In this document: piece after piece, positions 1 to 64,000 of the stretch | How positions within the stretch are numbered: the stretch's first letter is position 1 | How the letters are laid out: each line of letters starts with the position of its first letter | Program-made: the position numbers and the translations under genes | The notes under the pieces: generated by a model | The model's input: only the letters and a program-made list of their open reading frames with translations | Told to the model about the DNA's origin: nothing | Databases searched by the model: none | Source: Anaerolineae bacterium | GTDB taxonomy: Bacteria; Chloroflexota; Anaerolineae; Aggregatilineales; Aggregatilineaceae | Assembly (NCBI GenBank): GCA_016926875.1 | Contig: JAFGNU010000060.1 | Span: 468-64,467, forward strand | DNA length: 64,000 bases | Direction of reading: 5' to 3'

Positions 1-441
1 TACGCATGGGGGTGGGAGTGGACGACCCCGGACGGCTTCTATTTCACCGGTTTAGCAGAAGCGTGGGTGAGTCTCGACGGGTCTATCTATGAGAGCCGCG
101 ACCTGTACGCCCCCGGCGGCGGGTACGTAGCCACAGTTGAACTCTACGCCGAGTGCCCGTCGGGCATCATCGAGATTTACCACAACAGCATCTACGGCGT
201 GCACATGCCCGATCCGGCTGAGCGTGTCCAGGCCAAAGTCCTGTTTGACGTGAACGTCCACTCCGAACCGAACCCGGACGCCGCGATCCCCGGCGCGGTA
301 CTGCTGGCGGGCCAGGACTGGTTTGTGGTTGATTCGGTGGTTGGCACGGATGGCAACCTGTGGTACGAGGTGTTCGTAGGCGGCGCACACAACGGCTTTG
401 TGCCTGCGGCGGTCATGTCCCTGCCTGCGCCACTGCCGTAA
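1..441 (+). CDS. hypothetical protein (5' end outside window), C-terminal SH3b-like domain
   Basis: Frame 1 is open from base 1 (YAWGWEWTTPDGF...) to TAA 439-441. The track ORF begins at an internal GTG (67). The tail GQDWFVVDSVVGTDGNLWYEVFVGGAHNGFVPAAV resembles bacterial SH3 domains. Confidence 0.5.
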   Translation, partial: YAWGWEWTTPDGFYFTGLAEAWVSLDGSIYESRDLYAPGGGYVATVELYAECPSGIIEIYHNSIYGVHMPDPAERVQAKVLFDVNVHSEPNPDAAIPGAVLLAGQDWFVVDSVVGTDGNLWYEVFVGGAHNGFVPAAVMSLPAPLP

Positions 442-536
442 TGGACCGGGATAACCTGAGCACGGAACACAGATCGGGCGCTGTCCAGCCGGGCGGCGCT
501 CGTTTTTGTATTGTTATGTTACAGGTGGCAGCATTA

Positions 537-1547
537 TTACCCGTCAAGCAGTTCGCGGACCGCGCTGCCGAGGTCGATCTCGCGGTGTTGGATGCGCCGG
601 ATCATAGCCTCGATAGCGCCGGGTGAGCGCTCCGCGATCAGGCGGTTGAGCAGCGCTTCACGCAGCCGGTCGGCCAGCTCGGCCTCGATACGCTGGCGCT
701 CGCGGTCCTGGATCACGCCGGACTCGCGCAGGTGGGCGCGGTGTTGATCGATGGCATCGACCAGCGAGTCCAGCCCGTTGTGTTCGGTGGCGACCGTCTC
801 GATGATCGGCACCTGCCAGAAATCGTATTCCGGTTCGGATGGCTCGCCGCCGCGCTGAGGGTTGATCTGGCCGTGATGGTGGATGGTGCGCAGCCGGTGC
901 CCCGTGTCGAGCATGGCGCGCAGCGCGCGGACCGCGTTTTGAGCGCCGGGGCGGTCCGTTTTGTTGACGACCAGGATGTCCGCGATTTCGAGAATGCCCG
1001 CCTTGATGGCCTGCACGTCGTCGCCCATGCCGGGCGCGTCGATCACGATGGTTGTGTAGGCGGTGCGAGCGATGTCCACTTCACTCTGGCCCGCGCCGAC
1101 CGTTTCGATCAGCACGGTATCAAAGCCCGCCGCATCCAGTACGCGGACCACGTCGCCGGTTGCGGCGGCCAGTCCGCCCAGGCTGCCCCGGCTCGCCATG
1201 CTGCGGATAAAGACGCCCTTATCACCTGCCAGGTCACGCATACGGATGCGGTCGCCCAGCACGGCCCCGCCGCTGAACGGGCTGGTCGGGTCTACGGCCA
1301 CGATGCCAACCGTCTGCCCCCGCGCGCGGAGTTCGCGGGTCAGCGCGTTGACAACGGTCGATTTGCCGGTGCCCGGCGCCCCGGTGATTCCGACCAGGTA
1401 CGCACGCCCGGTGTGCGGGTAGAGCAGGGCGAGCGCTTCAGCGGCGCCCGGCGCCCGGTTCTCGATGAGGGTGATCAGCCGGGCCAACGCGCGGCGGTCG
1501 CCTGCCAGCAGGTTCTGGACGAGTGTTTTGGCCTGGTGGGTCATCAT
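537..1547 (-). CDS. meaB: methylmalonyl-CoA mutase-associated GTPase MeaB (ArgK family)
   Basis: P-loop GITGAPGTGKST, switch DPTSPFSGGAVLGDRIRM, ETVGAGQSE and VVNKTD. Lies 10 nt downstream of the mutase B12-binding subunit gene on the same strand. Confidence 0.9.
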   Translation of the reverse strand: MMTHQAKTLVQNLLAGDRRALARLITLIENRAPGAAEALALLYPHTGRAYLVGITGAPGTGKSTVVNALTRELRARGQTVGIVAVDPTSPFSGGAVLGDRIRMRDLAGDKGVFIRSMASRGSLGGLAAATGDVVRVLDAAGFDTVLIETVGAGQSEVDIARTAYTTIVIDAPGMGDDVQAIKAGILEIADILVVNKTDRPGAQNAVRALRAMLDTGHRLRTIHHHGQINPQRGGEPSEPEYDFWQVPIIETVATEHNGLDSLVDAIDQHRAHLRESGVIQDRERQRIEAELADRLREALLNRLIAERSPGAIEAMIRRIQHREIDLGSAVRELLDG

Positions 1548-1556
1548 GCGGGGCGG

Positions 1557-1958
1557 CTACCGGTCCTTGAGCGTGCGCTTGATATGCTGCACGGTGTCGT
1601 CGGTATTGGTGCCGGGACCAAAAACCGCGCTGACGCCCATCTCGATCAGCCTGGGAATATCTTCATCGGGGATGATGCCGCCGACGACGATCATCACGTC
1701 GTCCAGCCCTTCGCCGCGCAGCAGTTCGATCACGCGCGGAACCAGCGCCATATGCGCCCCGCTGAGGATCGACAGGCCGACAACGTCCACGTCTTCCTGT
1801 AAAGCGGCTTCGGCGATCATCTCCGGCGTCTGGCGCAGGCCGGTGTAGATCACTTCCATCCCGGCATCCCGCAGAGCGCGCGCGACAACTTTCGCGCCCC
1901 GGTCGTGCCCGTCCAGGCCGGGCTTGGCGATCAAGACACGGATTTTTTCTTCGCTCAT
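1557..1958 (-). CDS. methylmalonyl-CoA mutase small subunit (cobalamin-binding domain)
   Basis: [43 protein letters not shown] contains the DxHxxG B12-binding motif. I prefer the ATG at 1958 because GGAG lies 7 nt upstream; the ORF is open to 1979. Confidence 0.88.
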
Positions 1959-2142
1959 GCTATTCTCCATCGTGTGCATTCATGCCCGCGATTGTACCGC
2001 AAACCGTGCCGCGCGTGAATGTATGGTTTGTGTGAAAATCGGGCCTGGCGGCGGCAGCAAATGGGTGAACAGCCCGGTTGTGTGATAAAATGCAGGTGAT
2101 CGAATTAATCAAACGCAAATCTGCCTGGCCGGAGCGAATTGA

Positions 2143-5100
2143 ATGCAGGCTTCACCCTATTCTCATCGCGTTCGAGATCATCTGCCCGGAATCCTCGCCA
2201 CGGCGGCGGCGCTGCTGGTGGCCGGGGTGCTGCTGATCGGGTATGCCGACGCGGCATACGAATGGACCCGGCAGCCGTTCATGGGCTTTTTGCCGTCGCG
2301 CACGCTCGAAGTGACCGATGCCGGACCGCTGACCGATGTCGAATGGCCCGTGCTGCGTGCCGGGCTGGTGTCCGGCGACCGGCTGACCAAGCTGGGCGAC
2401 GTGGCCCTGGGCGATCTGCCGCCCGAAGAACGCCTGGAAGCGTTCAACGAGGCGCTGTTGTCCTATGATGTGGGCGACACGGTAGCGTTTCGTTTTGAGC
2501 GCGACGACGCAGTCAGCGCCGCGACCCCACCGGGCGCGTTTTGCGTGGAGAGCGACGGGCCTGGGCTGCGCCAGTGTGACCTGACGGTTGAGCTGATCGA
2601 TATGCCGTCCGGCGATATGATCAGCTATTTTGTGGCGGGGTGGACGGCGGCGGCGGTGCTGTGGTTGATCGCAGTGATGCTGTTGGTGCGGCGCGGTAAC
2701 AGCCCGCTGGTGCGCCATATCGTGCTGGTGTCGGCGGCGGTGTCGGTGTACCTGGGGGGCGCGTTTGACGCGATCAGCACGTACCAACTGGTGCTGCCCT
2801 GGCTGGCAGCGACCTGCCTGGCTGGCGGCCTGAGCGTCGTGTTTGCGCTGGAGTTCCCCTATCATTTTGCAGCCGTCCAGCGCACGCCTGCGCTGTTGTG
2901 GGCGCCTGCCGTTGTGGCCGCCGTGATGGGCGGGGTTGGCGTAATGTTTTATTTCTCGTCCAATACGGGCCTCAGCGATAAATCGGGCACGTTTGTCGAG
3001 GGTATGCTGGTGCTGGGCGTGTTGATCCTGGCCGGGACGATGATCTGGCGACGGTCGCGCTCGGTGTCGCCGGTGGCTCGCAACCAGAGCACGGTGGTGC
3101 TGATCGGCGTGCTGCCTGCGCTGCTGGCGTCGATTGCCTGGATCGGTTGGGAGTTGATCAGCGGGGAAATGGTGAGCAGCAGCTTGCAGATATTTTACCG
3201 CGTGCTGCCGGTATTATTCCCCTTGAGCGTGATGTACGCCATATCCCAGTTCCGGCTGGTGGATACCGACCGCCTGATCACGCAGAGCACGCTGTACGGG
3301 CTGCTGCTGGGGCTGTTGGTGCTGAGCTATTGGCTGGCCGTGGCCGGGATCGCGCTGTTGATCGGCAGCAGCACGCGCGAAACGGCGCTCAGCCCGGTGT
3401 TGATCGCGGTGTCGATCCTGGTGATCGCCACGTTGTTTATGCCGCTGCGTACATTCCTCCAACACCAGATCGAGGCGGCGTACTTCCGCGCGCGGCGTGT
3501 GTACCAGCGCTACCTGGAACGTTTTTCCCGCGAGATAACGAACGCCGTCACGCTTAAAGACGTGGTGGCACTGGTCCAGCACTACCTGGACGATACGCTG
3601 GCGCCGGTGCATATTATGGTGTTTGTGCGCGATAACGTCACGCACGAATACCGCTGCGAGCCTGATCCCGAAAACGGGCAGCGCGCCACCGACATCATTT
3701 TTTCGGAAGACAGCGGACTGGTTCGTTACCTGCGCGATCAAGCCAGCCTGTTATACCTGGAAGAAGGCAGCCCGCTGCCGCTGGACGTGGTCAGTGACCG
3801 CGCGCGGTTGGCCGTGCTGGGCGCGCCGGTCATTGTCCGGCTGCGGGGCCAGCGTGTACTGAACGGGTTTGTCGCCATCGGCCCGCGCCAGAGCGGCGCC
3901 GCCTATGTACACGAGGACCTGCGGTTTATCGAGGGTCTGGGCGACCAGGTGGCGCTGGCGGTTGAGCGCGCGCAGGTGGTAGACGACCTGGCACGCCGTG
4001 TGCGTGTGCAGGACGTACTGAGCCAGGTCAGCCGCGCGCTGAACTTTGCCATCGACTTTGATACGCTGCTCGAACTGGTGTATGCGCAGATCAGCCGCGT
4101 GATTGACGTGCCAAACTTTTACATCGCGCTGCGGCTGCCCAACATGGATGAACTGTCCTACGTGTTTTATAACGAGGGCGACGAGCGTATTGCGTCGATG
4201 GAAGGGCAGCGCTGGCGCATCGGGCGCGACCTGATGAGCGAGATCGCCCGCACGCGGCAGACGATCCGCACCGATGATTATGTGCGCGAGACGCTGACGC
4301 GCGATCCCAACGCCCGGCTGGACAACTCGAACCTGAAAGCCTGGATGGGCGTACCGCTGCTGGCGGACGCGGGCGGGGGTGTGCTGGGCGTGATGGTAGC
4401 GGCCACGACCGAACCGGGGATCAATTTTACCGACGAGCAGCAAGAGCTGTTCTGGGACATTGCCAACCTGGCGGCCAGCGCAATCGACAGGCTGCAACTC
4501 TTTGATAAGATGCAGCAGCGTGCGCGCCAGCTCAGCGCCATCAACGAGATCGCCAGCCAGATGTCCGCCGAGATGGGCGACGTGGACCGCCTGCTGCAAA
4601 TGATCACCGAGAGCGCCGTTCAAATTCTTGGCGCCGAGGCAGGCAGCCTGCTGCTGGTAGATGCGGAAACCGGCGACCTGGAATTTCACGCGGTGGTAGG
4701 CGGCGGCGGGCAGGAATTGATCGGGACGCGCATCCCCGCCGGGAGCGGGTTGGTCGGGGCGGCGGCGCAGCGCCGCGCGCCGATCATCGTCAACGATCCC
4801 ACACGTGACTCGCGCTGGTATGGCGATGTGCATTCTGAAGACGGCGAGCACGCCGTGCCGGTTGAAAAGTCTTCCGGCGATGGGTTCCGCTCGACTGCGA
4901 TCCTGTCGGTGCCGCTGCTGGCGCAGGGCCGTGCGATTGGTGTGCTGCAAACGCTGAACAAAACAGACGGCGGCATTTACGTTCAGGACGACGCCGACCT
5001 GCTCGAAACATTCGCCGGGCAGGCAGCCATCGCCATCGAGAACGCGCGCCTGTTTGATATGACCGACCAGCAGCTTGCCTTGCGCGTGCAAGAACTGGAC

Positions 5101-6336
5101 ACCATGCAGCGCATCGACCAGGAGCTAAACCGCACGCTCAACTTTGACAAGGTGGTTGACATCACGATGGACTGGGCGCTGCGCAAAAGTGGCGCGTCGG
5201 CGGGTGCGCTGCTCATGATCGACCGCGAAGAAGACGATCCTCAGGTGATCGCTTCCTACGGCTATGCAGAAGGCCCACTGCTGACCGGGCAGGTCTACCC
5301 CCGGAACCGGGGTACAGTCGGGCGGCTGGTCCGCTCCGGGCAGCCCTCGCTGATCACAGATGTGAGCATTGACCCGGACTATGTCGAATCATTTCCCGGT
5401 TGTGTCGCACAGTTGATCGTGCCGCTGTTCAGCGCCAACCGGGTGATCGGCGTGATCATTCTCGAAAGCGAGCGCGACGGCGAACTTGGCCTGCTCGATC
5501 TCGACTTTGTGGCCCGTCTGGCCGAACACGCCAGCCCGGCAATCGTCAACTCGCAGTTATTTGAGGAGTTGGAACGCGCCAACCAGGCCAAGAGCGAGTT
5601 TGTCAGCTTTGTGGCGCACGAACTGAAAAACCCCATGACCAGCATGAAGGGCTACACCGACCTGCTGCTCAAGGGCGTGGTGGGGCCGGTCAACGAGCAG
5701 CAGTCCGACTTCCTGTCTACCATCTTCAAGAACGTGGGGCGCATGGAGACGCTGGTCAGCGATCTCAATGACCTGACCAAGCAGGAAACGAACAACCTGC
5801 GCCTGGAGATTTTCCCGGTAGACTTCCGTATGATCATGATGGAAACACTGCGCACGCACCAGCGCCAGATCGAAGAGAAGAGCCAGGAACTGGTTATCGA
5901 GATTCCGCAAGACCTGCCGCTGGTGATGGGCGATCAGAATCGCCTGATCCAGGTGATTACCAACTTTATCTCCAATGCGAACAAGTATACGCAGCCGGGC
6001 GGCATGATCACGATTTGCGCCGAGGTGACACGCAATACCTGGGACCCGCAGGGCGCGCCGGAAGTCGTCCACTGCTACGTGGCCGACAACGGCATCGGGA
6101 TGACCGGGGAAGACCTCGATCAGTTGTTCACGCCGTACTTCCGCAGCGACAACCCCAAGACGCGCGAGCAGCCGGGCACCGGCCTCGGCCTGACGATCAC
6201 GCGCGGGCTGATCGAACTGCACGGCGGGCGCGTCTGGGTAGAAAGCGCGCTGGGGACCGGCTCGACATTTCACTTCACTATACCGGTGGCAAGCGAAGAG
6301 ATGCAGGTGGAATATTCCGCGTCCGGGTCGTCGTAG
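2143..6336 (+). CDS. large membrane sensor histidine kinase (PDZ-like loop, polytopic region, multiple GAF domains, HisKA + HATPase_c)
   Basis: H-box FVSFVAHELKNPMTSMKGY; N/G boxes FISNANKYT, DNGIGM and GTGLGLTI. At least three GAF-like segments and about 10 hydrophobic helices in residues 20-430. SD GGAGCG lies before the ATG at 2143. Confidence 0.85.
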   Translation: MQASPYSHRVRDHLPGILATAAALLVAGVLLIGYADAAYEWTRQPFMGFLPSRTLEVTDAGPLTDVEWPVLRAGLVSGDRLTKLGDVALGDLPPEERLEAFNEALLSYDVGDTVAFRFERDDAVSAATPPGAFCVESDGPGLRQCDLTVELIDMPSGDMISYFVAGWTAAAVLWLIAVMLLVRRGNSPLVRHIVLVSAAVSVYLGGAFDAISTYQLVLPWLAATCLAGGLSVVFALEFPYHFAAVQRTPALLWAPAVVAAVMGGVGVMFYFSSNTGLSDKSGTFVEGMLVLGVLILAGTMIWRRSRSVSPVARNQSTVVLIGVLPALLASIAWIGWELISGEMVSSSLQIFYRVLPVLFPLSVMYAISQFRLVDTDRLITQSTLYGLLLGLLVLSYWLAVAGIALLIGSSTRETALSPVLIAVSILVIATLFMPLRTFLQHQIEAAYFRARRVYQRYLERFSREITNAVTLKDVVALVQHYLDDTLAPVHIMVFVRDNVTHEYRCEPDPENGQRATDIIFSEDSGLVRYLRDQASLLYLEEGSPLPLDVVSDRARLAVLGAPVIVRLRGQRVLNGFVAIGPRQSGAAYVHEDLRFIEGLGDQVALAVERAQVVDDLARRVRVQDVLSQVSRALNFAIDFDTLLELVYAQISRVIDVPNFYIALRLPNMDELSYVFYNEGDERIASMEGQRWRIGRDLMSEIARTRQTIRTDDYVRETLTRDPNARLDNSNLKAWMGVPLLADAGGGVLGVMVAATTEPGINFTDEQQELFWDIANLAASAIDRLQLFDKMQQRARQLSAINEIASQMSAEMGDVDRLLQMITESAVQILGAEAGSLLLVDAETGDLEFHAVVGGGGQELIGTRIPAGSGLVGAAAQRRAPIIVNDPTRDSRWYGDVHSEDGEHAVPVEKSSGDGFRSTAILSVPLLAQGRAIGVLQTLNKTDGGIYVQDDADLLETFAGQAAIAIENARLFDMTDQQLALRVQELDTMQRIDQELNRTLNFDKVVDITMDWALRKSGASAGALLMIDREEDDPQVIASYGYAEGPLLTGQVYPRNRGTVGRLVRSGQPSLITDVSIDPDYVESFPGCVAQLIVPLFSANRVIGVIILESERDGELGLLDLDFVARLAEHASPAIVNSQLFEELERANQAKSEFVSFVAHELKNPMTSMKGYTDLLLKGVVGPVNEQQSDFLSTIFKNVGRMETLVSDLNDLTKQETNNLRLEIFPVDFRMIMMETLRTHQRQIEEKSQELVIEIPQDLPLVMGDQNRLIQVITNFISNANKYTQPGGMITICAEVTRNTWDPQGAPEVVHCYVADNGIGMTGEDLDQLFTPYFRSDNPKTREQPGTGLGLTITRGLIELHGGRVWVESALGTGSTFHFTIPVASEEMQVEYSASGSS

Positions 6337-6387
6337 CTGCTCTGGCGCAGCACACACCCGGACAGTAACGTAGAAGGGAGCAGGGGA

Positions 6388-6612
6388 ATGTCTACGCGAG
6401 GAATCTACAACCGGGCAGGCGAACCATTCGGCTATCTGGAAGGCAGCCGCACCTACGATCTAAACGGCAATCAGACCGGCGTGGTACGCGAGCAGGTCAT
6501 CTACGATATGGACGGCAACCGGCGCTGGCAGTTGGACGGTGACGCGGTCCTGGACCCGCGCGGCAACGTGATCGGGTACCTGGGCGAGCGCGTTTCCCAC
6601 GGGGAGTGGTAA
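6388..6612 (+). CDS. small hypothetical protein made of four ~15-aa Gly/Tyr repeats
   Basis: SD GAAGGGAGCAGGGG before the ATG. Repeats: IYNRAGEPFGYLEG / TYDLNGNQTGVVRE / IYDMDGNRRWQLDG / VLDPRGNVIGYLGE. Confidence 0.5.
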   Translation: MSTRGIYNRAGEPFGYLEGSRTYDLNGNQTGVVREQVIYDMDGNRRWQLDGDAVLDPRGNVIGYLGERVSHGEW

Positions 6613-6713
6613 GACCATCAAGCAGTACCAATGCTGGCTTTGTGACATAAACAACCGGGCGGCGCCTGTTGGCGGGCTGCTGCTGGTGCATACAACGATT
6701 GGACAGAATAACC

Positions 6714-7205
6714 ATGGCTGATGAGATCAAGAAGCTGAACTCGATGCGCTTTTTGGAGGCGCAGGGGGTTGAATACGAGACGTTTACCTACGATGCCGGT
6801 ATTCGAGACGGGGTTGGCGCGGCAGAGGCGATGGGGCTGCCGCCGTCAGAGGTGTATAAGACGCTGGTGGTGTTATTGAAGGACGGCGAGCACGCGCTGG
6901 TGATGATCGCATCCGACCGCGCACTTGATCTCAAGCAGTTGGCGCGCTCAATCGGCCAGAAACGGGCCAACATGATCCCCAAGCGCGGGGCCGAAGCCGT
7001 TACCGGGCTAAAGACCGGCGGCATCGGGGCGCTGGCGTTGACGCATAAGCGCTGGGGCGTCTACCTGGACCAGGCGGCTACTGAGCATGAGCACATCCTG
7101 GTCAACGCCGGACAGCGCGGCGTGAACTTAAAGGTGAAAGTTGACGATCTGGTTCGTGTCCTGAACGCCAAAGTGGTTGACGTGTCGCGGCCCGCTGCCG
7201 GGTAA
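6714..7205 (+). CDS. ybaK: YbaK/EbsC-type Cys-tRNA(Pro) deacylase
   Basis: MADEIKKLNSMRFLEAQGVEYETFTYD..., GGIGALAL and LVNAGQRG show the YbaK/ProX editing-domain layout. The ATG at 6714 fits family length better than the ORF start at 6669. Confidence 0.8.
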   Translation: MADEIKKLNSMRFLEAQGVEYETFTYDAGIRDGVGAAEAMGLPPSEVYKTLVVLLKDGEHALVMIASDRALDLKQLARSIGQKRANMIPKRGAEAVTGLKTGGIGALALTHKRWGVYLDQAATEHEHILVNAGQRGVNLKVKVDDLVRVLNAKVVDVSRPAAG

Positions 7206-7268
7206 CCGGTCGCCAGGCGTGGCCGGGCGTAACCGAATACGTATAGATGGGGCGAGGGGGAGCAGTCA

Positions 7269-7676
7269 ATGAATGTTTTCCGCAGGGGACGGCGATTATC
7301 GCAGGGTGATCACCCGCCCGATCGACGCGCTAATTCGGTCGACCCGGTAGGCTATAACCCGGGCCGCGACGAGTACCTGTTCTGGCTGACCGGGGACGGG
7401 TATATCGTCGCGCAGGATGTCGCCTGCCAGCACGAATATGTGCAGCAAACGCCCTGCGATCACTGCGGCGGGGAACTGGTGATTGTCGCCCACCTGAATC
7501 GAGCCGGACAGGGACTCAGCGAACTGGTGACCGTGTGTGGAGAGTGTCATCAGCGCGCCAACTTCATCTTTGACATCAGCAACAACGTGTACCAGGCCTG
7601 GTGGGCCGACCAGCTTGGCCCGCTGTACATCCAGCAGTACGACGGGGACCCGCGCGAACCGGTTCACCCGGCGTAA
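7269..7676 (+). CDS. hypothetical protein with CxxC...CxxC motif
   Basis: SD GGGGGAG before the ATG. CDHCGGEL ... CGECHQ suggests a zinc ribbon. I recognise no family. Confidence 0.45.
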   Translation: MNVFRRGRRLSQGDHPPDRRANSVDPVGYNPGRDEYLFWLTGDGYIVAQDVACQHEYVQQTPCDHCGGELVIVAHLNRAGQGLSELVTVCGECHQRANFIFDISNNVYQAWWADQLGPLYIQQYDGDPREPVHPA

Positions 7677-7699
7677 ACGCGGGTAGTGGGAAGACAATC

Positions 7700-7729
7700 A
7701 CGGGGCTGTCCCATCTGGAGCAGCCCCGT
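7700..7729. terminator. hairpin between convergent genes (possible bidirectional terminator)
   Basis: ACGGGGCTG (7700-7708) pairs perfectly with CAGCCCCGT (7721-7729). The T-run is weak. Confidence 0.35.
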
Positions 7730-7741
7730 TGTACGTATGGC

Positions 7742-8419
7742 CTAACCGGTGGAGATGTAGCGCCGCAGCTTGCCCGCCAGGTTGCTGAGCGGCATGGTTT
7801 GCAGCCAGACTTTGCCCGGCCCGGTGATCGTCGCCAGGAACAGCCCTTCTCCCCCGGCGAAGATATTCATCACGCCCTTGACCATCTGCACATCATAGTT
7901 GCAGGTCGGCTCGTACATGGCGATGTGACCGGGATCGATCTTCAACTGCTCACCGGCTTTGAGGTCGACCATCTGCACTTCGCCCGCGATCTCGACAAAC
8001 GCCAGGCCGGGACCGGTCAGCTTTTGCAGAATAAACCCCTCGCCGCCAAACAGGCCAGAGCCAAGCTTGCGGCGGAAATGCATTTCCAGGTCAACCGATT
8101 CTTCCGCGCACATGAAGGCGTCTTTCTGACAGATCATGCTGTGTCCGGCGCGCAGGTTCAGCGGGATGACTTTGCCGGGCGCTTCCGGGGTGAACGTGAT
8201 CATGCCCTGGGGAACTGTGCAGGTATAGGTTGTCATAAACATACTTTCACCGGCCAGCTTGCGCCCGATCATCTTGCCCAGGCCGCCTTTGCCGCTGGTT
8301 TTCATGTCGATGCCGCCGCTCATCCACGCCATACCGCCGGATTCGGTGTAGATCGATTCGCCCTGCGTCAGCGTCACTTCGAGCGCCTGCATCACGGTAC
8401 CGTGAATCGTGTATTCCAT
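7742..8419 (-). CDS. AIM24/TIGR00266 (DUF124) family protein
   Basis: MEYTIHGTVMQALEVTLTQGESIYTESGGMAWMSGGIDMKT... and FGGEGFILQKLTGPGLAFV are typical of the AIM24 family. Confidence 0.8.
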   Translation of the reverse strand: MEYTIHGTVMQALEVTLTQGESIYTESGGMAWMSGGIDMKTSGKGGLGKMIGRKLAGESMFMTTYTCTVPQGMITFTPEAPGKVIPLNLRAGHSMICQKDAFMCAEESVDLEMHFRRKLGSGLFGGEGFILQKLTGPGLAFVEIAGEVQMVDLKAGEQLKIDPGHIAMYEPTCNYDVQMVKGVMNIFAGGEGLFLATITGPGKVWLQTMPLSNLAGKLRRYISTG

Positions 8420-8575
8420 CCTGTTATTCTCCTACTTGACGGATCAAACTGAGGTTGTAGCGAATTCTACCATGACCGCGCAGGTGGAGCGAGTGAGGGC
8501 AGGACAGAAGAACTCAGGGGCGCACCCGGTATGGTACGCCCCCGCGAACAAACAAAACTGCGGCGGCTGCCGGTA

Positions 8576-9754
8576 TTACATCAGGAACATCGGCATACCG
8601 AAGACGTGGCGCACCTTCGGGCGGTACTGGCCCACGTCGTACAGTTCGGCCACGTTCACGCGCTTGACACCCTGCATGATGGTGCTCATGTTGATGTCTG
8701 TGTACAGGCCGCGCTGCAACGCGACCATCCGCCCAAAGCGCCCCTGCTCAACCAGGCTCATCGCCATCTGCGCATAGTTGGCCGCGACCATCAGGTCCAG
8801 CGAATCCGGCGCGCCGGAGCGCATCAGGTAGGCCACCTGCTGGTAGATGATGCTCTGCTTGGTCAGGTCTTTGAGCATACTACCGACCACTGCGCCAATA
8901 CCGCCCAGCTTTTGATGCCCGAAGGCGTCGGCTTCACCGCTCTGGATGATCTCGCCCTCAATCAGGCGCGCGCCTTCAGACACGGTCAGCATGGCGTAAT
9001 TGCTGGGGTTTTCAAGCTTGTCTTCCATGATCAGCTCGGCCAGGCGTTTCGGGTCGAACGGCACTTCGGAGATCAGCGCGCGATCCACGCCCGCCAGATA
9101 GGCCGCGATCAGTGACGTCTCGCCGGAATTGCGCCCGAACAGCTCGACCACAGCGATACGCTCATGTGACCCGGAGCTGGTACGCAGGTTGTGGATGAAC
9201 TGGACGGAGCGCGTCACGGCAGTTGAGAAGCCGATGCAGTAGTCGGTGCCGTAGACGTCGTTGTCCATCGTCTTGGGGATGGCGACAACTTTCATACCTT
9301 CACGGTGCATACGCTCGCCATAACTCAGCGTATCGTCACCGCCGATCGGGATCAGCACGTCGATCCCCAGGTGTCCGAGCACTTTCATCACGTGTTCGGT
9401 ATAATCGCCGACGTCACGGTCGTGCTTGTCTTTGTGGTGCGGCACTTCCATATCGGCCAGGTGTTCCGGCACGCGGTCGAGCAGCACATTGTTGGGGTTG
9501 GTCCGCGACGTATGCAAGAAGGTACCGCCCGAACGGTCAACCTTGCGCACGTCCTGCTTGTCCAGCGGGATCACCCACTTGGCGATCTTTTCCTTGTCTT
9601 TTTCGGCCAGGTCGTAATCCAGCAGCCCGGCCCAACCGCGCCGGATGCCGTATACCTTGTGCCCCGCATCTACCGCGCGGTTAACAATTTGCTTGATGCA
9701 CGGGTTCAGGCCCGGAACGTCACCGCCGCCCGTGAGCACGCCAATACGTAACAT
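8576..9754 (-). CDS. pfp: 6-phosphofructokinase, pyrophosphate-dependent type by signature residues
   Basis: [26 protein letters not shown] has Asp where E. coli PfkA has Gly104. PKTMDNDV has Lys where PfkA has Gly124. Strong SD AGGAGGATGA. Confidence 0.8.
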
Positions 9755-9796
9755 ACTAATTCATCCTCCTGTCAATAATGGTTACACCGGGTTGAA

Positions 9797-9818
9797 TCAG
9801 GCAGGCATGCCCGCCTGA
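9797..9818. repeat. imperfect palindrome upstream of pfp (possible operator or terminator remnant)
   Basis: TCAGGCAGGC AT GCCCGCCTGA has one mismatch. It lies 43-64 nt upstream of the pfp ATG. Confidence 0.3.
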
Positions 9819-9951
9819 AAATCGGCCAATGGCTACAAGCTGCCTTTATCCCGCGGTGATTATACCAACCCGTTGGCATCTGTGCTGTTGACATTTATCA
9901 CAAATCCGGCAGTCTGCCAGCGAGCGGCCTAACGGTAACAGGCGGCACGAG

Positions 9952-10851
9952 TCAGCCAGCAGGCTGATTGCTCTGCTCGGCCTGCCATTCCGCCAAACAG
10001 GCATCAACCCACGCCGTGACCTGCGCGGCGGCCTGGGCGGGATAGGCGTAGCCCAGCAGGTCGGCGGTTTCGGGAGCCAGCCAGCGAAACAGTGCCATTG
10101 TACCCACCAGCGCCCGCCAGAGATCACGCGCATCGTACCGGCCAAACGCGGCCCGTAATCCCGCCACCGCCCGCGCATCGGCCCACTGCTCTAAAAAGCG
10201 CCCGTTCATCCAGGTATCGTACTCGCTGCCATGCGCCACGCGGGCGTGCCAGGTGAGCACCGGCAGCACGCACCGCCACTTGAGGTAGTTATCCACGCAG
10301 CCCGACGCCGTCCACAGTTCGCCGCGCCGCAGCTTTTTTGCTGTCCAGACGGTGTGATACCAGAAGTCGTTGACCGTGTTCAAAAAGGTCGCTTCGTCCG
10401 GCAGCGGAGCCAGTACTTGTTCTGCCGGGCGTGATACCCTGTTCAGCGCGCAGTCCAGCACACCATCTTTATCAACCACCACGCGCACGCCCCGCTGCAC
10501 GATGTCCAACGCGCCGGGGTCTGACTCCAGCACCGCGAGCATCTCGACCGGGACAAACACAAAATCCACGTCCAGCATATCCTCGAACAAGACGCGGCGC
10601 TCCATTACCGTCCCGCCCATCGTTTCTTCGAGAAACGACAGCCAGTAGGGGCCAATGTGATCCAGCCAGGCGATGGTCGAAATATACGGCTGTGGATCGG
10701 TGGCGAAGATCATCAGATCGAGATCGGACCACTGATCCGCCGGGCGGTCCGTCCGCGCCCGCGAGCCGACGATCACGGCGCCCCGGATAGCCGGTTCGGT
10801 TTCGGCCCAGGATACAAAACGTTCAAGGAGCAGATCGTAAGTCAATGTCAT
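9952..10851 (-). CDS. aminoglycoside 6-adenylyltransferase (ANT(6)/AadK) family nucleotidyltransferase
   Basis: VIVGSRARTDRPADQWSDLDLMIF is the nucleotidyltransferase GS...D.D motif. FWYHTVWTAKKLRRGELW matches the AadK-family C-terminal helical domain layout. Confidence 0.7.
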   Translation of the reverse strand: MTLTYDLLLERFVSWAETEPAIRGAVIVGSRARTDRPADQWSDLDLMIFATDPQPYISTIAWLDHIGPYWLSFLEETMGGTVMERRVLFEDMLDVDFVFVPVEMLAVLESDPGALDIVQRGVRVVVDKDGVLDCALNRVSRPAEQVLAPLPDEATFLNTVNDFWYHTVWTAKKLRRGELWTASGCVDNYLKWRCVLPVLTWHARVAHGSEYDTWMNGRFLEQWADARAVAGLRAAFGRYDARDLWRALVGTMALFRWLAPETADLLGYAYPAQAAAQVTAWVDACLAEWQAEQSNQPAG

Positions 10852-11033
10852 GTCGTATCACCTGTAAAAACTCATGCCGTTATACCTGAAGGCAAACCGG
10901 CGCATCACTGCTTTCTCCGTATCTTCTCCGTATTCCTCGCAGTAATCCGAATTTGCCCGGATTTTCGCTTTCAGTATACCGGGCTTTGGGTCGCGCAGCA
11001 GGTGGCTGCGGGCTGCTGAAATTATCCAGGCCA

Positions 11034-11150
11034 TTAAGTCATTGGCCGTTTGCTGGTGGCGTCTTCCAGGCTGACAGCGCCGATATCGCGCCCGTGCAGC
11101 CCGACCATCACGCCGCTTTCACCGGCCAGCAGGCGTTGTGTGGCCGCCAC
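11034..11150 (-). pseudogene. orphan duplicate of the pfkA 3' end
   Basis: 11048-11150 matches 11933-12035 at 98/103 nt. On the minus strand it reads VAATQRLLAGESGVMVGLHGRDIGAVSLEDATSKRPMT*. It has no upstream PFK body. Confidence 0.7.
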
Positions 11151-11233
11151 AGCCGTGAGCTTAATTGCACGTTGATTTTCTTGGAGATACAATTACGATT
11201 AAGTTAAGTAATAAAATGAACAAAGGAGCATCA

Positions 11234-11803
11234 ATGCGTAAGCTAACTTGCCCCCCTGGGACAGAGACAATTGGTCAACTGCTTAATTCCTGGTATGAGA
11301 ATCTTCAGGGCGACGAGACCCGGCCCATCATGGAAAAACATGGAATGGTAAATCTCAACCCTACCACATGGTATCCCGTGCGTATGCTGTTGGACGCGAC
11401 AAATGAGATTGCCGAGAACTGCAATGTGACGCCCAACTTCGTGGCCATTGGCATGAAGATTGGCGAAGCAGTCCCTTTGCCGCCCGACATGGAGAATCCA
11501 ACCCTGGAAGAAGTATTGATGATCTGGGACGACCTGTATCAGGGGCTGCATCGCGGCGGGGATGTGGGTTGTATCAAGATTGAAAAAGTCAGTGACACCT
11601 ACTTCAAGACTATCCAGTCAGGAATATATCCCGATGACATGAGTTACGGGGTCCTCTATGCCTATGGACGTCGCTTTCTTCCACCAGGTACATCGTTCAG
11701 CGTGTTTTATGATCCCGACGTGACCCCACGTGACCAGGGCGGCGAAGGTGAAGCTACCTACATCAATATTAAGTGGTCTCCTGGCCCTCAGGATGTTACC
11801 TGA
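11234..11803 (+). CDS. hypothetical protein on a lower-GC insert
   Basis: SD AAAGGAG lies 5 nt before the ATG at 11234. GC is about 50% against about 64% in the flanks. I recognise no family (MRKLTCPPGTETIGQLLNSWYENL...). Confidence 0.6.
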   Translation: MRKLTCPPGTETIGQLLNSWYENLQGDETRPIMEKHGMVNLNPTTWYPVRMLLDATNEIAENCNVTPNFVAIGMKIGEAVPLPPDMENPTLEEVLMIWDDLYQGLHRGGDVGCIKIEKVSDTYFKTIQSGIYPDDMSYGVLYAYGRRFLPPGTSFSVFYDPDVTPRDQGGEGEATYINIKWSPGPQDVT

Positions 11804-11882
11804 GCGCCTGCCACTTTGATCAAACGGGAGACCCCCGCACATGATCCGGCTGGAATGCCCGCCCACGCGGGCCGCTGGTTGG

Positions 11883-12851
11883 TTATGACAGCAGCGATGC
11901 TATGTGGACGTATTCTTCTGCGACGGCTCGCTGTTTGCTGGTGGCGTCTTCCAGGCTGACAACGCCAATATCGCGCCCGTGCAGCCCCACCATCACGCCG
12001 CTTTCCCCGGCCAGCAGGCGCTGTGTGGCCGCCACGCCAAGCCGGGTTGCCAGCAGGCGGTCAAATGCGCTGGGGCTGCCGCCGCGCACCACGTGTCCCA
12101 ACACCGTCACGCGCACCTCAAACCCGATCTCGTGGCTTTTCAGGTAGTCGGCGATCTCGTTGGTGGTGGGCGTTGCGCCTTCGGCGATGATGCCCATGGC
12201 ATGACTCTTGCCGACCATGTAGGCATGTTCGAGCACTTTGCCGATTTCTTCGAGAGTGGTTGGATACTCCGGCACCATGACAAACTCGGCGCCGCCCAGG
12301 ATGCCGCCCACCGTCGCCAGGTAGCCGCAGTTGCGCCCCATGACTTCCAGCAGGAAACAGCGCTCATGGCTGCTGGCCGTATCGCGCAGCTTGTCGACGG
12401 CGTCCAGAATGGTGTTCAGCGCGGTGTCCACGCCGATGCTGGTGTTGGTGCCCCAGATATCGTTGTCGATGCTGCCGGGCACACCGATCACCGGGAAGCC
12501 CATTTTGTGCAGCGACAGCGCGCCGCGCAGGCTGCCGTCTCCACCGATGACCACCATGCCCTCGATACCGTGTTCGTTCAGACGGCGCAGGCCGCGCTTC
12601 TGGCCCTGGGGGGTTTTGAATTCCAGATTGCGGGCGGTTTGCAGGACGGTGCCGCCGCGCTGGATGATGCCGCTGACGTCGCGGCTGGTCATGCGTTCCA
12701 GGTCACCGGACAGCAGGCCGGAGTAAGCCTGCCGGATGCCGTAGACTTCGACATTTTGAGCCGTTGCGGTGCGCACAACAGCGCGGATAGCCGCGTTCAT
12801 GCCTGGGGCGTCGCCCCCGCTTGTCATGACTGCAATACGTTGCATGGTCAT
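11883..12851 (-). CDS. pfkA: ATP-dependent 6-phosphofructokinase
   Basis: IAVMTSGGDAPGMNAAIRAVV, plus GGDGSLRGA (Gly104 type), VPGSIDNDI (Gly124 type) and EVMGRNCGYLA. Confidence 0.92.
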   Translation of the reverse strand: MTMQRIAVMTSGGDAPGMNAAIRAVVRTATAQNVEVYGIRQAYSGLLSGDLERMTSRDVSGIIQRGGTVLQTARNLEFKTPQGQKRGLRRLNEHGIEGMVVIGGDGSLRGALSLHKMGFPVIGVPGSIDNDIWGTNTSIGVDTALNTILDAVDKLRDTASSHERCFLLEVMGRNCGYLATVGGILGGAEFVMVPEYPTTLEEIGKVLEHAYMVGKSHAMGIIAEGATPTTNEIADYLKSHEIGFEVRVTVLGHVVRGGSPSAFDRLLATRLGVAATQRLLAGESGVMVGLHGRDIGVVSLEDATSKQRAVAEEYVHIASLLS

Positions 12852-12877
12852 TGGTTATGCTCCTCTGTCTGAGCGCG

Positions 12878-13114
12878 TTACGTTCGAATTGTATCAGAGA
12901 AAAGGGTGTCTCCGCCGCCGGATATATGTCGCGGCACTGCGGGCCAGTTCTGTATCGCCGGAATCAGTAAACTATCAGCGGTGTTATACATCGCTGCGCC
13001 CTGGCTGTCAACCGGGGAACGGTAAAGCTTGTTTAACGCTTGAGCATAGGTGATGGCAGGGACCGGCCATCCCAAAAACAGCAGCGCACATGCAAGGGCA
13101 GCAGCCCGCTGCAT
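12878..13114 (-). CDS. possible small secreted protein
   Basis: Signal-like N-terminus MQRAAALACALLFLGWPVPAITYAQA. Lies between the TPR gene and pfkA on the same strand. No homology recognised. Confidence 0.3.
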   Translation of the reverse strand: MQRAAALACALLFLGWPVPAITYAQALNKLYRSPVDSQGAAMYNTADSLLIPAIQNWPAVPRHISGGGDTLFSDTIRT

Positions 13115-13188
13115 GTACGCTGTGACTGGATTGCGTCTGCGTGTTGTGTAGGCGCCGGACGGCGTGTCAACCCATCGCCCGCGCCGCG

Positions 13189-14355
13189 CTATTTTTCTTT
13201 GACGGTGACCGATTTGACGATGCTGTCGATGTCACCTTCAAACAGGCTGTATTGGTTTTCCGGCGTGGTAATGGTCCAATAGCTGCCCCTGTCGCGGTCG
13301 ATGGGCACGACGAGCATGATCATGTGCATTTCGTCGGGCGCGTCCACGTCCTCGAAAATACGTTCGCCGCCGCTGCTTTCGACCGAATCCACGCGGAAAG
13401 CGCACAGGTTGTCGTCCAGTTCGATCCGCTCGACGTCTGCGTCAGGGTCCATTTCTTTGAACTGGCTTTCGAGCGCTTCCATATCATCACATTCAAAGCT
13501 GGGTACAGAATATTCCTCGGCGGCCATTATGCCCCCAAAAAGCAGGCCGCTTGGCGCCCCGCCGCTCATGAGTGTGACCGGGCTGACGTCCAAAATGGCA
13601 ATCCCGCCTTCCTCACCGGTCACCTCGTCGAGATTCACTTCCATGTCGGTCCAGCCGTCTTCCTGGTTTTCAAAGGGCAAGTACTGGTTGAGCGAATCGC
13701 GCCAGGCTTCCCACCAGGCATCCCCTTCAACCGCCGCGTACCAGGTGCGCGGCACGTCCACGGATACGGTGTAATCGTCAAGATCGATTTCAACCGTTTT
13801 GCGCCCAAACTCACCCGGCAGATAAACGGCCAGCAGGTCGCCCGGTCCCAGGCTTTTGCTGGTATAGCTCACGCCGCCGCAGACCAGCGCGGGCAGTACG
13901 ATCAGCACCAGGAACAGCAGCAAACAGGCCTGCGTACACCCGCAGCCCAGGCAGCCGCGTTTTTTGGCGGGCTGTACATACAATACGCTGCTGGGTGCGG
14001 GCTGTTGGGGTTGGGGCTGCCCGCTGTAGGCCATGGGCGGGGCCTGGTACGCCGGGGCAGGCGGCGGCGTATACTGCTGGGGCGGGGCATACTGTTGAGG
14101 CGGCGGCGCTGTTGCTCCGACCTGTTGTTGGAACTGGTTTAGTAGCTGGCGTGCCTGCTGGTTACCCGGATTGATGCGCAGCACTTCGTTCAGGGCGCGC
14201 TGGTATTCGGCCTGATCGGCAGCGACCGACGCCAGCCAAAGCCACGCCATTTCATTGTTGGGATCGCTTTGGGCCACCTGGCGGAGCAGTTGGCGAGCTT
14301 CCTCTCTGCGACCCGCTTGTGCGAGTTGCACGGCTTCATGCAATTGAGAGGACAT
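13189..14355 (-). CDS. TPR-repeat membrane-anchored protein with P/Q-rich linker
   Basis: SD AGGAG. TPR-like N-terminus (AQAGRREEARQLLRQVAQSDPNNEMAWLWLA), a PPPQQYAPPQQY linker, one TM helix (LLLFLVLIVLPALVCGG) and an acidic C-terminal domain. Confidence 0.7.
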   Translation of the reverse strand: MSSQLHEAVQLAQAGRREEARQLLRQVAQSDPNNEMAWLWLASVAADQAEYQRALNEVLRINPGNQQARQLLNQFQQQVGATAPPPQQYAPPQQYTPPPAPAYQAPPMAYSGQPQPQQPAPSSVLYVQPAKKRGCLGCGCTQACLLLFLVLIVLPALVCGGVSYTSKSLGPGDLLAVYLPGEFGRKTVEIDLDDYTVSVDVPRTWYAAVEGDAWWEAWRDSLNQYLPFENQEDGWTDMEVNLDEVTGEEGGIAILDVSPVTLMSGGAPSGLLFGGIMAAEEYSVPSFECDDMEALESQFKEMDPDADVERIELDDNLCAFRVDSVESSGGERIFEDVDAPDEMHMIMLVVPIDRDRGSYWTITTPENQYSLFEGDIDSIVKSVTVKEK

Positions 14356-14465
14356 GGAAGGTATCTCCTGACTGAATGAATAAGCGATTCAAAGAGACAT
14401 GATGCAACATGATACCACACTATCTCACGACAGCATTATGCTTCAGATTGGCCGTTTTGGACAAG

Positions 14466-15281
14466 TCACTTGGAGCCATACACACGCCGCAGCAGCCGGT
14501 CTGCCAGCGCCGGGAAACCCCGCCCGATCAACACGAACAGCCTGTCGATCCAGCGCAGCGTCATGGTACGCGGTTTGCGTTCCAGTGCCCGCGCGATGCC
14601 CCCGGCGACCTGTTCGGCGCTCATAGTCGGCCAGCGTGACGCCACGCGGCCCGGCGTGCCCAGGCGTTTTTCGGCAAACTCGGTGTGTGTCTGCCCGACG
14701 TGCAGCACCGAGACGTAAATATGATCGGCGCGCAGCTCTTCGCGCAGCGAGCGCCCCAACGCATCGACCGCCGCTTTGCTGGCGCTGTACACGCCCGCAT
14801 ACGGCGCCGGGACTGGTCCCAAAATCGACGAGATCAGCACGATATGCCCGCCGCCGCCCGCGCGCATGGCCGGGATCGCCGCGCGCACGCTGTGGATCAC
14901 GCCGTCGATGTTGGTCCGCAGCACGGTTTCGATGCCTGACCAGTCCGATTCGACCAGCGCCCCGCGATGCCCCCGTCCCGCGTTGGCGACCAGCACGTCC
15001 AGCCGGTCGAACTCGTCCAGCGTCAGCGCTGCCGCGCGCTTCATGGCTGCCGCGTCGGTCACGTCGGCCTGCACCGTGAAGATGGTGCCGGACAGGTTTT
15101 TGTCTTCGGCTTCCTGCTTGAGCGCGTCCAGCCGGTCGGCCCGGCGACCGGTGGCCGTGACATTGTGCCCCATCGCCGCGAACAGCAGCGCCGCCGCCCG
15201 GCCAATGCCGGAGGTCGCGCCCGTGATCAGCAGGGTGCGCTTGGGTTCGTCGGGGATGAAGAGCTTGCGGTAGGTGTCCAT
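14466..15281 (-). CDS. SDR-family oxidoreductase
   Basis: TGATSGIGRAAA is the TGxxxGxG motif; NAG and YSASKAAV (YxxxK) are also present. Confidence 0.85.
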   Translation of the reverse strand: MDTYRKLFIPDEPKRTLLITGATSGIGRAAALLFAAMGHNVTATGRRADRLDALKQEAEDKNLSGTIFTVQADVTDAAAMKRAAALTLDEFDRLDVLVANAGRGHRGALVESDWSGIETVLRTNIDGVIHSVRAAIPAMRAGGGGHIVLISSILGPVPAPYAGVYSASKAAVDALGRSLREELRADHIYVSVLHVGQTHTEFAEKRLGTPGRVASRWPTMSAEQVAGGIARALERKPRTMTLRWIDRLFVLIGRGFPALADRLLRRVYGSK

Positions 15282-15299
15282 AACAGGGTTTCCTTTCGC

Positions 15300-16532
15300 T
15301 TACCGGATCGGGCGCGCAACCACGCCCCACACATCATCGAGCACGTCGAGCACCTCGCCCGTCTCGATGTCCACGCGCCACAGGTGGGTGGGCGGCATGT
15401 AGGCAGCCAGCGCGGGATCGGTGCTCAGGGCGTCGGCGGCAACCTGGCCGGAGTTCAGCGCGTTAACCAGCGCAAAGTTCGGCTCGACGACTGCCGCGAA
15501 CACGTAGCGATCCGTCGCGGCCAGCGAACTGACGCCGTAGACATCCGGGCGCCAGGCCAGCTCGCGGACCTGTTCGGTTACCAGGTTGAGCCGGTACAGC
15601 ACAATGTTGGCACTGCGCGTATCGACCGGGAACGGCGGCTCGATGTCCAACGCCAGCGGCGCGCCGGGATTGAAACGCGCCAGGATATACAGCGCCGTAT
15701 CGTCCGGCGACCACGTGATCCGCTCGACGTCGCCCAGGCCGCCCGCCACTTCGAGCGTATAATCGCGCGTGCCCGCCGTGATCAGGTCGATCACGCGGAT
15801 CGTGCCGCCGGTTGTCGGCCCGGCGAGATGCGTCCGCGTGGAACTGGCCGCCGCCGCGCCCGGCAGAAACGTCCCATCAAAAACCGAGTACTCGCCCAGG
15901 CCGACGTGCAGCATCCCCAGGCCGGGATTTGGAAAGCAGCACGTACCAAACAGGTTGACGCCGTAGGTCGGCCACAGGTTCGGGCGCCCGGTGTTGAGCA
16001 GTCCGCCGTCCCGCGCGTACAGCGCCGCCGCGAACGTCAGGTCGGCGCGCGTGGCGCCCGCCTGGAAGCGCCCAAAGTAGCCCGCCAGCCGCCCGCGCCC
16101 GCCCTGCATCTGGTCGGTGGGGATGGCGTACACCGGGAAGCTCACGATCCCCTCTTCGACGGGCTGCGGGTCCGCCGATTCCAGGTAATACAGCGCGCTG
16201 CGGTCCTGCGCGACAGCCAGGGTGCGCCCGTAGCTGCCCGGCACCTGGGCTGCTGCCGCGCCGCCCGGCCCGGTCGCGTACAGGCCATCGTCCCGCGCGA
16301 TGTACAGCGTGCGCCCGTCCGCCGTCCAGAACAGGCGCGCGCCCTGCCCATAGCTGAACGCCGGGCCGGTGGTCGTGACCGGTGATCCGTCGGCCCCGGC
16401 CAGCGTGACGGTGTCGGCGTGCACATACGCCAGCCGCACGTCGCCGGAATCCTGCGCGCAGCCGGTGGCCGGTGGCAGCGCGGTTATCAGCAGGGCGGCC
16501 AGCAGCGCCAGCCGTGTGATCCGTGGGTGCAT
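15300..16532 (-). CDS. lipoprotein, probable beta-propeller
   Basis: Lipobox LPPATGC after a signal peptide, and SD GGAGGGAG. Repeated Gly/Asp/Tyr-rich strands suggest a TolB-like propeller; this call is weak. Confidence 0.6.
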   Translation of the reverse strand: MHPRITRLALLAALLITALPPATGCAQDSGDVRLAYVHADTVTLAGADGSPVTTTGPAFSYGQGARLFWTADGRTLYIARDDGLYATGPGGAAAAQVPGSYGRTLAVAQDRSALYYLESADPQPVEEGIVSFPVYAIPTDQMQGGRGRLAGYFGRFQAGATRADLTFAAALYARDGGLLNTGRPNLWPTYGVNLFGTCCFPNPGLGMLHVGLGEYSVFDGTFLPGAAAASSTRTHLAGPTTGGTIRVIDLITAGTRDYTLEVAGGLGDVERITWSPDDTALYILARFNPGAPLALDIEPPFPVDTRSANIVLYRLNLVTEQVRELAWRPDVYGVSSLAATDRYVFAAVVEPNFALVNALNSGQVAADALSTDPALAAYMPPTHLWRVDIETGEVLDVLDDVWGVVARPIR

Positions 16533-16620
16533 GTGTCTCCCTCCTGCGTGGGTGATCGCCTAGAGTGTACCGCGTGGCAGCGCGCCGGGACAATGTTGGG
16601 GAATAATCCCAGGCGCGCGA

Positions 16621-16643
16621 TGGTGTCGTGATCATGTAGGGGC
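16621..16643. repeat. REP-like element fragment (GTAGGGGC family)
   Basis: TGGTGTCGTGATCATGTAGGGGC is identical to 53892-53914. Confidence 0.7.
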
Positions 16644-16745
16644 CAACTACTGGTCCAGATTTGCACGCAAGCCGTGCCGCGCGTGTTGCCGCTGCTGCCC
16701 GGCACACTGTACAATGAACCCGGTATTGATACACAAGGGGGTAGT

Positions 16746-17963
16746 ATGCCGGTGCAGCAGGTATTCATCAGCTACAAACGCGACGACTCTGACGATTTTG
16801 TGCGCTGGCTGGCGGCGGGACTGCGCGCGGCGGGCGTGCACACCTGGGTAGACGTCGAAGACATCGATCCCGGCGAGAACTGGGACGTGGCCGTCGAACG
16901 CGGGCTGGACGCCTGCGACGCGATGATCGCGGTCCTGACGCCGGGCGCGGTCAAGTCCAGGAATGTACGGGACGAGTGGTCGTTTTTCCTCGACGAGGAC
17001 AAACCAGTTTACCCGGTCATGCTCCAGAAATGCCGCGTACCGTACCGCCTGCGGCGCGTGCAGCACATCGACTTCAGCCGCGACCCGGACGGCGCGCTGG
17101 CGGACCTGCTCGATGCGTTGGGGGCAGCCGCACACCACCCGCCGACTGAACCCGACCGCCTGCCGTTCGAACCGGAGACGGTGTTGGTCCCGGCGGGACC
17201 GTGTGTGATCGGCAGCACGGCGGCGCATGTCGCAGCGCTGAAGGACCAACACCACAACTGGGATTGGCCGGAGAAAACGGAGCAGCCGCAGCACACCGTC
17301 ACGCTGCCGGACTACCGCATCGGCAGATACCCGGTGACGGTGGGCGAATACCGGGCCTTTGTCGAGGCGGGCGGCTACCGGGAGCGGCGCTGGTGGACTG
17401 ACGCAGGCTGGCGCGTGCGCGGTGAGGAAAACTGGACCGCGCCGCATTACTGGGATGATAAGAAGTGGACCGGCGATGACCGGCTGCCGGTGATTGGCGT
17501 AAGCTGGTATGAAGCGGTCGCGTACTGCCGCTGGCTGGCGGCGCAGACGGGCCAACCCTACCGCCTGCCAACCGAGATCGAATGGGAAAAGGCGGCCAGG
17601 GGGCCGGATGGGCGGCGGTATCCCTGGGGCGATGCGTGGCGAAACGAGGTATGTACCACCCAGGAAGCGGGGATTGGGCACACAACGCCGGTCGGGCGGT
17701 ACAGCCCGGCGGGTGACAGCCCGTATGGCGCGGCGGACATGGCGGGTAGTGTGTGGGAGTGGTGTACAACCGGGTGGCGGGATACCTACGAGGAGGCGGC
17801 GGACGATGATCTGGACGGCGATGCCCGGCGGGTGGTGCGCGGCGGGTCGTGGGGTGACAACCAGGGCGACGCGCGCGCCATGTCTCGCTACGGGCTTCAG
17901 GCTGCGTCCCGGCTCAGCTTTAACGGCTTTCGGGTGGTATATACCCCGCCTGATTCCGCGTGA
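16746..17963 (+). CDS. TIR domain / FGE-sulfatase (SUMF1, C-type-lectin fold) fusion protein
   Basis: SD AAGGGGG before the ATG at 16746. TIR segment: VFISYKRDDSDDFVRWL...DAMIAVLTPGAVKSRNVRDEW. FGE segment: RIGRYPVTVGEYRAFV, SWYEAVAYCRWL, YRLPTEIEWEKAARG, MAGSVWEWC, RGGSW, GFRVV. Confidence 0.85.
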   Translation: MPVQQVFISYKRDDSDDFVRWLAAGLRAAGVHTWVDVEDIDPGENWDVAVERGLDACDAMIAVLTPGAVKSRNVRDEWSFFLDEDKPVYPVMLQKCRVPYRLRRVQHIDFSRDPDGALADLLDALGAAAHHPPTEPDRLPFEPETVLVPAGPCVIGSTAAHVAALKDQHHNWDWPEKTEQPQHTVTLPDYRIGRYPVTVGEYRAFVEAGGYRERRWWTDAGWRVRGEENWTAPHYWDDKKWTGDDRLPVIGVSWYEAVAYCRWLAAQTGQPYRLPTEIEWEKAARGPDGRRYPWGDAWRNEVCTTQEAGIGHTTPVGRYSPAGDSPYGAADMAGSVWEWCTTGWRDTYEEAADDDLDGDARRVVRGGSWGDNQGDARAMSRYGLQAASRLSFNGFRVVYTPPDSA

Positions 17964-17978
17964 GCGTGTATGTGGAAA

Positions 17979-18081
17979 GCCCTCACCCTTCCGACTACGT
18001 CGGGTCCCTCTCCCTCAGGGCGAGGGATTAGCTTAGCTCTTACTCCCCTCTCCATGAGGGAGAAGGGCGGGGGATGAGGGC
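17979..18081. repeat. nested-palindrome REP/MITE-like element (CCCTCTCC/GAGAGGG family)
   Basis: Outer arms GCCCTCA (17979-17985) and TGAGGGC (18075-18081). Inner hairpins CCTCTCCCTCAGGGCGAGGG and CCCCTCTCCATGAGGGAGAAGGGCGGGG. Confidence 0.7.
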
Positions 18082-18178
18082 CGAAAAGCGACTTTCCTGA
18101 GCACCTGCCCGCACCTTGATCATTTCTGCCGGGCGGTGTTTACTATAGATGGTCCATCTTACACCCCAAGGGGGCGAT

Positions 18179-19417
18179 ATGCGCTTGTTCATCAGCTACG
18201 CACACGTTGATCGACCGCTGGTCGCGCAGTTAGTGTCGATTCTGCGCGCGGGTGGCTGCGATCCCTGGTTCGATCACCGCCTGCTGCCCGGCCAGGACTG
18301 GCAGGCCGAACTGCTGCGCGCGATCCGGGCGTGCGATGGCTTCGTCTATGCCCTGACGCCGGAGTCGGTCGCGTCCGAGTGGTGCCGCTGGGAGTTCGCG
18401 GAGGCGGTCAAGCTGGGTAAGCCGGTCGTGCCGGTGCTGCTGCAAGCGGGAACCCAACTGCCGGATGCATTGATCCGCCTGCAATACGCCGATTTTTCGG
18501 ACGGGGCAACACCAGAGGCGGTCGCGGCGCTGATGGGCGGCCTGACACGTATTGCTGTGCGCCTCAAGCCTGGCGACGTCCCGCCCGCGCCGAGCCAGCC
18601 GCGCGGCGTTCCCGCCCAGGCGCAGCCACCCGCACCCGACCGCCTGCCGTTTGAACCGGAGACGGTGCTGATCCCGGCGGGGCCATTTTTGATGGGCAGC
18701 GACCCGGCCAAAGACCCAAATGCAATAGAAAACGAGCAGCCGCAGCACACGGTCACGCTGCCGGACTACCGCATCGGCAGGTACCCGGTCACGGTGGGTG
18801 AATACCGGGCCTTTGTCGAGGCGGGCGGCTACCGGGAGCGGCGCTGGTGGACGGACGCGGGCTGGCGCGTGCGCGGCAAGGAAAGCTGGACCGCGCCGCG
18901 TTACTGGGATGATAAGAAGTGGACCGGCGATGACCGGCTGCCGGTGGTGGGCGTAAGCTGGTACGAGGCTTACGCGTACTGCCGCTGGCTGGCGGCGCAG
19001 ACGGGCCGGACCTACCGCTTGCCAACCGAGGCCGAGTGGGAAAAGGCGGCCAGGGGGCCGGATGGACAGATTTATCCCTGGGGCGATGCGTGGCGCGACG
19101 GGCTGTGCAATACGTGGGAAGCGAAGATCAAGCGCACCACACCGGTTGGGCAGTACTACCCGGCGGACAGCCCGTATGGCGTAGCGGATATGGCGGGCAA
19201 TGTGTGGGAGTGGTGTATGACGAAATGGCGGGGCGGCTATCAGAAGGCGCCGGACGATGACCCGGACGGTGATTTCGCGCGGGTGCTGCGGGGCGGCTCG
19301 TGGGGCTACGACTTTCACCGCGCGCGCTGCGCCGTCCGCAACATCTACAACCCGCACTACTGGAACTACCACTTCGGGTTTCGGTGTGTGTGCGCTGTCC
19401 CGTCTGATCCCGCCTGA
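18179..19417 (+). CDS. TIR domain / FGE-sulfatase fusion protein, paralogue 2
   Basis: SD AAGGGGG before the ATG at 18179. TIR segment: MRLFISYAHVDR...FVYALTPESVASEWCRWEFAEAV (SxWCxxE). FGE segment: RIGRYPVTVGEYRAFV ... MAGNVWEWC ... RGGSW ... GFR. Confidence 0.85.
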   Translation: MRLFISYAHVDRPLVAQLVSILRAGGCDPWFDHRLLPGQDWQAELLRAIRACDGFVYALTPESVASEWCRWEFAEAVKLGKPVVPVLLQAGTQLPDALIRLQYADFSDGATPEAVAALMGGLTRIAVRLKPGDVPPAPSQPRGVPAQAQPPAPDRLPFEPETVLIPAGPFLMGSDPAKDPNAIENEQPQHTVTLPDYRIGRYPVTVGEYRAFVEAGGYRERRWWTDAGWRVRGKESWTAPRYWDDKKWTGDDRLPVVGVSWYEAYAYCRWLAAQTGRTYRLPTEAEWEKAARGPDGQIYPWGDAWRDGLCNTWEAKIKRTTPVGQYYPADSPYGVADMAGNVWEWCMTKWRGGYQKAPDDDPDGDFARVLRGGSWGYDFHRARCAVRNIYNPHYWNYHFGFRCVCAVPSDPA

Positions 19418-19442
19418 GCACCTGTCAAAATCCACAAAGGCG

Positions 19443-19471
19443 TTGGCAAATGGTCCGCCATGCTTTATAAT
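19443..19471 (+). promoter_or_regulatory. sigma-70-type promoter for the cysK leader
   Basis: TTGGCA (19443-19448), a 17-nt spacer, then TATAAT (19466-19471). Confidence 0.5.
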
Positions 19472-19526
19472 ACGCTTAGAACCGCTATTTAAGCAGATGA
19501 GTATCGTGTAAAAGGTTGTACATCGC

Positions 19527-19607
19527 ATGAACCGCACCCGGATTTGCTCCTGTACATGTTTGGCGACAATCAAGGCGCAGCGCTTGGGGTGTGGTGCGAT
19601 GGGTTGA
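19527..19607 (+). CDS. candidate Cys-rich leader peptide (26 codons)
   Basis: The ORF from the ATG reads MNRTRICSCTCLATIKAQRLGCGAMG*, with three Cys in codons 7-11. It lies between the promoter and an intrinsic terminator upstream of cysK. The SD is weak (AAAGG). Confidence 0.35.
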   Translation: MNRTRICSCTCLATIKAQRLGCGAMG

Positions 19608-19639
19608 ATGCGGCTGTAGGTCAGGTCAGGCAAACTCGG

Positions 19640-19668
19640 CGGTCACGCAGCAAGCGTGGCCGTTTTTT
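19640..19668 (+). terminator. intrinsic terminator in the cysK leader
   Basis: CGGTCACGC (19640-19648), loop AGCAA, GCGTGGCCG (19654-19662): 9 bp with one G-U pair. Followed by TTTTTTATTTGGTTT. Confidence 0.6.
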
Positions 19669-19739
19669 ATTTGGTTTATACAGCACGGCGGCGCGCTGCC
19701 GTGCGACTCAATGAGCGAGGTGGAAAGGGAAATTATCTC

Positions 19740-20669
19740 ATGCGCATTGCAGACAACGTCACCCAGTTGGTGGGCAATACGCCGCTGGTGCGGCTGAACC
19801 GCGTGGTCGGGGATGCGGGCGCGACAGTCGCCGCCAAGCTGGAATTCTTCAACCCGGCGCACAGCGTCAAGGATCGCATCGGCTTAGCCATGATCGAAGC
19901 CGCCGAGCGCGACGGCCTGGTCGGGCCGGATACGCTGATCGTGGAGTCAACCAGCGGCAACACCGGCATCGGGCTGGCGATGGTCTGCGCCCAGCGCGGC
20001 TACCGGCTGGTGCTGACTATGCCCGACACGCTGAGCATTGAGCGGCGCAAGGTGCTGCAAGCCTTCGGCGCGGAGCTGATCCTGACGCCCGGCGCAGAGG
20101 GTATGCAGGGCGCGATTGCTAAAGCGGAGCAGATGGCCGCCGAGAATCCGAACGTCTTCATCCCGCAGCAGTTCCAGAATCCGGCCAATCCCGACGCGCA
20201 CCGCCGCACCACCGCCGAGGAAATCTGGCGCGACACCGACGGGCAGGTCGATATCCTGGTGGCGGGCGTGGGCACGGGCGGCACGATCACCGGGACGGGC
20301 GAGGTGCTCAAGGCGCGCAAGCCGTCGGTGCAGGTGATCGCGGTCGAACCGGCGGGATCGCCGGTGCTGTCCGGCGGGGAGAAGGGCAGCCACCCGATCC
20401 AGGGCATCGGCGCGGGTTTTGTGCCGGACGTGCTGAACACGGACATCTACGACGAGATCATCACGGTAACGGGAGAGGACACGTTCCGCATGGCGCGGCG
20501 TTTGGCAACCGAGGAGGGCTTGCTGGTCGGCATCTCGTCCGGCGCGGCAACGTGGGCGGCGGTCCAGGTGGCGCAGCGCCCGGAAAACGCGGGCAAGCTG
20601 ATCGTGGTCATCATCCCGTCGTTTGGCGAACGCTATCTCTCGACGGACTTATACGCCGATCTGGCATAG
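19740..20669 (+). CDS. cysK: cysteine synthase A (O-acetylserine sulfhydrylase)
   Basis: [29 protein letters not shown] (PLP lysine), [10 protein letters not shown] and [19 protein letters not shown]. Confidence 0.93.
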
Positions 20670-20744
20670 AGCGGTTGGCGACTGGCAGTTAGCGGGTGGC
20701 AGTTGGCACCTGAAGCCGACGGCTAACCGATGGAGGAGGGACGC

Positions 20745-21491
20745 ATGTTTAATACAATCCGCGAGGACATTACTTGCACACTGGAACGCGATCCAGCGGC
20801 TCGTAACTGGCTGGAAATCGTCACGTCCTATTCTGGACTGCACGCGATCTGGCTGCACCGGCTGGCGCACCGGCTGTGGCGTGCGCGGCTGAAGCTGCTG
20901 GCGCGCTGGCTGTCACAGTTTTCGCGCTTTTTAACCGGGATCGAGATTCACCCCGGCGCGCAAATAGGACCGCGTTTCTTCATCGATCACGGCATGGGCG
21001 TGGTGATCGGCGAAACGACGGAGATCGGGGCCGACGTGACGCTGTATCACGGCGTGACACTCGGCGGTGTGAGACTGGAACCCGGCAAGCGCCACCCGAC
21101 CATCGAGGACGGCGTGGTGATCGGTGCCGGGGCGAAGGTGTTAGGAGCGATTACGGTGGGCAAAAATACACGTATCGGGGCGAACGCGGTGGTGGTCAAG
21201 GACGTGGGGCCGGATATGGTCGTGGTGGGTGTGCCGGGCAAGCCAGTTCACCGCGCGGGTCCACAGCCAACCGCCCACAAACCGGACCTGGATCACAACG
21301 TCCTGCCGGATGTTTTGTCCGTGCGGCTGGACCGCATCCTGGAACGCCTGGACGAGGTCGAGCACGCGATCTATGTCAACGGGTCGCGCAACGGACACGG
21401 TGGCAGCGAGAACCGGAGCGGCAGTGAGCACGTGGGACAGGAAGAAAGCCGCGCGCCCGAACCCGACCCGGAGCCGGACTATATGATCTGA
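20745..21491 (+). CDS. cysE: serine O-acetyltransferase
   Basis: [20 protein letters not shown] and hexapeptide repeats [31 protein letters not shown]. The long C-terminal tail ends in ...DYMI; a terminal Ile is the residue that docks into CysK in cysteine synthase complexes. Confidence 0.9.
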
Positions 21492-21494
21492 CGG

Positions 21495-23069
21495 TTACCG
21501 CTCTGCCGCGATGCGCCACACGGCGACCGTTTTGCCGCCGCGCGGGCGGTCGACAGCAAAGACCAGTTCCCAGGTGTACGGGGGCGTCTGCGGCGGCGCG
21601 TCGAGCGGGGTGTGCTCGGTGTAGTCGGTGACCAGGTAGACGAACGGCCACGTGTCCGCCGCGTCATAGACGGGCGTCCAGGCGCGCACGTCGGCGGGCA
21701 TGTTGTCGGTTGGGACGTGCTGGCGGTCGATGCACGTCCAGGCGAATTCATCCGTGAGATGCAGCGCGATGCTGCCACAGTGGCGCAGCACACCGACCGC
21801 CGGAATCCGCCCGCCGATACGGTCCCCGTGATCGCGCAGATAATCCAGCGCGTCGCGCGTGCCCCAGCCCGCAAACGGCCCGGAGATGTAGCTGCTCACG
21901 TCGCGCTCCGGCAGATGCAGCGCCGCCGGGTTGTGGCTGGCGTCGTAGGCGAACGGCAGCGCAAAGCCGACCGCCCACAGGCCGATCCCCCCGGCGATCA
22001 GTGCGCCTGCGAACCGGGGTGCCAGGGGTCGGGTGATCTCTGCGATCCCGCCGCTAATGAGGACAGCCAACGCCGGGACGCCCGCTGCCAGGTAGCGCGT
22101 CTGGACCGGGCTGCCGAGGATCACACTTGGCCCCCACAGCGCCAGCAGCCAGACCAGCACGTACAGCCCCGCCGCCGTCCGCCGTCGCAGCAGCACCAGC
22201 GTACAGCCCACCAACACGAGCGCCCCCGGTGATGAGAGCAGGATCACTACGCCGTCAAGTGTATCGCGCAGGTTCTCGGTCAGGTCGGTGATACCCGGTT
22301 CGCCGTCCACTAAATAGCTATCGATCACATTTGTACTGCCGCTGGCGTGGGCATCGGCCAGCAGCCCCAGCGCGTATCCGCTCCACACCAGCGCCCAGCC
22401 GATCAGCACGGCGATCAGCGGGCGGAGAACGGCCTTCCCCCTCAAACGCCAGCCCTCACTCACCCCGGCGGTGGGTCGCCCTTGTCGCCGTAACAGCACC
22501 AGCGCGATCAGTGGCAGGACTACCACGCCCAGCGTTGTAAGTTTTGCCAGCGCAGTCAGGCCTGCCAGCAGCCCGACCGCCAGCCCGCGCCGGACGGTCG
22601 GTTTGCGGGCTAAGCGAATGCTGCCCCAGGCCGTCAGCGCGGCCAGCGCCCCGGCGAACGGGTCCGCCAGCGCCAGCCGTTCGAAAAACAGCGCGTAAGG
22701 GGCCAGCGCGTACAGCGCCAGCGTTGGCACTGCCGCCCGCCGTCCGAACAGGTCCCGTGCCGTGGCAGCAGCAGCGGCGCTCCCGATCAATGAAAACAAC
22801 CCGATCGCGATCCGTGCCAGGGCCAGTTCCGAATCACCGCCCAGGCCAAACAGCCCCAGCCAGTAATATAACAGCAGCTTGCCATGACTGAAGCTGACCG
22901 GGTTTTGATCGAAGTCATAGACCACCGCCGCGCGGCGGATGTGGTGGTGTTCGTCCACAAAAGCGGACTGCAACGCCGGGTGATGGCAACGCAGGGCGAA
23001 TTGCACGATCAGCAGGGCGACGATCAGGGGTAGGGCGGACGTGCGCCGGGGGAGAACGGTTCGAGTCAT
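21495..23069 (-). CDS. GT-C fold (ArnT/PMT-like, family 39/83-type) membrane glycosyltransferase, paralogue 1
   Basis: Polytopic protein. The first-loop acidic motif FVDEHHHIRR is followed by SHGKLLLYYWLGLF. About 65% identical to paralogue 2 over the N-terminal half. The ATG at 23069 aligns with the paralogue starts; the ORF is open to a TTG at 23117. Confidence 0.78.
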   Translation of the reverse strand: MTRTVLPRRTSALPLIVALLIVQFALRCHHPALQSAFVDEHHHIRRAAVVYDFDQNPVSFSHGKLLLYYWLGLFGLGGDSELALARIAIGLFSLIGSAAAAATARDLFGRRAAVPTLALYALAPYALFFERLALADPFAGALAALTAWGSIRLARKPTVRRGLAVGLLAGLTALAKLTTLGVVVLPLIALVLLRRQGRPTAGVSEGWRLRGKAVLRPLIAVLIGWALVWSGYALGLLADAHASGSTNVIDSYLVDGEPGITDLTENLRDTLDGVVILLSSPGALVLVGCTLVLLRRRTAAGLYVLVWLLALWGPSVILGSPVQTRYLAAGVPALAVLISGGIAEITRPLAPRFAGALIAGGIGLWAVGFALPFAYDASHNPAALHLPERDVSSYISGPFAGWGTRDALDYLRDHGDRIGGRIPAVGVLRHCGSIALHLTDEFAWTCIDRQHVPTDNMPADVRAWTPVYDAADTWPFVYLVTDYTEHTPLDAPPQTPPYTWELVFAVDRPRGGKTVAVWRIAAER

Positions 23070-23131
23070 CCAGTCGTTTACCTGTGCTGCAACGCGTTCT
23101 GTGTAAACCAGACCCAAATAACCGCCCGCCA

Positions 23132-23166
23132 GAAAAAAACGCCCTGCATCAGTTTGACACAGGGCG
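23132..23166 (-). terminator. intrinsic terminator of cspA
   Basis: Minus strand: CGCCCTG, a 13-nt loop, CAGGGCG, then TTTTTTT. Lies 23 nt after the cspA stop. Confidence 0.65.
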
Positions 23167-23188
23167 TATGGCTAGCTTGCGTTAGTGC

Positions 23189-23407
23189 TTAGTTGCTTGC
23201 ACGCCTTACCTGGCTGGCCTGCGGGCCTTTTTGACCCTGAGTGACCACGAAAGTAACATGCTCACCCTCGGCAAGTTCGCGGTAACCTTCGCTCTGGATC
23301 TCGCTGTGATGCACGAACACATCCGGAGCACCTTCACGCTCAATGAACCCAAAACCCTTCTGGGCATTGAACCACTTCACGATACCACTTTCACGTTCTT
23401 CAGACAT
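23189..23407 (-). CDS. cspA: cold-shock protein (CspA family)
   Basis: [30 protein letters not shown] carries the RNP1 motif KGFGFI and the RNP2 motif VFVHH. Confidence 0.95.
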
Positions 23408-23469
23408 TTGGGGATTTCCTTCCCACTAAAATTGGTTTGGTGTCGTGGGAATGGAGTTGCTTAGGGGAG

Positions 23470-23504
23470 AAAAAAACCCAGCGCCCTGGTTCAGTTGCGC
23501 TGGG
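23470..23504 (-). terminator. intrinsic-terminator-like hairpin inside the cspA 5' leader
   Basis: Minus strand: CCCAGCGC, a 12-nt loop, GCGCTGGG, then TTTTTTT (23470-23476). Lies about 63 nt upstream of the cspA ATG and downstream of the predicted cspA promoter. Confidence 0.55.
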
Positions 23505-23549
23505 GATTGATATCCTGTCCTGCGAACAACCTTTTCCACTACAAAGATA

Positions 23550-23577
23550 ATTATACCCCAGTTTTTTTAAACGGCAA
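23550..23577 (-). promoter_or_regulatory. candidate cspA promoter
   Basis: Minus strand: TTGCCG (23577-23572), a 16-nt spacer, then TATAAT (23555-23550). Confidence 0.4.
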
Positions 23578-23686
23578 TATTGGTTTTTGTATTAGGGGTG
23601 TAGCCCAAATCTTGACCGAGATGTGGGGGGGCATAATGCCCAGAACTGCTGCCGCGCCGGTTCCACAACCATCACACAAGCGGCGG

Positions 23687-25303
23687 CTACTCCGCTGCCA
23701 CGCGCCACACGGCGACCGTGCGCCCGCCGTGCGGGTGCGCGAAGCTGTACACCAGGTCCCAGGCCAGCGGCGGATCGGCGGGCGGGGCGTCGAGCGGGAT
23801 GCGGTCGGTGTACTCGGTCAGCAGGTAGACAAACGGCCAGCGCTGCAAGCCGTCCATCAGCACATACCACTCGGACAGGTCAGCGGGCAGGCGCTTGTCC
23901 GGCATAAAGTCGTAGGGGTCCATGCAGTTCCAGGCAAAATCATCCGTCAGGTGCAGCGTCAGCGTGCCGCAGTGCAGGAAGACGCCCACGGCGGGCACAA
24001 TGCCGTCGAACCGCTCGCCGTTAGCGCGCAGGTAGTCCAGCCCTTGCTTGATACCCCACGTATTGAACGATCCCCGGAAGTAATCGTATTGATCTTTGTC
24101 GGGCAGATTCAGCGCCGCCGGGTCGGTCATGGCGTCCACGTTGAAGGGCAGCGCAAAACCTACCGCCCAGGGCACCAGCACGATCACCGCCAGCGCCGAC
24201 GTGGCGACCTGCGCCGCCCGCGTGTGCGAGATCGATGCCGACAGCCGCGCCGCGAGATCGCCCAGCACATCGCCTGCCGCCGCGATCCCGCCGCCGAACA
24301 CGACCGCCAGCGCCGGGACGCCCGCCATCAGGTAGCGCGACTGCACCGTGACGATCAGCGCAACGATGGGCACCCAGATCAACAGCAGCCAGACCAGCGC
24401 GTACAGTCCGCCGCGCGGACAGCGCCACAGCAGCAGCGGTATCATGCCCACCAGCAGCCACGCCAGCGCCGGGGAGATCAGCAGCGGCCCCCGTTCCAGG
24501 AACAACTCGACCTTGTCCAGCAGCGAACCGGCTTCGTTTTCGATCAGGTGCGCATCGATCAATAACGGCGTATCCCCTGCCAGCCGGTTCGCCAGCGCCG
24601 CGATCAGCACCGCGCCCCATACCACGCCGAAAACCGCGCCCGCCGCGATCCACGCCTCCCGGTTGCGCTGCCAGATCGCCCCGATCCAGGCGCGCAGATC
24701 GGCCCCGGTGCGCCCCGGTGGCCGGTCCGGGCCAAACAGCAGCACGCCGATCAGCGGCAGCGCCACAACCGGCGCGGTGGTCAGCTTGGCGAGCGGGGCA
24801 AAGGCCAGCACCAGCCCGGCCCACAGCCCGCGCTCTGCCGTTGGGCGGCGGACCAGGCGCAGACTCGCCCAGGCGGCCAGCGCCGCCAGCGCCCCGGCGA
24901 AGGGATCCGCCAGCGCCATCCGGTCAAAAAACACGGCGTAGGGCACCAGCGCGTAAAACGCCAGGGCCGGGATCATCGCCCGCCGCCCGAACAGGTCCCG
25001 CGCGACGGCGGCCAGCGCCGCGCCGCCCAGCAGCGTAAACAGCGCGTTGGCCGTGCGCGCCACCATCAGCCCTGCCGGGTCAAATGGGCGGAACAGCCCC
25101 AGCCAGTAGTACAGCAGCAGCTTGCCGTGACTGTAGCGGGCCGGGTTGGTGTCAAAATCGTAGACGATGCGGGCGCGCCGGATGTGGCTGTACTCGTCCA
25201 CAAAGGCGGGCAGTTCGGTGATGTTGTGCGCGCGCAGGATAAACTGCCCGATCAACAGCAGCACAATCAGCGCAAGATAGGCGCGGGAAAGCTTCGGACG
25301 CAT
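23687..25303 (-). CDS. GT-C fold membrane glycosyltransferase, paralogue 2
   Basis: FVDEYSHIRRARIVYDFDTNPARYSHGKLLLYYWLGLF. Polytopic. The C-terminal soluble domain ends GGRTVAVWRV. Confidence 0.8.
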   Translation of the reverse strand: MRPKLSRAYLALIVLLLIGQFILRAHNITELPAFVDEYSHIRRARIVYDFDTNPARYSHGKLLLYYWLGLFRPFDPAGLMVARTANALFTLLGGAALAAVARDLFGRRAMIPALAFYALVPYAVFFDRMALADPFAGALAALAAWASLRLVRRPTAERGLWAGLVLAFAPLAKLTTAPVVALPLIGVLLFGPDRPPGRTGADLRAWIGAIWQRNREAWIAAGAVFGVVWGAVLIAALANRLAGDTPLLIDAHLIENEAGSLLDKVELFLERGPLLISPALAWLLVGMIPLLLWRCPRGGLYALVWLLLIWVPIVALIVTVQSRYLMAGVPALAVVFGGGIAAAGDVLGDLAARLSASISHTRAAQVATSALAVIVLVPWAVGFALPFNVDAMTDPAALNLPDKDQYDYFRGSFNTWGIKQGLDYLRANGERFDGIVPAVGVFLHCGTLTLHLTDDFAWNCMDPYDFMPDKRLPADLSEWYVLMDGLQRWPFVYLLTEYTDRIPLDAPPADPPLAWDLVYSFAHPHGGRTVAVWRVAAE

Positions 25304-25445
25304 GGGGGGATGCTCCTGGCGTGTGCGTATGGTTCGGAATCCAACTTGGCGGCAAGCATACCATTGTGTGAGGCGGTGTCAAGCGTGGGGTAGGGTGGGG
25401 GTGCATCTCAAATCTGGGGCGACACCTGGCTAAGCGCTCGCTTGT

Positions 25446-25494
25446 GTAGGGGCAATGCTTGCATTGCCCAGGACAGAGCAAGCTCTGCCCCTAC
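25446..25494. repeat. REP-like compound hairpin (GTAGGGGC family)
   Basis: Outer arms GTAGGGGC (25446-25453) and GCCCCTAC (25487-25494). Inner perfect stem GGGCAATGC-TT-GCATTGCCC. Confidence 0.7.
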
Positions 25495-25815
25495 GAGATT
25501 GATCCTGCCCCGAATGTGGGATACACCCGTAGGGTGGTTGACAGGCAGCAGCGGTGTTCGCTAAAATGGGGACAAATGGCGCGATGGCGGGATGATCCCG
25601 CCTGTGTTGACAGGAAGGATGCCAATGGGCAGCAAGGTGACTACCCCTTAGTCCGGATCGGAACGGCCTGAGTGTATAATCCTTGTCGCCCCGCGTGACT
25701 TGTTTTTGCTGTCTGCCCACAGGTTGACAAACGCTGCACATGGCTGTCCCGGTGTGGCGTTTTTTGATTCCCGGCAGACAGCAAACGTAATCAGCAGCGG
25801 AAAGGAAGTTTGATC

Positions 25816-26583
25816 ATGCATACAACGCAAGCCAAAGACATGACCGTCACGATCTATGCCTGCCAGGAGCGCCCTGATCTGCAGGAGCAGGATTACCGTG
25901 AACTGGCGCCAGAATGGCCGACCTTCATGTTTCATGATCCCTATGCCGCCCAACACTACCCGACGATGTACGAGCGCTGTCCCGATTTCCAGTTCTACGT
26001 GGTGACCAAAGCGGACCGGGTCGTAGCGTCGGGCAACAGCATACCGCTGGTGTGGGATGGCACAGAGGATGACCTGCCCACCGGCTGGGATGACGGCCTG
26101 GCGCGCGGCGCACAGGGGGCGCTGGATGGCATCGCGCCCAATGCGTTGTGCGCCATCCAGGTGACGGTATCCAGCAAATTCCTGGGGCATGGACTGGGTG
26201 AGTTGGGTGTGCAAACGATGCTCAGGCTTGCGCGTGAGCACGGTTTCCACGCCCTGATCGCGCCGGTGCGCCCGACCGTCAAGGCTCAATACCCGCTCAC
26301 GCCGATGGAGCGCTATATCGCCTGGACGCGCGATGATGGGCAGTTGTTTGATCCCTGGATGCGTATTCACGTCAAGCTGGGCGCGCAGGTGATCAAGATC
26401 GCGCCCGAATCGATGAAGATTCCCGGCACCGTGGCCCAGTGGGAAGAATGGGCCGGGATGCAGTTCCCGGACAGCGGCCTGTATGTTGTGCCGGGCGCGC
26501 TGGTGCCCATTACGATAGACCGCGACCGGGACGAGGGCGTGTATATCGAGCCGAATGTGTGGATGGTCCACCGATTGGATTAA
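25816..26583 (+). CDS. putative GNAT-type acyltransferase
   Basis: SD AAAGGAAG lies 7 nt before the ATG at 25816. VSSKFLGHGLGELGVQTMLRLAREHG resembles the acetyl-CoA-binding Q/RxxGxG/A segment. The assignment is tentative. Confidence 0.5.
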   Translation: MHTTQAKDMTVTIYACQERPDLQEQDYRELAPEWPTFMFHDPYAAQHYPTMYERCPDFQFYVVTKADRVVASGNSIPLVWDGTEDDLPTGWDDGLARGAQGALDGIAPNALCAIQVTVSSKFLGHGLGELGVQTMLRLAREHGFHALIAPVRPTVKAQYPLTPMERYIAWTRDDGQLFDPWMRIHVKLGAQVIKIAPESMKIPGTVAQWEEWAGMQFPDSGLYVVPGALVPITIDRDRDEGVYIEPNVWMVHRLD

Positions 26584-26615
26584 GCCGCGCATGTGTAGAG
26601 GCGCGCCGGTGCGGA

Positions 26616-28265
26616 TCACTGCACCCGCCAGACCGTTACCGGCCTGCCGTCATGGGGGCGCGGGTATGATCCGAAGAAGTCCCATGTAAGGCCCGGTACG
26701 CCGCCGGGTATTTCGTCTGGGGCCAGGTAGTCGGTCAGCACGTAGACGAACGGCCAGCGATCCAGGGTATCCAGCAGCGTCGTCCAGGTGGACACGTCGC
26801 GCGGGACACGCTGATCGGGGAAATCGTGCGACGACATGCACGCCCAGATGAAACCGTCCGGCATGACCAGCGTGTGCACGTTGCACACCCGCAGCACGCC
26901 CACCACCGGAATCTGGTCACTGTAGCTGCTCATCACGCCGACGCTGGGAACCTGCCCGTTGAGCTGCTCGCCGCGCGCCTGTAGATCAAGAAAGGCGTCG
27001 TGCGTGCCCCAGGTGGTGAACAGGCCGGAGAAGTAATTCGTCACGTCGCGGTGCGGCATATCCAGGCTGCCGGGATCGGTCGTGGCCGTGCGGGCGAACG
27101 GGATCGCAAAGCCGACCGCCCACGCCGCGATCACGACCAGCGCCAGGACGCCGCCCGTCCATGCCCCCGCTTGCTGCCGTGCGGTTGATTCGCGCGTCCG
27201 TGCCAGCCAGCCGCCGAGGCTGTCGCCCGCGATCACCATGCCGCCGCCAAACATCACGGCCAGCGCCGGGACGCCCGCCATCAAGTAGCGGGATTGCAGC
27301 TCGGTGGCGACCAGCGTGATCGGCACCCAGATCACGGCCAGCCAGGCCAGCGCGTACAGCGCCGCCCGCGTGCGCCGCCACAGCAGCAGGATCGCCAGCC
27401 CGCCTAGCAGCGCCGCCATCGGGTGCGAGAGCAGGTAGCCGGTTTTGTCGATGAACGTGTTTTCCAGCCGGTCGAGCGCGCCGCCCGCCCGCGTATTGTC
27501 CCCAATCAGGTAGGTGTCCAGCAGCGTCGCCTGCTCGCCTTCCCCGACCGTGTACCACAGTCCCGCGCCGGTGGTGAACAGCCAGGGGATCACCGCCACT
27601 ACGCCCGCGATCACCAGCGGCCCACCGTAGCGCGCCCAGGCCGCCCGGCTCCACGCCCGGATCGCGCCCAGGCTCCGGCCATGCAGCGCCACGTCACCAA
27701 ACAGCAAAACCGCCAGCGGGGCTAGCACGGCGATCACGGCGGTCGTCAGCTTGGCCATGGCCGCCAGCGTGACCAGCAGCCCAACGATCACGCCCTGCCG
27801 CCGCGTGGGACGTTGCGCCAGTCGGATGCACTGCCACGCCGTCAGCGCCGCCAGCGCCCCGGCGAAGGGGTCCGCGAACACCATCCGGTCAAAGAACAAT
27901 GCGTAGGGGGCTAGCGCATAAAAGGCCAGCGCCGGGACCATCGCTCGCTCCCCGAACAGGGCGCGCGCCGCCGCCAGCATCCCCGCGCTGCCGACCAGCG
28001 AAAACAGCGCAATCGCGATCCGCGCCGCCGCCAGCGTGCCGTGCCGCTCGTCCAACTGGAACAGCCCCAGCCAGAAATACAGCCCCAGCTTGCCGTGACT
28101 GTCCACGATGGGCGAGCGCTCCAGGTGGATCAGGGCGCGGGCGCGCTCGATATGGCTGTTTTCGTCCCAGAAAGCAGCCATCGCCAGCGGGTTGTGGATG
28201 CGCAGATAAAGCTGGACGAGCAGCAGCAGGACGATCAGGATCAGGCGGGCGCGGGCGAGTTTCAT
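26616..28265 (-). CDS. GT-C fold membrane glycosyltransferase, paralogue 3
   Basis: FWDENSHIERARALIHLERSPIVDSHGKLGLYFWLGLF. Same architecture as paralogues 1 and 2. The C-terminus ends DGRPVTVWRV. Confidence 0.8.
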   Translation of the reverse strand: MKLARARLILIVLLLLVQLYLRIHNPLAMAAFWDENSHIERARALIHLERSPIVDSHGKLGLYFWLGLFQLDERHGTLAAARIAIALFSLVGSAGMLAAARALFGERAMVPALAFYALAPYALFFDRMVFADPFAGALAALTAWQCIRLAQRPTRRQGVIVGLLVTLAAMAKLTTAVIAVLAPLAVLLFGDVALHGRSLGAIRAWSRAAWARYGGPLVIAGVVAVIPWLFTTGAGLWYTVGEGEQATLLDTYLIGDNTRAGGALDRLENTFIDKTGYLLSHPMAALLGGLAILLLWRRTRAALYALAWLAVIWVPITLVATELQSRYLMAGVPALAVMFGGGMVIAGDSLGGWLARTRESTARQQAGAWTGGVLALVVIAAWAVGFAIPFARTATTDPGSLDMPHRDVTNYFSGLFTTWGTHDAFLDLQARGEQLNGQVPSVGVMSSYSDQIPVVGVLRVCNVHTLVMPDGFIWACMSSHDFPDQRVPRDVSTWTTLLDTLDRWPFVYVLTDYLAPDEIPGGVPGLTWDFFGSYPRPHDGRPVTVWRVQ

Positions 28266-28306
28266 CAGGTGTGGCGTTCCTCACGGTTCAGGTGTTACCG
28301 ACGGTG

Positions 28307-28334
28307 AGCATACCATCCCGCCCGGCGATGTCAA
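28307..28334 (-). promoter_or_regulatory. candidate promoter of GT-C paralogue 3
   Basis: Minus strand: TTGACA (28334-28329), a 16-nt spacer, then TATGCT (28312-28307). Confidence 0.3.
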
Positions 28335-28482
28335 GCCGGGTATAATAAACCTGCAACTGATAATAGACTCTTGTTCACAAAAACCCATATGCCGCACCGC
28401 CGAAAAGCAAAAGCGGAATAAACGCCTGCTCGGCTCGAGCAGGTGCGGAATATGGCCATACTCATTTGGGAGAGAGTGTACA

Positions 28483-29301
28483 GTGGAGTGGCAAACGCAA
28501 CTCATTGGAACGAATGGGATAAATGTCCACGTTTTTCGCGGCGGGGCGAGCAATGGTGTGCCGATAGTGCTGTTGCACGGTATAACCGACAGCGGTTTGT
28601 GCTGGGAACGCGTGGCCGTGACATTGACTGATACCTACGACGTGATCATGATCGATGCGCGGGGGCATGGGCAGTCGGATAAGCCGCGTACAGGGTATAC
28701 CTACCCGGATCACGCGGCTGATGTGGTGGGAGTGATTGATGCGCTTGGACTTGACAAACCGGTGTTGATCGGGCATTCGATGGGCGCGGCTACGGCAGCC
28801 ACAGTTGCGCATCGTTACCCTGAAAAGGTGCGCGCGTTGGTGCTGGAAGATCCGCCCTGGTATGGGGAGACCTGGGCTGAGGACGAACGGAACCGGATAA
28901 TGAACGATTGGAATACCTGGCTAAGCGCCTTGAAAGCGTTGTCGATCGATGACTTGGTGGCGCAACAACACGCTGAGTCCCCACAGTGGCTGGAAGGTGA
29001 AATTCTGGTTTGGGCGCAGTCTAAACATGATGTAGACCCGGCTGTACTCCAGCTTATCGATCAGCCGCCTGCGCTGACGAATTACGATCTGGCGGCGGCG
29101 TTGACCTGTCCAGCCTTGCTGGTTACTGGGGACGTTGAGCAGGGGGGCATTGTGTCGGCTGACCTTGCCGAGCAAATCGCCCAGTTGCTGGGATTCGAGA
29201 TCGCGCAGATTGCCGGGGCGGGACACAACATCCGCCGCGACCGGTTTGCCCAATACATCGAGGTGGTGAGCGCTTTTGTCAAACGCGTGCTGGCCGGGTA
29301 A
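28483..29301 (+). CDS. alpha/beta-fold hydrolase
   Basis: IVLLHGITDSG (HG oxyanion motif) and the nucleophile elbow GHSMGA. Confidence 0.85.
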   Translation: MEWQTQLIGTNGINVHVFRGGASNGVPIVLLHGITDSGLCWERVAVTLTDTYDVIMIDARGHGQSDKPRTGYTYPDHAADVVGVIDALGLDKPVLIGHSMGAATAATVAHRYPEKVRALVLEDPPWYGETWAEDERNRIMNDWNTWLSALKALSIDDLVAQQHAESPQWLEGEILVWAQSKHDVDPAVLQLIDQPPALTNYDLAAALTCPALLVTGDVEQGGIVSADLAEQIAQLLGFEIAQIAGAGHNIRRDRFAQYIEVVSAFVKRVLAG

Positions 29302-29387
29302 GGATGATGTCAATAGGACAAGTGGCACTGACCTTGTAATTATAAAAACCAGCGAACTTGGTGCGGAATGTGGGAAAAAACAGTGTT

Positions 29388-30584
29388 ATGGAGCAGTCAA
29401 AAATGATCTTACAAACCGGTCCCAGCCTGGACCTATCCGAAGAACACATTATGCTGCGCGACGCCGTGCGCGCGTTCGCCCGGCGCGAGATTGTGCCGAT
29501 TGCCGCCGCCCACGACGAAAGCGGCGAGTTCCCCAGCGACACGATCCGCAAAATGGGCGAAATGGGCTTAATGGGCGTCGAAGTGCCGGAAGAATACGGC
29601 GGCGCGGGCATGGATACCGTCGCGTATGTGCTGGCCGTGATCGAGATCGCCAAAGCCGACGCGGCCCACGCCACGATCATGAGCGTCAACAACAGCCTGA
29701 TCGATCTCGGCCTGCTGCTGTTTGGCACCGAAGACCAGCGCCAGCGCTGCCTGGTGCCGGTCGCGACGGGCCAGCGGATCGGCGCGTATTCACTGACCGA
29801 ACCGGCCAGCGGGAGCGATGCCGCCGCGCTGCGCGCCCGTGCCGTGTTGAACGAGGCCGGGACGCATTACCTCATCAACGGCGTAAAAAGCTGGGTATCC
29901 GGCGGGCCGGTGGCGGACCTGATCATGCTGTTCGCCGTGACCGACCCGGACGCAGGCCGCCGGGGCATCACGGCCTTCCTGGTCGAGGCGGATACGCCGG
30001 GGCTGGTGCGCGGCAAACAGGAACCCAAGCTCGGCATCCGCGCCAGCGCCACCAGTGAACTGCTGTTTGAGGATGTTGCCTGCCCGGTTGAAAACGTGCT
30101 GGGCGAGCCGGGACAGGGTTATAAGATCGCGCTGACGCTGCTCGACGCGGGGCGCATCGGGATCGCGGCGCAGGCAGTCGGTATTGCCGAAGCGGCCTAC
30201 GAGGCGGCGGTTGAGTATGCCCGCCAGCGCGAAGCGTTCGGCCAGCCTATCGGCCAGTTCCAGATGATCCAGCACAAGATTGCGGATATGAAAACGCGCC
30301 TGGAAGCCGCGCGCCTGCTGACAATCAACGCGGCCCTGGCCAAGATGCGCAGCAAAACCACCGGCCAGCGCTACACTACCGAGGCCAGCATGGCCAAACT
30401 GTTTGCCAGCGAAGCCGCGCTGTTTATCACCAACGAAGCGGTGCAAATTCACGGTGCAATGGGGTATAGTAAGGAAATGCCCGTTGAACGCTATTTCCGC
30501 GATGCCAGGATTACCACCATTTACGAGGGCACAAGCGAAATCCAACGGGTGGTGATCGCGCGCAGCGAACTGCAACTGCGCTGA
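29388..30584 (+). CDS. acyl-CoA dehydrogenase (short/medium-chain type)
   Basis: LSEEHIMLRDAVRAFARREI, YSLTEPASGSDAA, QIHGAMGYSKEMPVERYFRDARITTIYEGTSEIQ. Alternative start at ATG 29403. Confidence 0.9.
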   Translation: MEQSKMILQTGPSLDLSEEHIMLRDAVRAFARREIVPIAAAHDESGEFPSDTIRKMGEMGLMGVEVPEEYGGAGMDTVAYVLAVIEIAKADAAHATIMSVNNSLIDLGLLLFGTEDQRQRCLVPVATGQRIGAYSLTEPASGSDAAALRARAVLNEAGTHYLINGVKSWVSGGPVADLIMLFAVTDPDAGRRGITAFLVEADTPGLVRGKQEPKLGIRASATSELLFEDVACPVENVLGEPGQGYKIALTLLDAGRIGIAAQAVGIAEAAYEAAVEYARQREAFGQPIGQFQMIQHKIADMKTRLEAARLLTINAALAKMRSKTTGQRYTTEASMAKLFASEAALFITNEAVQIHGAMGYSKEMPVERYFRDARITTIYEGTSEIQRVVIARSELQLR

Positions 30585-30676
30585 GCAGGTATCGCGCGGC
30601 AGGGGTGCATCAGCCTGGCACAAGTGCCGCTGGATGGCCCCGTCTTTGAACAGGTTGTGGTTAAGGAGCCATTTCG

Positions 30677-32431
30677 ATGAGTGATGACGACATCCGGCGC
30701 GACGATACCGGCGAAGCCGCCAACAGCGCCCCAAAAGATAAGTTTATGGAAACACTCAAGGATCTGCCTCGCTTGAGATCCATCGAAAACGTCGAGAACG
30801 GCAAATCGTATGCGCCGCCCCCGCCGGGAGTGGCCCGCATGGCCGGGGCGACGCAGGGGTGCGGCGGCGTGCTTGTGACATTGATCAGCGTCCCGATGCT
30901 GATGGTGGCGCTGGGGTTTGGGTATTACATGTGGGGGCCGATCCTGCTGCTGCTGGGCGGGCTGCTGCTGGTAGCGGCAGGTGTCGGACTCTGGCGCGGC
31001 GGGCGTATCTCGGTGCTGGTCGGGCTGGTGATGAGCCTCACGTTTTTTGCCGTCTCTTATACCTGGCGCTACTTTGTCATCTCCGTTGCGATCCTATCTC
31101 CGTTGGGCATCATATCGGACATGATCTACGGCCTGGGGCTGGCCATCGGCTTGATCAGCCTGGTTACCGGCTTGATCTTTCTGGTTCTGACACTGCTTCG
31201 CTGGCGGCGGCTCAAAAAACCGACAACGCCCGTGGCGGTTGCCTGGGGGATCGCGGCTGTTTTGACCATCATCGCCCCGATTGTGGTGCAGTCAACCGAG
31301 CAGGACCAGCGTAAAACCTGGCTGGATGACCGGTTGGAAGGCTGGAGCGCGGACGCCGCCACCGATACATTGGTCATGGGGGGGAACGTCGGCGTATCGT
31401 TGGGTTACAGTTTTGATGTTACGGACCCGGATCACGAATTCGATGTTCGCGTGGCCGAGCTTGAGGCGGCGCTTGAAGCCGGGGCGTTTCCGATCCGGCT
31501 GGCAGCTAACGGTGACATCCTGCTACAGCAGCAGGAAGAATTGAGAAAAGCCGCCGAAGACGACGCCTCGATCACCGAGTTGAGTGACATCGAGCTGTCA
31601 GAAGGGCTGCAAAAACAGATTGGCTACGAGACGCGCTATATGGATCGCGTGTTCGAAGCGGGCGTGCCGTTGTTCCTGTCGGACTCGCAGTATTCGCCGC
31701 ACCTGTTGGAATTGACCGATAACGGCAAAGACCTGCATCCCTGGGAAGCGTTCACCGTGCTGCACCTGGATCGGGTGCGGAGCTATGCCGAACAGTACCA
31801 GCCTGCCTATTACGCAGTGGTGGCCGAGCCGGGTGCCTATTACCAGTACAGCGGCATCGAGCGGCCCGCCGATGAAGATGATGACGAAGCCAACGCTGAA
31901 GCCTGGATCGAGCATACCGGAGACCTGATCGACGTGGTGAAAGAGGTCAGCCCGGATACGCGCATCGCAGTGACCATCTCGATCAATGACGATCTCGATA
32001 TCATTTATTACCGGGCCATGCTGGAAATGGACGGCATTGACCTGATCACGGTTGATGTGTACCAGTTTGGGTCGTTTTCGCAGTTGCAGGACCTGATCGA
32101 TTCTGAAGGGCACCCGCGCGACTACGACAAGGAATTGTGGATCAGCGAAACGTGGTACGGTTTCTGCATGGCGCCGCAGCGCAGCATGGCGCTTGACGCC
32201 CAGTGGTTGGAAGTCGTGGTTGCGTTCGCGGCCAAAGAAGGCATTACCGGCGTGATGCCCAACAGTTTTGGCTGCTTCCTGTCGCCGGGCGGGACGCTGT
32301 TTATCCCTGAGCCAGACCTGAGCGGGCGCACCGAGGCATGGGAAACCTGGCGGGAGTTGGTGGAAACGTGGCAGGGACCTGGCCCCGATGAAGTGGACGC
32401 CGGGCCGGTCGAAGCCGGTGACGAGAGCTAA
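30677..32431 (+). CDS. membrane protein with large acidic C-terminal domain, function unknown
   Basis: SD AAGGAG. Five or six hydrophobic helices in residues 60-200, then about 380 aa of soluble domain. I recognise no family. Confidence 0.6.
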   Translation: MSDDDIRRDDTGEAANSAPKDKFMETLKDLPRLRSIENVENGKSYAPPPPGVARMAGATQGCGGVLVTLISVPMLMVALGFGYYMWGPILLLLGGLLLVAAGVGLWRGGRISVLVGLVMSLTFFAVSYTWRYFVISVAILSPLGIISDMIYGLGLAIGLISLVTGLIFLVLTLLRWRRLKKPTTPVAVAWGIAAVLTIIAPIVVQSTEQDQRKTWLDDRLEGWSADAATDTLVMGGNVGVSLGYSFDVTDPDHEFDVRVAELEAALEAGAFPIRLAANGDILLQQQEELRKAAEDDASITELSDIELSEGLQKQIGYETRYMDRVFEAGVPLFLSDSQYSPHLLELTDNGKDLHPWEAFTVLHLDRVRSYAEQYQPAYYAVVAEPGAYYQYSGIERPADEDDDEANAEAWIEHTGDLIDVVKEVSPDTRIAVTISINDDLDIIYYRAMLEMDGIDLITVDVYQFGSFSQLQDLIDSEGHPRDYDKELWISETWYGFCMAPQRSMALDAQWLEVVVAFAAKEGITGVMPNSFGCFLSPGGTLFIPEPDLSGRTEAWETWRELVETWQGPGPDEVDAGPVEAGDES

Positions 32432-32449
32432 CCAGAGCGAGGGACTTGT

Positions 32450-32860
32450 ATGATCACACGCATCAATCACATCGCCATCGTGGTCGAAGACCTGGACGCC
32501 GCGCTGGGCTTCTGGCGGGATGCGCTGGGCCTGCCGCTGGACAAAACCGAGGAGAACCCCGGCGAAAACGTGACTATCGCGTTTTTGCCGATTGGTGAAG
32601 CCGAGATCGAACTGCTCGAACCGACCGACCCGGCGAGCGGCATCGGGAAATACCTGGCCAAAAAAGGCGCGGGTATGCACCATGTCTGCGTGGAAGTGAC
32701 CGGCATCGACGCGGTGATCGAGCGGCTGGTGGCGCACGGGGTCGAGATGATCAACGAAACGCCGCGCGTCCGTGACGAGGGCACGCGCTATGCGTTTGTG
32801 CATCCCAAGAGCGCGTTTGGCGTGCTGGTCGAACTGTACGAATTACCGGAGGGGCCATAG
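32450..32860 (+). CDS. mce: methylmalonyl-CoA epimerase (VOC/glyoxalase fold)
   Basis: INHIAIVVEDLDAALGFW..., IELLEP, GAGMHHVCVEV and AFVHPKSAFGVLVEL. Confidence 0.87.
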   Translation: MITRINHIAIVVEDLDAALGFWRDALGLPLDKTEENPGENVTIAFLPIGEAEIELLEPTDPASGIGKYLAKKGAGMHHVCVEVTGIDAVIERLVAHGVEMINETPRVRDEGTRYAFVHPKSAFGVLVELYELPEGP

Positions 32861-32975
32861 CCCGGCGGCAGGACGTTGACGTGGGGGCAGGGGAAGCCGT
32901 CAAGTGGGCCTTGACACATCTCGCTATTTCGATATACTTCTAATTAGATAGCCATCGAAATAGGGGGAAAAAACC

Positions 32976-33557
32976 ATGACCAACGAAGACCTGCAGATTC
33001 TCCTGCAATTCTTTAAGACGCTGGGCGACGAAAGCCGCCTGAAGATCGTCGGCCTGCTGGTCAACCAGGAACGCAGTGTAGGCGAACTGGCTTCGCTGCT
33101 TGACCTGAAAGAGCCGACCGTATCGCATCACCTGTCGAAGCTCAAAAACGCCGGGCTGGTCAGCGTGCGCGCCGAAGGCACTACGCGCCTGTACCGGCTT
33201 GACCTGCAAGCGCTGGAGGACATGAACCGCCAGTTGCTATCCCACGACCAGATCGCGTCCTGGGTGGACGAAGTCGAGGCGGATGCCGGGGATCGCAAGG
33301 TGCTGCGCGATTACTTCGAGGACGGGCGGCTGCGGCAGATTCCGACCAAGCAGAAAAAGCTGCTGGTAGTGCTGCGCTGGCTGGCGGACCAGTTCGAACC
33401 GGGCGTGACGTATACGGAGCGCGAGATCAATACGATCATTGAGCAGTATCACGACGACTACGCGAGTTTGCGCCGCAACCTGGTTGAGTATGGCTTCCTG
33501 CAACGTGAGAGCAGCGGCGGGCAGTACTGGCTGGCGCCGGCAGACACGGAAACATAG
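32976..33557 (+). CDS. ArsR-family transcriptional regulator with C-terminal DUF2087-like domain
   Basis: LGDESRLKIVGLLVNQERSVGELASLLDLKEPTVSHHLSKLKNAGLV, then GRLRQIPTKQKKLLVVLRWL...YTEREIN. Confidence 0.85.
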   Translation: MTNEDLQILLQFFKTLGDESRLKIVGLLVNQERSVGELASLLDLKEPTVSHHLSKLKNAGLVSVRAEGTTRLYRLDLQALEDMNRQLLSHDQIASWVDEVEADAGDRKVLRDYFEDGRLRQIPTKQKKLLVVLRWLADQFEPGVTYTEREINTIIEQYHDDYASLRRNLVEYGFLQRESSGGQYWLAPADTET

Positions 33558-33560
33558 CAA

Positions 33561-33596
33561 GCAGGGGCGCGGGTGGACAATACGCGCCCCTGTTTG
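33561..33596. terminator. bidirectional terminator hairpin between convergent genes
   Basis: CAGGGGCGCG (33562-33571) pairs perfectly with CGCGCCCCTG (33583-33592), followed by TTTGG. Confidence 0.5.
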
Positions 33597-33598
33597 GA

Positions 33599-34072
33599 TC
33601 ACCACTCAATCGCGCGTAATGCCTCTTTCAACTGCTCGCGAATTGCCAACATCAGCTCGCGGTAAAAGCCGCGCGCGCTTTCCGGCGAGAGCACCACGTC
33701 ATGATAAAAGCTGCCCGATGCCCGTTCAAACAACCACAGGTCAACGCCAAAAAACGGTACGTCGGGCTGGTCATCCAGCGTATCAAACTTGATGCGGCGC
33801 AGCGCCCCCAGCAGCGCCCGGTAGCGCTCCGCTTCGACTGCGTATGAAAAAAAGACATCCTTACCGGGTTTGTCATAGACCACCCGCAGCATACAGGTAT
33901 CTCCGTGACCGCGTGTGAGCGTGGCGGCCTGGTTTGGATGTGTCCCGTTGTGATACTGGATCGTAAGCCGGATCGCTTCGTTGACGCCCGGCTGCCGCAC
34001 CAGGTTGCGGAGTTCGTCTTGCTTCAGCCGCAGCGCGATCAGGCGGATCGGATCGGCCCGTCGTGATTCCAT
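33599..34072 (-). CDS. hypothetical protein
   Basis: ORF of native composition with an ATG at 34072 (a GTG one codon upstream). No motif recognised. Confidence 0.5.
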   Translation of the reverse strand: MESRRADPIRLIALRLKQDELRNLVRQPGVNEAIRLTIQYHNGTHPNQAATLTRGHGDTCMLRVVYDKPGKDVFFSYAVEAERYRALLGALRRIKFDTLDDQPDVPFFGVDLWLFERASGSFYHDVVLSPESARGFYRELMLAIREQLKEALRAIEW

Positions 34073-34219
34073 CACATCCTTTTACCCTCGACACCTTTTA
34101 GCCCCAGCATAACGTCAAATTTGTCAAAATCGTGAACGTATGTTCTAATAGCAGTATACCACATCGATCACTTTTACACTACCATATACGCGCCGATTTT
34201 GACATCTGAGGAGAGTACC

Positions 34220-35323
34220 ATGTCCGAACCCAATCCCCGCTTGAAAGACCTGTTTTTTCAACGCCCGTTTTATGATGATCTGGTGGCAGTACTCGCGGCG
34301 ACCTGGCCCCCGTTTGACGCCGAGGCTTTTTGGTCCGGCCTGTATGACGCGGGATGGGATGACCGCTCGTTGATGGAGCGTATGCGCCACACCACCGTCA
34401 TACTGCACAGCGTGCTGCCGGAAGACTTCCGCGCCGCGCTGCGTATCTTGCAGCAGGCCGCGCCCGCGCTGGCGCAGTACGGGTTCGAGAAGCTCGTTTT
34501 GTGCGAGTACGTGGGCCTGTACGGCCTGGATGACTGGGAGGCATCGCTGCCCGCGCTGGAAGCCTTCACGCATCAGGCGAGCGCCGAGTTTGCCGTGCGC
34601 CCGTTTATTCTACAAGACCTGGAGCGGATGCTGGCGCAGATGCTCAAATGGGCTTCGCACGACAGCCCCACTGTGCGCCGCCTGGCGAGCGAAGGCTGCC
34701 GCCCGCGCCTGCCCTGGGGTATCCGGCTGCCCCCGCTGATCGACGATCCGGCGCCTGTTCTGCCAGTCCTGGAACAGCTTAAACTCGATGAAGACGAGTC
34801 GGTGCGGCGCAGTGTCGCCAATAACCTGAACGACATCGCCAAGGACAACCCGCAGGTGGTGATCGACGTGCTGCGGCGCTGGCAGGCACACGATACGCCG
34901 GAGATGGCGCAGTTGATCAGCCGCGCGCTGCGGACGCTGCTCAAGGCGGGCGATCCGGGGGCGCTGGAACTGCTGGGCTACGGGCGCGATCCCGCGATCA
35001 CGGTCAGCAACATGACGTTGGAACCGGATACGATCCCGCTGGGCGAGACGGTCGCTTTTTCGTTCGATGTCGAGTCCACCGGCCAGCAGCCGCAAGACCT
35101 GATGATCGATTACGTGGTTTACCTGATGCGCGCCAACGGTCAGCAGACGCCGAAAGTCTTCAAGCTCACCAAGCGGACCATCGCGCCGGGCGAGACGATC
35201 CACATCACCCGCAAGCAAAGCTTTGCGCCCCAATCGTCGCGCAAGTACTATCCCGGCGAGCACGCTATCGAAATACAAATCAACGGCACGACCTTCGACC
35301 GCCGCGAGTTTCTGGTTACCTGA
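34220..35323 (+). CDS. DNA alkylation repair protein family (HEAT-like repeats, YhaZ/AlkD-related) with C-terminal beta-rich domain
   Basis: SD GAGGAG before the ATG at 34220. FAVRPFILQD...WASHDSPTVRRLASEGCRPRLPWG...DEDESVRRSVANNLNDIAKDNP. Confidence 0.72.
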   Translation: MSEPNPRLKDLFFQRPFYDDLVAVLAATWPPFDAEAFWSGLYDAGWDDRSLMERMRHTTVILHSVLPEDFRAALRILQQAAPALAQYGFEKLVLCEYVGLYGLDDWEASLPALEAFTHQASAEFAVRPFILQDLERMLAQMLKWASHDSPTVRRLASEGCRPRLPWGIRLPPLIDDPAPVLPVLEQLKLDEDESVRRSVANNLNDIAKDNPQVVIDVLRRWQAHDTPEMAQLISRALRTLLKAGDPGALELLGYGRDPAITVSNMTLEPDTIPLGETVAFSFDVESTGQQPQDLMIDYVVYLMRANGQQTPKVFKLTKRTIAPGETIHITRKQSFAPQSSRKYYPGEHAIEIQINGTTFDRREFLVT

Positions 35324-35514
35324 ATGAGGGGATCGCGGCTGGTGGAAACAACCGGATGCAGCATCGCGCCATACCTTCTATAATTACCCTGTGGTTGGAG
35401 CCGGGATTTAAAGGATTATAACCTGGGCAAGCGGACAGCGATCCAGCTTGCCCGCCGGTTGTGCCTGGTTGTACTTCCCCGCCCTGTCGAGAAACATCAC
35501 AAGGAGATAGACAG

Positions 35515-36045
35515 GTGGCACGCAGTCCATATTCTCACATCAGCAAGCACATGCGGTGGGTATTTGTCCGCGATATGGCAGGCGAAGTACTGCAATCGGG
35601 CGCGATTGCGGCGGTGATCATGCTGGGGGTAGTGGGCGTGTTTTATGTGATGGGACCACGCGCCGACCAGCTCGGACTGGACCTGATACAGGTGGTGCTG
35701 GGCAAACAGCCAACATGGCTGCGCTATACGTTGTTCGCCGCCGAGCATTTTGTATTAAGCTGGCTGCTCACGCTGCCGCTGCTGTGTGTGCTGATCGGTA
35801 CGCGCAAACGGTACCAACCGCTGGCAGTTGGCGCTGTGTTTGGAGCAGCCGTTTATGTTATATGTTATTCGCTGCTGCTGCCCCTGGCGCTGGGCAAGGA
35901 AACGCCTTGGCAGTACGGCTTTGAGCGGGTATATCCCAGCCTGGTAGTACACCTGGCTTTTGGGATGGCGGGGACCTTCCTGTCCAGGGGGTTTGTCGCG
36001 CGCAGCCCTGACCTGGGTGCTGTTTGTCGCGCGTTTTTGCCATAG
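35515..36045 (+). CDS. hypothetical membrane protein
   Basis: AGGAG lies 8 nt before the GTG at 35515; the ORF is open from 35461. Four or five hydrophobic helices. Confidence 0.45.
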   Translation: MARSPYSHISKHMRWVFVRDMAGEVLQSGAIAAVIMLGVVGVFYVMGPRADQLGLDLIQVVLGKQPTWLRYTLFAAEHFVLSWLLTLPLLCVLIGTRKRYQPLAVGAVFGAAVYVICYSLLLPLALGKETPWQYGFERVYPSLVVHLAFGMAGTFLSRGFVARSPDLGAVCRAFLP

Positions 36046-36088
36046 GCGGGGCGTGCTCACTGCGGGGATGTCTCGCCGCGTTGTTCCC

Positions 36089-37183
36089 CTACACAAACAG
36101 CCTGAGTTTGTCAAAATCGGCGCGCAGCGTGTCTTTCTGGCTGGCGCTGTATAACACCACGGCGGGATGGTACATCGGCAGGACGTGGATTTCGCCGTAG
36201 GGCATCTGCGCCTTGATCAGCTTGCCGTGCAGCGCGCTGATCTTGCCGCCCTTTTCGGGCAGGTCCAGCTTCTTGAGGATGTAGTGCGCGGCGAACCGGC
36301 CCAGCGGCACGATCACCGACGGCTGGATGATGTCGATCAGCCGGTCCACGAACGGCGTGTAGTAGGCGATCTCGTCGGCGGTTGGATCGCGTTTGCCGGG
36401 CGGGCGGTCCAGCAGGATATTGGTGGTGAACACGTCCTCACGGCCCAGGCCGATGTCGGTCAGCATCTCGTCGAATACGTCGCCGGACGGGCCGTTGAAC
36501 GGAATGCCCGATTCAGCTTCGTATTTGCCCGGCGCTTCACCGATAAACAGGATGCTCGCGTCGGCGTAGCCATCGCCCAACACGGGGAAGGCGCGCATCT
36601 TGGTGCGGTAGGCGTACAGCGGCGAGTCGGTTGCATCGACCAGTTCCAGGCGCAGCGCTTTGATCGCTTCTTCTTTGCGGCGCAGCGCGGCAGCATCGGC
36701 GGGCGCTTTGCCGGACCTGCTCGTGCGCACGGCGCTTTTGATCACATCCACCAGCTTGTGCATATCGTAGCCAAAGCGGTGATGGCTCAGTTCAATCGCG
36801 TTGCGCCGGGCCAGCGACGCGAGATCGTCCGGCAGATCGACGGGAGCGGGCATCGGCGCGCGCCCGACCAGCACCGGGATCACGAGCTGGCCGCCCTTCA
36901 GCGCGCTGGCGATCTCGATGCGTACAAAGTCGTTCGGCTGGTCCAACCGGCGGCGGCCTGCCTCGTCGGTGATGGTCAACCAGGACGGGCCGATCACCGC
37001 GATGAACACGTCACACGCGGCGACGGCGTCTTCGAGTGTCTGGACAAAGTCCGCGCCCGGCTCGATGTTATCCACATCCATGAAGACGTCGGCGTGATCG
37101 AAGTGCTGGACCAGGTGATCGTACAGCCGCCCGACGTACCCTTCGCTGTCCTGCCTGCGGTAGCTGATGAATATCCGGCTCAT
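36089..37183 (-). CDS. TIR domain fused to family-4-like uracil-DNA glycosylase domain (no Fe-S cysteines)
   Basis: TIR segment: MSRIFISYRRQDSEGYVGRLYDHL, DVFMDVDNIEPGADF, CDVFIAVIGPSW, DFVRIEIASAL. UDG segment: ILFIGEAPG, GIPFNGPSGDVF, VFTTNILLDRPP, VLPMYHPAVVLY. Confidence 0.85.
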   Translation of the reverse strand: MSRIFISYRRQDSEGYVGRLYDHLVQHFDHADVFMDVDNIEPGADFVQTLEDAVAACDVFIAVIGPSWLTITDEAGRRRLDQPNDFVRIEIASALKGGQLVIPVLVGRAPMPAPVDLPDDLASLARRNAIELSHHRFGYDMHKLVDVIKSAVRTSRSGKAPADAAALRRKEEAIKALRLELVDATDSPLYAYRTKMRAFPVLGDGYADASILFIGEAPGKYEAESGIPFNGPSGDVFDEMLTDIGLGREDVFTTNILLDRPPGKRDPTADEIAYYTPFVDRLIDIIQPSVIVPLGRFAAHYILKKLDLPEKGGKISALHGKLIKAQMPYGEIHVLPMYHPAVVLYSASQKDTLRADFDKLRLFV

Positions 37184-37329
37184 GGGTTGGCGCTCCTGAA
37201 CGGGTGTCTGGCACGCGCGTCATTATAGCAGGACTTGCGCCGGGGCGGGAAACGGCGGCTCGGAACCCTTGGCGGCTACGTCTTGTGGGGCGGAAAACCA
37301 GAATATCGGCAAGCTATGGAAACCTTGAA

Positions 37330-37524
37330 GCCGTTGCTCATATCCTCGAAAAGCTTAATTCTCAACCTGCGCCGCCTGACCCAACCCTGACCACTCGTGA
37401 ACGAAATATCATTCTCCGCGCTCGATACGCTGCCTGGCTATCGCAAGCTGACCTCGACGCCAGTTTGGGATTTCGTATCAACGGGTGCATCAGATTGTGC
37501 ATGGAAAACGGAATTAGACTATAA
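37330..37524 (+). pseudogene. possible relic of a sigma-70 region-4-like HTH gene
   Basis: In-frame translation LTTRERNIILRARYAAWLSQADLDASLGFRINGCIRLCMENGIRL* resembles region-4/LuxR-type HTH. There is no credible start codon, and the upstream part of the ORF looks like non-coding read-through. Confidence 0.25.
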
Positions 37525-37586
37525 ACTAACATCGACAACAGTAGTTAGGGTAGCTGCATGTTGTCTAGCAAATCCCGTGATTTAGA

Positions 37587-37623
37587 GCCAAAGGAAATCC
37601 TAAGCTGTAGGATTTCCTTTGGC
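37587..37623. terminator. perfect 15-bp hairpin straddling the stop codon of the HD-GHKL gene
   Basis: GCCAAAGGAAATCCT (37587-37601), a 7-nt loop, AGGATTTCCTTTGGC (37609-37623). No clear U-run on the minus strand. Confidence 0.45.
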
Positions 37624-40600
37624 CCAGTGTTCAAAATCTTCAGAAGTGACCTTAGTTATTTCCCCGTTAGCAAGACGAATGGTGTATGGTGGATGAAGCC
37701 TTGTATCGACCCTTGACCAGTCTACATCTTTGTATCGATTACCCAAACGTAATTGTCCATAAGTAAGTTCGGAATCATCAAACGATTCTTGAGTGCTAAG
37801 CGTCCATATAGCGCTCAGTGCAAAGTTTTGAAGGTCTGAGGGGGCTTCACGATAACGAGCATCCTGGGCCTGTTTAACAAGAGGGTGACTCCGGTTAACT
37901 GAACGAACAGGCATATGAACAGAAAAGAACTCTTGAGCTTCGCTCGAATATGGCAAAAGAATCAAGTGGCTGGTTATTCCGTTAAAAACAAATTCCCAAG
38001 GGGAGGTATTGGGTTGGGTAGGAGACTGTATTTCAAGTATTGCCGAGTTATTCTTTATAGTAACTGTAGACATTGTTGCTACAATGATTTTTATACTCCA
38101 TTCCAAACCGTGTTTCTCACTCCTTTTGGGCAACCATTTTGTGAGGGTTTCGTAAGCACCGACATTTCCCTCGTTTCCATATAATATTTGATATGATTCC
38201 TTATCTGAGCTTTTCAGTTCAATTGCGTTCAAGGAATGGATGGGAATCCATTTACGTAATTTATCTTCAAAGACGATTGGTACGGCGATTTTCGACCAGA
38301 TTGCATTTGCCCGCATCAGGAAAACCGATGTTTCACCATTACGAGAACCATAAATAACTGCCAATTGCCAAAAGGTTTCGTCGTCCAGTCTCTCCCCTAA
38401 TTGAGAAGCGATTTGTTCCCATAATCTGCCTTGCCCTCTCTCTGCAAGCATCTGAATATAATCCCAGCGTGGCCCGAAGCTGAATGCCCCTCTGCTTCGG
38501 GGAGGAAAACGCGCTGGTGTTAAAGGCGGTTTGATTTGCCCCCGTATGTCTAAAAGCGCAGACATAGGGTAAAGGTCAATAGGACTAGCTCGCCAGCCTA
38601 ACGACACCTCTTTAGCTTCTCGTCCTGGCATTCCGGCTACCAAAATGCCATCAATACATGTTTGAGTATCGAGATGGCGACGATTATCCTTAAATATCTT
38701 TCCATCGGAACTAACTAAGAGAGTTTCGTCATTGTTGTCTAGTTCGTTTTTTGGTTTCCAACTTGCCTCATCGTTATCTAGAACCAAATGCCCAGCATTA
38801 TTGATGAGGAAACTAGCTCTGATACAACCGCCTAAGAGCGGGTCAATCTCTGAAAAGTCTTGCTCAATCGTTTTACAAGTTGTGATATTGGAAATTTCCA
38901 TTAGCGTCCGAGGAGTGGCAATCTTGGGAGGTATTTTTATGGTCTCGGCTAATTCTTCTATGGTGCAATTCGCGCGTATGGGAAATTCACAAGCAAGAGC
39001 ATAGCCCCGGACCATCGAGACTAGCTTTACTTGATCGCTATATTTATCCAGAAAGCTTGGTTTTTTGCGCCCGGTGATTTCAACAGAAGTGCCAACAGGT
39101 TGGCTGTCTTCTCCTTCGCGAATAACCACGATACTACCAAGCCCATTGATTTCGATAATCAATGGAGGACCGTATCCTCGTGATGGGCCATAGTCGCGAC
39201 GAGTGTAGATAATTATATGGTCACCGAGCATAAAGCACGACATGAAACCGATGCCGAATTGTGAACACGGGTCGAAATCAACTCCAGCAGCCCTAAAACT
39301 AATCCGTTCTTGCTCAAATTCTGGGGAACGATAATAACTCCGACCAACACGAGTTAGGAAACGTTCTATTATAGCCTCGTCCATACCCGCCCCGTTGTCA
39401 GTGCATCGGATTAATTCATGGCCTTGCTCGTCCAGTTCATGTTGCATGGAAATTTCGCCACCATGCCAATTATCATTGATGTTACGTTTTATTAGCGCTT
39501 GGCGGTACCGGAGCGCGTCTAAAGAGTTTTGAAGTAATTCACGGATACAAAGCGAGGGTGAACCGTATAGTTCATCAGTCATTAGAAGTTTAACAATATC
39601 ATCACGCGACAAAGAGAACTCTAGGTCATGGTATATATAGGCATTATCTTTTGGTTCAATTCGAGACCTATCGACTTTTAAGGGAAGGTCTAGTTGATAG
39701 TATTCTACATGGGCAGGAAAGCTACGATGAATATCACGCGCGTTTGCCAATTCCTGGTCAATCCAATCGATAAACCTGTAAGCCGCTCTTTGATATTCAG
39801 GGTGTTCACATCGCATCGTAAATTGGATTTGTCCACTATTTATAATCCAGCTTTCAACAGAGCGATGCTTTGCCCATTCGATTAAACTAATATTGCTGCG
39901 AAAATCAATAGTGCGATAGAGTTCGTCAGGTGTGCGTTCTCGGTCAAAATCCAAAATATCGGCAAGGCGCAAAATCAACCCTAAATACACCATATTGACT
40001 TTGTAATGTCCGATAACCTCATCGTATCGAAAACCATTTGATGGGGTCAAGTCGTACGTTGATTTAACATGTGATAAGCACAGTCTCGCCACAAATTTAG
40101 CAAGGTTAGTGCCACCAACTTCCCATCGTCTATCACTGCCGAATGTTTTACGTACAAATTCGGCTGAGCGTTGACCATGCGTTTCACGTATGTAGTCAGT
40201 CAACAGTGCACCCTTGAGTTCATACTTTAATTCTCTATAACGTTCTTGCTCATCGTCGCGCAAACTCTCATCATTCAAATGCTGTCGCACTTGTTTTAGA
40301 TTAGGGTGTTCGATTTCCCAGTTATCTTGAAATTTCTTAAATTCACTGGTTGTTTTTAAAATGTCAATTTCATCTTTTTCCAATACCATGCCTTGGTCAT
40401 GATAATGGGCAGCCAGAATAAGTAGTGTTATTTCTACTGGATTCAATTTATCAAAGACTGATGTAGGCATAATCTTTGACATTAATTCAGTGACACGAAT
40501 GAGATGAACCTCGTCGTGCAATGTATATTCAGGATGAAGAGACGGAAACCCTTTCATTCGGTTATATGCTTGGTTACATATACCAATTAGGTTTGGGGCA

Positions 40601-40698
40601 AGTGTGCCTGCAACTTGCCCATCGGCGCCAGAAAAGCCTCTGTTGAGACGTTGCCACAATGACGTATCTTCTAATTTTGCAATCCGAGTAGCAGACAT
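37600..40698 (-). CDS. large HD-domain / GHKL (Hsp90-MutL-MORC-like) ATPase protein
   Basis: HD pattern: LHDEVH ... LILAAHYHDQGM ... LRLADILDFD. GHKL motifs: IRELLQNSLDA, CTDNGAGMD, SQFGIGFMSCF. I prefer the ATG at 40698; the ORF is open to a TTG at 40728. Confidence 0.85.
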   Translation of the reverse strand: MSATRIAKLEDTSLWQRLNRGFSGADGQVAGTLAPNLIGICNQAYNRMKGFPSLHPEYTLHDEVHLIRVTELMSKIMPTSVFDKLNPVEITLLILAAHYHDQGMVLEKDEIDILKTTSEFKKFQDNWEIEHPNLKQVRQHLNDESLRDDEQERYRELKYELKGALLTDYIRETHGQRSAEFVRKTFGSDRRWEVGGTNLAKFVARLCLSHVKSTYDLTPSNGFRYDEVIGHYKVNMVYLGLILRLADILDFDRERTPDELYRTIDFRSNISLIEWAKHRSVESWIINSGQIQFTMRCEHPEYQRAAYRFIDWIDQELANARDIHRSFPAHVEYYQLDLPLKVDRSRIEPKDNAYIYHDLEFSLSRDDIVKLLMTDELYGSPSLCIRELLQNSLDALRYRQALIKRNINDNWHGGEISMQHELDEQGHELIRCTDNGAGMDEAIIERFLTRVGRSYYRSPEFEQERISFRAAGVDFDPCSQFGIGFMSCFMLGDHIIIYTRRDYGPSRGYGPPLIIEINGLGSIVVIREGEDSQPVGTSVEITGRKKPSFLDKYSDQVKLVSMVRGYALACEFPIRANCTIEELAETIKIPPKIATPRTLMEISNITTCKTIEQDFSEIDPLLGGCIRASFLINNAGHLVLDNDEASWKPKNELDNNDETLLVSSDGKIFKDNRRHLDTQTCIDGILVAGMPGREAKEVSLGWRASPIDLYPMSALLDIRGQIKPPLTPARFPPRSRGAFSFGPRWDYIQMLAERGQGRLWEQIASQLGERLDDETFWQLAVIYGSRNGETSVFLMRANAIWSKIAVPIVFEDKLRKWIPIHSLNAIELKSSDKESYQILYGNEGNVGAYETLTKWLPKRSEKHGLEWSIKIIVATMSTVTIKNNSAILEIQSPTQPNTSPWEFVFNGITSHLILLPYSSEAQEFFSVHMPVRSVNRSHPLVKQAQDARYREAPSDLQNFALSAIWTLSTQESFDDSELTYGQLRLGNRYKDVDWSRVDTRLHPPYTIRLANGEITKVTSEDFEHWAKGNPTA

Positions 40699-41091
40699 TG
40701 AGCTATTGACCTTCCATGTTTGCGACAAATACTTCTTGAATGTTAGGAGGGAAATACAGTCGATTTACGTGACAAGATCTTAGAACTGTTTGGATGGAGA
40801 AAGCTATAGACGGCATTATATTACAATTGAATTTATAAAGTCACAATGTAATGTATCTCATGTAGGTATGTAAAAACAAGTTGCCCTTCGCTGCAAGCCA
40901 GCGGCACCGCCCCTAGCGCATTAGTGGTGCAACGCAGGCGCGGGAGTAGCCTGGGTAGGGCACCCCGGCGCAAGACCGGGGAGGGGTTCCGGGAGGGGAT
41001 TGCACCCCCCCGCCAGGGGTTAGGGTATGATAGGCGTGCAGCGAATCGCCAACAACCCGGCAGATGACGGGATCAGGCGCAAGGAGCGAAA

Positions 41092-41709
41092 ATGGCAGAT
41101 AAATTGATCGAAACCGAGGTGAAGCTGTTCACGCCCGACCTGGACGCGGTCCGGGCGCGGCTGGAAACGGCGGGTGCAGCGCTGGACCAGGCGCGCGTGC
41201 ACGAGCACAATATCCGCTACGAGGACGCGGGCGGCACGCTGACAGGACGGGGGATCGTGCTGCGGCTGCGGCGCGATAGGCGCGCCCGGCTGACGTACAA
41301 AGAACCGCCGTCGGGCGGCGTGAGCCTGTCGCCGGGTGTCTGGACACGCTTTGAAGCGGAAGTCACGGTCGATGACCTGGACACGATGGACGTGATTTTG
41401 CAGCGATTGGGTTTTCACCCGCATGTGGTTTATGAAAAGTACCGGACCACGTACCGCCTGGGCGATGCGGAGATCGTGCTGGACGAGATGCCGTATGGTG
41501 ACTTTATCGAGGTCGAGGGCACACCAGAGGCCATCGAGTCGGCGCTGGCGGCGTTGGGCATGCAGGCTGAACCACGCCTGCTGCTGAGCTACATGGCGCT
41601 GTTCGAGCGCGTTAAGGCGGCGCTGGGCCTGGATATACACGATCTGACGTTCGCCAACTTTGAGGGCGTGGACGTGCCGCCGGAGGTATTCCACCTCACC
41701 GACCGCTGA
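41092..41709 (+). CDS. CYTH-domain protein (class IV adenylyl cyclase / triphosphatase family)
   Basis: SD AAGGAG. The N-terminal ExExK motif IETEVKL, plus RLRRD...RLTYKEP and FIEVEG strands typical of the CYTH tunnel fold. Confidence 0.85.
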   Translation: MADKLIETEVKLFTPDLDAVRARLETAGAALDQARVHEHNIRYEDAGGTLTGRGIVLRLRRDRRARLTYKEPPSGGVSLSPGVWTRFEAEVTVDDLDTMDVILQRLGFHPHVVYEKYRTTYRLGDAEIVLDEMPYGDFIEVEGTPEAIESALAALGMQAEPRLLLSYMALFERVKAALGLDIHDLTFANFEGVDVPPEVFHLTDR

Positions 41710-41798
41710 GAGCGCGTGCCTGGATTGTGCCGGGTGGGATGGTCATGTACACTGTGGCACACATGTACGGTTGAAGCTCTTGAGGAGGTGTAATCACG

Positions 41799-42398
41799 AT
41801 GCCGAAAAAGGTTCTGATTGCCTACGCGACCCGGTCCGGGTCAACTGCCGAAATCGCCCAGGCGATTGCAGAGGAACTCGGCGCAGGCGGCGCAGAGGTA
41901 GATGTTCACCTGACACGCGACGTCGAGGACGTCGGTGAGTATGACGCGGTGGTCTTGGGCGGGCCGGTGATCATCGGCTGGCACCGCGACGCGATGAAGT
42001 TTTTAGGGCGTCATAAACGCGCGCTGGCCGCTAAGCCGGTAGCCTATTTTATTGTGTCGCTGGAGTTCTGCCGCAGCGATACCGACCAGTTCCAGTCGAT
42101 CCCGATTTTCCAGCAGCCAGCGCATGGTGAACCGCCGGCGAATCCCAATAAACTGCGGATGACGGAGAAACATAACTCGCCTGCGGGCTATCTGGCGCCG
42201 GTGCTGAAAAAAGCGCCCGCCGTCAAGCCGGTGGAGGTCGCGTTCTTTTCGGGGTATGTGGACTACAGCAAGCAAGACCTGTTCGGCTGGCTGTTTTTGA
42301 AGCTGCTGATCGGAGCCAAGGCGGGCGACTTCCGCGATTGGGGCGCGATTCGCGGCTGGGCGGCGGACCTGCGCGCAAAGCTGGGGCTGGACGCGTAA
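41799..42398 (+). CDS. flavodoxin-like domain protein
   Basis: SD GAGGAGG. KVLIAYATRSGSTAEIAQAIAEEL ... YDAVVLGGPV. Confidence 0.75.
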   Translation: MPKKVLIAYATRSGSTAEIAQAIAEELGAGGAEVDVHLTRDVEDVGEYDAVVLGGPVIIGWHRDAMKFLGRHKRALAAKPVAYFIVSLEFCRSDTDQFQSIPIFQQPAHGEPPANPNKLRMTEKHNSPAGYLAPVLKKAPAVKPVEVAFFSGYVDYSKQDLFGWLFLKLLIGAKAGDFRDWGAIRGWAADLRAKLGLDA

Positions 42399-42418
42399 GA
42401 CCGCTGTCGGCTAATCAC

Positions 42419-42458
42419 GCCTGCATGGGGTATAGTAGAACACCGTGCAGGCATTTTT
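42419..42458 (+). terminator. intrinsic terminator after the flavodoxin-like gene
   Basis: GCCTGCATGG (42419-42428) pairs with CCGTGCAGGC (42443-42452): 10 bp with one G-U pair. Followed by ATTTTTA. Confidence 0.6.
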
Positions 42459-42478
42459 ATGAATGATGAGCAAACACG

Positions 42479-44152
<1,674 letters not shown>

Positions 44153-44176
44153 CGGTTAGGGGGAAGGGGGAACCCC

Positions 44177-44512
44177 ATGCAGCGCAGGGCACAATGGTGG
44201 TGGGTTGCATTTGTGATCAGTGGGGCGGTGTTGTTTGGCGCGGCGCTGCTGGAGATCAACCGGGTGGCGCTGGCCGTGCTCAACGTGGTGTATACGATCA
44301 CCATCCTGCTGTCGCCCCTGCCGGAGCGGTTAATGGCGCTGGTGAAACGGTGGCCGCGCCCGGTGCAGGTGACGGCGCTGGTGGTGTGGGTGATCACGTT
44401 TGCCGCGCTGATTCTGTCGATCACCAACCTGACCGGCGTCGACCCGGAATACTTCGGCGTCTCGCTGGCGCTGATCCTGTCGGGGGTGTTCCTGGCGGTT
44501 GTGAGCCGGTAG
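44177..44512 (+). CDS. small hypothetical membrane protein
   Basis: Three hydrophobic helices. Native composition. Confidence 0.45.
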   Translation: MQRRAQWWWVAFVISGAVLFGAALLEINRVALAVLNVVYTITILLSPLPERLMALVKRWPRPVQVTALVVWVITFAALILSITNLTGVDPEYFGVSLALILSGVFLAVVSR

Positions 44513-44673
44513 GGACGGCGCTTGTTTTGCCCAGCCCGTTCCGACAATTTTACTATTATCCCTCGCCTGTCGTTTTTTGTGAATTCCCCTACAATAAGGC
44601 CAACCGATCGTTGGCTGTTACAACATGCCAGGCAATGATCCCCGACAGCCGGAGTAGAGAGAGATAATCCAAT

Positions 44674-46023
44674 ATGGGATTCCTGTCAGGATTTTTCAAG
44701 AAAGAACCGGAGATCGACATTAACAACATCGACCAGGCGCTCCAGCAGGCGTTTACGCTGGGTGAAGCGAAAGATGCTGCGAACCGCCAGCAGGCGATCA
44801 AAATCTACCGCGCTATTGTCGACGCTCACCCTGAGCACTATACGGCCTGGTACAACCTGGGCGTGATCCAGTCGCGCGGTGACAACCTGGCGGCGGCAGT
44901 GGATGCTTTCGCGCGGGCGCAGGCTGACCCCGACCTGGAAATCGGTGCCGCGTTTGCGCGGTTGTGGCTGATGATCAAGGCTGGTAAAGAGGTGCCGGAT
45001 TCCTCATTCCCGCCCGAATTCCGGGGAGAAAACCGGGGCGCGCTGGGCGTTCAGGGGCCATGCCATAATGCCGCCAACGAACTGCGCAATCGTGGATATG
45101 ATTGCACGGTAGAGGGCGAAGGCAAAAGCGCTACGATCATCGTCGATGCCGATGGGAAGCAGTATAAGATCGCGCTGAATGACTTTATGGGTATGCTGAT
45201 GAAGAACATCTACCGGGTAGATGGGGACACGAGCACAAGCCTGGGCGATATCAAGGTGTTGAGTGAAGTCGAGCAGATGTTGATGCGGCTGAAACTGAAC
45301 GACGTGCCGCCCGTACAGGCCCCGGTAGGCGGTGCGCTCGACAGCACGACATACCAGCAGCTTCGCGCCGATGCCCAGCGCAAGACCGGCCCGCATGGCT
45401 GGGTGCGTGAGGGGCTGTCGTTTGCGGAAGTGGCCGAAAAGCAGGCCAAAGAAGCAGCCGAACGGGGCGTTCACCACGTACAGATCATGAGCCTGGACAG
45501 TATCGCGCAAAGCAATTGCAGCCCTGCGTCGTGCATGGTAGCCGTGCTGGATGGCGAGCCGTCATTGCTGGCGGTGTTGGGCAGTATTGACCCGGCGCAC
45601 ATCCCCATGATCAAGCGGGCAGTGGAAGGCGGCGCTACCTTGCTGCGAGGGGAGTTTTTCTCCATGCCGACCTACCCGATCATTCATCTCGGCGTGGGTG
45701 TGCCGGTTGCCTCGATGGGGCAGGATCGCTTCCAGGTGTCCATTGTGGAAAGCGCGACGAATTTTGCAGAGGCGAACTTTCAAGATTGGGTAGTCGCCAT
45801 CGAAGCGCGCAAGCAAACGATGATGCACGTCTTTGATCCGTCCTTCAAGCTGATCGCGAGCGGCCCGAAAAAGCTGGACCCTGAGATCGTGCAGGGCATT
45901 GTGGATGCGGTCAACCAGGCGAACGCGGCGTTCCAGACCATCCCGCCGACGTCGTTGGATCTGAAACAGGCGATGCACGCCTTTTTCGAGAAATACCCGG
46001 ACCCGTTCATCTGGAGCGAATAG
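44674..46023 (+). CDS. hypothetical protein with N-terminal TPR-like region
   Basis: SD GGAGTAGAGAG. AIKIYRAIVDAHPEHYTAWYNLGVIQSR. No family recognised for the remainder. Confidence 0.6.
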   Translation: MGFLSGFFKKEPEIDINNIDQALQQAFTLGEAKDAANRQQAIKIYRAIVDAHPEHYTAWYNLGVIQSRGDNLAAAVDAFARAQADPDLEIGAAFARLWLMIKAGKEVPDSSFPPEFRGENRGALGVQGPCHNAANELRNRGYDCTVEGEGKSATIIVDADGKQYKIALNDFMGMLMKNIYRVDGDTSTSLGDIKVLSEVEQMLMRLKLNDVPPVQAPVGGALDSTTYQQLRADAQRKTGPHGWVREGLSFAEVAEKQAKEAAERGVHHVQIMSLDSIAQSNCSPASCMVAVLDGEPSLLAVLGSIDPAHIPMIKRAVEGGATLLRGEFFSMPTYPIIHLGVGVPVASMGQDRFQVSIVESATNFAEANFQDWVVAIEARKQTMMHVFDPSFKLIASGPKKLDPEIVQGIVDAVNQANAAFQTIPPTSLDLKQAMHAFFEKYPDPFIWSE

Positions 46024-46124
46024 GGCACCACACGCGTGTGAAAAGCGCGCTCCTCCTGTTCGGGCGGGGCGCGTTTTGGTTTATAATGAAGGCATCGGCA
46101 AACGGCTGGTTGGAGACGGATACC

Positions 46125-46415
46125 ATGTACATCGCGTGCCCCAAGTGCGATTGGCGACCGCCGCCGGATACGCTGTGGACGTGTTCGTGCGGCTGTAGCT
46201 GGCACACGTTCTACACGCACGGTGTCTGCCCGGAGTGTGGCCGGGTGTGGAAGGAAACGCAGTGCAGTACCATGTATGGCTGCGGTGCGTGGTCCGATCA
46301 TGAGGACTGGTACCACGACGAAAGCGACCTCACCGTCGAAGAATACATCGCCAACCCGCAGCGCATCCAGATCGATGTGCCGGTTACCGGTCCCACCCCG
46401 GACGCTGATCGCTGA
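46125..46415 (+). CDS. hypothetical Cys-rich (zinc-ribbon-like) protein
   Basis: GGAG lies 11 nt before the ATG at 46125. MYIACPKCDW...CSCGCSW...CPECGRVW...; the ORF is open from 46038. Confidence 0.45.
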   Translation: MYIACPKCDWRPPPDTLWTCSCGCSWHTFYTHGVCPECGRVWKETQCSTMYGCGAWSDHEDWYHDESDLTVEEYIANPQRIQIDVPVTGPTPDADR

Positions 46416-46429
46416 TCACGCGCTTCTGT

Positions 46430-46458
46430 TTGGACCTCGGCACCCCGTGGGCTATAAT
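46430..46458 (+). promoter_or_regulatory. promoter predicted to give a leaderless mRNA
   Basis: TTGGAC (46430-46435), a 17-nt spacer, TATAAT (46453-46458). The ATG of the next ORF starts 9 nt after the -10 box and has no SD. Confidence 0.45.
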
Positions 46459-46962
46459 GCCCTCGCATGTCAACTACACCGGATTACAAACACCGCAGAC
46501 CGTGGAGCCTGCGCATTTTTTGCCTGATCACTGCCGGGATCGGAGCCTATAACCTGCTGCTGGTATGGGATCATGTTCACCGCGCCGGATACTACCGCGA
46601 CCTGGGTGTATCCTACCCGCCCCTGGGACGCGCCGCGTGGGCGCTGGTATGGGGCGTGCTGCTGCTGGGGTTGGACGCGGGATTGTGGCGGCGGCAGCGG
46701 TGGGCGCGCCGCTGGATTCTGATCGCCCTGAGCAACTACGGCGTCTTTGGCGTGTTATGGTTGAGTGTATATGCCCGATCGGATTTTGGCCGGGGTCGCA
46801 TCGGTTTTCAGGCGGCGCTGACGGCGCTGCTGGTGATCCTGGCGTGGTGGTTCATGCACTGGCGGCGGATTCGCGCGGTATTCGAGCGCACAGCCGACAC
46901 CTCCGCCGGATCGGACGCGTCGCCCGTCGAGCGGTCTGAGACAGTTTTGGAGAAACAACCGT

Positions 46963-48522
<1,560 letters not shown>

Positions 48523-48548
48523 GATGGTGTGGGAGGAGCGAACCGCTA

Positions 48549-48758
48549 ATGTCCGAAGATTACACCGATCCCGCACCGATATACCTGGATGATTCGCCGC
48601 GCTGGCCGACCGGACTCATCACGCTGATCGGCTTGCTGATCGGGACGTTGGCCGGGTTGGTACTGGGGCATGTGCCGATTGGCACGGCGGCAGGGCTGGC
48701 GGTTGGCGTGGGGATCGATTCGCTGCTGAACAACTGGCTCAACGGGGATGAAGGCTGA
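48549..48758 (+). CDS. small membrane protein (glycine-zipper-like)
   Basis: SD GGGAGGAG. LIGLLIGTLAGLVLGHVPIGTAAGLAVGVGI. Confidence 0.4.
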   Translation: MSEDYTDPAPIYLDDSPRWPTGLITLIGLLIGTLAGLVLGHVPIGTAAGLAVGVGIDSLLNNWLNGDEG

Positions 48759-48802
48759 ACAGCCGGTAGATAGCCCGTTAGGTACCGGCTCGAAGCAATG
48801 AT

Positions 48803-49528
48803 GTGTGGAAAGGAAACACGGTGAGCAAGGCGCGGGATAAGCGGCAACAAACGCCTGACACACCTGGAACAGATACGGCGACCGGCCCCGAACCGGCAGC
48901 GGCGGCTGCGGATCAGGAAACAGCCGTGCCCGCCGAGGTGAAGCAACCGCCCGCCGGGCGTGACACGGTTAAACCGCAGACACCGGCTAAATCGGCGCCC
49001 TCGAATCGCTGGCTGGTAGCACAGGCAACGGCGACTCTGGAATCGGTTGCTGCCCAGAATTACGTATGTTACAGCGGCGGGCCGGTGCCGCGCTACCCGG
49101 TGCAGTCAGCAGCGACCCCGCGAAGCGATCCGGCAGTGCTGTGTGTGGAACTGCGCCTGTGTGATGCGCAGGCGCAGATACGGCTGGCGATCCTGGACCA
49201 GCAGTTGACTAACCGGGAAAGCACGGCGCAGCAGTCGGTCTGGATCGGCTACAATAACACGCGGCAGGTGCAGATTGTCTGGATATGGGACTTTTACCGC
49301 ATTCAGAGCCATCTCGCGCTGCGGGCGGCGCTGCCCCCGGTTGATAGCCCGGCAGGTGCTACGACGCGGCAGGCGATGCTCGACACCCTGCGCGCCCTGG
49401 CACCGGGCGATTTGATGTGCATTGATGTGCAGTCCCCGTGCGGCGCGATTCACCAGCAGCACACGCTGGCACAGGCAGCGGTCGAGTGGACACCGGCGAA
49501 TCAGCCGCCAGTTGGTGGTGATCGGTGA
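48803..49528 (+). CDS. hypothetical protein
   Basis: ORF of native composition. An alternative GTG at 48821 follows GGAAAGGAAAC. No motif recognised. Confidence 0.4.
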   Translation: MWKGNTVSKARDKRQQTPDTPGTDTATGPEPAAAAADQETAVPAEVKQPPAGRDTVKPQTPAKSAPSNRWLVAQATATLESVAAQNYVCYSGGPVPRYPVQSAATPRSDPAVLCVELRLCDAQAQIRLAILDQQLTNRESTAQQSVWIGYNNTRQVQIVWIWDFYRIQSHLALRAALPPVDSPAGATTRQAMLDTLRALAPGDLMCIDVQSPCGAIHQQHTLAQAAVEWTPANQPPVGGDR

Positions 49529-49575
49529 TTGGTCGCCAACCGGGCAGCATGTAACGTGTAGGGGCAGCGAGCGTT

Positions 49576-49724
49576 GGCCTCACCCCCTGGCCCCCTCTCT
49601 CCATTGGCAATAGAGAGGGGGAAATAAGCGGCGAAAGGGTGTGATCCCGCGTGCACGCTCCCCTTTTCCCCTCTATAGCTCTGCTGGAGAGGGGAGAAGG
49701 GGCTGGGGGATGAGAGGTGAGGCC
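49576..49724. repeat. 149-bp nested-palindrome MITE-like element (CCCTCTCC/GAGAGGG family)
   Basis: Outer arms GGCCTCACC (49576-49584) and GGTGAGGCC (49716-49724). Inner stems CCCCCTCTCT...AGAGAGGGGG and CCCCTTTTCCCCTC...GAGGGGAGAAGGGG. Confidence 0.75.
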
Positions 49725-49812
49725 AATTCAAAACAGTTCTTTCTTGGGCAACAACCAAGCCGACATAAGGACTCAGTAACCAGGAAACGGAAACTCACAA
49801 AGCGAGTAGGGC

Positions 49813-51327
49813 ATGGCCGAAACGACCCTGATCAAAAAGGTGTTGATCGCCAATCGCGGCGAGATCGCGGTGCGCGTGATCCGCGCCTGCCGCGAGTTGG
49901 GCGGCATCGACGTGGTGGCGGTGTATTCTGATGCGGACCGCGAGGCGCTGCACGTGCGCTACGCGGACGAGGTGTATCCTATCGGCGCGGCAGCCCCGCG
50001 CGCCAGCTACCTGAACATCGAGCGGCTGATCGCGGTAGCCAGACGGTCCGGCGCAGATGCGATCCATCCCGGCTACGGCTTCTTGAGCGAGCGCGCCGAG
50101 TTTGCGCAGGCGTGCCAGGACGAGGGCATTATCTTCATCGGCCCGCCGCCGGATGCTATCGCGCGCATGGGCGACAAGCTCAAAGCCCGCGCGTTGATGC
50201 AGCAGGCGGGTGTGCCGGTTGTGCCGGGCACCGAGCCGGGCCTGGATGACGAGTCGTTGCGGCGCGCAGCAGGCCAGATCGGCTACCCGCTGGTGGTCAA
50301 GGCGGCGGCGGGCGGCGGCGGTAAAGGGATGCGTATCGTGCGCGAGCCATCCCAGTTTGAACCGGCATTACAGGCGGCGCACCGCGAAGCCGAAGCGGCT
50401 TTTGGCGACGGTACTGTCTACCTGGAAAAGCTGATCGAGGGCGCGCGGCACATCGAATTTCAAATCCTGGCCGACCTGCATGGCAACACGATCCACCTGG
50501 GCGAGCGTGAATGCAGCATTCAGCGCCGTCATCAAAAGCTGTTCGAGGAATCGCCCAGTTCCTTCATGGATGATGATCTACGCGCGCGCATGGGCGCCGT
50601 GGCGATCCGCGCAGCGCAGGCGGTGGACTACGTCAACGCCGGTACGGTTGAATTCCTGGTCGATCCCGACAAAAACTTCTACTTTCTGGAGATGAACACC
50701 CGTTTGCAGGTTGAGCACCCGGTCACCGAGCTGGTAACGGGCGTTGACCTGGTCAAGGAGCAGATACGCATCGCGCGCGGGCGCAAGATGGGGCCGGAAG
50801 ACGGTGTAACGCTCAAGGGGTGGGCGGTCGAGTGCCGGATCAATGCCGAAGACCCGTACAATAACTTTTTGCCGTCGGTCGGGCAGGTAACGGTCCATAT
50901 CGCGCCGACCGGGCCGGGCGTCCGGCTGGACAGCGGCATTTACGCCGGGTACGAGGTGACGCCCTATTACGACTCGCTGCTGGCCAAGCTGATCGCATGG
51001 GGCGAGACGCGCGGCGAGGCGGTGCTGCGGATGCGGCGCGCCCTGGCCGAGTACAAGATCATGGGCTTGAAGACCAACCTGCCATTTCACCAGAAGTTGA
51101 TGGACAGCACGCGCTTTCAGGCCGGGCGTATCCATACCAGTTTTGCCGAGGAATTTATGATCATGCGCGACGAGGACGCCAATACCGACCGGGCCGAGGT
51201 GGCCGCGATCCTGGCGACACTGGTCGAGCACCAGCAGCGCCAGCAGTCCTCGCAGATCGTGGCGCGGCCCAAGCGCGACGTGTCGAACTGGAAATGGTTC
51301 AGCCGTTGGGAGCGTATGAGCCGGTAA
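49813..51327 (+). CDS. accC: biotin carboxylase subunit of acetyl/propionyl-CoA carboxylase
   Basis: KVLIANRGEIAVRVIRACRELG, GYPLVVKAAAGGGGKGMRIV and EMNTRLQVEHPVTE. Confidence 0.93.
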   Translation: MAETTLIKKVLIANRGEIAVRVIRACRELGGIDVVAVYSDADREALHVRYADEVYPIGAAAPRASYLNIERLIAVARRSGADAIHPGYGFLSERAEFAQACQDEGIIFIGPPPDAIARMGDKLKARALMQQAGVPVVPGTEPGLDDESLRRAAGQIGYPLVVKAAAGGGGKGMRIVREPSQFEPALQAAHREAEAAFGDGTVYLEKLIEGARHIEFQILADLHGNTIHLGERECSIQRRHQKLFEESPSSFMDDDLRARMGAVAIRAAQAVDYVNAGTVEFLVDPDKNFYFLEMNTRLQVEHPVTELVTGVDLVKEQIRIARGRKMGPEDGVTLKGWAVECRINAEDPYNNFLPSVGQVTVHIAPTGPGVRLDSGIYAGYEVTPYYDSLLAKLIAWGETRGEAVLRMRRALAEYKIMGLKTNLPFHQKLMDSTRFQAGRIHTSFAEEFMIMRDEDANTDRAEVAAILATLVEHQQRQQSSQIVARPKRDVSNWKWFSRWERMSR

Positions 51328-51358
51328 GAAAAAAAACGGAAACCGGAAACGAGAACAC

Positions 51359-52441
51359 ATGACCCAACCAACCATCATCAAACGTTTGCTCAACCTGAAT
51401 ACGCTGTTGGTCTTTGGCGTGGTGGCGGTGATCCTGCGGCTGACCGATGGTGATGATGTCGCCATTTTTGCCGCGTCGGCGCTGGCGATCATCCCGCTGG
51501 CCGGGCTGATCGGCATGGCTACCGAGGAGATCGCCAGCCGGACCGGGCCGCAGATCGGCGGGCTGTTGAACGCCACGCTTGGCAACGCGGCAGAACTGAT
51601 CATCACCATCTTTGCGCTGCGCGAAGGGCTGCTCGAACTGGTGCGCGCCTCGATCATCGGCTCGGTGCTGGGCAACCTGCTGCTGGTGATGGGATTGGCG
51701 ATCTTGCTGGGCGGGCTGAAAAACGGCCTGCAAACCTTCGACCGGCGGCGCGCCACCATGAACGCCACGCTGTTGATCCTGTCGTTTATGGCGCTGGCGA
51801 TCCCGTCCTTGTTTGATGTGACGTTTGTCGAAAACAGGGAGTTCGAGTCGGAACTGCTGCTCAGCGAGGGGATCGCGTTGGTCCTGATCGCATTGTACGC
51901 AGCCAACGTGATGTATTCGCTGCTGGTCACACATCCCGGCGACGAACCTGCCGAAGATATGCACCACCACGATCCGCAGTGGTCCACGCAGATGGCGCTG
52001 GGTGTGCTGGCTTTTGCGACGGTCGGTATTGTGTTCATGTCGGAATTCCTGGTCGGCACGGTCGAGCCGGTGGTTGAAGAACTTGGCTGGAGCGAGTTGT
52101 TTGTCGGCGTGATCATCGTGCCGATCATCGGCAACGTGGCCGAGCACCTGGTCGCGGTGCAGGCGGCGATCAAAAATCAGATGGAACTCGCCGTCAGCAT
52201 CGCGCTGGGTTCAAGCTTGCAGATCGCGCTGTTTGTCGCGCCGGTGTTGGTCTTTATCAGCCTGCTGTTTGAGGACAAGCTGATCCTGGCTTTCACGCTG
52301 CCGGAGATCATCGCGCTGGCGGCGGCGTCCTATGTTACGGCGCTGGTGGCCGAAGACGGCGAATCGAACTGGTTCGAGGGCTTGATGCTGCTGGCCGTGT
52401 ATTTGATCGTGGCGCTGGCGTTTTTCCTGCTGCCGGAGTAG
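51359..52441 (+). CDS. Ca2+/H+ antiporter (CaCA/CAX family)
   Basis: Two alpha-repeat signatures, GNAAELIITIFAL and GNVAEHLVAVQAA. About 11 TM helices. Confidence 0.88.
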   Translation: MTQPTIIKRLLNLNTLLVFGVVAVILRLTDGDDVAIFAASALAIIPLAGLIGMATEEIASRTGPQIGGLLNATLGNAAELIITIFALREGLLELVRASIIGSVLGNLLLVMGLAILLGGLKNGLQTFDRRRATMNATLLILSFMALAIPSLFDVTFVENREFESELLLSEGIALVLIALYAANVMYSLLVTHPGDEPAEDMHHHDPQWSTQMALGVLAFATVGIVFMSEFLVGTVEPVVEELGWSELFVGVIIVPIIGNVAEHLVAVQAAIKNQMELAVSIALGSSLQIALFVAPVLVFISLLFEDKLILAFTLPEIIALAAASYVTALVAEDGESNWFEGLMLLAVYLIVALAFFLLPE

Positions 52442-52529
52442 AGTCTGCCCCTTGCGCCGGAAATTGCGCAGGATTCATATCAGGCGGTGTCCGCATCGCT
52501 CTATCGTAATAATCTACAAGGAGTATTGG

Positions 52530-53861
52530 ATGAACCTCATACGCCGTAGTGCTGTCGTCGTCGTCGCGTTGATCGTCGTGCTGGCGGCAGGTAGCGCAGG
52601 CGCTGCGCCTGTCACGCTGGATTCGGAAACCATCCGGCAGGAAGGCGCATTGACGCCGGAAGATATTTGTGCGCAGGCGCTGGAAGACCTGCCAGAACCC
52701 GAAACACGCGAGTTTGAGCAAGCCGAGGACGTACTGCAAGAAGGCGTAGACTATTGGGCGGTGCTGTGTACGGCGCGCGGGCCGGTCTACCTGGACCTGT
52801 TCGAAGCCGAAGCGCCGCAGACGGTCAACAACTTCGTGTTCCTGGCGCAGGAACACTATTACGACAGCATCACGTTTCACCGCGTGCTGCCGGGTTTCAT
52901 GGCGCAGGGGGGAGATCCAACCGGCACCGGCTCTGGGGGACCGGGCTATATATTTGATGACGAGACGGATAACGGCCTGATATTTGACGAGGCCGGGCTG
53001 CTGGCGATGGCTAACGCCGGGGAGAATACCAACGGCAGCCAGTTTTTTATCACGTATGTCAAGACATCCTGGCTGGACGGCGCGCACACGGTCTTTGGGC
53101 GCGTGTACCAGGGGATCGAGGCTGCCGAACTGCTCAAGCCGCGTGACCCTGCCCAGGGAGTGCTGTTTGACGGTGACGCGCTGGACACGGTCGTGATCGT
53201 CGAGGACCCGGCGTTGGTGGATGCCGTGCCCGACGGTCCGCCGGGCATAGACCACCTGCAAGCGCTGCTCGAAATCGCGGTCGTCGGCCAGTTGAACACC
53301 CTGTTTTCGGTTGTTGATGAGGTTTCGCATGTCTACGACCTGGATGCGGAAGCCGAATCCTGGGCCGGGCAGGGCGGCGACGACCTGGTAGCTTACATGC
53401 AGGATTATCTGGTTGAAAAGGGCTTCCTGGGTACGGCTGCCGTCTGGCTGCTGGCCGAATGCCCGGAAAATCCCGAAGACCTGCCGCTGTGGGCGGTTGG
53501 CTTCCAGGTATCGGATTATGGCGCGGCGGGCGCGGCTGAGGGCGTGATCAACGACGACGCGCGCGCGGATATGCTGGTGGAGACCGGCGCCTACGAAAGC
53601 TACAGCACCCCGTCGACGATGAGCGGGCGCATCTATCGTGTGCCGGTTGAAGATGGCTTTTGCGGGCCGGACGGCGTGAACTACCGCTATGAGCTGCCCT
53701 ATGGCCGCTACGTGGTGACGTTTGACACGGTGCTGGACAACGCGGTTATCAGCGACCCGGTGGAAGTGGAACAGCTTCTTGGCTATGTCGCCAACGACCT
53801 GTTTTTGTCGTCGATCAGCGGCGCGCTGGATCGCGGTAATGCGGCGGTGCTGGCGGAGTAG
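52530..53861 (+). CDS. secreted cyclophilin-type peptidyl-prolyl isomerase with long C-terminal extension
   Basis: SD AAGGAG before the ATG at 52530, then a signal peptide. FHRVLPGFMAQGGDPTGTGSGGPGY and GLLAMANAGENTNGSQFFIT. Confidence 0.85.
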   Translation: MNLIRRSAVVVVALIVVLAAGSAGAAPVTLDSETIRQEGALTPEDICAQALEDLPEPETREFEQAEDVLQEGVDYWAVLCTARGPVYLDLFEAEAPQTVNNFVFLAQEHYYDSITFHRVLPGFMAQGGDPTGTGSGGPGYIFDDETDNGLIFDEAGLLAMANAGENTNGSQFFITYVKTSWLDGAHTVFGRVYQGIEAAELLKPRDPAQGVLFDGDALDTVVIVEDPALVDAVPDGPPGIDHLQALLEIAVVGQLNTLFSVVDEVSHVYDLDAEAESWAGQGGDDLVAYMQDYLVEKGFLGTAAVWLLAECPENPEDLPLWAVGFQVSDYGAAGAAEGVINDDARADMLVETGAYESYSTPSTMSGRIYRVPVEDGFCGPDGVNYRYELPYGRYVVTFDTVLDNAVISDPVEVEQLLGYVANDLFLSSISGALDRGNAAVLAE

Positions 53862-53890
53862 GCCCGGCATTCAGCATTGTGATCGTTTCA

Positions 53891-53957
53891 GTGGTGTCGT
53901 GATCATGTAGGGGCAAGCCGGTGGGTTGCCCTGGGCGACTCACCGAGTCGCCCCTAC
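53891..53957. repeat. REP-like compound hairpin (GTAGGGGC family)
   Basis: The leader TGGTGTCGTGATCAT is shared with 16621. Outer arms GTAGGGGC (53907-53914) and GCCCCTAC (53950-53957). Inner stems GGGCAA...TTGCCC and GGGCGACT...AGTCGCCC. Confidence 0.7.
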
Positions 53958-54010
53958 ACACCAACCGTTTATTTCCGGCCAACTGCCAGGCGCTATCGGA
54001 CGGAGCGCGT

Positions 54011-54508
54011 ATGAAATACCAGACGATTGTGAACGAGCAGGAATTCGACATTGAGATCAACGAGGACGGACGCATCCTGGTGAACGGACAGGCGCGGGCG
54101 ATTGACTTTCGCGTGCTGCGCCAGGGCGAACTGTACTCGCTGCTGGTTGATAACGCCAGCTATGAAGGCGTGGTCGAGGAGCGCGACGACCTGTACCATG
54201 TGCTGATGTCCGGCGATATGTACGAGGTCAAAGTCACGGACGAGCGCAGCCGCCGGTTGGAAAGCGCGTTCATGGCGTTTGGCGATACGTCCGGCGAGGT
54301 GTCGATCCGCGCGCCGATGCCCGGCCTGATCACGCGCGTGCCGGTCGAGGAAGGCCAGCCGGTCACCAAGGGCGAGACGGTTGTGATCCTCGAATCGATG
54401 AAGATGGAAAACGAGTTAAAGTCGCCGCGTGATGGCACGGTTCGCCGCGTCAAGGTGGCGGAGGGTGACAACGTCGAACAAAACAAGCTGCTTGTCACGA
54501 TCTCGTAG
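54011..54508 (+). CDS. biotin carboxyl carrier protein (biotinyl/lipoyl domain)
   Basis: ATG at 54011. The C-terminal domain VILESMKMENELKSPRDGTV carries the MKM biotinylation motif. Confidence 0.85.
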   Translation: MKYQTIVNEQEFDIEINEDGRILVNGQARAIDFRVLRQGELYSLLVDNASYEGVVEERDDLYHVLMSGDMYEVKVTDERSRRLESAFMAFGDTSGEVSIRAPMPGLITRVPVEEGQPVTKGETVVILESMKMENELKSPRDGTVRRVKVAEGDNVEQNKLLVTIS

Positions 54509-54637
54509 GTTAAGCGCGGGGCAGGTGCGCCCCAAATAACGGTATAATGGCGCCGCAAGGGGCGGTAATGCTCCGGCGCGGTTGGTTTCCGGTCGTTACC
54601 TGTCGGGCGACCGGGCTTTTTGTTGACAGGTGAGGGT

Positions 54638-56182
54638 ATGCGCACAGAGCACATATACAGGCGTTGGAACGGCTGGATCATGTGGTTGCTGGATGGGCTG
54701 TGGCTGGCCGGGCTGGTGATCTACGTGCTGGCCGGGTATGACGACGTGCCGTTTCATGGCGACGAGTCCAGCCTGATCAGCATGAGCCGCGATTACCATA
54801 CCCTGGTGCTGGTCGGCGAGACTGACCCCCTGCTGTACACCGACACGCCGGATAACCCGGCAGAGCAAGAACTCCGCATCCTGAACGGCACGGTCGGCAA
54901 GATGGCGATGGGCCTGGCCTGGGACTTGGCCGGGTACACGGTGGACGACATCAACGAGCCGTGGGTCTGGGAATGGACATTGGAGCAAAACCGGGCGCTC
55001 GGCCACCTGCCCGGTGACGGTCTGCTGAAGGCGGCGCGGCTGTCATCAGCGCTGCTGCTGGCGCTCAGCGTGGTGATCGTTTTCAGCATTGCGCAGCAGG
55101 CGGCGGGCAGCCGGTGGGCAGCCTGGGCGGCCAGCCTGATCTATGCCACGACACCGGCGGTGCTGCTCGGCGGGCGGCGGGCGATGATGGACGGCGCGCT
55201 GCTGTGTTTTTCCGCGCTGACGATCTGGGCCGCTTTGCGGCTGGTGCGTCTACCAGAAAATGAACTCCGGCGCGGGACGCTGATCGTATGGGCGCTGGCG
55301 CTGGGTGCGCTGTGCGGTTTTATGCTCGCAGGCGTGGCCAGCGGCGGTGTGCAGACGGTCGAAGACAACGCGGCGATCATGCTGCTGTGTATTTCCGTGC
55401 TGCTGATCCTGGCGGTGCTGCGCGCATGGCGCATCCAGGAACCCGGATCCCGGTTCAGGGCGCAGGACTGGTGGTGGGCGGCTCTCAGCGTGGCAAGCGG
55501 CAGCGCGGTCGCCAGCAAACACAACGGGGGGATCGTGGTGCTGGCTGCCTTCCTGGCAGTACTTGCTGCGCCGCTGGTCCAACACCGAGGAGCCGATAAT
55601 CCGGTCGATTTCCACCGGTTCGCCGGGCGAATCTTGCGGCTGGTTGAAGCGGGCCTGTGGGCGGTGCTTGTCTTCCTGGCGTGGAACCCGGCGTGGTGGG
55701 CAAACCCGTTCCAGATGCCGGAGATTGTATGGGACGCGCGCACGAGCCTGCTGGATGTGCAGGTAGCCTGGTACGGCGGCTATGACGGGCTGGACGAGCG
55801 GATCGAGGGCCTGATCGACCAGGCGTTTTTTGCCCCGCCGCAGTATTACGAGGTGGCCGCGTGGCAAGACTACGTTGGCGACCAGATCGAGACCTACCGT
55901 GCGTCCGGGCTGGCCGGGCAAGACACAGGCACGATCTGGAGCGCGGCGCTGATCGCGGCGTGCGCCGCCGGGCTGGTCGATCTGCTGCGGCGCTGGCGAG
56001 ACGGTCCCGCGCTGGTGGTGCTGTTATGGTTGAGCGTGACGGCGCTGGCCCTGCTGATCACGGTGCCGCTGGCCTGGCAGCGCTATTATTTGCCGCTGTA
56101 CGCGCCGCTGGCGGTGGTGTGCGGCGTAGGCGTGTGGCGGATCGCGCGGGTGGGCTGGGGCGTGGGAAGACAGCATGGCTGA
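54638..56182 (+). CDS. polytopic membrane protein, putative GT-C/ArnT-like glycosyltransferase
   Basis: SD GGTGAGGG before the ATG at 54638. FHGDESSLI acidic loop motif after TM1. At least 10 TM helices. Confidence 0.65.
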   Translation: MRTEHIYRRWNGWIMWLLDGLWLAGLVIYVLAGYDDVPFHGDESSLISMSRDYHTLVLVGETDPLLYTDTPDNPAEQELRILNGTVGKMAMGLAWDLAGYTVDDINEPWVWEWTLEQNRALGHLPGDGLLKAARLSSALLLALSVVIVFSIAQQAAGSRWAAWAASLIYATTPAVLLGGRRAMMDGALLCFSALTIWAALRLVRLPENELRRGTLIVWALALGALCGFMLAGVASGGVQTVEDNAAIMLLCISVLLILAVLRAWRIQEPGSRFRAQDWWWAALSVASGSAVASKHNGGIVVLAAFLAVLAAPLVQHRGADNPVDFHRFAGRILRLVEAGLWAVLVFLAWNPAWWANPFQMPEIVWDARTSLLDVQVAWYGGYDGLDERIEGLIDQAFFAPPQYYEVAAWQDYVGDQIETYRASGLAGQDTGTIWSAALIAACAAGLVDLLRRWRDGPALVVLLWLSVTALALLITVPLAWQRYYLPLYAPLAVVCGVGVWRIARVGWGVGRQHG

Positions 56183-58709
56183 CTGGTTCGAACCGACGAT
56201 AACCCTCTTGCCGCTGGCAGCGTGGATGTTCCTGGGCGTGGGTGTACCCTGGGCGCTGGCGCTGCTGCCGCGCGATCTGTGGCGCGAGCGTATCACTGTG
56301 ATCGCGGTCGGCATGGCGCTGGGACCGCTTGGCTTCACGGCGTGGATGTTTGTGCTCGGCACATGGGGCCGGATCACGCTCGCCGGGACGCTGGCGGGCA
56401 GTGTGATCGTGGCGGGCGTGGGTGCGGCGCTGGCGCTTATCCGGCGGCGCAGGCAGGCACCATCACCCGCACCACCCACTCGCGAGCGGGTGAGCGCCGT
56501 CGAATGGCTGCTGATCATCGGGATCGGGCTGATCCTGCTGGTCAACGTGCTGGCGGCGGCTTACTGGCCCTTCCTGTTCTACGATACGCAGTGGGTGTAC
56601 GGCTACAATGGGCGTATCTTCACGCTGCAAGAAGCCATCCCCGACGAGATGGGCTATTACCCGCAGTTGGTCCCGCTCGCCTATACGGCCATGCAGCAGG
56701 CGTGGGGCGGTATCAATGACCATGCGGCGCGGGTGATCGTGCCCTGGTTCAACGTGGGTATGGCGCTGATGGCTTACGTCCTGGGCCGCCGGGTCTTCGG
56801 ATCGCGGCGCGTCGGGCTGCTGACGGCGGGGGTGTGGCTGCTGTACCCGCATGTTGCGGCGTGGTACGGGACCGGTGACCTGGAAATCCCCCTGACGCTG
56901 TACATGACGGGCGCGGCGGTCTTTTTTATCGACGCATGGCGCACGGATGATGCGCAGCGCGCGGTATTGAGCGGCGTGCTGCTGGCGGGCGCGCTGTGGA
57001 CCAAGCCGACCGGCGGCGCGCTGGCGCTGGGCGTGATCCTGGCGGTGGCCGGGTGGGGCGTGATCACGCGCTTAGAGTGGTCGCGCTTCTGGCCAAAGCT
57101 GCGCACCGCCCTGATCACCGGGCTGGCGTGCGCGCCGCTGGGCGGGATGTGGTACGTCCGCAACCTGGCGCTAGGCCACGAAGCGGTGACCTTCCCGGCG
57201 GACTACTGGCACGACTTCGCGCAGCGCTCCGGGCAGGAGTTCGGCTGGCCGCTGCTGATCGCGGCGCTGGCGGCGGGGGGCTTGGTGTGGCGCTGGCGGC
57301 GCGCGGATGCCCCGTTCCGGCGGGCGCTGCTGCCCCTGATCGCGCTGGTTATCCTGTTGATCGCCACCCTGCCCAGCGCGGTCCAGTTCGACGTGATTTT
57401 GAAGGACGATAACCTGTGGCGCTGGCTGCGCGGCGACCTGACATTCGCGCGGCGGCTGGAACCACCCGAATACGCCCTGATCGCGCTCGGTTTTTCGCTG
57501 CTGGTCTGGGCCGGGCGCGGCATCTGGCAGGGCTGGCATAAAACGCAGCGCGAGACGGTCGGGCTGATCTGGGCGCTGGCGCTGCCGTATGGCGTGGTGT
57601 GGTTTTGGAACTTTTCGTACCACTACCGGCTGAGCTTTGCCATCGTGCCGCTGATGGCCGTGCAGGTCGCCGCGCTGATCGATGCATGGGTCTGGCCCTG
57701 GCTGGCTGCGTCACGGGCGAGACGCTGGATCGGGACGGGACTGGTCGCCGCGCTGATGGTGCCGCCGCTGGCTGCCGGGTTAGAGCATACAGTGCCCCAC
57801 TGGCGGAACGGCGATCTGCCGGACGACACGGCCAAGTATGACACCGGCAACCCCTCGCTGATGACGGTCGTACACATGCTGGAAGATTACGCCGCCGAAC
57901 ACGGGCAGCCGGTGGTCGCCGCGCCGGGCGAGGACCGCCTGCCGTTTTTCTTCCCGGCCTGGGACATTCGCAACAGCCGCGAGCCGGGCGATCTGCCCAC
58001 GCTGCCGGAAGACCTGGCGGGCGTGGACGTGTACATTGGCGGGTCGGTGCCCACCTTTTTGATGCGGAACGCCGGTGTCTATCCCAATCCACTGCTCGCC
58101 CACGAAGCGGTTGCCGCCCGCTACCACGCGCTGGCCGTGCCCGCCGCCGACGGCACGCGCTGGCCGACGGTGCTGCAACCGATCCCGCTCAGCCCGGACG
58201 GGTCGCTGGCGCTGGACGACGGCATCTACCGCTACACGGCCTACACCGTCCACCTGGACGCACGCGAGACGCCGATGCAGCCGGGCGCGCGGCGTGACGA
58301 CGAGGTGATCATCGGCGGGTTTGCGCAGCTTATCGGCCATGACGTGATCAGCCTGGACTGGCAGCGCGGCAGCACGATGTTCCTGACGCTCTATTGGCGG
58401 CCCACCGGCGCGGCTCCCGCGTCACACGATTTTTGCGTGTACATTCACCTGCTGGATACAAACGGCGAGCGCGTCGTTGGCTGGGATGGCGCGCCGCTGC
58501 AAGGGTTGTATCCCACCTCGTACTGGACGCCGGGCGAATCGCTGCTCGATTACTGGGTGCTGGACATCACGAAAGAACTGCCGCCCGGCCCGGTCAGCTT
58601 ACGCATCGGCCTGTACGACCCGGTGACGGGCGAACGGCTGCCGGTGGTGATCGACGGTGCCCCGGCGGGCGATGGATTGACGATTGATACGCGGATCACA
58701 ATCCGCTGA
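56175..58709 (+). CDS. polytopic membrane protein, putative GT-C/ArnT-like glycosyltransferase with large C-terminal domain
   Basis: The start overlaps the upstream stop (ATGGCTGA). At least 12 TM helices, then a soluble C-terminal domain of about 250 aa. Confidence 0.7.
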   Translation: MADWFEPTITLLPLAAWMFLGVGVPWALALLPRDLWRERITVIAVGMALGPLGFTAWMFVLGTWGRITLAGTLAGSVIVAGVGAALALIRRRRQAPSPAPPTRERVSAVEWLLIIGIGLILLVNVLAAAYWPFLFYDTQWVYGYNGRIFTLQEAIPDEMGYYPQLVPLAYTAMQQAWGGINDHAARVIVPWFNVGMALMAYVLGRRVFGSRRVGLLTAGVWLLYPHVAAWYGTGDLEIPLTLYMTGAAVFFIDAWRTDDAQRAVLSGVLLAGALWTKPTGGALALGVILAVAGWGVITRLEWSRFWPKLRTALITGLACAPLGGMWYVRNLALGHEAVTFPADYWHDFAQRSGQEFGWPLLIAALAAGGLVWRWRRADAPFRRALLPLIALVILLIATLPSAVQFDVILKDDNLWRWLRGDLTFARRLEPPEYALIALGFSLLVWAGRGIWQGWHKTQRETVGLIWALALPYGVVWFWNFSYHYRLSFAIVPLMAVQVAALIDAWVWPWLAASRARRWIGTGLVAALMVPPLAAGLEHTVPHWRNGDLPDDTAKYDTGNPSLMTVVHMLEDYAAEHGQPVVAAPGEDRLPFFFPAWDIRNSREPGDLPTLPEDLAGVDVYIGGSVPTFLMRNAGVYPNPLLAHEAVAARYHALAVPAADGTRWPTVLQPIPLSPDGSLALDDGIYRYTAYTVHLDARETPMQPGARRDDEVIIGGFAQLIGHDVISLDWQRGSTMFLTLYWRPTGAAPASHDFCVYIHLLDTNGERVVGWDGAPLQGLYPTSYWTPGESLLDYWVLDITKELPPGPVSLRIGLYDPVTGERLPVVIDGAPAGDGLTIDTRITIR

Positions 58710-58728
58710 CATACGTGTAAGGGCGATC

Positions 58729-58773
58729 CGGTGAGGTGCCTGGGCAGGTGCCGGATCGCCCTTGTGCTTGTAT
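58729..58773. repeat. 13-bp perfect hairpin between convergent genes (AAGGGCGATCCGG family)
   Basis: AAGGGCGATCCGG (58729-58741) pairs with CCGGATCGCCCTT (58761-58773). Shares the 17-mer GTAAGGGCGATCCGGTG with 63941-63957. Confidence 0.65.
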
Positions 58774-58799
58774 GTCGTGCGGAAAGGAGAAGAAATGTC

Positions 58800-60185
58800 T
58801 TACAACACGGAAACTGCCAGCGCCAGGTCGCGCCGCACCTCGTCGCGCAGGAAATGATCCCACATTTCCGGGAATTTGCCCAGTAGCAGGTTCTTTTCAA
58901 CCGACTTGGCATCCAGATAACCGGACACGCCGCTGATGTCCGGGCGCATAAACTGCGGGACGCCGCTGAGCTTTTCCCGGTGCTGGTCGACAAATTCACG
59001 CAGTATCTCGATAGCAACCACCGTGTCATTCAGATCGCCCAGGTGATCTTGCATGGTCTTCGTTTCATCGATCACCTGCTTGATTTCTGGCCCCAACACT
59101 TCCCGGAAGAATTCCAGCGTATAACGCAGGCGCTTGAAGTCGATGCGCAGCGCGTGCAGCGTGGGCAGGTCGGCGTTGTCCATGACGGTTTCGTAGGCGC
59201 GCACCTGCTCAAAGCGCTCGTAGATCAGGCGGGGCGCGATGTGCCGCACCTGGAAGGCGACGGCTTCGGCGGGATCGGGCATCGAGCTTGCGCCTTCGCC
59301 GGGCGTGACCAGGAAGGCGTGGAAGTGACTCACGAACCGGCTGAAGCGCTTGCTGTCCAGTTCGGCAACCAGGCTGCGCCGGGACTTTTTGATCCCATTG
59401 TTCCACTCGTTGAACAAGGGTGTGAGGTTGGTATCCGGGTGGTCTGCCAGGTAGCGCTCGGCTTTTTCCATAAAAACGTCGAGATCGCGCACTCTGCCCA
59501 GCGACTTTGCCACGCGGCGCAGTTCTTTGCGATAGGGCCGGGTCGCTTTGCGGTCAAAAAACGGGCCAAACAGCCGGAAGGCGCTCCGCATCCGGCGGGT
59601 GGCGACGCGCATATCGTGCACCGCTTCGATGTCTTTACCCAGGCGGCTGCCCGGTTCGTTTAACAGCATCCGCTCGAAGTGGAACAACAGCGCCTTGCGC
59701 CCGGCTTCGGCCATCGGGTCGTCGGGGTGCATCCCGATCTCGTCCTGGAGAGTCAGGGGCAGGCGCGGCCCGTCGATGCCGGGCAAGGGAACGATCTCCA
59801 GCGGCGGTTTTGGTTCCGGCAGGGTGGGCTGTTCCAGTTCGGGTGGCGGCTCAGGTTTTTGTTTTTTAGCCGGGGCTTTGCGCTTTTTACCGTCGTCTCT
59901 CGCCTTGACCGGCTCGGCGGCCTCAAGGGTATCAACCGGTGGGGGTTCTGCTGGCGGGACTGCATCTGGCAGATCGGGAAAAATGCCTAAGCGCTCATCA
60001 CGCCAGACGCGCCGCCAGTACCGCACCTGCCCTGTGCTCAGCGATACGGCTTCGGCGATCTCGGCGGTGCCGGTGCCCTCTGCGCTCAGCAGGATGATCT
60101 GCGCGCGCCGCGCTTCCGGGGGATCACCGTGATCACGGATGTCAAGTAGGATGGTGCGTTCTCTGTCGGAGAGGTTATAGGGCAT
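58800..60185 (-). CDS. CHAD-domain protein with N-terminal HTH and K/P-rich linker
   Basis: CHAD signature VHDMRVATRRMRSAFRLF and LRIDFKRLRYTLEFF. N-terminal TAEIAEAVSLSTGQVRYWRRVW is HTH-like. Confidence 0.85.
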   Translation of the reverse strand: MPYNLSDRERTILLDIRDHGDPPEARRAQIILLSAEGTGTAEIAEAVSLSTGQVRYWRRVWRDERLGIFPDLPDAVPPAEPPPVDTLEAAEPVKARDDGKKRKAPAKKQKPEPPPELEQPTLPEPKPPLEIVPLPGIDGPRLPLTLQDEIGMHPDDPMAEAGRKALLFHFERMLLNEPGSRLGKDIEAVHDMRVATRRMRSAFRLFGPFFDRKATRPYRKELRRVAKSLGRVRDLDVFMEKAERYLADHPDTNLTPLFNEWNNGIKKSRRSLVAELDSKRFSRFVSHFHAFLVTPGEGASSMPDPAEAVAFQVRHIAPRLIYERFEQVRAYETVMDNADLPTLHALRIDFKRLRYTLEFFREVLGPEIKQVIDETKTMQDHLGDLNDTVVAIEILREFVDQHREKLSGVPQFMRPDISGVSGYLDAKSVEKNLLLGKFPEMWDHFLRDEVRRDLALAVSVL

Positions 60186-60309
60186 AATAGGTTTGTCCTT
60201 TGCCGGGTGGGCTGCTGCACACGCCTATAGTGTAGCATATTTTAAAATACGCGAGTGTTGAACAAACAGGATAAAATGGACGGCCAGTCACGGAAAGGAG
60301 CATGAGAGC

Positions 60310-61053
60310 ATGGCCGGTTATCCAGGCGATCACACGGCGATGGTGGCCCTGCTGAACGGGCTGCTGGTTGGGGCCGGGCAGATGATGGACACGGTGGGCG
60401 AGTGGGCCGAACGGCTGCTGGTCGATAACCCGGCGCCGCTGGTTGTGCAGTTTGTTGACCAGTTGGATGATGAATGGCTCGACGCGGTGCCACCGGACTC
60501 GCTGTGCGAAACCGTGGCCGCGCAGGTGCGCCGCCGGATGTCGAGCTGGCATCCCGGCTGGCCGCATTTATGGGCGCACGTGCTGCGCGTGACCGGGATT
60601 ACGCTGGCGCTGGCCGAAGACGAAGCCGTTGATCCCGCGTTGGGCTACCTGGTGGGCATCTGCCATGACGTGACCAAGCTGGACGAGTTCCGCACGGGCG
60701 AGCCGCACGAAGAAACCGGCGCCGATTTTGTAGGTGACGTGCTGCGCGAGCGGCTGCCTGCTGCATCGATCCAGGCGATCCAGGCGGCGATTTTGAAGGA
60801 AGGCGACGATACATTGGCCGACATCCTGCACGACGCGGACAAGCTCGACAAGATCGGCGCGGCGGGCGTGGTCCGGCGGGTCTCGGTGGCGACGCGCCCC
60901 GGCTGGCTGATCACGGCGCTGTGGCGGGTGGGCGACGACCTGGCGCGCTTTTCATCCATGCACTTCGACCGCAGCCGCGACCTGGCGGACAGCAAGCGGG
61001 ATTTTCTGGCGTGGTTTTTGCCGCTGGCCGAGGACGCCGCGCACAGCGTGTGA
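60310..61053 (+). CDS. HD-domain phosphohydrolase
   Basis: WAHVLRVTGITLAL ... GICHDVTKLD ... ILHDADKLDKIGAAGVVRR. Confidence 0.8.
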   Translation: MAGYPGDHTAMVALLNGLLVGAGQMMDTVGEWAERLLVDNPAPLVVQFVDQLDDEWLDAVPPDSLCETVAAQVRRRMSSWHPGWPHLWAHVLRVTGITLALAEDEAVDPALGYLVGICHDVTKLDEFRTGEPHEETGADFVGDVLRERLPAASIQAIQAAILKEGDDTLADILHDADKLDKIGAAGVVRRVSVATRPGWLITALWRVGDDLARFSSMHFDRSRDLADSKRDFLAWFLPLAEDAAHSV

Positions 61054-61249
61054 AAGATATGGCGCACATCATCTCCAACGCCGTTGATCGATCAGGCGAA
61101 AAGGCAGCCTGGAAATCGAAGAGGGTGACGAGTTCAAATGCTTTCTTCAGGGGATATTGAACGAGTGCCACACGACAGCCTATCCCGCGATGGTCGAGGA
61201 TTGAGGTGATCGACAAAACTGATCCCCCTCAACGGCCTGACAAGATCGC

Positions 61250-62047
61250 TCACTCCTGATACAACGCACGCACCTCGGCGGGCGAAAGGGCACGGTCATA
61301 CAGGCGCACATCGTCGATTGCGCCCTCAAAAGGGAACATAAACAGGCCCTGCGCTCGGTGGGCGCCGATAGTCGTTAGGGGATGTGCAGGATTCTCGTAG
61401 ACGGGCAGCGATGATACCTCGTTCTCGGCCATCAACTGGCCGTTGAGGTAGAGGAACACACGGTCCGGCTCACGCGTGACAGTGTACAGCATCCACTCGT
61501 GGGTGACGCCAAAATCGTATTGCAAGCCGTTGTAATGATAGTCCGTGCCGATAAAGCTCATCCGCAAGGATGGCGGGCCGTTACAATCAGCGTTTTCGTT
61601 CAGTGAGACGCTCATCCCGCTGTTGATGGGATCGCCGTTGGCATGATTGCGCGAGCGATAGGCCAGCACTTTGCGCGCACAGGATGAACTGGTCAGGCTG
61701 AGTGCGCCATAATCATAGGGCTTGATCCAGGCGCTCACCGTGAATGTGGTATCGATCACGTCCAGGTGATCGGGCAAAGCGATGTAATCATCCATACCAT
61801 CGAACAGGTACGCCTGATCGACTTCGCCCCGGCGATCGGTGGTGAGTACTGCGCCAAAAACCACTCCATGATAGCCATTGCCGCTGGCGTCGTGTGCGCT
61901 GCCATCAAAGGGATAGTATGCTACCAGCCCGTCAGCGAGTGCGATTGACGGGGCATTGTCCTCAAAATGCAGCCCGACCTGGAGCGACAGGGGACAAGCC
62001 AACATCCCCAAAAGGCCCAGCAACAACGCAAGATGATATTTGTGCAT
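61250..62047 (-). CDS. secreted LamG/concanavalin-A-like lectin domain protein
   Basis: SD AAGGAG and a signal peptide. LVAYYPFDGSAHDASGNGYHG ... AYLFDGMDDYIALPD ... GAIDDVRLYDRALSPAEVRALY. Confidence 0.8.
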   Translation of the reverse strand: MHKYHLALLLGLLGMLACPLSLQVGLHFEDNAPSIALADGLVAYYPFDGSAHDASGNGYHGVVFGAVLTTDRRGEVDQAYLFDGMDDYIALPDHLDVIDTTFTVSAWIKPYDYGALSLTSSSCARKVLAYRSRNHANGDPINSGMSVSLNENADCNGPPSLRMSFIGTDYHYNGLQYDFGVTHEWMLYTVTREPDRVFLYLNGQLMAENEVSSLPVYENPAHPLTTIGAHRAQGLFMFPFEGAIDDVRLYDRALSPAEVRALYQE

Positions 62048-62276
62048 GCGTCACACTCCTTTATACCCTGGGATGACCCCATCATACACCCGTTCGGGTT
62101 TGAACAGGAAATCACGCCCGGATGCGCTACGTCATTCCTTGGTCTGGCCAAAGTGAATCCGTGATTCACTGCGTTTCGATTGACTTCGGCGCCCCAGCAG
62201 GCAACAGTGGCGTGACACGGCGTTTTTTTGTATGCTAAGCGCAGCAAGCGATGTGCGGTAAACGCGGGAGGTAAAA

Positions 62277-62492
62277 ATGGCAGGTAATATGCAGGACCTG
62301 AGACGTGAAGCGTTGATGGAAGATGAAATCATCGAAGGCTACGAAGATTACGTGGAGCGGGGCGTCAGCAGCGACAAGATATTCGGCATGACGGCAGCCG
62401 AGCGGATGTTTGTATCGATCGGGTGTTTTCTGGTCACCAGCTTGGCCGGGTTTTTCCTGCTGCTGCTCATGGAGAAAATCGCTTTGCCGTAG
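62277..62492 (+). CDS. small hypothetical membrane protein
   Basis: SD GGGAGG. One TM helix (FVSIGCFLVTSLAGFFLLLLM). Lies 12 nt upstream of the AI-2E transporter gene. Confidence 0.4.
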   Translation: MAGNMQDLRREALMEDEIIEGYEDYVERGVSSDKIFGMTAAERMFVSIGCFLVTSLAGFFLLLLMEKIALP

Positions 62493-62504
62493 GGAGATCG
62501 CGCT

Positions 62505-63854
62505 ATGCAGTACTCGTCAAACGGGCGCCTGTCGCTGATAGACTGGAACTTCCGGGTTATTATTTTTTTGTTTTGGGTGATCACGCTGCTGGCCGTGTGG
62601 CGGCTGCGCGATGCGTTGATGCTGGTCTTTCTGGCGGTGATCGTGTCGATTGTGCTGCAAATGCCGGTCAGCCGCCTGGAACGTATGGGCCTCAGCCGGG
62701 GTCTTAGCATCCTGTTGACGATGGCCGGGTTGTTTGTGCTGCTGTTTCTCCTGGGCACGATGATCGCGTCGGTCTTCCTGGTGCAGATCAATGACCTGGT
62801 CAACAATCTGCCGGATGCGGTCGACCGCGCGCGCGAAGAGTATGACAACCAGGCCGATCACCATAACTGGCTGCCGGATGTGAACTGGGACGAGTTCGCA
62901 GAGAACGACGCCTCCAACTTTGTTGTTGAGCAGGCCGGGAACCTGTCGCGTAATATTTTCCCATTCCTGACCGGCCTGGGCGGTGTGATCGCCAACATCT
63001 TGATTACGCTTATCATCGCGCTGTTTTTTGTCACCGACCCGACAAACTACCTTGAGGGGCTGCTTACGATGGTGCCGCACAGCTACCGGCCCCGCGCGCT
63101 CAGCATCATGTGGGAGCTGGGCGATACGCTGCGGCGCTGGTTTGTCGGGCAGTTGATTTCGATGGTGACGCTCGGCGCGTTGATCACGCTGGTGATGGGC
63201 ACCATCATGGGCCTGCCAAATCCGGTCGCGCTGGGCGTGATCGCCGGAGTGATGGAGTTTGTGCCGAACTTCGGATCGGTGCTGTCGGTGATCCCGGCGG
63301 TGCTGGTCGCGCTGACCAAAGACCCGGAGCTGGTGCCGCTGGTGATTATTGCCTATCTGGTTACCCAACAGTTGCAAAGCAACCTGCTGATGCCGCGCAT
63401 CATGAGCCGCCAGATTTCCATGCCCTCGGCCATGATCCTGATCGCCCAGATCATCGGGGCGGCATTATTTGGGTTCCTGGGGCTGGTGCTGGCGCTGCCG
63501 CTGGCGATTGTGGTCTCGGCGCTGCTGCGCGAAATCTATATGTACGATGTTTTGAACACACGCCCGGCGCGCATCGAAACGCGCGTGCGCTCGGATGGCA
63601 CGCTGTTTGCCGCGGTGACGACCGAAACCTACCGGCCAGAGGAGCTGTCACCGGGCCAGGCGGCGGCGCTTAAAGCACAGGGGTGGGACCCGTTCGAGTA
63701 TGAGAACGGGCAGATCATCGAAGTTGTTACGCCGCCTTCCCCGGCGCTGGAGCAGGCAGCCCGCAGCCAGCAGGCAGTTTGGGCGGCCATCCTGACGCTG
63801 GCAGTCGCGCAGGGGTTGGCGCTGGCCCGGTCGCTGCTGACCAACCGGGATTAA
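62505..63854 (+). CDS. AI-2E family transporter (PerM/UPF0118)
   Basis: Eight TM helices. VMEFVPNFGSVLSVIPAVLVAL is typical of the family. Confidence 0.87.
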   Translation: MQYSSNGRLSLIDWNFRVIIFLFWVITLLAVWRLRDALMLVFLAVIVSIVLQMPVSRLERMGLSRGLSILLTMAGLFVLLFLLGTMIASVFLVQINDLVNNLPDAVDRAREEYDNQADHHNWLPDVNWDEFAENDASNFVVEQAGNLSRNIFPFLTGLGGVIANILITLIIALFFVTDPTNYLEGLLTMVPHSYRPRALSIMWELGDTLRRWFVGQLISMVTLGALITLVMGTIMGLPNPVALGVIAGVMEFVPNFGSVLSVIPAVLVALTKDPELVPLVIIAYLVTQQLQSNLLMPRIMSRQISMPSAMILIAQIIGAALFGFLGLVLALPLAIVVSALLREIYMYDVLNTRPARIETRVRSDGTLFAAVTTETYRPEELSPGQAAALKAQGWDPFEYENGQIIEVVTPPSPALEQAARSQQAVWAAILTLAVAQGLALARSLLTNRD

Positions 63855-63940
63855 GCCGCCGGGCGCGATTTCTCCACAGGGCCGGACGAACCGGCACCTG
63901 TAAAAACATCACTTCAAATTTGATTCATTGGTAGGGCAGA

Positions 63941-63965
63941 GTAAGGGCGATCCGGTGGGTCGCCC
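63941..63965. repeat. hairpin of the AAGGGCGATCCGG family
   Basis: GGGCGATCC (63945-63953), loop GGT, GGGTCGCCC (63957-63965): 9 bp with one G-U pair. Shares a 17-mer with 58727-58743. Confidence 0.55.
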
Positions 63966-64000
63966 TCACGCACACACGCGCCAAGCCAGTATTTCGCCCC

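Follow-up and report, generated by a model that had tools for sequence, protein, structure and literature searches.

Tandem TIR-FGE-sulfatase genes of an Anaerolineae bacterium encode predicted sensor-effector proteins, one of which carries a footprint of DGR-type adenine mutagenesis

In the 64-kb window, the whole 64,000-nucleotide stretch of DNA analysed here, we identified a tandem pair of genes, each coding for an N-terminal TIR_2 domain fused to an FGE-sulfatase domain of the C-type-lectin (CLec) fold, and each ending in a 32-codon hypervariable patch set on an invariant scaffold. The best explanation, to which we assign a probability of about 0.55, is that the products are cytoplasmic single-chain TIR-CLec sensor-effectors, and that the patch of the second gene (gene 2) was written by a DGR with its template outside the window.

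Results

Organization of the two TIR-FGE genes

An HMM scan with the Pfam models recovered TIR_2 (1e-25 to 1e-28) and FGE-sulfatase in both of the adjacent, same-strand genes, as proposed in the initial annotation of this DNA, and the peptides quoted there were found in the translations. For gene 1 the matches are 1.7e-28 for TIR_2 and 7.2e-55 for FGE-sulfatase (profile positions 3-254 of 255), and for gene 2 they are 7.6e-25 and 7.2e-64, respectively. The features considered in this study are as follows.

16686..16715, plus strand: promoter-like site TTGCCG-18-TACAAT 5' of gene 1, a consensus match only
16746..17963, plus strand: gene 1, TIR_2 of type T1 plus predicted non-catalytic FGE-sulfatase/CLec domain, 405 aa from ATG
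16761..17105, plus strand: gene 1 TIR_2 domain, residues 6-120, putative catalytic Glu77 (codon 16974-16976) in RDEW
17172..17939, plus strand: gene 1 FGE-sulfatase (C-type-lectin-fold) domain, residues 143-398
17277..17579, plus strand: shared FGE core tract as present in gene 1, 92% identical in nucleotides to 18731-19033 (repeat family D2)
17838..17933, plus strand: gene 1 hypervariable segment RGGSW...GFR, 32 codons, without adenine-mutagenesis footprint
18005..18027, plus strand: GC-rich palindrome in the 215-nt intergenic spacer, which may be REP-like or terminator-like
18179..19417, plus strand: gene 2, TIR_2 of type T2 plus predicted non-catalytic FGE-sulfatase/CLec domain, 412 aa (P0001), alternative ATG at 18149
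18188..18529, plus strand: gene 2 TIR_2 domain, putative catalytic Glu72 (codon 18392-18394) in SEWCRWEF
18656..19390, plus strand: gene 2 FGE-sulfatase (C-type-lectin-fold) domain
18731..19033, plus strand: gene 2 copy of the shared FGE core tract, from the alignment of repeat family D2
19289..19384, plus strand: gene 2 variable-repeat-like segment (RGGSWGYDFHRARCAVRNIYNPHYWNYHFGFR) with the footprint of DGR-type adenine mutagenesis
36089-37183, minus strand: third TIR gene, a TIR_2 plus family-4 UDG fusion (Pfam)

The ORF scan opens gene 1 at GTG 16674; since the promoter-like site falls within this extension, ATG 16746 is favoured as the true start. The identical Shine-Dalgarno-like motif CAAGGGGG precedes ATG 16746 and ATG 18179, and homologues begin at the equivalent position, so that these two codons are most likely the starts of the genes. 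Neither a signal peptide nor a transmembrane segment was found in the gene 1 product, and the AF2 model of the gene 2 product (pLDDT 91.3) consists of two domains with no additional one. The domains are joined by Pro/Ala-rich linkers of about 15 aa in gene 1 and about 40 aa in gene 2. The peptide RLPFEPETVL (17157-17186 and 18641-18670), to which the linker function had been ascribed, belongs instead to the FGE domain as its conserved N-terminal edge: the Pfam FGE match begins within it and the family consensus reads LPFEPE..LIPAG.

A third TIR protein had been listed alongside the pair. The TIR_2 domain was indeed found at that locus, but the gene lies on the minus strand and encodes a TIR-UDG4 fusion that is conserved lineage-wide; as an unrelated gene it was rejected as a component of the TIR-FGE system.

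TIR domains and the conserved Glu

One Glu column of the TIR domain (E77 in gene 1 and E72 in gene 2), aligned with the Glu that we take to be the catalytic residue of the 7xoz/Cat1-type motif, is invariant in 39 of 39 aligned family members. The claim that both genes keep the Glu of the WxxxE helix thus holds for the Glu itself, while the Trp is present only in gene 2 and is replaced by Asn in gene 1. The gene 2 motif SEWCRWEF aligns with SSWCLDEL of the plant TIR NADase 7xoz, deposited as an ADP-ribosyl cyclase/cADPR hydrolase, and with SDWCWDEL of Cat1. For both TIR domains, an effector role in NAD+ cleavage or in signal generation is predicted from this conservation.

The same TIR_2 fold with the conserved Glu is shared by Thoeris ThsB, TIR-SAVED, short pAgo TIR-APAZ and Cat1. 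Unlike these known TIR NADase systems, the window genes carry a fused CLec sensing module, and no Thoeris ThsA, SAVED, Ago or CRISPR partner gene was found among the window neighbours, which encode an SDR, a lipoprotein, CysK, CysE and PMT_2. The PADLOC check, which had been proposed for these genes, assigned neither to a known system: the PADLOC and NCBIfam matches, all to models of other systems, do not extend beyond the TIR moiety and stay far below the cut-offs, as in the case of ThcB4 (35-40 bits versus a cut-off of 220).

The two TIR heads represent two old subfamilies, each conserved separately. Among the gene-2-type orthologues the TIR domain is 60-73% identical and the FGE domain 33-60%. 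A TIR of the same type was also found fused to other binding domains in other proteins, and as a stand-alone protein beside a TIR-NACHT STAND protein at locus L051, with a toxin-antitoxin pair nearby.

FGE domain as a predicted binding module

The FGE domain had been described as complete, which is correct for the fold but not for the catalytic Cys pair. The top Foldseek matches of the gene 2 product are the EgtB C-terminal domain, CalU17, ToxD, FGE and PvdO, with E-values of 1e-17 to 5e-24 for the FGE/EgtB-type folds, and its FGE domain also matches in sequence the DGR target TvpA (2y3c; 3.6e-9). As the EgtB C-terminal domain is the best match among solved structures, as cysK and cysE lie directly downstream of the pair, and as PALP/CBS or cysteine-desulfurase genes are close to the related loci L001, L002 and L049, we considered a housekeeping enzyme, engaged in formylglycine generation or in EgtB/OvoA-like C-S bond formation, perhaps in connection with cysK-cysE. 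In the alignment to Streptomyces coelicolor FGE (6muj, 2q17), however, the Cu(I)-binding Cys pair is absent from both genes: the FGE stretch lCHdsyCN faces GYDF--H in gene 2, with the Cu-ligand Cys pair in an alignment gap, and gene 1 has GDNQGD. The NCBIfam models of EgtB, SenA and OvoA gave 93-166 bits versus cut-offs of 360-420 and matched the C-terminal domain alone, indicating that the DinB domain is missing; both proteins carry TIR at the N-terminus, where EgtB-type synthases have the DinB-type iron-binding domain. Sulfatase genes or a sulfatase-maturation context were found neither in the window neighbourhood nor at the 13 related TIR-FGE loci, leaving the housekeeping FGE role unsupported; an ergothioneine gene context is lacking as well, and the sulfur-metabolism neighbourhood is missing at L003, L005, L006, L011, L048 and L050. 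Furthermore, the hypervariable patch occupies what would be the active-site loop. The fold is thus that of FGE/SUMF1 and EgtB/OvoA, but the missing catalytic residues all but rule out the enzyme reading, and the FGE domains of both genes are predicted from their sequences to be non-enzymatic, ligand-binding modules.

Hypervariable patch and the adenine-mutagenesis footprint

The scaffold of the patch, RGG-S-W ... A-R ... R ... P ... G-F-R, holds about 14-17 hypervariable side chains, the entropy exceeding 3 bits at 17 positions between the invariant residues. Asn, Tyr, Asp, His, Ser and Phe make up 61% of the residues in the hypervariable columns versus 24% in control variable columns (5e-61), while Lys, Glu, Gln, Met and Trp are depleted (3e-14). 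Both window ORFs stop 9-10 codons past GFR, so that the variable segment lies at the extreme 3' end.

The proposal that FGE/CLec folds serve as DGR targets was borne out among relatives of the family. Genuine DGR cassettes, composed of target, RVT_1 RT, bAvd and TR, were found in FGE relatives 38-51% identical to the gene 2 FGE domain, and in these cassettes 92% to 100% of the TR/VR mismatches fall at template adenines. The window patches are colinear with the TRs and VRs of these cassettes in the same 32-codon register. The Pkinase-FGE targets (L069, L072) and the TPR-FGE target (L056) share this scaffold and register and end 5-13 codons after GFR; unlike the window genes, they have RT, bAvd and TR adjacent, and a kinase or TPR at the N-terminus.

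In gene 2, all 14 codons homologous to the template AAC codons are NNC, where the encoded residues would lead one to expect 9.5 (P = 3e-3 when conditioned on these residues; 2e-7 in comparison with gene C3). At 11 of the 14 positions the residue is Tyr, Asn, His or Asp, the single-adenine derivatives of AAC (P about 1e-7), and 14 of the 15 adenines of the segment are inside the 14 template-Asn-equivalent codons. Confirmed VRs served as positive controls and gave NNC at 11-12 of 14 codons, below the value for gene 2, of which the register is identical to that of real TRs. The gene 1 patch gave NNC at 8 of 14 codons versus 7 expected, contains two CAG codons and has Ala in place of the scaffold Pro. 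The footprint was also found in neither of the gene-1-type relatives testable in the same register, L048 (2/14) and L049 (6/14).

These observations bear on an alternative, possible yet doubtful in our judgement, in which the same sensor-effectors operate without a DGR: the patch would be diversified by ordinary mutation plus positive selection, or its DGR ancestry would be ancient and irrelevant. The gene 2 pattern would then reflect selection for binding-site residues together with the genomic preference for C-ending Tyr, Asn, His and Asp codons (67-78%). In its favour are this codon preference and the lack of a footprint in gene 1, L048 and L049, together with the outcome of our searches for DGR parts. 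A template repeat was detected neither in the 64-kb window (A-tolerant scan, and also the corrected pattern with 3 mismatches), nor adjoining any of the 13 other TIR-FGE loci, nor in a metagenome scan, a weak negative as its pattern fixed two variable codons; tblastn with the L069 and L072 queries detected no DGR RT or bAvd in the window or at the 13 other loci; and no inverted repeat of at least 8 nt, as expected for a target-site hairpin/cruciform, is present within 170 nt 3' of the gene 2 segment. Against it stand the complete NNC occupancy beyond amino-acid expectation, the excess of single-adenine AAC derivatives, the clustering of adenines, and a score above bona fide VRs in the register of real TRs. 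Given the presence of the footprint and the failure to find DGR parts locally, gene 2 may be regarded as a remote or orphaned DGR target.

Also against the DGR reading, Tyr/Asn/His/Asp selection on a binding surface plus GC-biased codon usage could explain part of the gene 2 pattern, for which the conditional P is only 3e-3.

History, pairing and distribution of the TIR-FGE genes

The shared FGE core of the pair gave dS of 0.21 and dN of 0.054, the TIR heads gave dS of 1.07, and for the hypervariable patch dN is at least as large as dS. The pair is a mosaic of old TIR heads and an FGE core recently homogenised or copied, with true diversification only in the last 32 codons. The earlier description as a diversified tandem pair is therefore apt for those codons, but the core is recently shared and pairing is rare: tandem TIR-FGE pairs were found at 2 of 14 loci, the window and L002, and most members are solitary.

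That the two members form an obligate hetero-oligomer, one binding the ligand and the other supplying or regulating TIR activity in the sensor-helper style of paired plant NLRs, appears improbable. Such an arrangement would agree with the different conserved TIR subtypes of these same-strand neighbours, with the tandem pair at L002, and with the shared FGE core, which could support heterotypic contacts. The L002 partner, however, carries a third TIR type, indicating no conserved pairing of T1 with T2; besides the rarity of pairs, FGE-domain genes in general frequently duplicate in tandem, and the palindrome-bearing spacer suggests separate transcription.

The TIR-FGE architecture is common in Chloroflexota. 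Of the 120 top protein clusters, at least 69 possess it. The gene-2-type genes are vertically inherited, with the synteny DM13 - Peptidase_M29 - TIR-FGE conserved across several genomes (L005, L006, L050, L052), and at every TIR-FGE locus the neighbours are of the housekeeping type rather than of defence islands. Since this setting is atypical for phage-defence genes, there is room for a non-immune regulatory or cell-fate role, such as kin/self recognition, developmental cell death or pathway tuning. The proteins would then be conserved signalling components encoded on the chromosome of filamentous Chloroflexota, with TIR serving in NAD-linked signalling or scaffolding and not as an anti-phage effector. 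The occurrence of TIR_2 on the conserved UDG4, which indicates that TIR domains of this lineage also occur outside defence islands, and the regulatory interpretation given for cyanobacterial DGR targets (PMC7517822) point in the same direction. On the other hand, conflict systems are typically marked by an invariant catalytic Glu together with a hypervariable sensor, a TIR of the same type adjoins the TIR-NACHT protein and the toxin-antitoxin pair in L051, and the FGS/TIR literature leans to conflict roles (PMC8195603, PMC10907252); on balance we consider a non-immune role unlikely.

Discussion

The reading of the pair as CLec sensor plus TIR effector, put forward in the initial annotation, fits the invariant Glu, the predicted non-catalytic FGE domain and the hypervariable C-terminal patch. 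Beyond these observed features, we infer that the proteins bind a ligand, that TIR has an enzymatic output, that the pair serves in immunity or cell fate, and that a DGR acts in trans. In the preferred model of single-chain sensor-effectors, the CLec domain of both proteins would display the hypervariable patch on the same scaffold that DGRs rewrite in relatives, and the N-terminal TIR with its retained Glu would be the effector. Ligand binding to CLec would bring the TIR domains together in active assemblies that cleave NAD+ or produce a signal, by which the affected cell would be arrested or killed, or other components would be signalled, within a conflict or cell-fate system of a filamentous Chloroflexota bacterium. 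The gene 2 patch would have undergone adenine mutagenesis by a DGR recently enough that synonymous decay left it readable. In this model gene 1 is a paralogue whose TIR head is of another, older kind; it would have acquired the same FGE core through recombination or gene conversion, and its patch either is no longer DGR-written or never was.

TvpA of Treponema denticola (PDB 2Y3C), the prototype of FGE-type CLec variable proteins of DGRs, is a surface-exposed lipoprotein. It resembles the window proteins in having this fold and a variable region at its C-terminus; unlike TvpA, the window proteins are predicted to be cytoplasmic and carry a TIR domain.

The architecture had been considered to be without assigned function, but proteins with an effector or signalling domain, TIR included, N-terminal to a DGR-type CLec/FGS domain are already on record, with a predicted role in invader sensing or in the tuning of signalling (PMC7517822, PMC7159879, PMC8195603, PMC10907252). 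The cyanobacterial DGR variable proteins, which include remote ones, carry a kinase, a caspase-like or, less often, a TIR-like N-terminal domain on the C-terminal CLec/FGE; the last ~100 nt are variable, many paralogues are remote from the cassette, and most are cytosolic (PMC7517822, Vallota-Eastman et al. 2020). The window genes differ from these in belonging to Chloroflexota, in the absence of TR and RT from the window, and in forming a minimal family of two-domain TIR-FGE proteins, in which two TIR subtypes are conserved and many members are inherited vertically in conserved synteny. The STAND-NTPase-FGS and ternary MoxR-vWA conflict systems, enriched in multicellular bacteria, likewise employ FGS/CLec as a predicted DGR-diversified intracellular invader sensor coupled to effectors that include TIR (Kaur et al. 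2020/2021, PMC7159879, PMC8195603; Dore et al. 2024, PMC10907252). Unlike in these, neither a central NACHT/nSTAND NTPase nor a vWA/MoxR or effector-associated adaptor domain is encoded by the window genes, in which Pfam finds only two domains, or by the genes around them, and the sensor is fused directly to the effector.

The pair is thus a new example of the predicted bacterial sensor class already described in the literature. As a tentative and more specific proposal, gene 2 would be an actively hypermutated intracellular antigen receptor on a TIR NADase, with its 14-codon patch rewritten in trans by a DGR elsewhere in the genome, and gene 1 a paralogue of fixed specificity. If this is true, a filamentous Chloroflexota bacterium would possess an immune receptor of minimal, two-domain build that diversifies somatically, the simplest known DGR sensor-effector output, which would offer a tractable model for whether DGR-diversified CLec domains sense invaders.

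Organization of the gene pair

Two open reading frames lie side by side on the forward strand, at 16674/16746-17963 (gene 1) and 18149/18179-19417 (gene 2), with a spacing of 185-215 nt. As proposed in the initial annotation, both encode a TIR domain followed by an FGE-sulfatase domain of the C-type-lectin (CLec) fold: the Pfam TIR_2 profile matched at 1.7e-28 for gene 1 and 7.6e-25 for gene 2, and the FGE-sulfatase profile matched essentially over its full length (positions 3-254 of 255) at 7.2e-55 and 7.2e-64, respectively. The start codons are most likely ATG 16746 and ATG 18179, because the homologues start directly at the first TIR strand, an identical CAAGGGGG motif precedes both ATGs, and a promoter-like site is located upstream of the former. 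No signal peptide or membrane-spanning stretch was found in either protein. The features of the pair used in this study are as follows.

16686-16715, + strand, promoter-like site upstream of the gene 1 ATG
16746-17963, + strand, gene 1
16974-16976, + strand, codon of the TIR Glu (E77) of gene 1, from alignment
17838-17933, + strand, hypervariable segment of gene 1 (32 codons)
18179-19417, + strand, gene 2
18392-18394, + strand, codon of the TIR Glu (E72) of gene 2, from alignment
19289-19384, + strand, hypervariable segment of gene 2 (32 codons)

The spacer between the two genes carries a GC-rich palindrome (TCCCTCTCCCT / AGGGCGAGGGA) at 18005-18027 (+), which may be a REP-like or terminator-like element.

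TIR domains of two subfamilies

Both TIR domains had been described as keeping the Glu of a WxxxE helix. This holds for the Glu, as the column of E77 and E72 is invariant across the aligned family members (n=39), but the Trp is present in gene 2 only. The gene 2 sequence SEWCRWEF aligns with SSWCLDEL of the plant TIR 7xoz, deposited as ADP-ribosyl cyclase/cADPR hydrolase, and with SDWCWDEL of Cat1; the Glu in this aligned motif (WCLDEL/WCWDEL) we take to be the catalytic residue. The TIR domains of genes 1 and 2 share only about 37-40% identity, and they are members of two separately conserved subfamilies, herein referred to as gene-1-type and gene-2-type. Among the top 120 homologue clusters, 41 carry the gene-2-type TIR, 15 the gene-1-type, and 13 an intermediate type. 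For the gene-2-type orthologues, the identity is 60-73% in the TIR but only 33-60% in the FGE domain, indicating that conservation lies in the effector head and variation in the lectin-fold domain.

The gene-2-type TIR is also found in other settings. A stand-alone protein of 149 aa, about 66% identical to the gene 2 TIR, is encoded directly upstream of a TIR_2-NACHT STAND protein of 1001 aa on one related contig (L051, 6001-9484), on which an MNT/HepT toxin-antitoxin pair is located about 4 kb upstream, and the same TIR type occurs fused to FtsK-gamma winged-helix domains. Nearly all named sources of homologues belong to the Chloroflexota (Anaerolineae, Aggregatilineales, Chloroflexia and Ktedonobacterales). 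In four Chloroflexota assemblies with gene-2-type orthologues (L005, L006, L050 and L052) the gene order DM13 - Peptidase_M29 - TIR-FGE is shared, indicating vertical inheritance rather than defence-island mobility. The L052 copy of the TIR-FGE gene is split, as are several of its neighbours, which probably reflects frameshifts in a long-read assembly.

FGE domains without the catalytic residues of the enzymes

At a mean pLDDT of 91.3 the gene 2 AlphaFold model is a confident one, and its C-terminal domain matches the C-terminal domain of EgtB as well as CalU17, ToxD, FGE and PvdO. The Cys pair that ligates Cu in true FGEs (lCHdsyCN in the S. coelicolor FGE) has no counterpart in gene 2 (GYDF--H), where the alignment shows a gap, and the gene 1 sequence at this position is GDNQGD. 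For the EgtB, SenA and OvoA models the match is confined to the FGE-like C-terminal part, with scores of 93-166 bits against cut-offs of 360-420, and the DinB domain is absent from both proteins in this comparison. Location within sulfatase-maturation operons would point to a housekeeping FGE role, but no sulfatase gene was found near any family member, either in the window neighbourhood or in the annotated related loci. On these three grounds the FGE domains are not enzymes: the readings as FGE or EgtB are ruled out by the missing catalytic residues and domains, which also contradict the labels currently in use, "SUMF1/EgtB/PvdO family nonheme iron enzyme" and "formylglycine-generating enzyme". 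Genes for sulfur or selenium amino acids adjoin some members (cysK-cysE in the window, PALP-CBS in L001 and L002, a cysteine desulfurase-SelD fusion in L049), but a link to sulfur amino-acid metabolism was discarded as inconsistent, as such genes are absent at six other loci.

Hypervariable patch and its relation to DGR templates

In the family alignment of 39 sequences, the last 32 or so residues alternate between a near-invariant scaffold (R371-G-G, A382-R383, R387, P392, G400-F-R402) and 17 hypervariable positions near maximal entropy (>3 bits). N/Y/D/H/S/F account for 61% of the residues in these 17 columns, compared with 24% at equally variable control columns of the same proteins (Fisher 5e-61), and K/E/Q/M/W are depleted (10% versus 24%; 3e-14), although both P values overstate independence since the sequences are related. 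Diversity-generating retroelements (DGRs) copy a template repeat (TR) into a variable repeat (VR) with changes at adenines only, so that descendants of the Asn codon AAC keep C at the third position; K/E/Q/M/W cannot be reached from AAC by adenine substitution.

When metagenome contigs were scanned for relatives, five loci (L056, L067, L069, L072 and L086) proved to carry near-repeats whose mismatches are concentrated at the adenines of one copy (92-100%). Complete canonical DGR cassettes are present in L069 (8187-12079) and L072 (8810-12430), each consisting of a Pkinase-FGE target (Ser/Thr-kinase) with C-terminal VR, an RVT_1 reverse transcriptase (RT), the accessory gene bAvd, and a TR, with all or nearly all TR/VR mismatches at template adenines; the target in L056 is a TPR-FGE protein. 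Further kinase-beta-propeller genes adjoin the cassettes of L069 and L072. The FGE domains of these relatives are 38-51% identical to that of gene 2. The TRs of L056, L072 and L086 lie in the same 32-codon register as 19289-19384 of gene 2 and 17838-17933 of gene 1, the L069 repeat being one codon longer. The L056 template reads RGGSW-NNNPQN-ARAAYR-NRNN-P-DNSNNR-RGFR, and colinear with it the gene 2 patch reads RGGSW-GYDFHR-ARCAVR-NIYN-P-HYWNYH-FGFR.

Adenine-biased repeats were also seen in L028, L030 and L053. The L028 repeat was rejected as a DGR because it is an intergenic element on the flank of a Pkinase-SH3-FGE gene, and genes for a sugar kinase and a cupin occupy the places of RT and Avd. 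In L053 a multi-copy tandem repeat array with adenine-biased differences (14866-16178) is situated some 5 kb downstream from an FGE-domain gene; with no overlap between the two, the array is not the VR of this gene and was likewise rejected as a DGR.

A DGR-type footprint in gene 2 but not in gene 1

The footprint was examined at the 14 register positions where one or more of the three colinear templates (L056, L072, L086) encode Asn (AAC). In gene 2 all 14 template-Asn-equivalent codons are NNC, with P = 2e-7 against its own C3 frequency of 0.34, and P = 3e-3 (9.5 expected) when the amino acids are given and the synonymous codon usage of the window is applied. Tyr, Asn, His or Asp occupies 11 of these positions against a background of 14% (~1e-7), and 14 of the 15 adenines in the 96-nt segment fall within these codons. 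The confirmed variable repeats, taken as positive controls, gave 11-12 of 14 NNC. In contrast, gene 1 shows no footprint, as judged from 8/14 NNC against 7 expected, two CAG codons, and the loss of the scaffold Pro. Several other gene-2-type TIR-FGE genes carry intermediate footprints (12/14 in L054, 10/14 in both L001 and L050), and gene-1-type genes none (2/14 in L048, 6/14 in L049).

Within the window, neither an adenine-tolerant scan of both strands for a template nor a search for a hairpin after the gene 2 segment gave a hit, and a corrected IUPAC pattern with 3 mismatches returned only the segment itself. The corrected pattern had no match in viral contigs or in the related loci compared, and scans of sequence collections with the uncorrected pattern gave no TR or sibling VR, a weak negative because that pattern wrongly fixed R381 CGC and V386 GTC, which are homologous to TR Asn codons. 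By tblastn with RT and Avd from L069 and L072, neither gene was detected in the window or in 13 other TIR-FGE loci, while the same search readily recovered the cassettes in L056, L069, L072, L075 and L086. With the footprint present and no local DGR found, gene 2 is best explained as a remote target whose DGR lies elsewhere in the genome or as a recently orphaned target; mimicry of the footprint by selection is less likely. Its membership as a full DGR target is not established, since a search of the available sequence for the defining TR and RT gave neither.

Mosaic history of the pair

Regional divergence between gene 1 and gene 2
Region; nucleotide identity; dS; dN
TIR domains; -; 1.07 (saturated); 0.67
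FGE core tract (17277-17579 versus 18731-19033); 92%; 0.21; 0.054
Distal FGE; -; 0.52; 0.20
Hypervariable segment; -; 0.69; 0.79

The divergence is strongly mosaic, indicating that the pair is not a simple old duplication. On these rates, an FGE core was recently transferred, by copying or conversion, between two genes whose TIR heads are old and different, and the putative binding patch has diverged fastest since. A conserved pairing of gene-1-type with gene-2-type TIR was discarded, because the only other tandem TIR-FGE pair, in L002, has a different first TIR type; tandem FGE-domain genes without TIR are common.

Genomic neighbourhood and the third TIR gene

The window is ordinary chromosome, including genes for a GAF histidine kinase, SDR, a lipoprotein, cysK, cysE, acyl-CoA dehydrogenase and methylmalonyl-CoA mutase, and no STAND NTPase, vWA/MoxR or caspase gene was found near genes 1 and 2. 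Three paralogous membrane proteins of ~540 aa are encoded in a row at 21495-28265 (-; repeat families D1, D3, D4 and D6); the first (21495-23117), covered by the domain scan, matches PMT_2, a dolichyl-phosphate-mannose-type glycosyltransferase, and the other two are assigned by paralogy. A 106-nt direct repeat of 94% identity is present at 11045-11150 and 11930-12035, 885 nt apart. An Rfam scan of the window matched no family, including at 19443-19664 (+), where a strong promoter-like site, TTGGCA-17-TATAAT (11/12 matches), is followed ~170 nt on by a terminator-like hairpin and T-run just before cysK-cysE; this region may hold a so far uncharacterised cysteine-biosynthesis leader or attenuator.

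A third TIR protein had been noted at 36089-37183. The gene is real, but it lies on the minus strand and encodes a 364-aa fusion of TIR_2 with a family-4 uracil-DNA glycosylase (UDG4). This architecture recurs, at near-equal length and with 66-74% identity, in more than 120 homologue clusters, which come from MAGs of Anaerolineae and other Chloroflexi. TIR-UDG4 is a conserved lineage-wide gene and not a sporadic defence gene, and its membership in a TIR cluster was rejected. The TIR on UDG4 could serve in sensing of uracil-DNA, or as a decoy for glycosylase inhibitors. The adjoining gene at 37600-40728 (-), which sits in an island of 44% GC inside the ~62% GC window, encodes a 1042-aa protein with an HD-CE domain (PF24391, 1e-55), a weak HATPase_c_3 match, and a weak PADLOC match to the C-terminal part of the RT_UG24 (DRT) model, and is probably a horizontally acquired conflict-type gene.

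Relation to known systems

The architecture had been considered to be without assigned function, but the general class is already described: an N-terminal effector or signalling domain joined to a DGR-type CLec/FGS domain, with TIR among the listed N-terminal or associated domains, has a predicted role in invader sensing or in the tuning of signalling in multicellular bacteria (PMC7517822, PMC7159879, PMC8195603, PMC10907252). The role of DGR-diversified lectin-fold domains as antigen sensors of conflict systems in these bacteria is a prediction from comparative genomics, for which no experimental test was found in the searched literature; the same search gave no paper naming a direct two-domain TIR_2 plus FGE-sulfatase family and no experimental data on any TIR-coupled DGR target, and PADLOC has no model for this architecture. 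The pair may be filed within this known, computationally predicted class, as its proteins resemble a TIR effector with a fused CLec sensor of the DGR type. The sensor-effector interpretation is partly supported; the gene 2 footprint, the contrasting state of gene 1 and the mosaic origin of the two genes sharpen it.

In the published DGR-sensor examples many components make up a large system (STAND NTPases, MoxR-vWA ternary systems), whereas the proteins herein described have two domains. The architecture is unsurprising to a specialist, but the minimal design together with the fresh footprint makes a convenient case for the hypothesis of the DGR-diversified antigen sensor, which TIR-FGE would make directly testable, the predicted output, NAD+ consumption by a TIR with a single diagnostic Glu, being easy to assay. 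With a fresh footprint in gene 2 and none in gene 1, and with different TIR heads in front of a shared core that was copied recently, the pair would offer a natural experiment on how such predicted receptors arise, diversify and retire.

What the first reader, a model, noticed from the sequence alone, without database searches (positions are those of the whole stretch)
19443..19739. Cys-rich leader ORF plus intrinsic terminator upstream of cysK-cysE: candidate cysteine attenuator
Seen:
- A near-consensus promoter, TTGGCA-17-TATAAT (19443-19471).
- An ATG at 19527 opening a 26-codon ORF, MNRTRICSCTCLATIKAQRLGCGAMG*, with Cys at codons 7, 9, 11 and 22.
- Thirty-two nt after its stop, a 9-bp GC stem (19640-19662) followed by TTTTTTATTTGGTTT.
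- A second 9-bp hairpin (19683-19704), the SD GGAAAGGGA and the cysK ATG at 19740.
Established: ribosome stalling on codons of the regulated amino acid in a leader ORF controls downstream terminators in the classical trp, his and leu attenuators. Cysteine-rich upstream ORFs acting as cysteine-responsive attenuators have been reported in mycobacteria. Inference: cysK-cysE here may be controlled by Cys-tRNA availability through this leader. Weaknesses: the leader SD is weak, and I could not define a convincing antiterminator pairing by eye. There is an 8-bp pairing between 19533-19540 and 19588-19595, but its role is unclear.
Basis: partly seen in the sequence, partly recalled or inferred. Interest (0 to 1): 0.6.

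Follow-up and report, generated by a model that had tools for sequence, protein, structure and literature searches.

The report
Cysteine-sensing leader attenuator of cysK-cysE
A 26-codon mini-gene with three spaced cysteine codons, followed by RNA stems that can either form or block a transcription stop signal, sits in front of the two cysteine-synthesis genes of this Anaerolineae bacterium and is conserved in its relatives, so it is very probably a classic ribosome-operated on/off switch, here described for cysteine in a phylum where I found no earlier report.

Summary
All listed features are at the stated coordinates.

- **Conservation:** a covariance model of the leader finds the element in 36 of 42 genomes of the same family (19 of 20 high-quality ones). 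It lies upstream of cysK in all 38 distinct sequences. Diverged copies occur in three more families of the order.
- **uORF:** it is intact in 38 of 38. Its Cys codons vary only between TGC and TGT. The peptide outside C-x-C-x-C is not conserved.
- **Antiterminator:** 19580-19595 pairs with 19642-19657 as 14 bp, 92.6% paired across relatives against 18-57% in slid controls.
- **Folding with ribosome masks** gives the expected switch.

There was no Rfam match and no T-box. I found no publication for Chloroflexota. Known cysteine leaders differ: the mycobacterial ones are leaderless and translational, and the Rhodobacterales one precedes cysS. Earlier notes of this scan report analogous Cys attenuators on other DNA (Bacteroidota, CPR, Erysipelotrichaceae).

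Verdict: a new member of a known kind.

The parts
19443..19471 (+). Sigma-70-type promoter TTGGCA-17-TATAAT. The predicted start of transcription is near 19478 (inferred), which gives a 5' UTR of about 49 nt before the uORF.
   Evidence: 11 of 12 consensus positions. A TTGNCA-N16-18-TANNNT site, mostly TTGGCAA...TATAAT, is found at the matching position in 27 of 38 homologous leaders (also seen).
19527..19607 (+). Leader uORF of 26 codons, MNRTRICSCTCLATIKAQRLGCGAMG, with stop codon TGA at 19605-19607.
   Evidence: An in-frame ATG-to-stop uORF holding the Cys cluster is present in 38 of 38 distinct homologues. The stop begins 10 nt after region 2 in 30 of 38. SD-like AAGG lies 11 nt before the ATG, which is weak.
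19545..19559 (+). Sensing codons: Cys codons 7, 9 and 11 (TGC 19545-47, TGT 19551-53, TGT 19557-59), arranged as C-x-C-x-C.
   Evidence: Across 38 sequences the three codons are TGC/TGT 36/2, 7/31 and 6/30 (plus 2 Gly at the third). The x positions vary (A, S, M, I, T, V). Out-of-family copies read CMCMC or CICMC.
19531..19539 (+). Region 1 (ACCGCACCC, uORF codons 2-5). It is the 5' strand of the 1:2 anti-antiterminator and is covered by a ribosome stalled on Cys codon 7 or 9.
   Evidence: It pairs with 19587-19595. The helix is 72% paired over 38 sequences, and 7 of 9 pairs changed on both sides (on A2). The free-RNA MFE contains it, and the 5' hairpin is -28.1 kcal/mol.
19580..19595 (+). Region 2 (GCGCUUG-GG-GUGUGGU, uORF codons 18-23). 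It is the 3' strand of helix 1:2 and the 5' strand of the extended antiterminator. A ribosome at the stop codon covers it.
   Evidence: CGCTTG is invariant at the nucleotide level. The RNA motif is kept even where the reading frame over it differs, as in L134, L136 and L138.
19642..19657 (+). Antiterminator 3' strand. GUCACGC (terminator 5' arm) pairs with 19589-19595. CAAGCGU (terminator loop plus the first 4 nt of the 3' arm) pairs with 19580-19586.
   Evidence: 14 pairs, 92.6% paired over 38 distinct sequences, slid controls 18-57%, and 4 pairs changed on both sides. It is -14.9 kcal/mol in the window. It is the MFE when a ribosome is masked on Cys-1 and the RNA ends at 19657.
19638..19672 (+). 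Intrinsic terminator (regions 3:4). The stem is 19638-19648 with 19654-19664 (core 19640-19662), the loop is AGCAA, and the U-tract is TTTTTTATTT.
   Evidence: It is 98.1% paired over 38 sequences, with 7 of 11 pairs changed on both sides. Energy is -18.7 kcal/mol in the window and -19.9 at the family median.
19683..19704 (+). It is not conserved and is probably not part of the switch.
   Evidence: The spacer between terminator and cysK is 34-213 nt in relatives, with fold energies from -1.8 to -81.7 kcal/mol and no conserved sequence (sequences).
19740..20669 (+). cysK, O-acetylserine sulfhydrylase (cysteine synthase A), with SD GGAAAGGGA at 19722-19730.
   Evidence: Pfam PALP. NCBIfam TIGR01139, 473.7 bits against a cut-off of 350.95. 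It lies downstream of the leader in 38 of 38.
20730..21491 (+). cysE, serine O-acetyltransferase, the second gene of the regulated operon.
   Evidence: Pfam Hexapep. NCBIfam TIGR01172, 248.3 bits against a cut-off of 210.65. It follows cysK in 35 of 38 homologous loci; in the other three the fetched locus ends before a cysE could be seen.

Best explanation
This is a ribosome-mediated (leader-peptide) transcription attenuator of the cysK-cysE operon. It senses the supply of charged tRNA-Cys.

**The parts.** Transcription starts at the promoter at 19443-19471. The leader holds a 26-codon uORF whose codons 7, 9 and 11 are Cys. Four RNA segments can pair in mutually exclusive ways:

- Region 1 is 19531-19539.
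- Region 2 is 19580-19595.
- Region 3 is the terminator 5' arm plus loop, 19638-19653.
- Region 4 is the terminator 3' arm, 19654-19664, followed by the U-tract.

**Cysteine plentiful.** The ribosome runs to the stop codon at 19605 and sits on region 2. If it has already left, helix 1:2 re-forms. In either case regions 3 and 4 fold into the terminator, and transcription ends near 19668-19672.

**Cys-tRNA scarce.** The ribosome stalls at Cys codon 7 or 9 and covers region 1. Region 2 is then free, about 23 nt beyond the ribosome's 3' edge. It pairs with the terminator's 5' arm as soon as that arm is made, and the pairing then extends through the loop into the 3' arm. This is a 14-bp antiterminator. 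The terminator cannot form and RNA polymerase reads into cysK-cysE.

**No translation at all.** Helix 1:2 forms and the terminator forms.

**Shown here (computationally).** The elements exist. They are conserved with covariation. The alternative folds appear under ribosome masks.

**Inferred.** The start of transcription, translation of the uORF, stalling at the Cys codons, termination in vivo, and the response to cysteine.
For: **Conservation**
- The element is found in 36 of 42 family genomes and 19 of 20 high-quality ones, essentially one copy per genome.
- It lies upstream of cysK in 38 of 38, with cysE following in 35 of 38. The upstream neighbour gene is not shared.
- Diverged copies occur upstream of cysK in other families of the order.

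**uORF**
- It is intact in 38 of 38.
- The Cys codons vary only by the synonymous TGC/TGT change, while the intervening codons and the rest of the peptide vary.
- The stop is exactly 10 nt after region 2 in 30 of 38.
- In out-of-family copies the frame over region 2 differs, yet the RNA motif CUUGUGGUGU and the C-x-C-x-C codons are both kept. Selection therefore acts on the Cys codons and the RNA, not on the peptide.

**Helices**
- Terminator: 98.1% paired, 7 compensatory pairs.
- Helix 1:2: 72% paired, 7 of 9 pairs changed on both sides.
- Antiterminator: 92.6% paired against 18-57% in slid controls, 4 pairs changed on both sides. The model used to align the sequences did not contain this helix.

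**Folding**
- Free RNA gives helix 1:2 plus the terminator.
- A ribosome mask on Cys-1 with RNA up to 19657 gives exactly the extended antiterminator. A mask at the stop codon gives the terminator.
- Family medians are -15.4 kcal/mol for the antiterminator and -19.9 for the terminator.

**Control and parallel case**
- An ATG-started C-x-C uORF lies within 330 nt upstream of cysK in 29 of 41 Chloroflexota-labelled loci, against 3 of 39 loci labelled as other phyla.
- A structurally different leader in other Anaerolineae also keeps UGC-NNN-UGU in a short uORF ahead of a terminator.

**Other families excluded**
- No Rfam family matches, T-box included, even at E up to 10.
Against: - **Weak start signal.** SD-like tetramers are absent or lie 12-15 nt before the ATG in most members. 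Translation of the uORF is therefore inferred only.
- **Related sequences.** The family members are related, so shuffle statistics overstate support. Most antiterminator variation is through wobble-compatible single changes, and only 4 pairs changed on both sides.
- **Divergent copies.** In the most divergent copies (L134-L138) the alignment-defined antiterminator is poorly kept, at 8-12 of 14 pairs with positive or weak energies. They may use a shifted register.
- **Third Cys codon.** A ribosome stalled on the third Cys codon would no longer cover region 1.
- **Thermodynamics.** The terminator is more stable than the antiterminator by about 4 kcal/mol, so the switch must be kinetic, as it is in trp.
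- **Single-sequence signal.** The leader's overall fold energy is not exceptional (z = -1.6).
Confidence: 0.8

Rival explanations
1. An RNA-only or protein- or ligand-dependent terminator/antiterminator switch, such as an unknown riboswitch, a T-box-like tRNA sensor or an RNA-binding protein. The uORF would be incidental to the conserved RNA sequence.
For: Region 2 and CGCUUG are conserved at the nucleotide level beyond what a peptide needs. The uORF has a weak SD. The alternative helices exist whether or not there is translation.
Against: There is no match to T-box or any other Rfam family, even at E up to 10. An in-frame ATG, an open frame and the Cys codons are kept in 38 of 38. The Cys codons vary only at the synonymous third base, and in-family indels keep the frame (stop 10 nt after region 2 in 30 of 38). 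A structurally unrelated leader in other Anaerolineae again holds UGC-NNN-UGU in a short ATG-started uORF. The stop codon is always placed so that a terminating ribosome covers region 2.
Confidence: 0.07
2. Translational attenuation as in mycobacteria. A ribosome stalled on the Cys codons would mainly free the cysK ribosome-binding site, and the terminator would play a minor or constitutive role.
For: The experimentally shown cysteine leaders work this way (Canestrari et al., bioRxiv 10.1101/834739). In the window's MFE the U-tract pairs with the purine-rich cysK SD region.
Against: The spacer between terminator and cysK, including the second hairpin, is not conserved in length, sequence or stability (34-213 nt). 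The conserved, covarying parts are the terminator and its competitor helices. The cysK SD is 75-150 nt from region 2, and no conserved pairing to it was seen.
Confidence: 0.05
3. The uORF encodes a functional Cys-rich micropeptide, for example a metal- or redox-active peptide or a precursor peptide. The hairpin would simply end its short transcript.
For: A C-x-C-x-C spacing resembles metal-binding motifs. The uORF has its own strong promoter.
Against: Outside the Cys codons the peptide is not conserved. Its C-terminal half is read in different frames and lengths in related copies (MIAYTQVCMCMCVPGTRKECLVV against MNRTRICSCTCLATIKAQRLGCGAMG). It is always glued to cysK-cysE. The competing helices 1:2 and 2:3 have no role in this reading.
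Confidence: 0.03

Closest known systems
Classical leader-peptide transcription attenuators of amino-acid operons (E. coli/Salmonella trpL, hisL, leuL, thrL, pheL, ilv leaders; established textbook knowledge)
   Same: A short uORF is enriched in codons for the amino acid made by the operon. There are four RNA segments, with 1:2 and 3:4 (an intrinsic terminator with a U-tract) or 2:3 (an antiterminator) as alternatives. A stalled ribosome covers region 1, and a ribosome at the stop codon covers region 2. The operon encodes the biosynthesis of the sensed amino acid.
   Different: The amino acid is cysteine and the phylum is Chloroflexota (Anaerolineae). The regulatory codons alternate (C-x-C-x-C) instead of forming a run. 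They lie just 3' of region 1, inside the 1:2 hairpin loop, rather than within region 1. The antiterminator extends through the terminator loop into its 3' arm as two 7-bp blocks. The uORF has a weak, distant SD. There is no sequence relationship and no Rfam leader family match.
Mycobacterial polycysteine leaderless sORFs, the 'Cys ribulon' (Canestrari et al. 2020, bioRxiv 10.1101/834739 / Mol Microbiol 114:93). Cys-run leader peptides in Actinobacteria were predicted earlier (Seliverstov et al. 2005, PMC1262725).
   Same: A Cys-codon uORF upstream of cysteine-metabolism genes acts as a sensor of Cys-tRNA supply through ribosome stalling.
   Different: Those sORFs are leaderless, carry consecutive Cys codons, and (for Ms5788A) act by unmasking the downstream SD, which is translational control. 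Seliverstov et al. found no terminators. Here there is a 5' UTR of about 49 nt, the Cys codons alternate, and there is a conserved intrinsic terminator with an antiterminator.
uORFC-8-2 motif upstream of cysS in Rhodobacterales (Brewer et al. 2021, PMC8632094)
   Same: It is a predicted ribosome-mediated transcription attenuator with Cys codons inside the first stem and a terminator with a U-run.
   Different: It regulates cysS rather than cysK-cysE. It has two tandem Cys codons at positions 14-15. It is found in Alphaproteobacteria and has a different structure and sequence. It is likewise only predicted.
[quoted passage not shown]
   Same: They sense tRNA charging and control a terminator/antiterminator switch upstream of amino-acid genes, including cysteine genes in Firmicutes.
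   Different: There is no T-box match at any threshold tried (E up to 10). There is no specifier-loop or T-box architecture, and a translated uORF takes its place.

Membership tests
Leader-peptide (ribosome-mediated) transcription attenuators | A short uORF with a start codon in the 5' leader, between the promoter and the structural genes | tested here: met
   The uORF is at 19527-19607, 55 nt after the -10 box. It is present and in frame in 38 of 38 homologues. The SD is weak or distant.
Leader-peptide (ribosome-mediated) transcription attenuators | Enrichment of codons for the amino acid made by the operon, conserved as codons | tested here: met
   There are three Cys codons within five codons. 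Only TGC/TGT variation is seen across 38 sequences. The operon is cysK-cysE. In the control, 29 of 41 Chloroflexota cysK loci have a C-x-C uORF, against 3 of 39 loci from other phyla.
Leader-peptide (ribosome-mediated) transcription attenuators | An intrinsic terminator (GC-rich hairpin plus U-tract) before the first structural gene | tested here: met
   It is 98.1% paired with 7 compensatory pairs, and the U-tract is conserved.
Leader-peptide (ribosome-mediated) transcription attenuators | An antiterminator helix mutually exclusive with the terminator | tested here: met
   19580-19595 pairs with 19642-19657. It is 92.6% paired, slid controls give 18-57%, and 4 pairs changed on both sides. It is the MFE under a stalled-ribosome mask. 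It is weakly kept in the five most divergent copies.
Leader-peptide (ribosome-mediated) transcription attenuators | An anti-antiterminator (1:2) whose 5' strand is covered by a ribosome stalled at the regulatory codons, with a stop codon placed so that a terminating ribosome blocks region 2 | tested here: met
   Helix 1:2 is 72% paired with 7 of 9 pairs changed on both sides. Region 1 ends 6 nt before Cys codon 7. The stop starts 10 nt after region 2 in 30 of 38. Ribosome footprint sizes are taken from general knowledge.
Leader-peptide (ribosome-mediated) transcription attenuators | Premature termination in vivo that is relieved by starvation for the amino acid | not testable with these tools
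No culture or transcript data are available.
Mycobacterial polycysteine leaderless sORF attenuators | Leaderless sORF, with transcription starting at the AUG/GUG | tested here: not met
   The conserved promoter places the predicted start about 49 nt upstream of the ATG. The start of transcription is inferred from the promoter, not mapped.
Mycobacterial polycysteine leaderless sORF attenuators | Two or more consecutive Cys codons | tested here: not met
   The Cys codons alternate (C-x-C-x-C) in all family members.
Mycobacterial polycysteine leaderless sORF attenuators | The mechanism is sequestration and release of the downstream gene's SD | tested here: not met
   The region holding the cysK SD is not conserved and has no conserved partner. 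The conserved device is a terminator switch.
T-box riboswitch | A match to the T-box covariance model (specifier loop, T-box sequence in the antiterminator bulge) | tested here: not met
   There is no match at the gathering score over the window, at E up to 10 over 19400-19780, or in relatives.
uORFC-8-2 (Rhodobacterales cysS leader) | Upstream of cysS, with tandem Cys codons near position 14-15 (PMC8632094) | tested here: not met
   The downstream gene is cysK. The Cys codons are at 7, 9 and 11 and are not tandem.

The most novel reading that the evidence does not exclude
Two structurally unrelated leader types in Anaerolineae both keep the spaced pattern Cys-x-Cys(-x-Cys), often as UGC-AUG-UGU, rather than a run of Cys codons. 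The spacing itself may therefore matter. The nascent C-x-C peptide, or this codon context, might cause a programmed arrest that responds to something other than tRNA-Cys charging alone, such as free cysteine, sulfide, redox state or a metal in the exit tunnel. That would make it an arrest-peptide sensor rather than a plain starvation sensor. A more modest version is that these leaders form an undescribed, lineage-wide set of RNA families that are the main regulators of cysteine synthesis in Anaerolineae.
Probability: 0.07. Interest if true: 0.8.

Novelty: new member of a known kind. Interest (0 to 1): 0.5.

Why it matters
Almost nothing is known about gene regulation in Anaerolineae. They are abundant in sludge, sediments and soils, and few have been cultivated.

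- **A well-defined cis-regulatory RNA family.** Promoter, uORF, three covarying helices and terminator are all defined for the cysteine-synthesis operon of one family, with diverged relatives in the order.
- **Classical attenuation in Chloroflexota, for cysteine.** Cysteine-sensing leaders have been shown experimentally only in mycobacteria, where the mechanism is different (translational and leaderless).
- **Practical uses.** The element allows cysK-cysE leaders in MAGs to be annotated. It supplies a testable cysteine-responsive switch. It also suggests that transcription and translation are coupled closely enough in these bacteria for attenuation to work.
- **A wider pattern.** A second leader type was found here, and analogous elements were noted elsewhere in this scan. 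Together these suggest that Cys-codon leaders are far more widespread than the literature shows.

Tried and rejected
- **Rfam.** The whole window at the gathering score, the leader at E up to 10 and eight related loci gave only noise (isrD, HOTTIP_1). T-box and other known riboswitches are rejected.
- **Alignment A1 was discarded.** Alignments A2-A5 were rebuilt from coordinates only.
- **RNAalifold on A2.** It recovered only the terminator and small local stems. The 1:2 and 2:3 helices had to be proposed from constrained folds and then tested by pair counts.
- **Weak covariance-model hits.** Those in L139, L140 and L142-L148 (E from about 7e-6 to 0.006) are bare terminators not next to cysK, so they are false positives. 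There is no second copy in these genomes.
- **Genome-wide scan of G000 for Cys-cluster uORFs followed by a terminator.** Of 36 raw candidates nearly all lie inside long reading frames. Apart from this leader, only one clearly intergenic case remains, upstream of an ABC-2 transporter, and it has no evident link to cysteine. No Cys regulon is evident in this 86%-complete genome.
Rejected, because it is not conserved.
- **Literature.** Six searches found no description for Chloroflexota. The library lacks most subscription journals, so absence is not proof.
Full report
**1. The observation**

- The promoter TTGGCA-17-TATAAT is at 19443-19471. It matches 11 of 12 consensus positions, and it is the only such site in 19300-19900 against 0.2 expected.
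- An ATG at 19527 opens MNRTRICSCTCLATIKAQRLGCGAMG, with the stop codon at 19605-19607.
- A GC-rich hairpin follows. Its core is 19640-19662, and the scan tool extends it to 19638-19664. It is followed by TTTTTTATTT.
- A second hairpin lies at 19683-19704.
- The SD GGAAAGGGA lies at 19722-19730, and an ATG at 19740.

The genes downstream are cysK (TIGR01139, 473.7 bits) and cysE (TIGR01172, 248.3 bits). Both score above NCBIfam's curated cut-offs. Upstream lies a TIR-FGE fusion gene.

On the single sequence alone the case is weak. The leader's fold energy has z = -1.6, and one terminator-like site is what shuffles give.

**2. Organism and conservation**

The closest cysK loci in public genomes are Anaerolineae (Chloroflexota) MAGs.

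A DNA search of 40 relatives gave partial matches covering the uORF and the terminator. Inspection showed the same layout in all of them: a TTGGCAA-N17-TATAAT promoter, a uORF with C-x-C-x-C, and a nearly invariant terminator.

I built a covariance model (R1) from 15 coordinate-defined leaders (alignment A2).

- **Family.** R1 finds the element in 36 of 42 genomes and in 19 of 20 high-quality ones, essentially once per genome.
- **Order.** R1 also finds diverged copies in three other families of the order.
- **Class.** In an even sample of 151 genomes, only one further genome has a match.
- **False positives.** Weaker hits that are not next to cysK are bare terminators.

In 38 distinct sequences (alignment A3) the element always precedes cysK. 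cysE follows in 35 of 38, and in the other three the fetched locus ends before a cysE could be seen. The TIR-FGE neighbour is unique to this window. The leader therefore belongs to cysK-cysE.

**3. The uORF**

- In all 38 sequences an ATG is in frame with the Cys cluster and the frame is open.
- The three Cys codons are TGC/TGT 36/2, 7/31 and 6/30 (plus two Gly at the third). They vary only by the synonymous third base.
- The codons between them (A, S, M, I, T, V) and the rest of the peptide vary.
- Indels inside the uORF keep the frame, so the stop begins exactly 10 nt after region 2 in 30 of 38.
- In out-of-family copies the peptides are MIAYTQVCMCMCVPGTRKECLVV, MTTYRAVNCICMCRQGASPRPPVV and MVSSLVQSCMCTCLPPQGALVV. 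The frame over region 2 is different there and the stop falls inside region 2, yet the RNA motif CUUGUGGUGU is retained.

What is conserved is therefore a translated run of spaced Cys codons plus RNA elements, not a peptide.

The uORF's start signal is a weak point. SD-like tetramers are absent or sit 12-15 nt before the ATG in most members. In the window it is AAGG with an 11-nt spacing.

**4. The RNA switch**

Constrained folds suggested a classical four-segment design. Pair counts on the alignments support it.

- **Terminator** (19638-19648 with 19654-19664): 98.1% of cells are paired, and 7 of 11 pairs changed on both sides.
- **Helix 1:2** (19531-19539 with 19587-19595): 72% paired, and 7 of 9 pairs changed on both sides.
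- **Antiterminator, inner block.** GUGUGGU (19589-19595) pairs with GUCACGC (19642-19648), the terminator's 5' arm. It is 98.1% paired on A2 and 90.2% on A3.
- **Antiterminator, outer block.** The invariant GCGCUUG (19580-19586) pairs with CAAGCGU (19651-19657), which is the terminator loop plus the first four bases of its 3' arm. It is 95% paired, with three pairs changed on both sides. Examples are CAC...GUG in L124 and CGCCUG...CAGGCG in L131.
- **Both blocks together.** They form a 14-bp duplex with a 2x2 internal loop. It is 92.6% paired, against 18-57% when the partner is slid by 1-3 columns.

The alignment model contained only helix 1:2 and the terminator, so the antiterminator counts are not biased by the fitting.

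Energies in the window are -14.9 kcal/mol for the antiterminator, -18.7 for the terminator and -28.1 for the 5' hairpin. Family medians are -15.4 and -19.9.

**5. How it most likely works**

I used footprint sizes from general knowledge: about 15 nt on the 5' side and about 12 nt on the 3' side of the first A-site base.

- **Ribosome waiting at Cys codon 7.** It covers about 19529-19557. That is all of region 1 and none of region 2.
- **RNA available up to 19657 under that mask.** The MFE is exactly the extended antiterminator.
- **Ribosome at the stop codon.** It covers about 19590-19617, and the MFE contains the terminator.
- **Free RNA.** It folds into helix 1:2 plus the terminator.

Low Cys-tRNA therefore gives read-through. 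Ample Cys-tRNA, or no translation at all, gives termination near 19668-19672.

The terminator is more stable than the antiterminator, so the choice must be kinetic, as in trp. Region 2 meets the 5' arm before the 3' arm exists.

- **Shown here:** the elements, their conservation and covariation, and the predicted alternative folds.
- **Inferred:** the start of transcription, uORF translation, stalling, termination and the response to cysteine.

The fourth Cys codon (codon 22, 19590-19592) lies within region 2. It is best explained by the RNA motif.

The second hairpin (19683-19704) is not conserved. The spacer between terminator and cysK ranges from 34 to 213 nt, with fold energies from -1.8 to -81.7 kcal/mol.

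**6. A second leader type in the class**

Many other Anaerolineae cysK loci do not match R1. They carry a short uORF ending ...C-x-C-(L/T/P)-(R/G)-R-G-x, for example MQTCMCLRRGL, MLICICLRRGS and MRKCTCQGRGF. This type has the following conserved features:

- an invariant UGC-NNN-UGU followed by GGCGGGG;
- a nearby CCGCC and a distal CCCCGC, both of which could pair with GGCGGGG;
- a long-range, strongly covarying stem (GGCCAACU with AGUUGGCC) followed by a U-run.

A model of it (R2) matches 13 of 151 sampled class genomes, in at least eight families. I did not check the gene context of those hits.

Across the 80 best cysK loci, an ATG-started C-x-C uORF lies within 330 nt upstream in 29 of 41 Chloroflexota-labelled loci, against 3 of 39 loci labelled as other phyla.

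This is independent support that Cys codons in a leader uORF are the selected feature. Neither type matches Rfam.

**7. Comparison with what is known**

The mechanism is that of the classical trp, his and leu attenuators. All sequence-testable defining features are met. The in vivo response could not be tested.

It is not a member of three related groups.

- **Mycobacterial Cys leaders.** Those are leaderless, have consecutive Cys codons and work by unmasking the SD. Seliverstov et al. found no terminators in Actinobacteria.
- **The uORFC-8-2 motif.** That motif precedes cysS in Rhodobacterales and has tandem Cys codons.
- **T-box.** There is no match.

Six literature searches found no report for Chloroflexota. 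The library is incomplete, so this is not proof of absence.

Earlier notes of this scan are AI leads that I did not check. They describe analogous Cys-codon attenuators upstream of cysK or cysE in Bacteroidota, CPR bacteria and Erysipelotrichaceae. None concerns this DNA or this phylum.

**8. Limits**

- The sequences are related, so shuffle-based figures overstate independence.
- Most antiterminator variation is wobble-compatible.
- The five most divergent copies do not keep the alignment-defined antiterminator well.
- The uORF's SD is weak.

**9. Verdict**

This is a new member of a known kind: a leader-peptide transcription attenuator for cysteine in Anaerolineae. My confidence in the mechanism is about 0.8, and I score interest at 0.5.

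Noticed in passing
L030:1310-1490, L037:1258-1470, L055:1319-1490, L073:1295-1480 and 13 more loci (alignments A4, A5): A second, structurally different cysK leader occurs in other Anaerolineae. It has a short uORF ...C-x-C-L-R-R-G-x with invariant UGC-NNN-UGU and GGCGGGG, a nearby CCGCC, a distal CCCCGC, and a long-range covarying stem (GGCCAACU/AGUUGGCC) followed by a U-run. There is no Rfam match. Model R2 hits 13 of 151 class genomes in at least 8 families. Its switching logic was not worked out, and the gene context of the class hits was not checked.
   Followed up: partly
G000:C32:16815-16886 (minus strand; not in the window): Apart from this leader, this is the only clearly intergenic Cys-cluster uORF followed by a terminator that my scan found in this genome. 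The uORF is MRRLLYRAKLCECCKCRMNTYRIR. About 100 nt later comes a hairpin plus TTTTATTT, upstream of an ABC-2-type transporter ATPase and permease genes. It has no evident link to cysteine and could be another ribosome-sensing leader.
   Followed up: partly
G271:C1:3701970-3702084 and G271:C1:3434655-3434765 (handles; not fetched): One complete Anaerolineae genome has two matches to the second leader type. That may mean a second gene or operon under the same control there.
   Followed up: no
window 16674-19417: The tandem TIR plus FGE-sulfatase-fold genes directly upstream of the leader are absent from the equivalent position in all 37 homologous loci examined. This neighbourhood is therefore specific to this genome.
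   Followed up: partly
window 19581-19586 and 19651-19656: CGCTTG, read as the Arg-Leu codons of the uORF, is invariant in the 15 closest leaders (A2) and nearly so across the 38 (A3), although both amino acids have six codons. Its pairing with CAAGCG in the terminator loop and 3' arm explains this. It shows how RNA constraints can look like peptide conservation (the ...QRLWCGA motif).
   Followed up: yes

What the first reader, a model, noticed from the sequence alone, without database searches (positions are those of the whole stretch)
36089..37183. TIR domain fused to a cysteine-free family-4-like uracil-DNA glycosylase: candidate nucleic-acid-sensing immune protein
Seen:
- Residues 1 to about 140 have the TIR_2 layout (MSRIFISYRRQDS, DVFMDVDNIEPGADF, CDVFIAVIGPSW, DFVRIEIASAL with the conserved Glu, IPVLV).
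- After a linker of about 35 aa, residues of about 175-364 carry the family-4 UDG motifs in order. These are ILFIGEAPG (motif A), GIPFNGPSGDVF, VFTTNILLDRPP and VLPMYHPAVVLY (motif B).
- The UDG half contains no cysteine at all, so the four Fe-S ligands of canonical family-4 UDGs are missing.
Established: TIR domains are NADase or signal-generating effectors in bacterial immunity. UDG-superfamily proteins flip out and recognise uracil or modified bases, and a UDG-fold glycosylase has been reported as an anti-phage factor. Inference: this is a one-polypeptide sensor-effector. A base-flipping module may read uracil-containing or hypermodified invader DNA, or DNA damage, and couple that to TIR activation. 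I know of no named system with this architecture, but I cannot search. The gene sits next to a clearly foreign islet and 0.8 kb from an AlkD/YhaZ-like DNA-repair gene.
Basis: partly seen in the sequence, partly recalled or inferred. Interest (0 to 1): 0.8.

Follow-up and report, generated by a model that had tools for sequence, protein, structure and literature searches.

The report
TIR domain fused to uracil-DNA glycosylase
This is a real gene that joins an NAD-cleaving TIR "alarm" domain to a working-looking uracil DNA-repair enzyme, but it behaves like an inherited DNA-repair gene of one group of Chloroflexota rather than a mobile anti-phage gene, so it may link DNA damage to NAD metabolism.

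Summary
[quoted passage not shown] Profile searches and a confident AlphaFold model support both domains. The TIR catalytic Glu (E90) and the UDG catalytic residues are invariant or nearly so in 121 homologues. All four Fe-S cysteines are replaced (A184/S187/D259/Y275). That replacement is not special to the fusion, because 121 stand-alone UDGs sampled, several from Patescibacteria, share it.

The immune reading is only partly supported. The fusion is a tight family (63-74% identity, about 364 aa) whose named members are all Chloroflexota. It has host-like GC and its own -10 box, and both domains are equally conserved. In 24 loci the neighbours are mostly housekeeping genes, with another DNA glycosylase (AlkC or Tag) within 4.5 kb in 7 loci. 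The low-GC neighbour is unique to this genome. No PADLOC system, viral copy or paper matches.

My best reading is a lineage-core repair UDG carrying a catalytically competent TIR, possibly switched on when many copies cluster on uracil-rich or abasic DNA. That coupling is inference. I rate it a new variant of known kinds, of moderate interest.

The parts
36089..37183 (-). Complete TIR-UDG gene (364 codons plus stop)
   Evidence: ORF. An exact copy is in public data as P0001, from an Anaerolineae MAG. More than 120 full-length homologues of about 364 aa were listed. GC is 0.63 against 0.61 for the window.
36734..37183 (-). SARM1-type TIR domain, aa 1-150
   Evidence: Pfam TIR_2 E 7e-15. phmmer to SARM1 TIR E 1e-9, with FISYRR, D36, G43, F46 and E90 aligned to the matching SARM1 residues. 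Foldseek TM 0.82-0.87. Mean pairwise identity in the family is 72.5%.
36914..36916 (-). Codon of E90, the putative TIR catalytic glutamate
   Evidence: It aligns with the Glu of SARM1 'DWVHKEIVTAL'. That this Glu is the catalytic E642 is from my own knowledge. E90 is invariant in the 24-sequence alignment and at maximal conservation among the 121 fusion proteins. The equivalent Glu is invariant in 104 TIR-X relatives. Coordinates.
36677..36733 (-). Variable linker, aa 151-169
   Evidence: Mean pairwise identity is 37%, against about 72% for the two domains. pLDDT is below 50 at residues 154-156.
36092..36676 (-). Clusterless family-4 uracil-DNA glycosylase domain, aa 170-364
   Evidence: Pfam UDG E 4e-28 and TIGR00758 above its cut-off. 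PDB 4zbx E 5.6e-37 over aa 174-361. Foldseek TM 0.91, rmsd 1.4 A. The Fe-S ligand positions are A184, S187, D259 and Y275.
36527..36541 (-). UDG motif A, GEAPG (aa 215-219)
   Evidence: Among 121 family members: G215 in 120, E216 in 115, P218 in 120 and G219 in 121. Coordinates.
36161..36169 (-). UDG motif B, HPA (aa 339-341)
   Evidence: H339 and P340 are present in 121 of 121 members. F229 and N255, the uracil stacking and recognition residues, are also present in 121 of 121. Coordinates.
37222..37230 (-). Probable own promoter: extended -10 box TGCTATAAT, 39 nt upstream of the ATG
   Evidence: Sequence read. A TANAAT box lies 30-75 nt upstream of the ATG in 13 of 19 homologous loci, against a 2.7% background. 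The consensus -35/-10 scan found nothing here, because there is no -35 match.
34199..35323 (+). Neighbouring AlkC-type alkylpurine DNA glycosylase. It is recurrent context, not part of the protein.
   Evidence: PDB 5vi0/5vhv AlkC, E 3.5e-79 over aa 10-371. An orthologue lies within 4.5 kb of TIR-UDG in L004, L008 and L111 as well.

Best explanation
The gene encodes a two-domain enzyme. It is a vertically inherited, autonomously transcribed gene of one clade of Chloroflexota (Aggregatilineales / Phototrophicaceae type).

The C-terminal half is a catalytically intact family-4 uracil-DNA glycosylase of a subfamily that has lost the Fe-S cluster. It most likely does ordinary base-excision repair of uracil. 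This part is shown by sequence, structure and context.

The N-terminal half is a SARM1-type TIR with a complete NAD+-cleaving residue set, held under the same purifying selection as the UDG. This part is shown by sequence only.

Inferred mechanism: TIR NADase sites form only when TIR domains self-associate. Isolated repair events would therefore keep the TIR silent. Many copies bound side by side on DNA that is dense in uracil or abasic sites would bring the TIR domains together and switch on NAD+ cleavage. Such DNA could come from heavy deamination, dUTP misincorporation or a uracil-DNA invader. NAD+ cleavage would act as a growth-arrest or alarm output.
For: Domains and fold.

Catalytic residues:
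- The TIR catalytic Glu and the SARM1-aligned pocket residues (Y8, R10, D36, G43, F46, E90) are invariant in the 24-sequence alignment and at maximal conservation in the 121-member alignment. The Glu is also invariant in TIR-X relatives.
- UDG residues G215, E216, P218, G219, F229, N255 and H339 are invariant or nearly so.

Equal constraint on both domains: TIR 72.5% and UDG 71.7% mean pairwise identity, against 37% for the linker.

Core-gene behaviour:
- The fusion collapses into one 50%-identity cluster of uniform length (about 364 aa), and all organism names attached to its members are Chloroflexota.
- GC is host-like.
- The gene is more conserved than its syntenic neighbours: 72% against 57-60%.
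- A -10 box of its own is present in 13 of 19 loci.

Repair context: AlkC lies within 4.5 kb in 4 of 24 loci and Tag in 4 of 24, giving 7 distinct loci.

Contrast: the adjacent HD-CE/HSP90-like gene shows the pattern expected of a mobile conflict gene. It has GC 0.43 and patchy homologues across phyla.

That TIR NADase activity needs TIR-TIR assembly is established knowledge from SARM1, plant TIR and bacterial TIR structures. It is my own knowledge and was not tested here.
Against: - No enzymatic activity is shown for either domain.
- I could not test whether these genomes lack another UDG, so the 'housekeeping' role is contextual.
- A constitutively expressed NADase on a core protein needs tight control. 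The model gives no confident inter-domain arrangement (pTM 0.59), so there is no evidence for autoinhibition or for DNA-templated assembly.
- No LexA box is conserved upstream.
- There are some hints of conflict biology. A Uma2 nuclease, which matches PADLOC candidate PDC-S03, lies immediately next to the gene in 5 of 24 loci. A second TIR gene lies 0.5 kb away in L109.
Confidence: 0.4

Rival explanations
1. This is a dedicated single-gene anti-phage (abortive infection) system. The UDG domain senses uracil-containing or modified phage DNA and the TIR depletes NAD+.
For: - An N-terminal TIR with a variable C-terminal module is the typical layout of this TIR subtype.
- There are weak matches to Thoeris-type TIR profiles: PADLOC ThsB1 at 4e-12 and NCBIfam ThcB4 at 45 bits.
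- UDG-fold glycosylases can be antiviral, as with Brig1 and Brig2.
- A Uma2 nuclease (PDC-S03 candidate) is adjacent in 5 of 24 loci, and a second TIR gene lies near the gene in L109.
- In this genome the gene lies next to a horizontally acquired HD-CE/HSP90-like gene.
Against: - The family is tight and lineage-restricted, with uniform length and strong conservation, unlike the patchy cross-phylum pattern of the neighbouring islet gene.
- Neighbourhoods are mostly housekeeping or repair genes. PADLOC scanning of 77 neighbours gave only generic hits.
- No PADLOC system model covers the protein.
- No fusion copy was found on viral contigs.
- The uracil pocket is canonical rather than Brig1-like.
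- The islet is adjacent only in this window.
Confidence: 0.2
2. It is a plain repair UDG whose TIR is a non-enzymatic module for dimerisation, partner recruitment or stability, perhaps compensating for the lost Fe-S cluster.
For: - Many TIR domains act as scaffolds (my own knowledge).
- The context is DNA repair.
- There is no conserved partner effector gene.
Against: - The catalytic Glu and the SARM1-aligned NAD-pocket residues are at maximal conservation across 121 proteins and are shared with 104 TIR-X relatives. That pattern is not expected for a pure scaffold.
- Stand-alone clusterless UDGs of about 200 aa exist in large numbers without any TIR, so the TIR is not needed to replace the cluster.
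Confidence: 0.2
3. The TIR acts on nucleic-acid or nucleotide substrates rather than simply depleting NAD+. Examples would be processing at the abasic site, 2',3'-cNMP-synthetase-type activity on DNA as reported for plant TIRs, or a base-exchange reaction that uses the excised uracil.
For: - Two N-glycosidic-bond-cleaving folds sit on one chain, joined by a short flexible linker.
- Plant TIRs bind DNA/RNA, and SARM1 catalyses base exchange (my own knowledge).
Against: - There is no direct evidence.
- The TIR is indistinguishable in its conserved positions from TIR-X relatives whose C-terminal domains have nothing to do with DNA.
Confidence: 0.1

Closest known systems
Family-4 uracil-DNA glycosylases (UDGa), e.g. 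S. tokodaii UDG (PDB 4zbx), T. thermophilus UDGA (1ui0), T. maritima TM0511 (1vk2)
   Same: - Same fold: TM 0.84-0.91.
- Motif A GE(A/G)PG and motif B HP(A/S).
- The uracil-stacking Phe and the recognition Asn.
- Scores above the TIGR00758 cut-off.
   Different: - All four [4Fe-4S] cysteine ligands are replaced by A/S/D/Y.
- An N-terminal TIR domain of 150 aa is fused to it.
- It scores below the cut-off of the archaeal equivalog NF040953: 161.7 against 250 bits.
Stand-alone clusterless family-4-type UDGs of about 200 aa, several from Patescibacteria (e.g. Zambryskibacteria, Nealsonbacteria)
   Same: - 45-53% identity to the UDG half.
- The same S/D/Y substitutions at three of the four ligand positions, and intact catalytic motifs, in 121 of 121 sampled.
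   Different: - They have no TIR domain.
- They come from different phyla and sit in housekeeping contexts.
SARM1 TIR domain (NAD+ hydrolase)
   Same: - It is the best solved relative of the N-terminal half (E 1e-9; TM 0.82-0.87).
- FISYRR, D36, G43, F46 and the catalytic Glu all align.
   Different: - About 28% identity.
- It has no ARM or SAM regulatory domains.
- The C-terminal partner is a DNA glycosylase.
Bacterial N-terminal TIR-X proteins of the same TIR subtype (TIR plus FGE-sulfatase, TPR, WD40, HSP70, Ank, Sel1 and others)
   Same: The TIR is 50-60% identical and has the same invariant residues.
   Different: - Their C-terminal module is a repeat or binding domain, not a DNA-repair enzyme.
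- They occur in many phyla.
Brig1/Brig2 antiviral UDG-fold glycosylases
   Same: They share the UDG superfamily fold. The S. tokodaii UDG is also Brig1's nearest structure.
   Different: - According to the paper, Brig1 has an enlarged pocket with Tyr/Glu, sits in a defence island and has no TIR.
- Here the canonical Phe/Asn pocket is kept and the context is not a defence island.
Thoeris ThsB TIR proteins
   Same: There is a weak profile match over the first 65-70 residues of the TIR.
   Different: - No ThsA-type effector (SIR2 or Macro/SLOG) was listed among the annotated neighbours in the 11 loci that have Pfam tables.
- Scores are far below the family cut-offs.

Membership tests
Family-4 UDG (UDGa) | UDG alpha/beta fold | tested here: met
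   Foldseek TM 0.91 and rmsd 1.4 A to 4zbx. Pfam PF03167 E 4e-28.
Family-4 UDG (UDGa) | Motif A GE(A/G)PG and motif B HP(S/A), with the stacking Phe and recognition Asn | tested here: met
   GEAPG at 215-219, HPA at 339-341, F229 and N255, all conserved in 115-121 of 121 homologues.
Family-4 UDG (UDGa) | Curated family model score above its cut-off | tested here: met
   TIGR00758 scores 164.9 bits against 125.3. The narrower equivalog NF040953 scores 161.7 against 250, so that one is not met.
Family-4 UDG (UDGa) | [4Fe-4S] cluster held by four cysteines | tested here: not met
   The ligand positions are A184, S187, D259 and Y275, and the UDG half has no Cys. I therefore file it as a clusterless subfamily related to family 4, not as a canonical member.
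Family-4 UDG (UDGa) | Excision of uracil from DNA | not testable with these tools
   This needs an enzyme assay.
Catalytic (NADase) TIR domains, SARM1-like | TIR flavodoxin-like fold | tested here: met
   Pfam TIR_2 E 7e-15. Foldseek TM 0.82-0.87 to SARM1 TIR.
Catalytic (NADase) TIR domains, SARM1-like | Catalytic glutamate at the SARM1 E642 position | tested here: met
   E90 aligns with the Glu of SARM1 'HKEI'. It is invariant in the 24-sequence alignment and at maximal conservation in 121 proteins.
Catalytic (NADase) TIR domains, SARM1-like | Self-association into a composite active site, and NAD+ cleavage | not testable with these tools
   Only a monomer model is available and there is no assay.
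Thoeris (ThsB with ThsA) | TIR protein encoded next to a ThsA effector, and a family model above its cut-off | tested here: not met
   ThcB4 scores 45.5 bits against 220. No SIR2 or Macro/SLOG neighbour appears in the annotated loci.
Brig1-type antiviral UDG-fold glycosylase | Enlarged pocket (Tyr/Glu in place of Phe/Asn) and defence-island context | tested here: not met
   F229 and N255 are retained, compared with the description in PMC11078745. The neighbours are mostly housekeeping genes.
UdgX | Motif A GEQPG, an R-loop with the cross-linking His, and a family model above its cut-off | tested here: not met
   TIGR03914 scores 82 bits against 190, and motif A here is GEAPG. The R-loop itself was not examined.
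Known anti-phage systems (PADLOC-DB 2.0) | A full-length match to a system protein model | tested here: not met
   There are only partial TIR matches (ThsB1 over aa 3-69, PDC-S66, SAVED_TIR), and nothing covers the UDG half.

The most novel reading that the evidence does not exclude
TIR-UDG is a lesion-density-gated NADase. When uracil or abasic sites become dense, whether in the cell's own genome or on uracil-DNA of an invader, DNA-bound copies assemble through their TIR domains and collapse NAD+ or make an NAD-derived signal. This would be a bacterial counterpart of the eukaryotic coupling of DNA damage to NAD+ consumption (PARP1, SARM1), fixed as a core gene in a filamentous Chloroflexota lineage.

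A bolder sub-version is that the TIR uses the freshly excised uracil in a base-exchange reaction with NAD+ to make an adenosine-uridine dinucleotide signal.
Probability: 0.25. Interest if true: 0.85.

Novelty: new variant of a known kind. Interest (0 to 1): 0.55.

Why it matters
TIR NADases in bacteria are known from mobile immune systems. Here one is welded to a conserved base-excision-repair enzyme and inherited like a core gene, with both halves under equal constraint.

If the TIR is active and controlled by what the glycosylase meets on DNA, this would be a direct link between DNA-lesion load and NAD+ metabolism in bacteria. It would also be a simple one-protein model for how a TIR can be switched on by a nucleic-acid template.

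The locus also points to a large, apparently uncharacterised Fe-S-free branch of family-4 UDGs. That branch bears on the debated role of the cluster in DNA glycosylases.

Tried and rejected
- Functional link to the low-GC neighbour (HD-CE/HSP90-like, 37600-40728). Rejected: it is absent from the other loci compared by sequence and from the four added later. It has a foreign GC content and a patchy cross-phylum distribution, and TIR-UDG has its own -10 box.
- SOS regulation. A GAAC-N4-GTTC search allowing one mismatch in 19 upstream regions found only two scattered hits, so there is no conserved LexA box.
- Phage origin. A scan of viral contigs found only UDG-only or TIR-only relatives.
- Known defence system. 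PADLOC gave only partial TIR hits for the protein and generic hits for 77 neighbours (Uma2 = PDC-S03, a kinase, a group II intron RT).
- Apparent extra fusion in L067 (match to aa 84-364). Rejected: it is an artefact of joined tblastn pieces, and the UDG there is a 209-aa stand-alone gene.
- The 353-aa antisense ORF 36167-37228(+). Rejected as a gene. It is a shadow ORF of a GC-rich gene, and its 'conservation' in other loci (34-50%) only mirrors the sense strand.
- The consensus -35/-10 promoter and terminator scan around the gene found nothing.
- Literature. Seven full-text searches found no paper describing a TIR-UDG fusion or a clusterless family-4 UDG.
Full report
**1. What is there**

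The minus-strand ORF 36089-37183 encodes a 364-aa protein. An identical protein is in public data from an Anaerolineae MAG (P0001).

Domain evidence:
- Pfam finds TIR_2 at aa 4-134 (E 7e-15) and UDG at aa 204-351 (E 4e-28).
- NCBIfam's family-4 UDG model TIGR00758 scores 164.9 bits, above its 125.3 cut-off. The UdgX, archaeal-equivalog and Thoeris models are all far below theirs.
- Against solved structures, aa 174-361 match the S. tokodaii family-4 UDG (4zbx, E 5.6e-37) and aa 4-144 match the SARM1 TIR domain (E 1e-9).
- An AlphaFold2 model built on 24 homologues is confident (mean pLDDT 87.8), with a dip only at residues 154-156.
- Foldseek returns 4zbx at TM 0.91 and rmsd 1.4 A, and SARM1 TIR at TM 0.82-0.87.

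The protein's only cysteine is C57. The true flexible linker is about 15-20 aa (151-169), because residues 164-182 already form the first helix of the UDG fold.

**2. Are the two domains functional?**

In the SARM1 alignment, E90 sits under the Glu of 'DWVHKEIVTAL'. From my own knowledge that Glu is the catalytic E642. FISYRR, D36, G43 and F46 also align with their SARM1 counterparts. These positions are invariant in the 24-sequence alignment and at maximal conservation in the 121-protein alignment. The Glu is also invariant in 104 TIR relatives with other architectures.

In the UDG half, among 121 family members:
- Motif A: G215 is present in 120, E216 in 115, P218 in 120 and G219 in 121.
- The stacking residue F229, the uracil-recognition residue N255 and the motif B residue H339 are each present in 121 of 121.

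Mean pairwise identity is 72.5% for the TIR, 71.7% for the UDG and 37% for the linker. Both domains are thus under equal purifying selection and are joined by a free tether.

**3. The missing Fe-S cluster**

The four cluster ligands of 4zbx align with A184, S187, D259 and Y275. These are present in 121, 118, 120 and 121 of the 121 fusion proteins.

The closest stand-alone relatives are UDGs of about 200 aa at 45-53% identity. Several are named as Zambryskibacteria or Nealsonbacteria (Patescibacteria). At the same positions they carry S (115 of 121), D (121 of 121) and Y (121 of 121), with intact catalytic motifs. They sit in housekeeping contexts.

Cluster loss therefore defines a large UDG subfamily and predates the TIR fusion. 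It is not a sign that the domain has degenerated into a mere reader. I found no paper on such a subfamily.

**4. Distribution**

- The 120 best hits in the 90%-clustered database are all TIR+UDG proteins, 66-74% identical and 360-373 aa long. Where a name is given, it is Anaerolineae, Chloroflexi or Phototrophicaceae.
- In the 50%-clustered library the whole fusion family collapses into one full-length representative (P0121, 63%), plus fragments and one divergent variant (P0143, 358 aa, 35% overall, with a shorter TIR).
- Species-representative genomes with the fusion are labelled Phototrophicaceae, Aggregatilineales, Anaerolineaceae and Anaerolineae.
- More divergent members (55-63%) occur in metagenomes.
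- No fusion was found on viral contigs.
- The TIR alone is different. It is 50-60% identical to hundreds of proteins from several phyla, and the C-terminal parts that Pfam could name include FGE-sulfatase, TPR, WD40, HSP70, Ank and Sel1. The TIR is a promiscuous N-terminal module, and the UDG is one of its many partners.

**5. Genomic context**

I compared 24 loci (the window plus 23 others). Some are short.

- Neighbours differ from locus to locus and are mostly metabolic or housekeeping genes. Examples are ribosomal proteins S2 and L9, EF-Ts, GlnA, GOGAT, PFK, Mfd, Pth and CTP synthase.
- The recurrent neighbours are DNA-repair glycosylases.
  - The window gene 34199-35323 is a full-length AlkC homologue (5vi0, E 3.5e-79). 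AlkC lies within 4.5 kb in the window, L004, L008 and L111.
  - Tag lies within 3.5 kb in L002 (11 bp away), L008, L030 and L112.
  - Together that makes 7 of 24 loci. For single-copy genes this is far above a rough chance expectation of about 0.05 loci, although shared ancestry makes the loci non-independent.
- A Uma2 nuclease-fold gene is immediately adjacent in 5 of 24 loci: L004, L008, L023, L036 and L112. Uma2 matches the PADLOC candidate PDC-S03. This is the main hint of conflict biology, together with a second TIR gene in L109.
- PADLOC scanning of 77 neighbour proteins otherwise gave only generic kinase and group II intron RT hits.
- TIR-UDG is more conserved than its syntenic neighbours: 72% against 57-58% for AlkC and 60% for a 1397-aa protein.
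- A TANAAT -10 box lies 30-75 nt upstream of the ATG in 13 of 19 loci, against a 2.7% background. The window copy is TGCTATAAT at 37222-37230. The gene therefore appears to be transcribed on its own.
- No LexA box is conserved upstream.

**6. The 'foreign islet'**

The 1042-aa gene at 37600-40728 carries an HD-CE domain (E 1e-55) and an HSP90-like ATPase. Its GC is 0.43 against 0.61 for the window. Its homologues are scattered across Clostridium, Peribacillus, Hymenobacter, Armatimonadota, Acidobacteriota and others, and the best non-self hit is only 58% identical. It is not next to TIR-UDG in any other locus.

It serves as a useful internal contrast. It shows what a horizontally mobile conflict gene looks like, and TIR-UDG does not look like that.

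**7. Mechanism**

Shown by sequence and structure:
- a canonical uracil-pocket glycosylase of a clusterless family-4 branch;
- a TIR with the full SARM1-type catalytic set;
- a flexible tether between them;
- inheritance and context typical of a repair gene.

Inferred: TIR NADase sites are composite and need TIR-TIR assembly (established for SARM1, plant and bacterial TIRs; my own knowledge). The simplest coupling is therefore by local density. Single repair events would leave the TIR monomeric and silent. DNA crowded with uracil or abasic sites would line up many copies and switch on NAD+ cleavage. This could serve as a damage-overload or thymine-stress alarm, as defence against uracil-DNA invaders, or both.

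Rivals:
- a dedicated abortive-infection gene (0.2);
- a non-enzymatic TIR scaffold (0.2), which is disfavoured by the conserved catalytic set;
- a TIR acting on nucleic-acid or nucleotide substrates, including base exchange with the excised uracil (0.1).

**8. Comparison and novelty**

- The protein works like a family-4 UDG but fails that family's Fe-S criterion, so I file it as a clusterless relative.
- Its TIR meets the sequence and fold criteria of catalytic SARM1-like TIRs.
- It is not Thoeris (no ThsA partner, scores below cut-off).
- It is not Brig1-like (canonical pocket, no defence island).
- It is not UdgX.
- Seven full-text searches found no description of a TIR-glycosylase fusion. 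Two papers on antiviral glycosylases do not mention one.

I rate it a new variant of known kinds. The domain fusion is real, conserved and undescribed, but its function rests on inference.

**9. Verdict**

- The immune sensor-effector interpretation is partly supported. The architecture logic holds, but context and distribution do not fit.
- Interest is 0.55. A core-gene TIR on a repair enzyme is unexpected and directly testable, but nothing here shows TIR activity or its coupling to DNA.

Noticed in passing
window 37600-40728 (-): A 1042-aa gene with an HD-CE domain (PF24391, E 1e-55) and an HSP90/GHKL-like ATPase sits in a low-GC islet (0.43 against 0.61). Its homologues are scattered across many phyla, and the best non-self hit is 58% identical. 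It looks like a horizontally acquired single-gene conflict or defence candidate. PADLOC matches only the HD-like C-terminal part of a UG24 DRT model.
   Followed up: partly
window 37587-37623 and 37300-37560: A perfect 16-nt inverted repeat with a 5-nt loop spans the stop codon of the islet gene. Between it and the TIR-UDG promoter lies about 300 bp with a 106-aa plus-strand ORF (37204-37524). That ORF reads to me like a helix-turn-helix remnant, but it has no Pfam hit. It may be a relic of the element that brought in the islet.
   Followed up: partly
window 34199-35323 (+): A full-length homologue of the alkylpurine DNA glycosylase AlkC (PDB 5vi0, E 3.5e-79, aligned over nearly its whole length), not AlkD/YhaZ. 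In L008 the genes TIR-UDG, Uma2, AlkC and Tag form a small glycosylase cluster.
   Followed up: yes
L004 11105-11764; L008 11154-11804; L023 7276-7992; L036 8123-8863; L112 1143-1790: Uma2-family (PD-(D/E)xK nuclease fold) genes lie immediately next to TIR-UDG in 5 of 24 loci. Four are on the same strand, 8-59 bp away. In three loci the gene is downstream and in two upstream. This may be a real association or may only reflect a high Uma2 copy number in these genomes.
   Followed up: partly
P0247, P0173, P0271-P0389; loci L040-L108: There is a large subfamily of stand-alone UDGs of about 200 aa of family-4 type. Several are named as Patescibacteria. The Fe-S ligands are replaced by (L/A), S, D and Y, and the catalytic motifs are intact. 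I found no paper describing a clusterless family-4 UDG.
   Followed up: partly
P0147-P0270; loci L009-L020: The same TIR subtype (50-60% identical, catalytic Glu invariant) forms the N-terminus of hundreds of proteins in Acidobacteriota, Gammaproteobacteria, Hyphomicrobium and Chloroflexota. Their C-terminal domains include FGE-sulfatase, TPR, WD40, HSP70, Ank, Sel1 and GH25. Some proteins carry two TIRs in tandem.
   Followed up: partly
L037 6842-8088: The TIR-UDG copy in this metagenome contig is split into two overlapping ORFs of 184 and 252 aa. This is either a frameshifted pseudogene or an assembly error.
   Followed up: no
L028 141-1217 (P0143): A divergent TIR-UDG of 358 aa has a shorter TIR that lacks the 13-aa insert before the catalytic Glu. 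The UDG half is 44% identical and also clusterless. It may be an independent fusion or a domain swap. Only short contigs carry it (2.6 and 6.8 kb), and only the 2.6-kb one was read.
   Followed up: partly
L109 6686-7705 (-): A second, separate TIR-domain gene (339 aa) lies 0.5 kb downstream of TIR-UDG in one relative, together with several small genes that include a DUF4258 protein.
   Followed up: no
window 36167-37228 (+): A 353-aa antisense ORF covers the whole TIR-UDG gene. Its apparent conservation in other loci only mirrors the coding strand. It is a shadow ORF of a GC-rich gene, not a gene.
   Followed up: yes
window 41092-41709 (+): A CYTH-domain protein (E 5e-15) lies directly beyond the islet. 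It is not syntenic with TIR-UDG in the loci compared.
   Followed up: no
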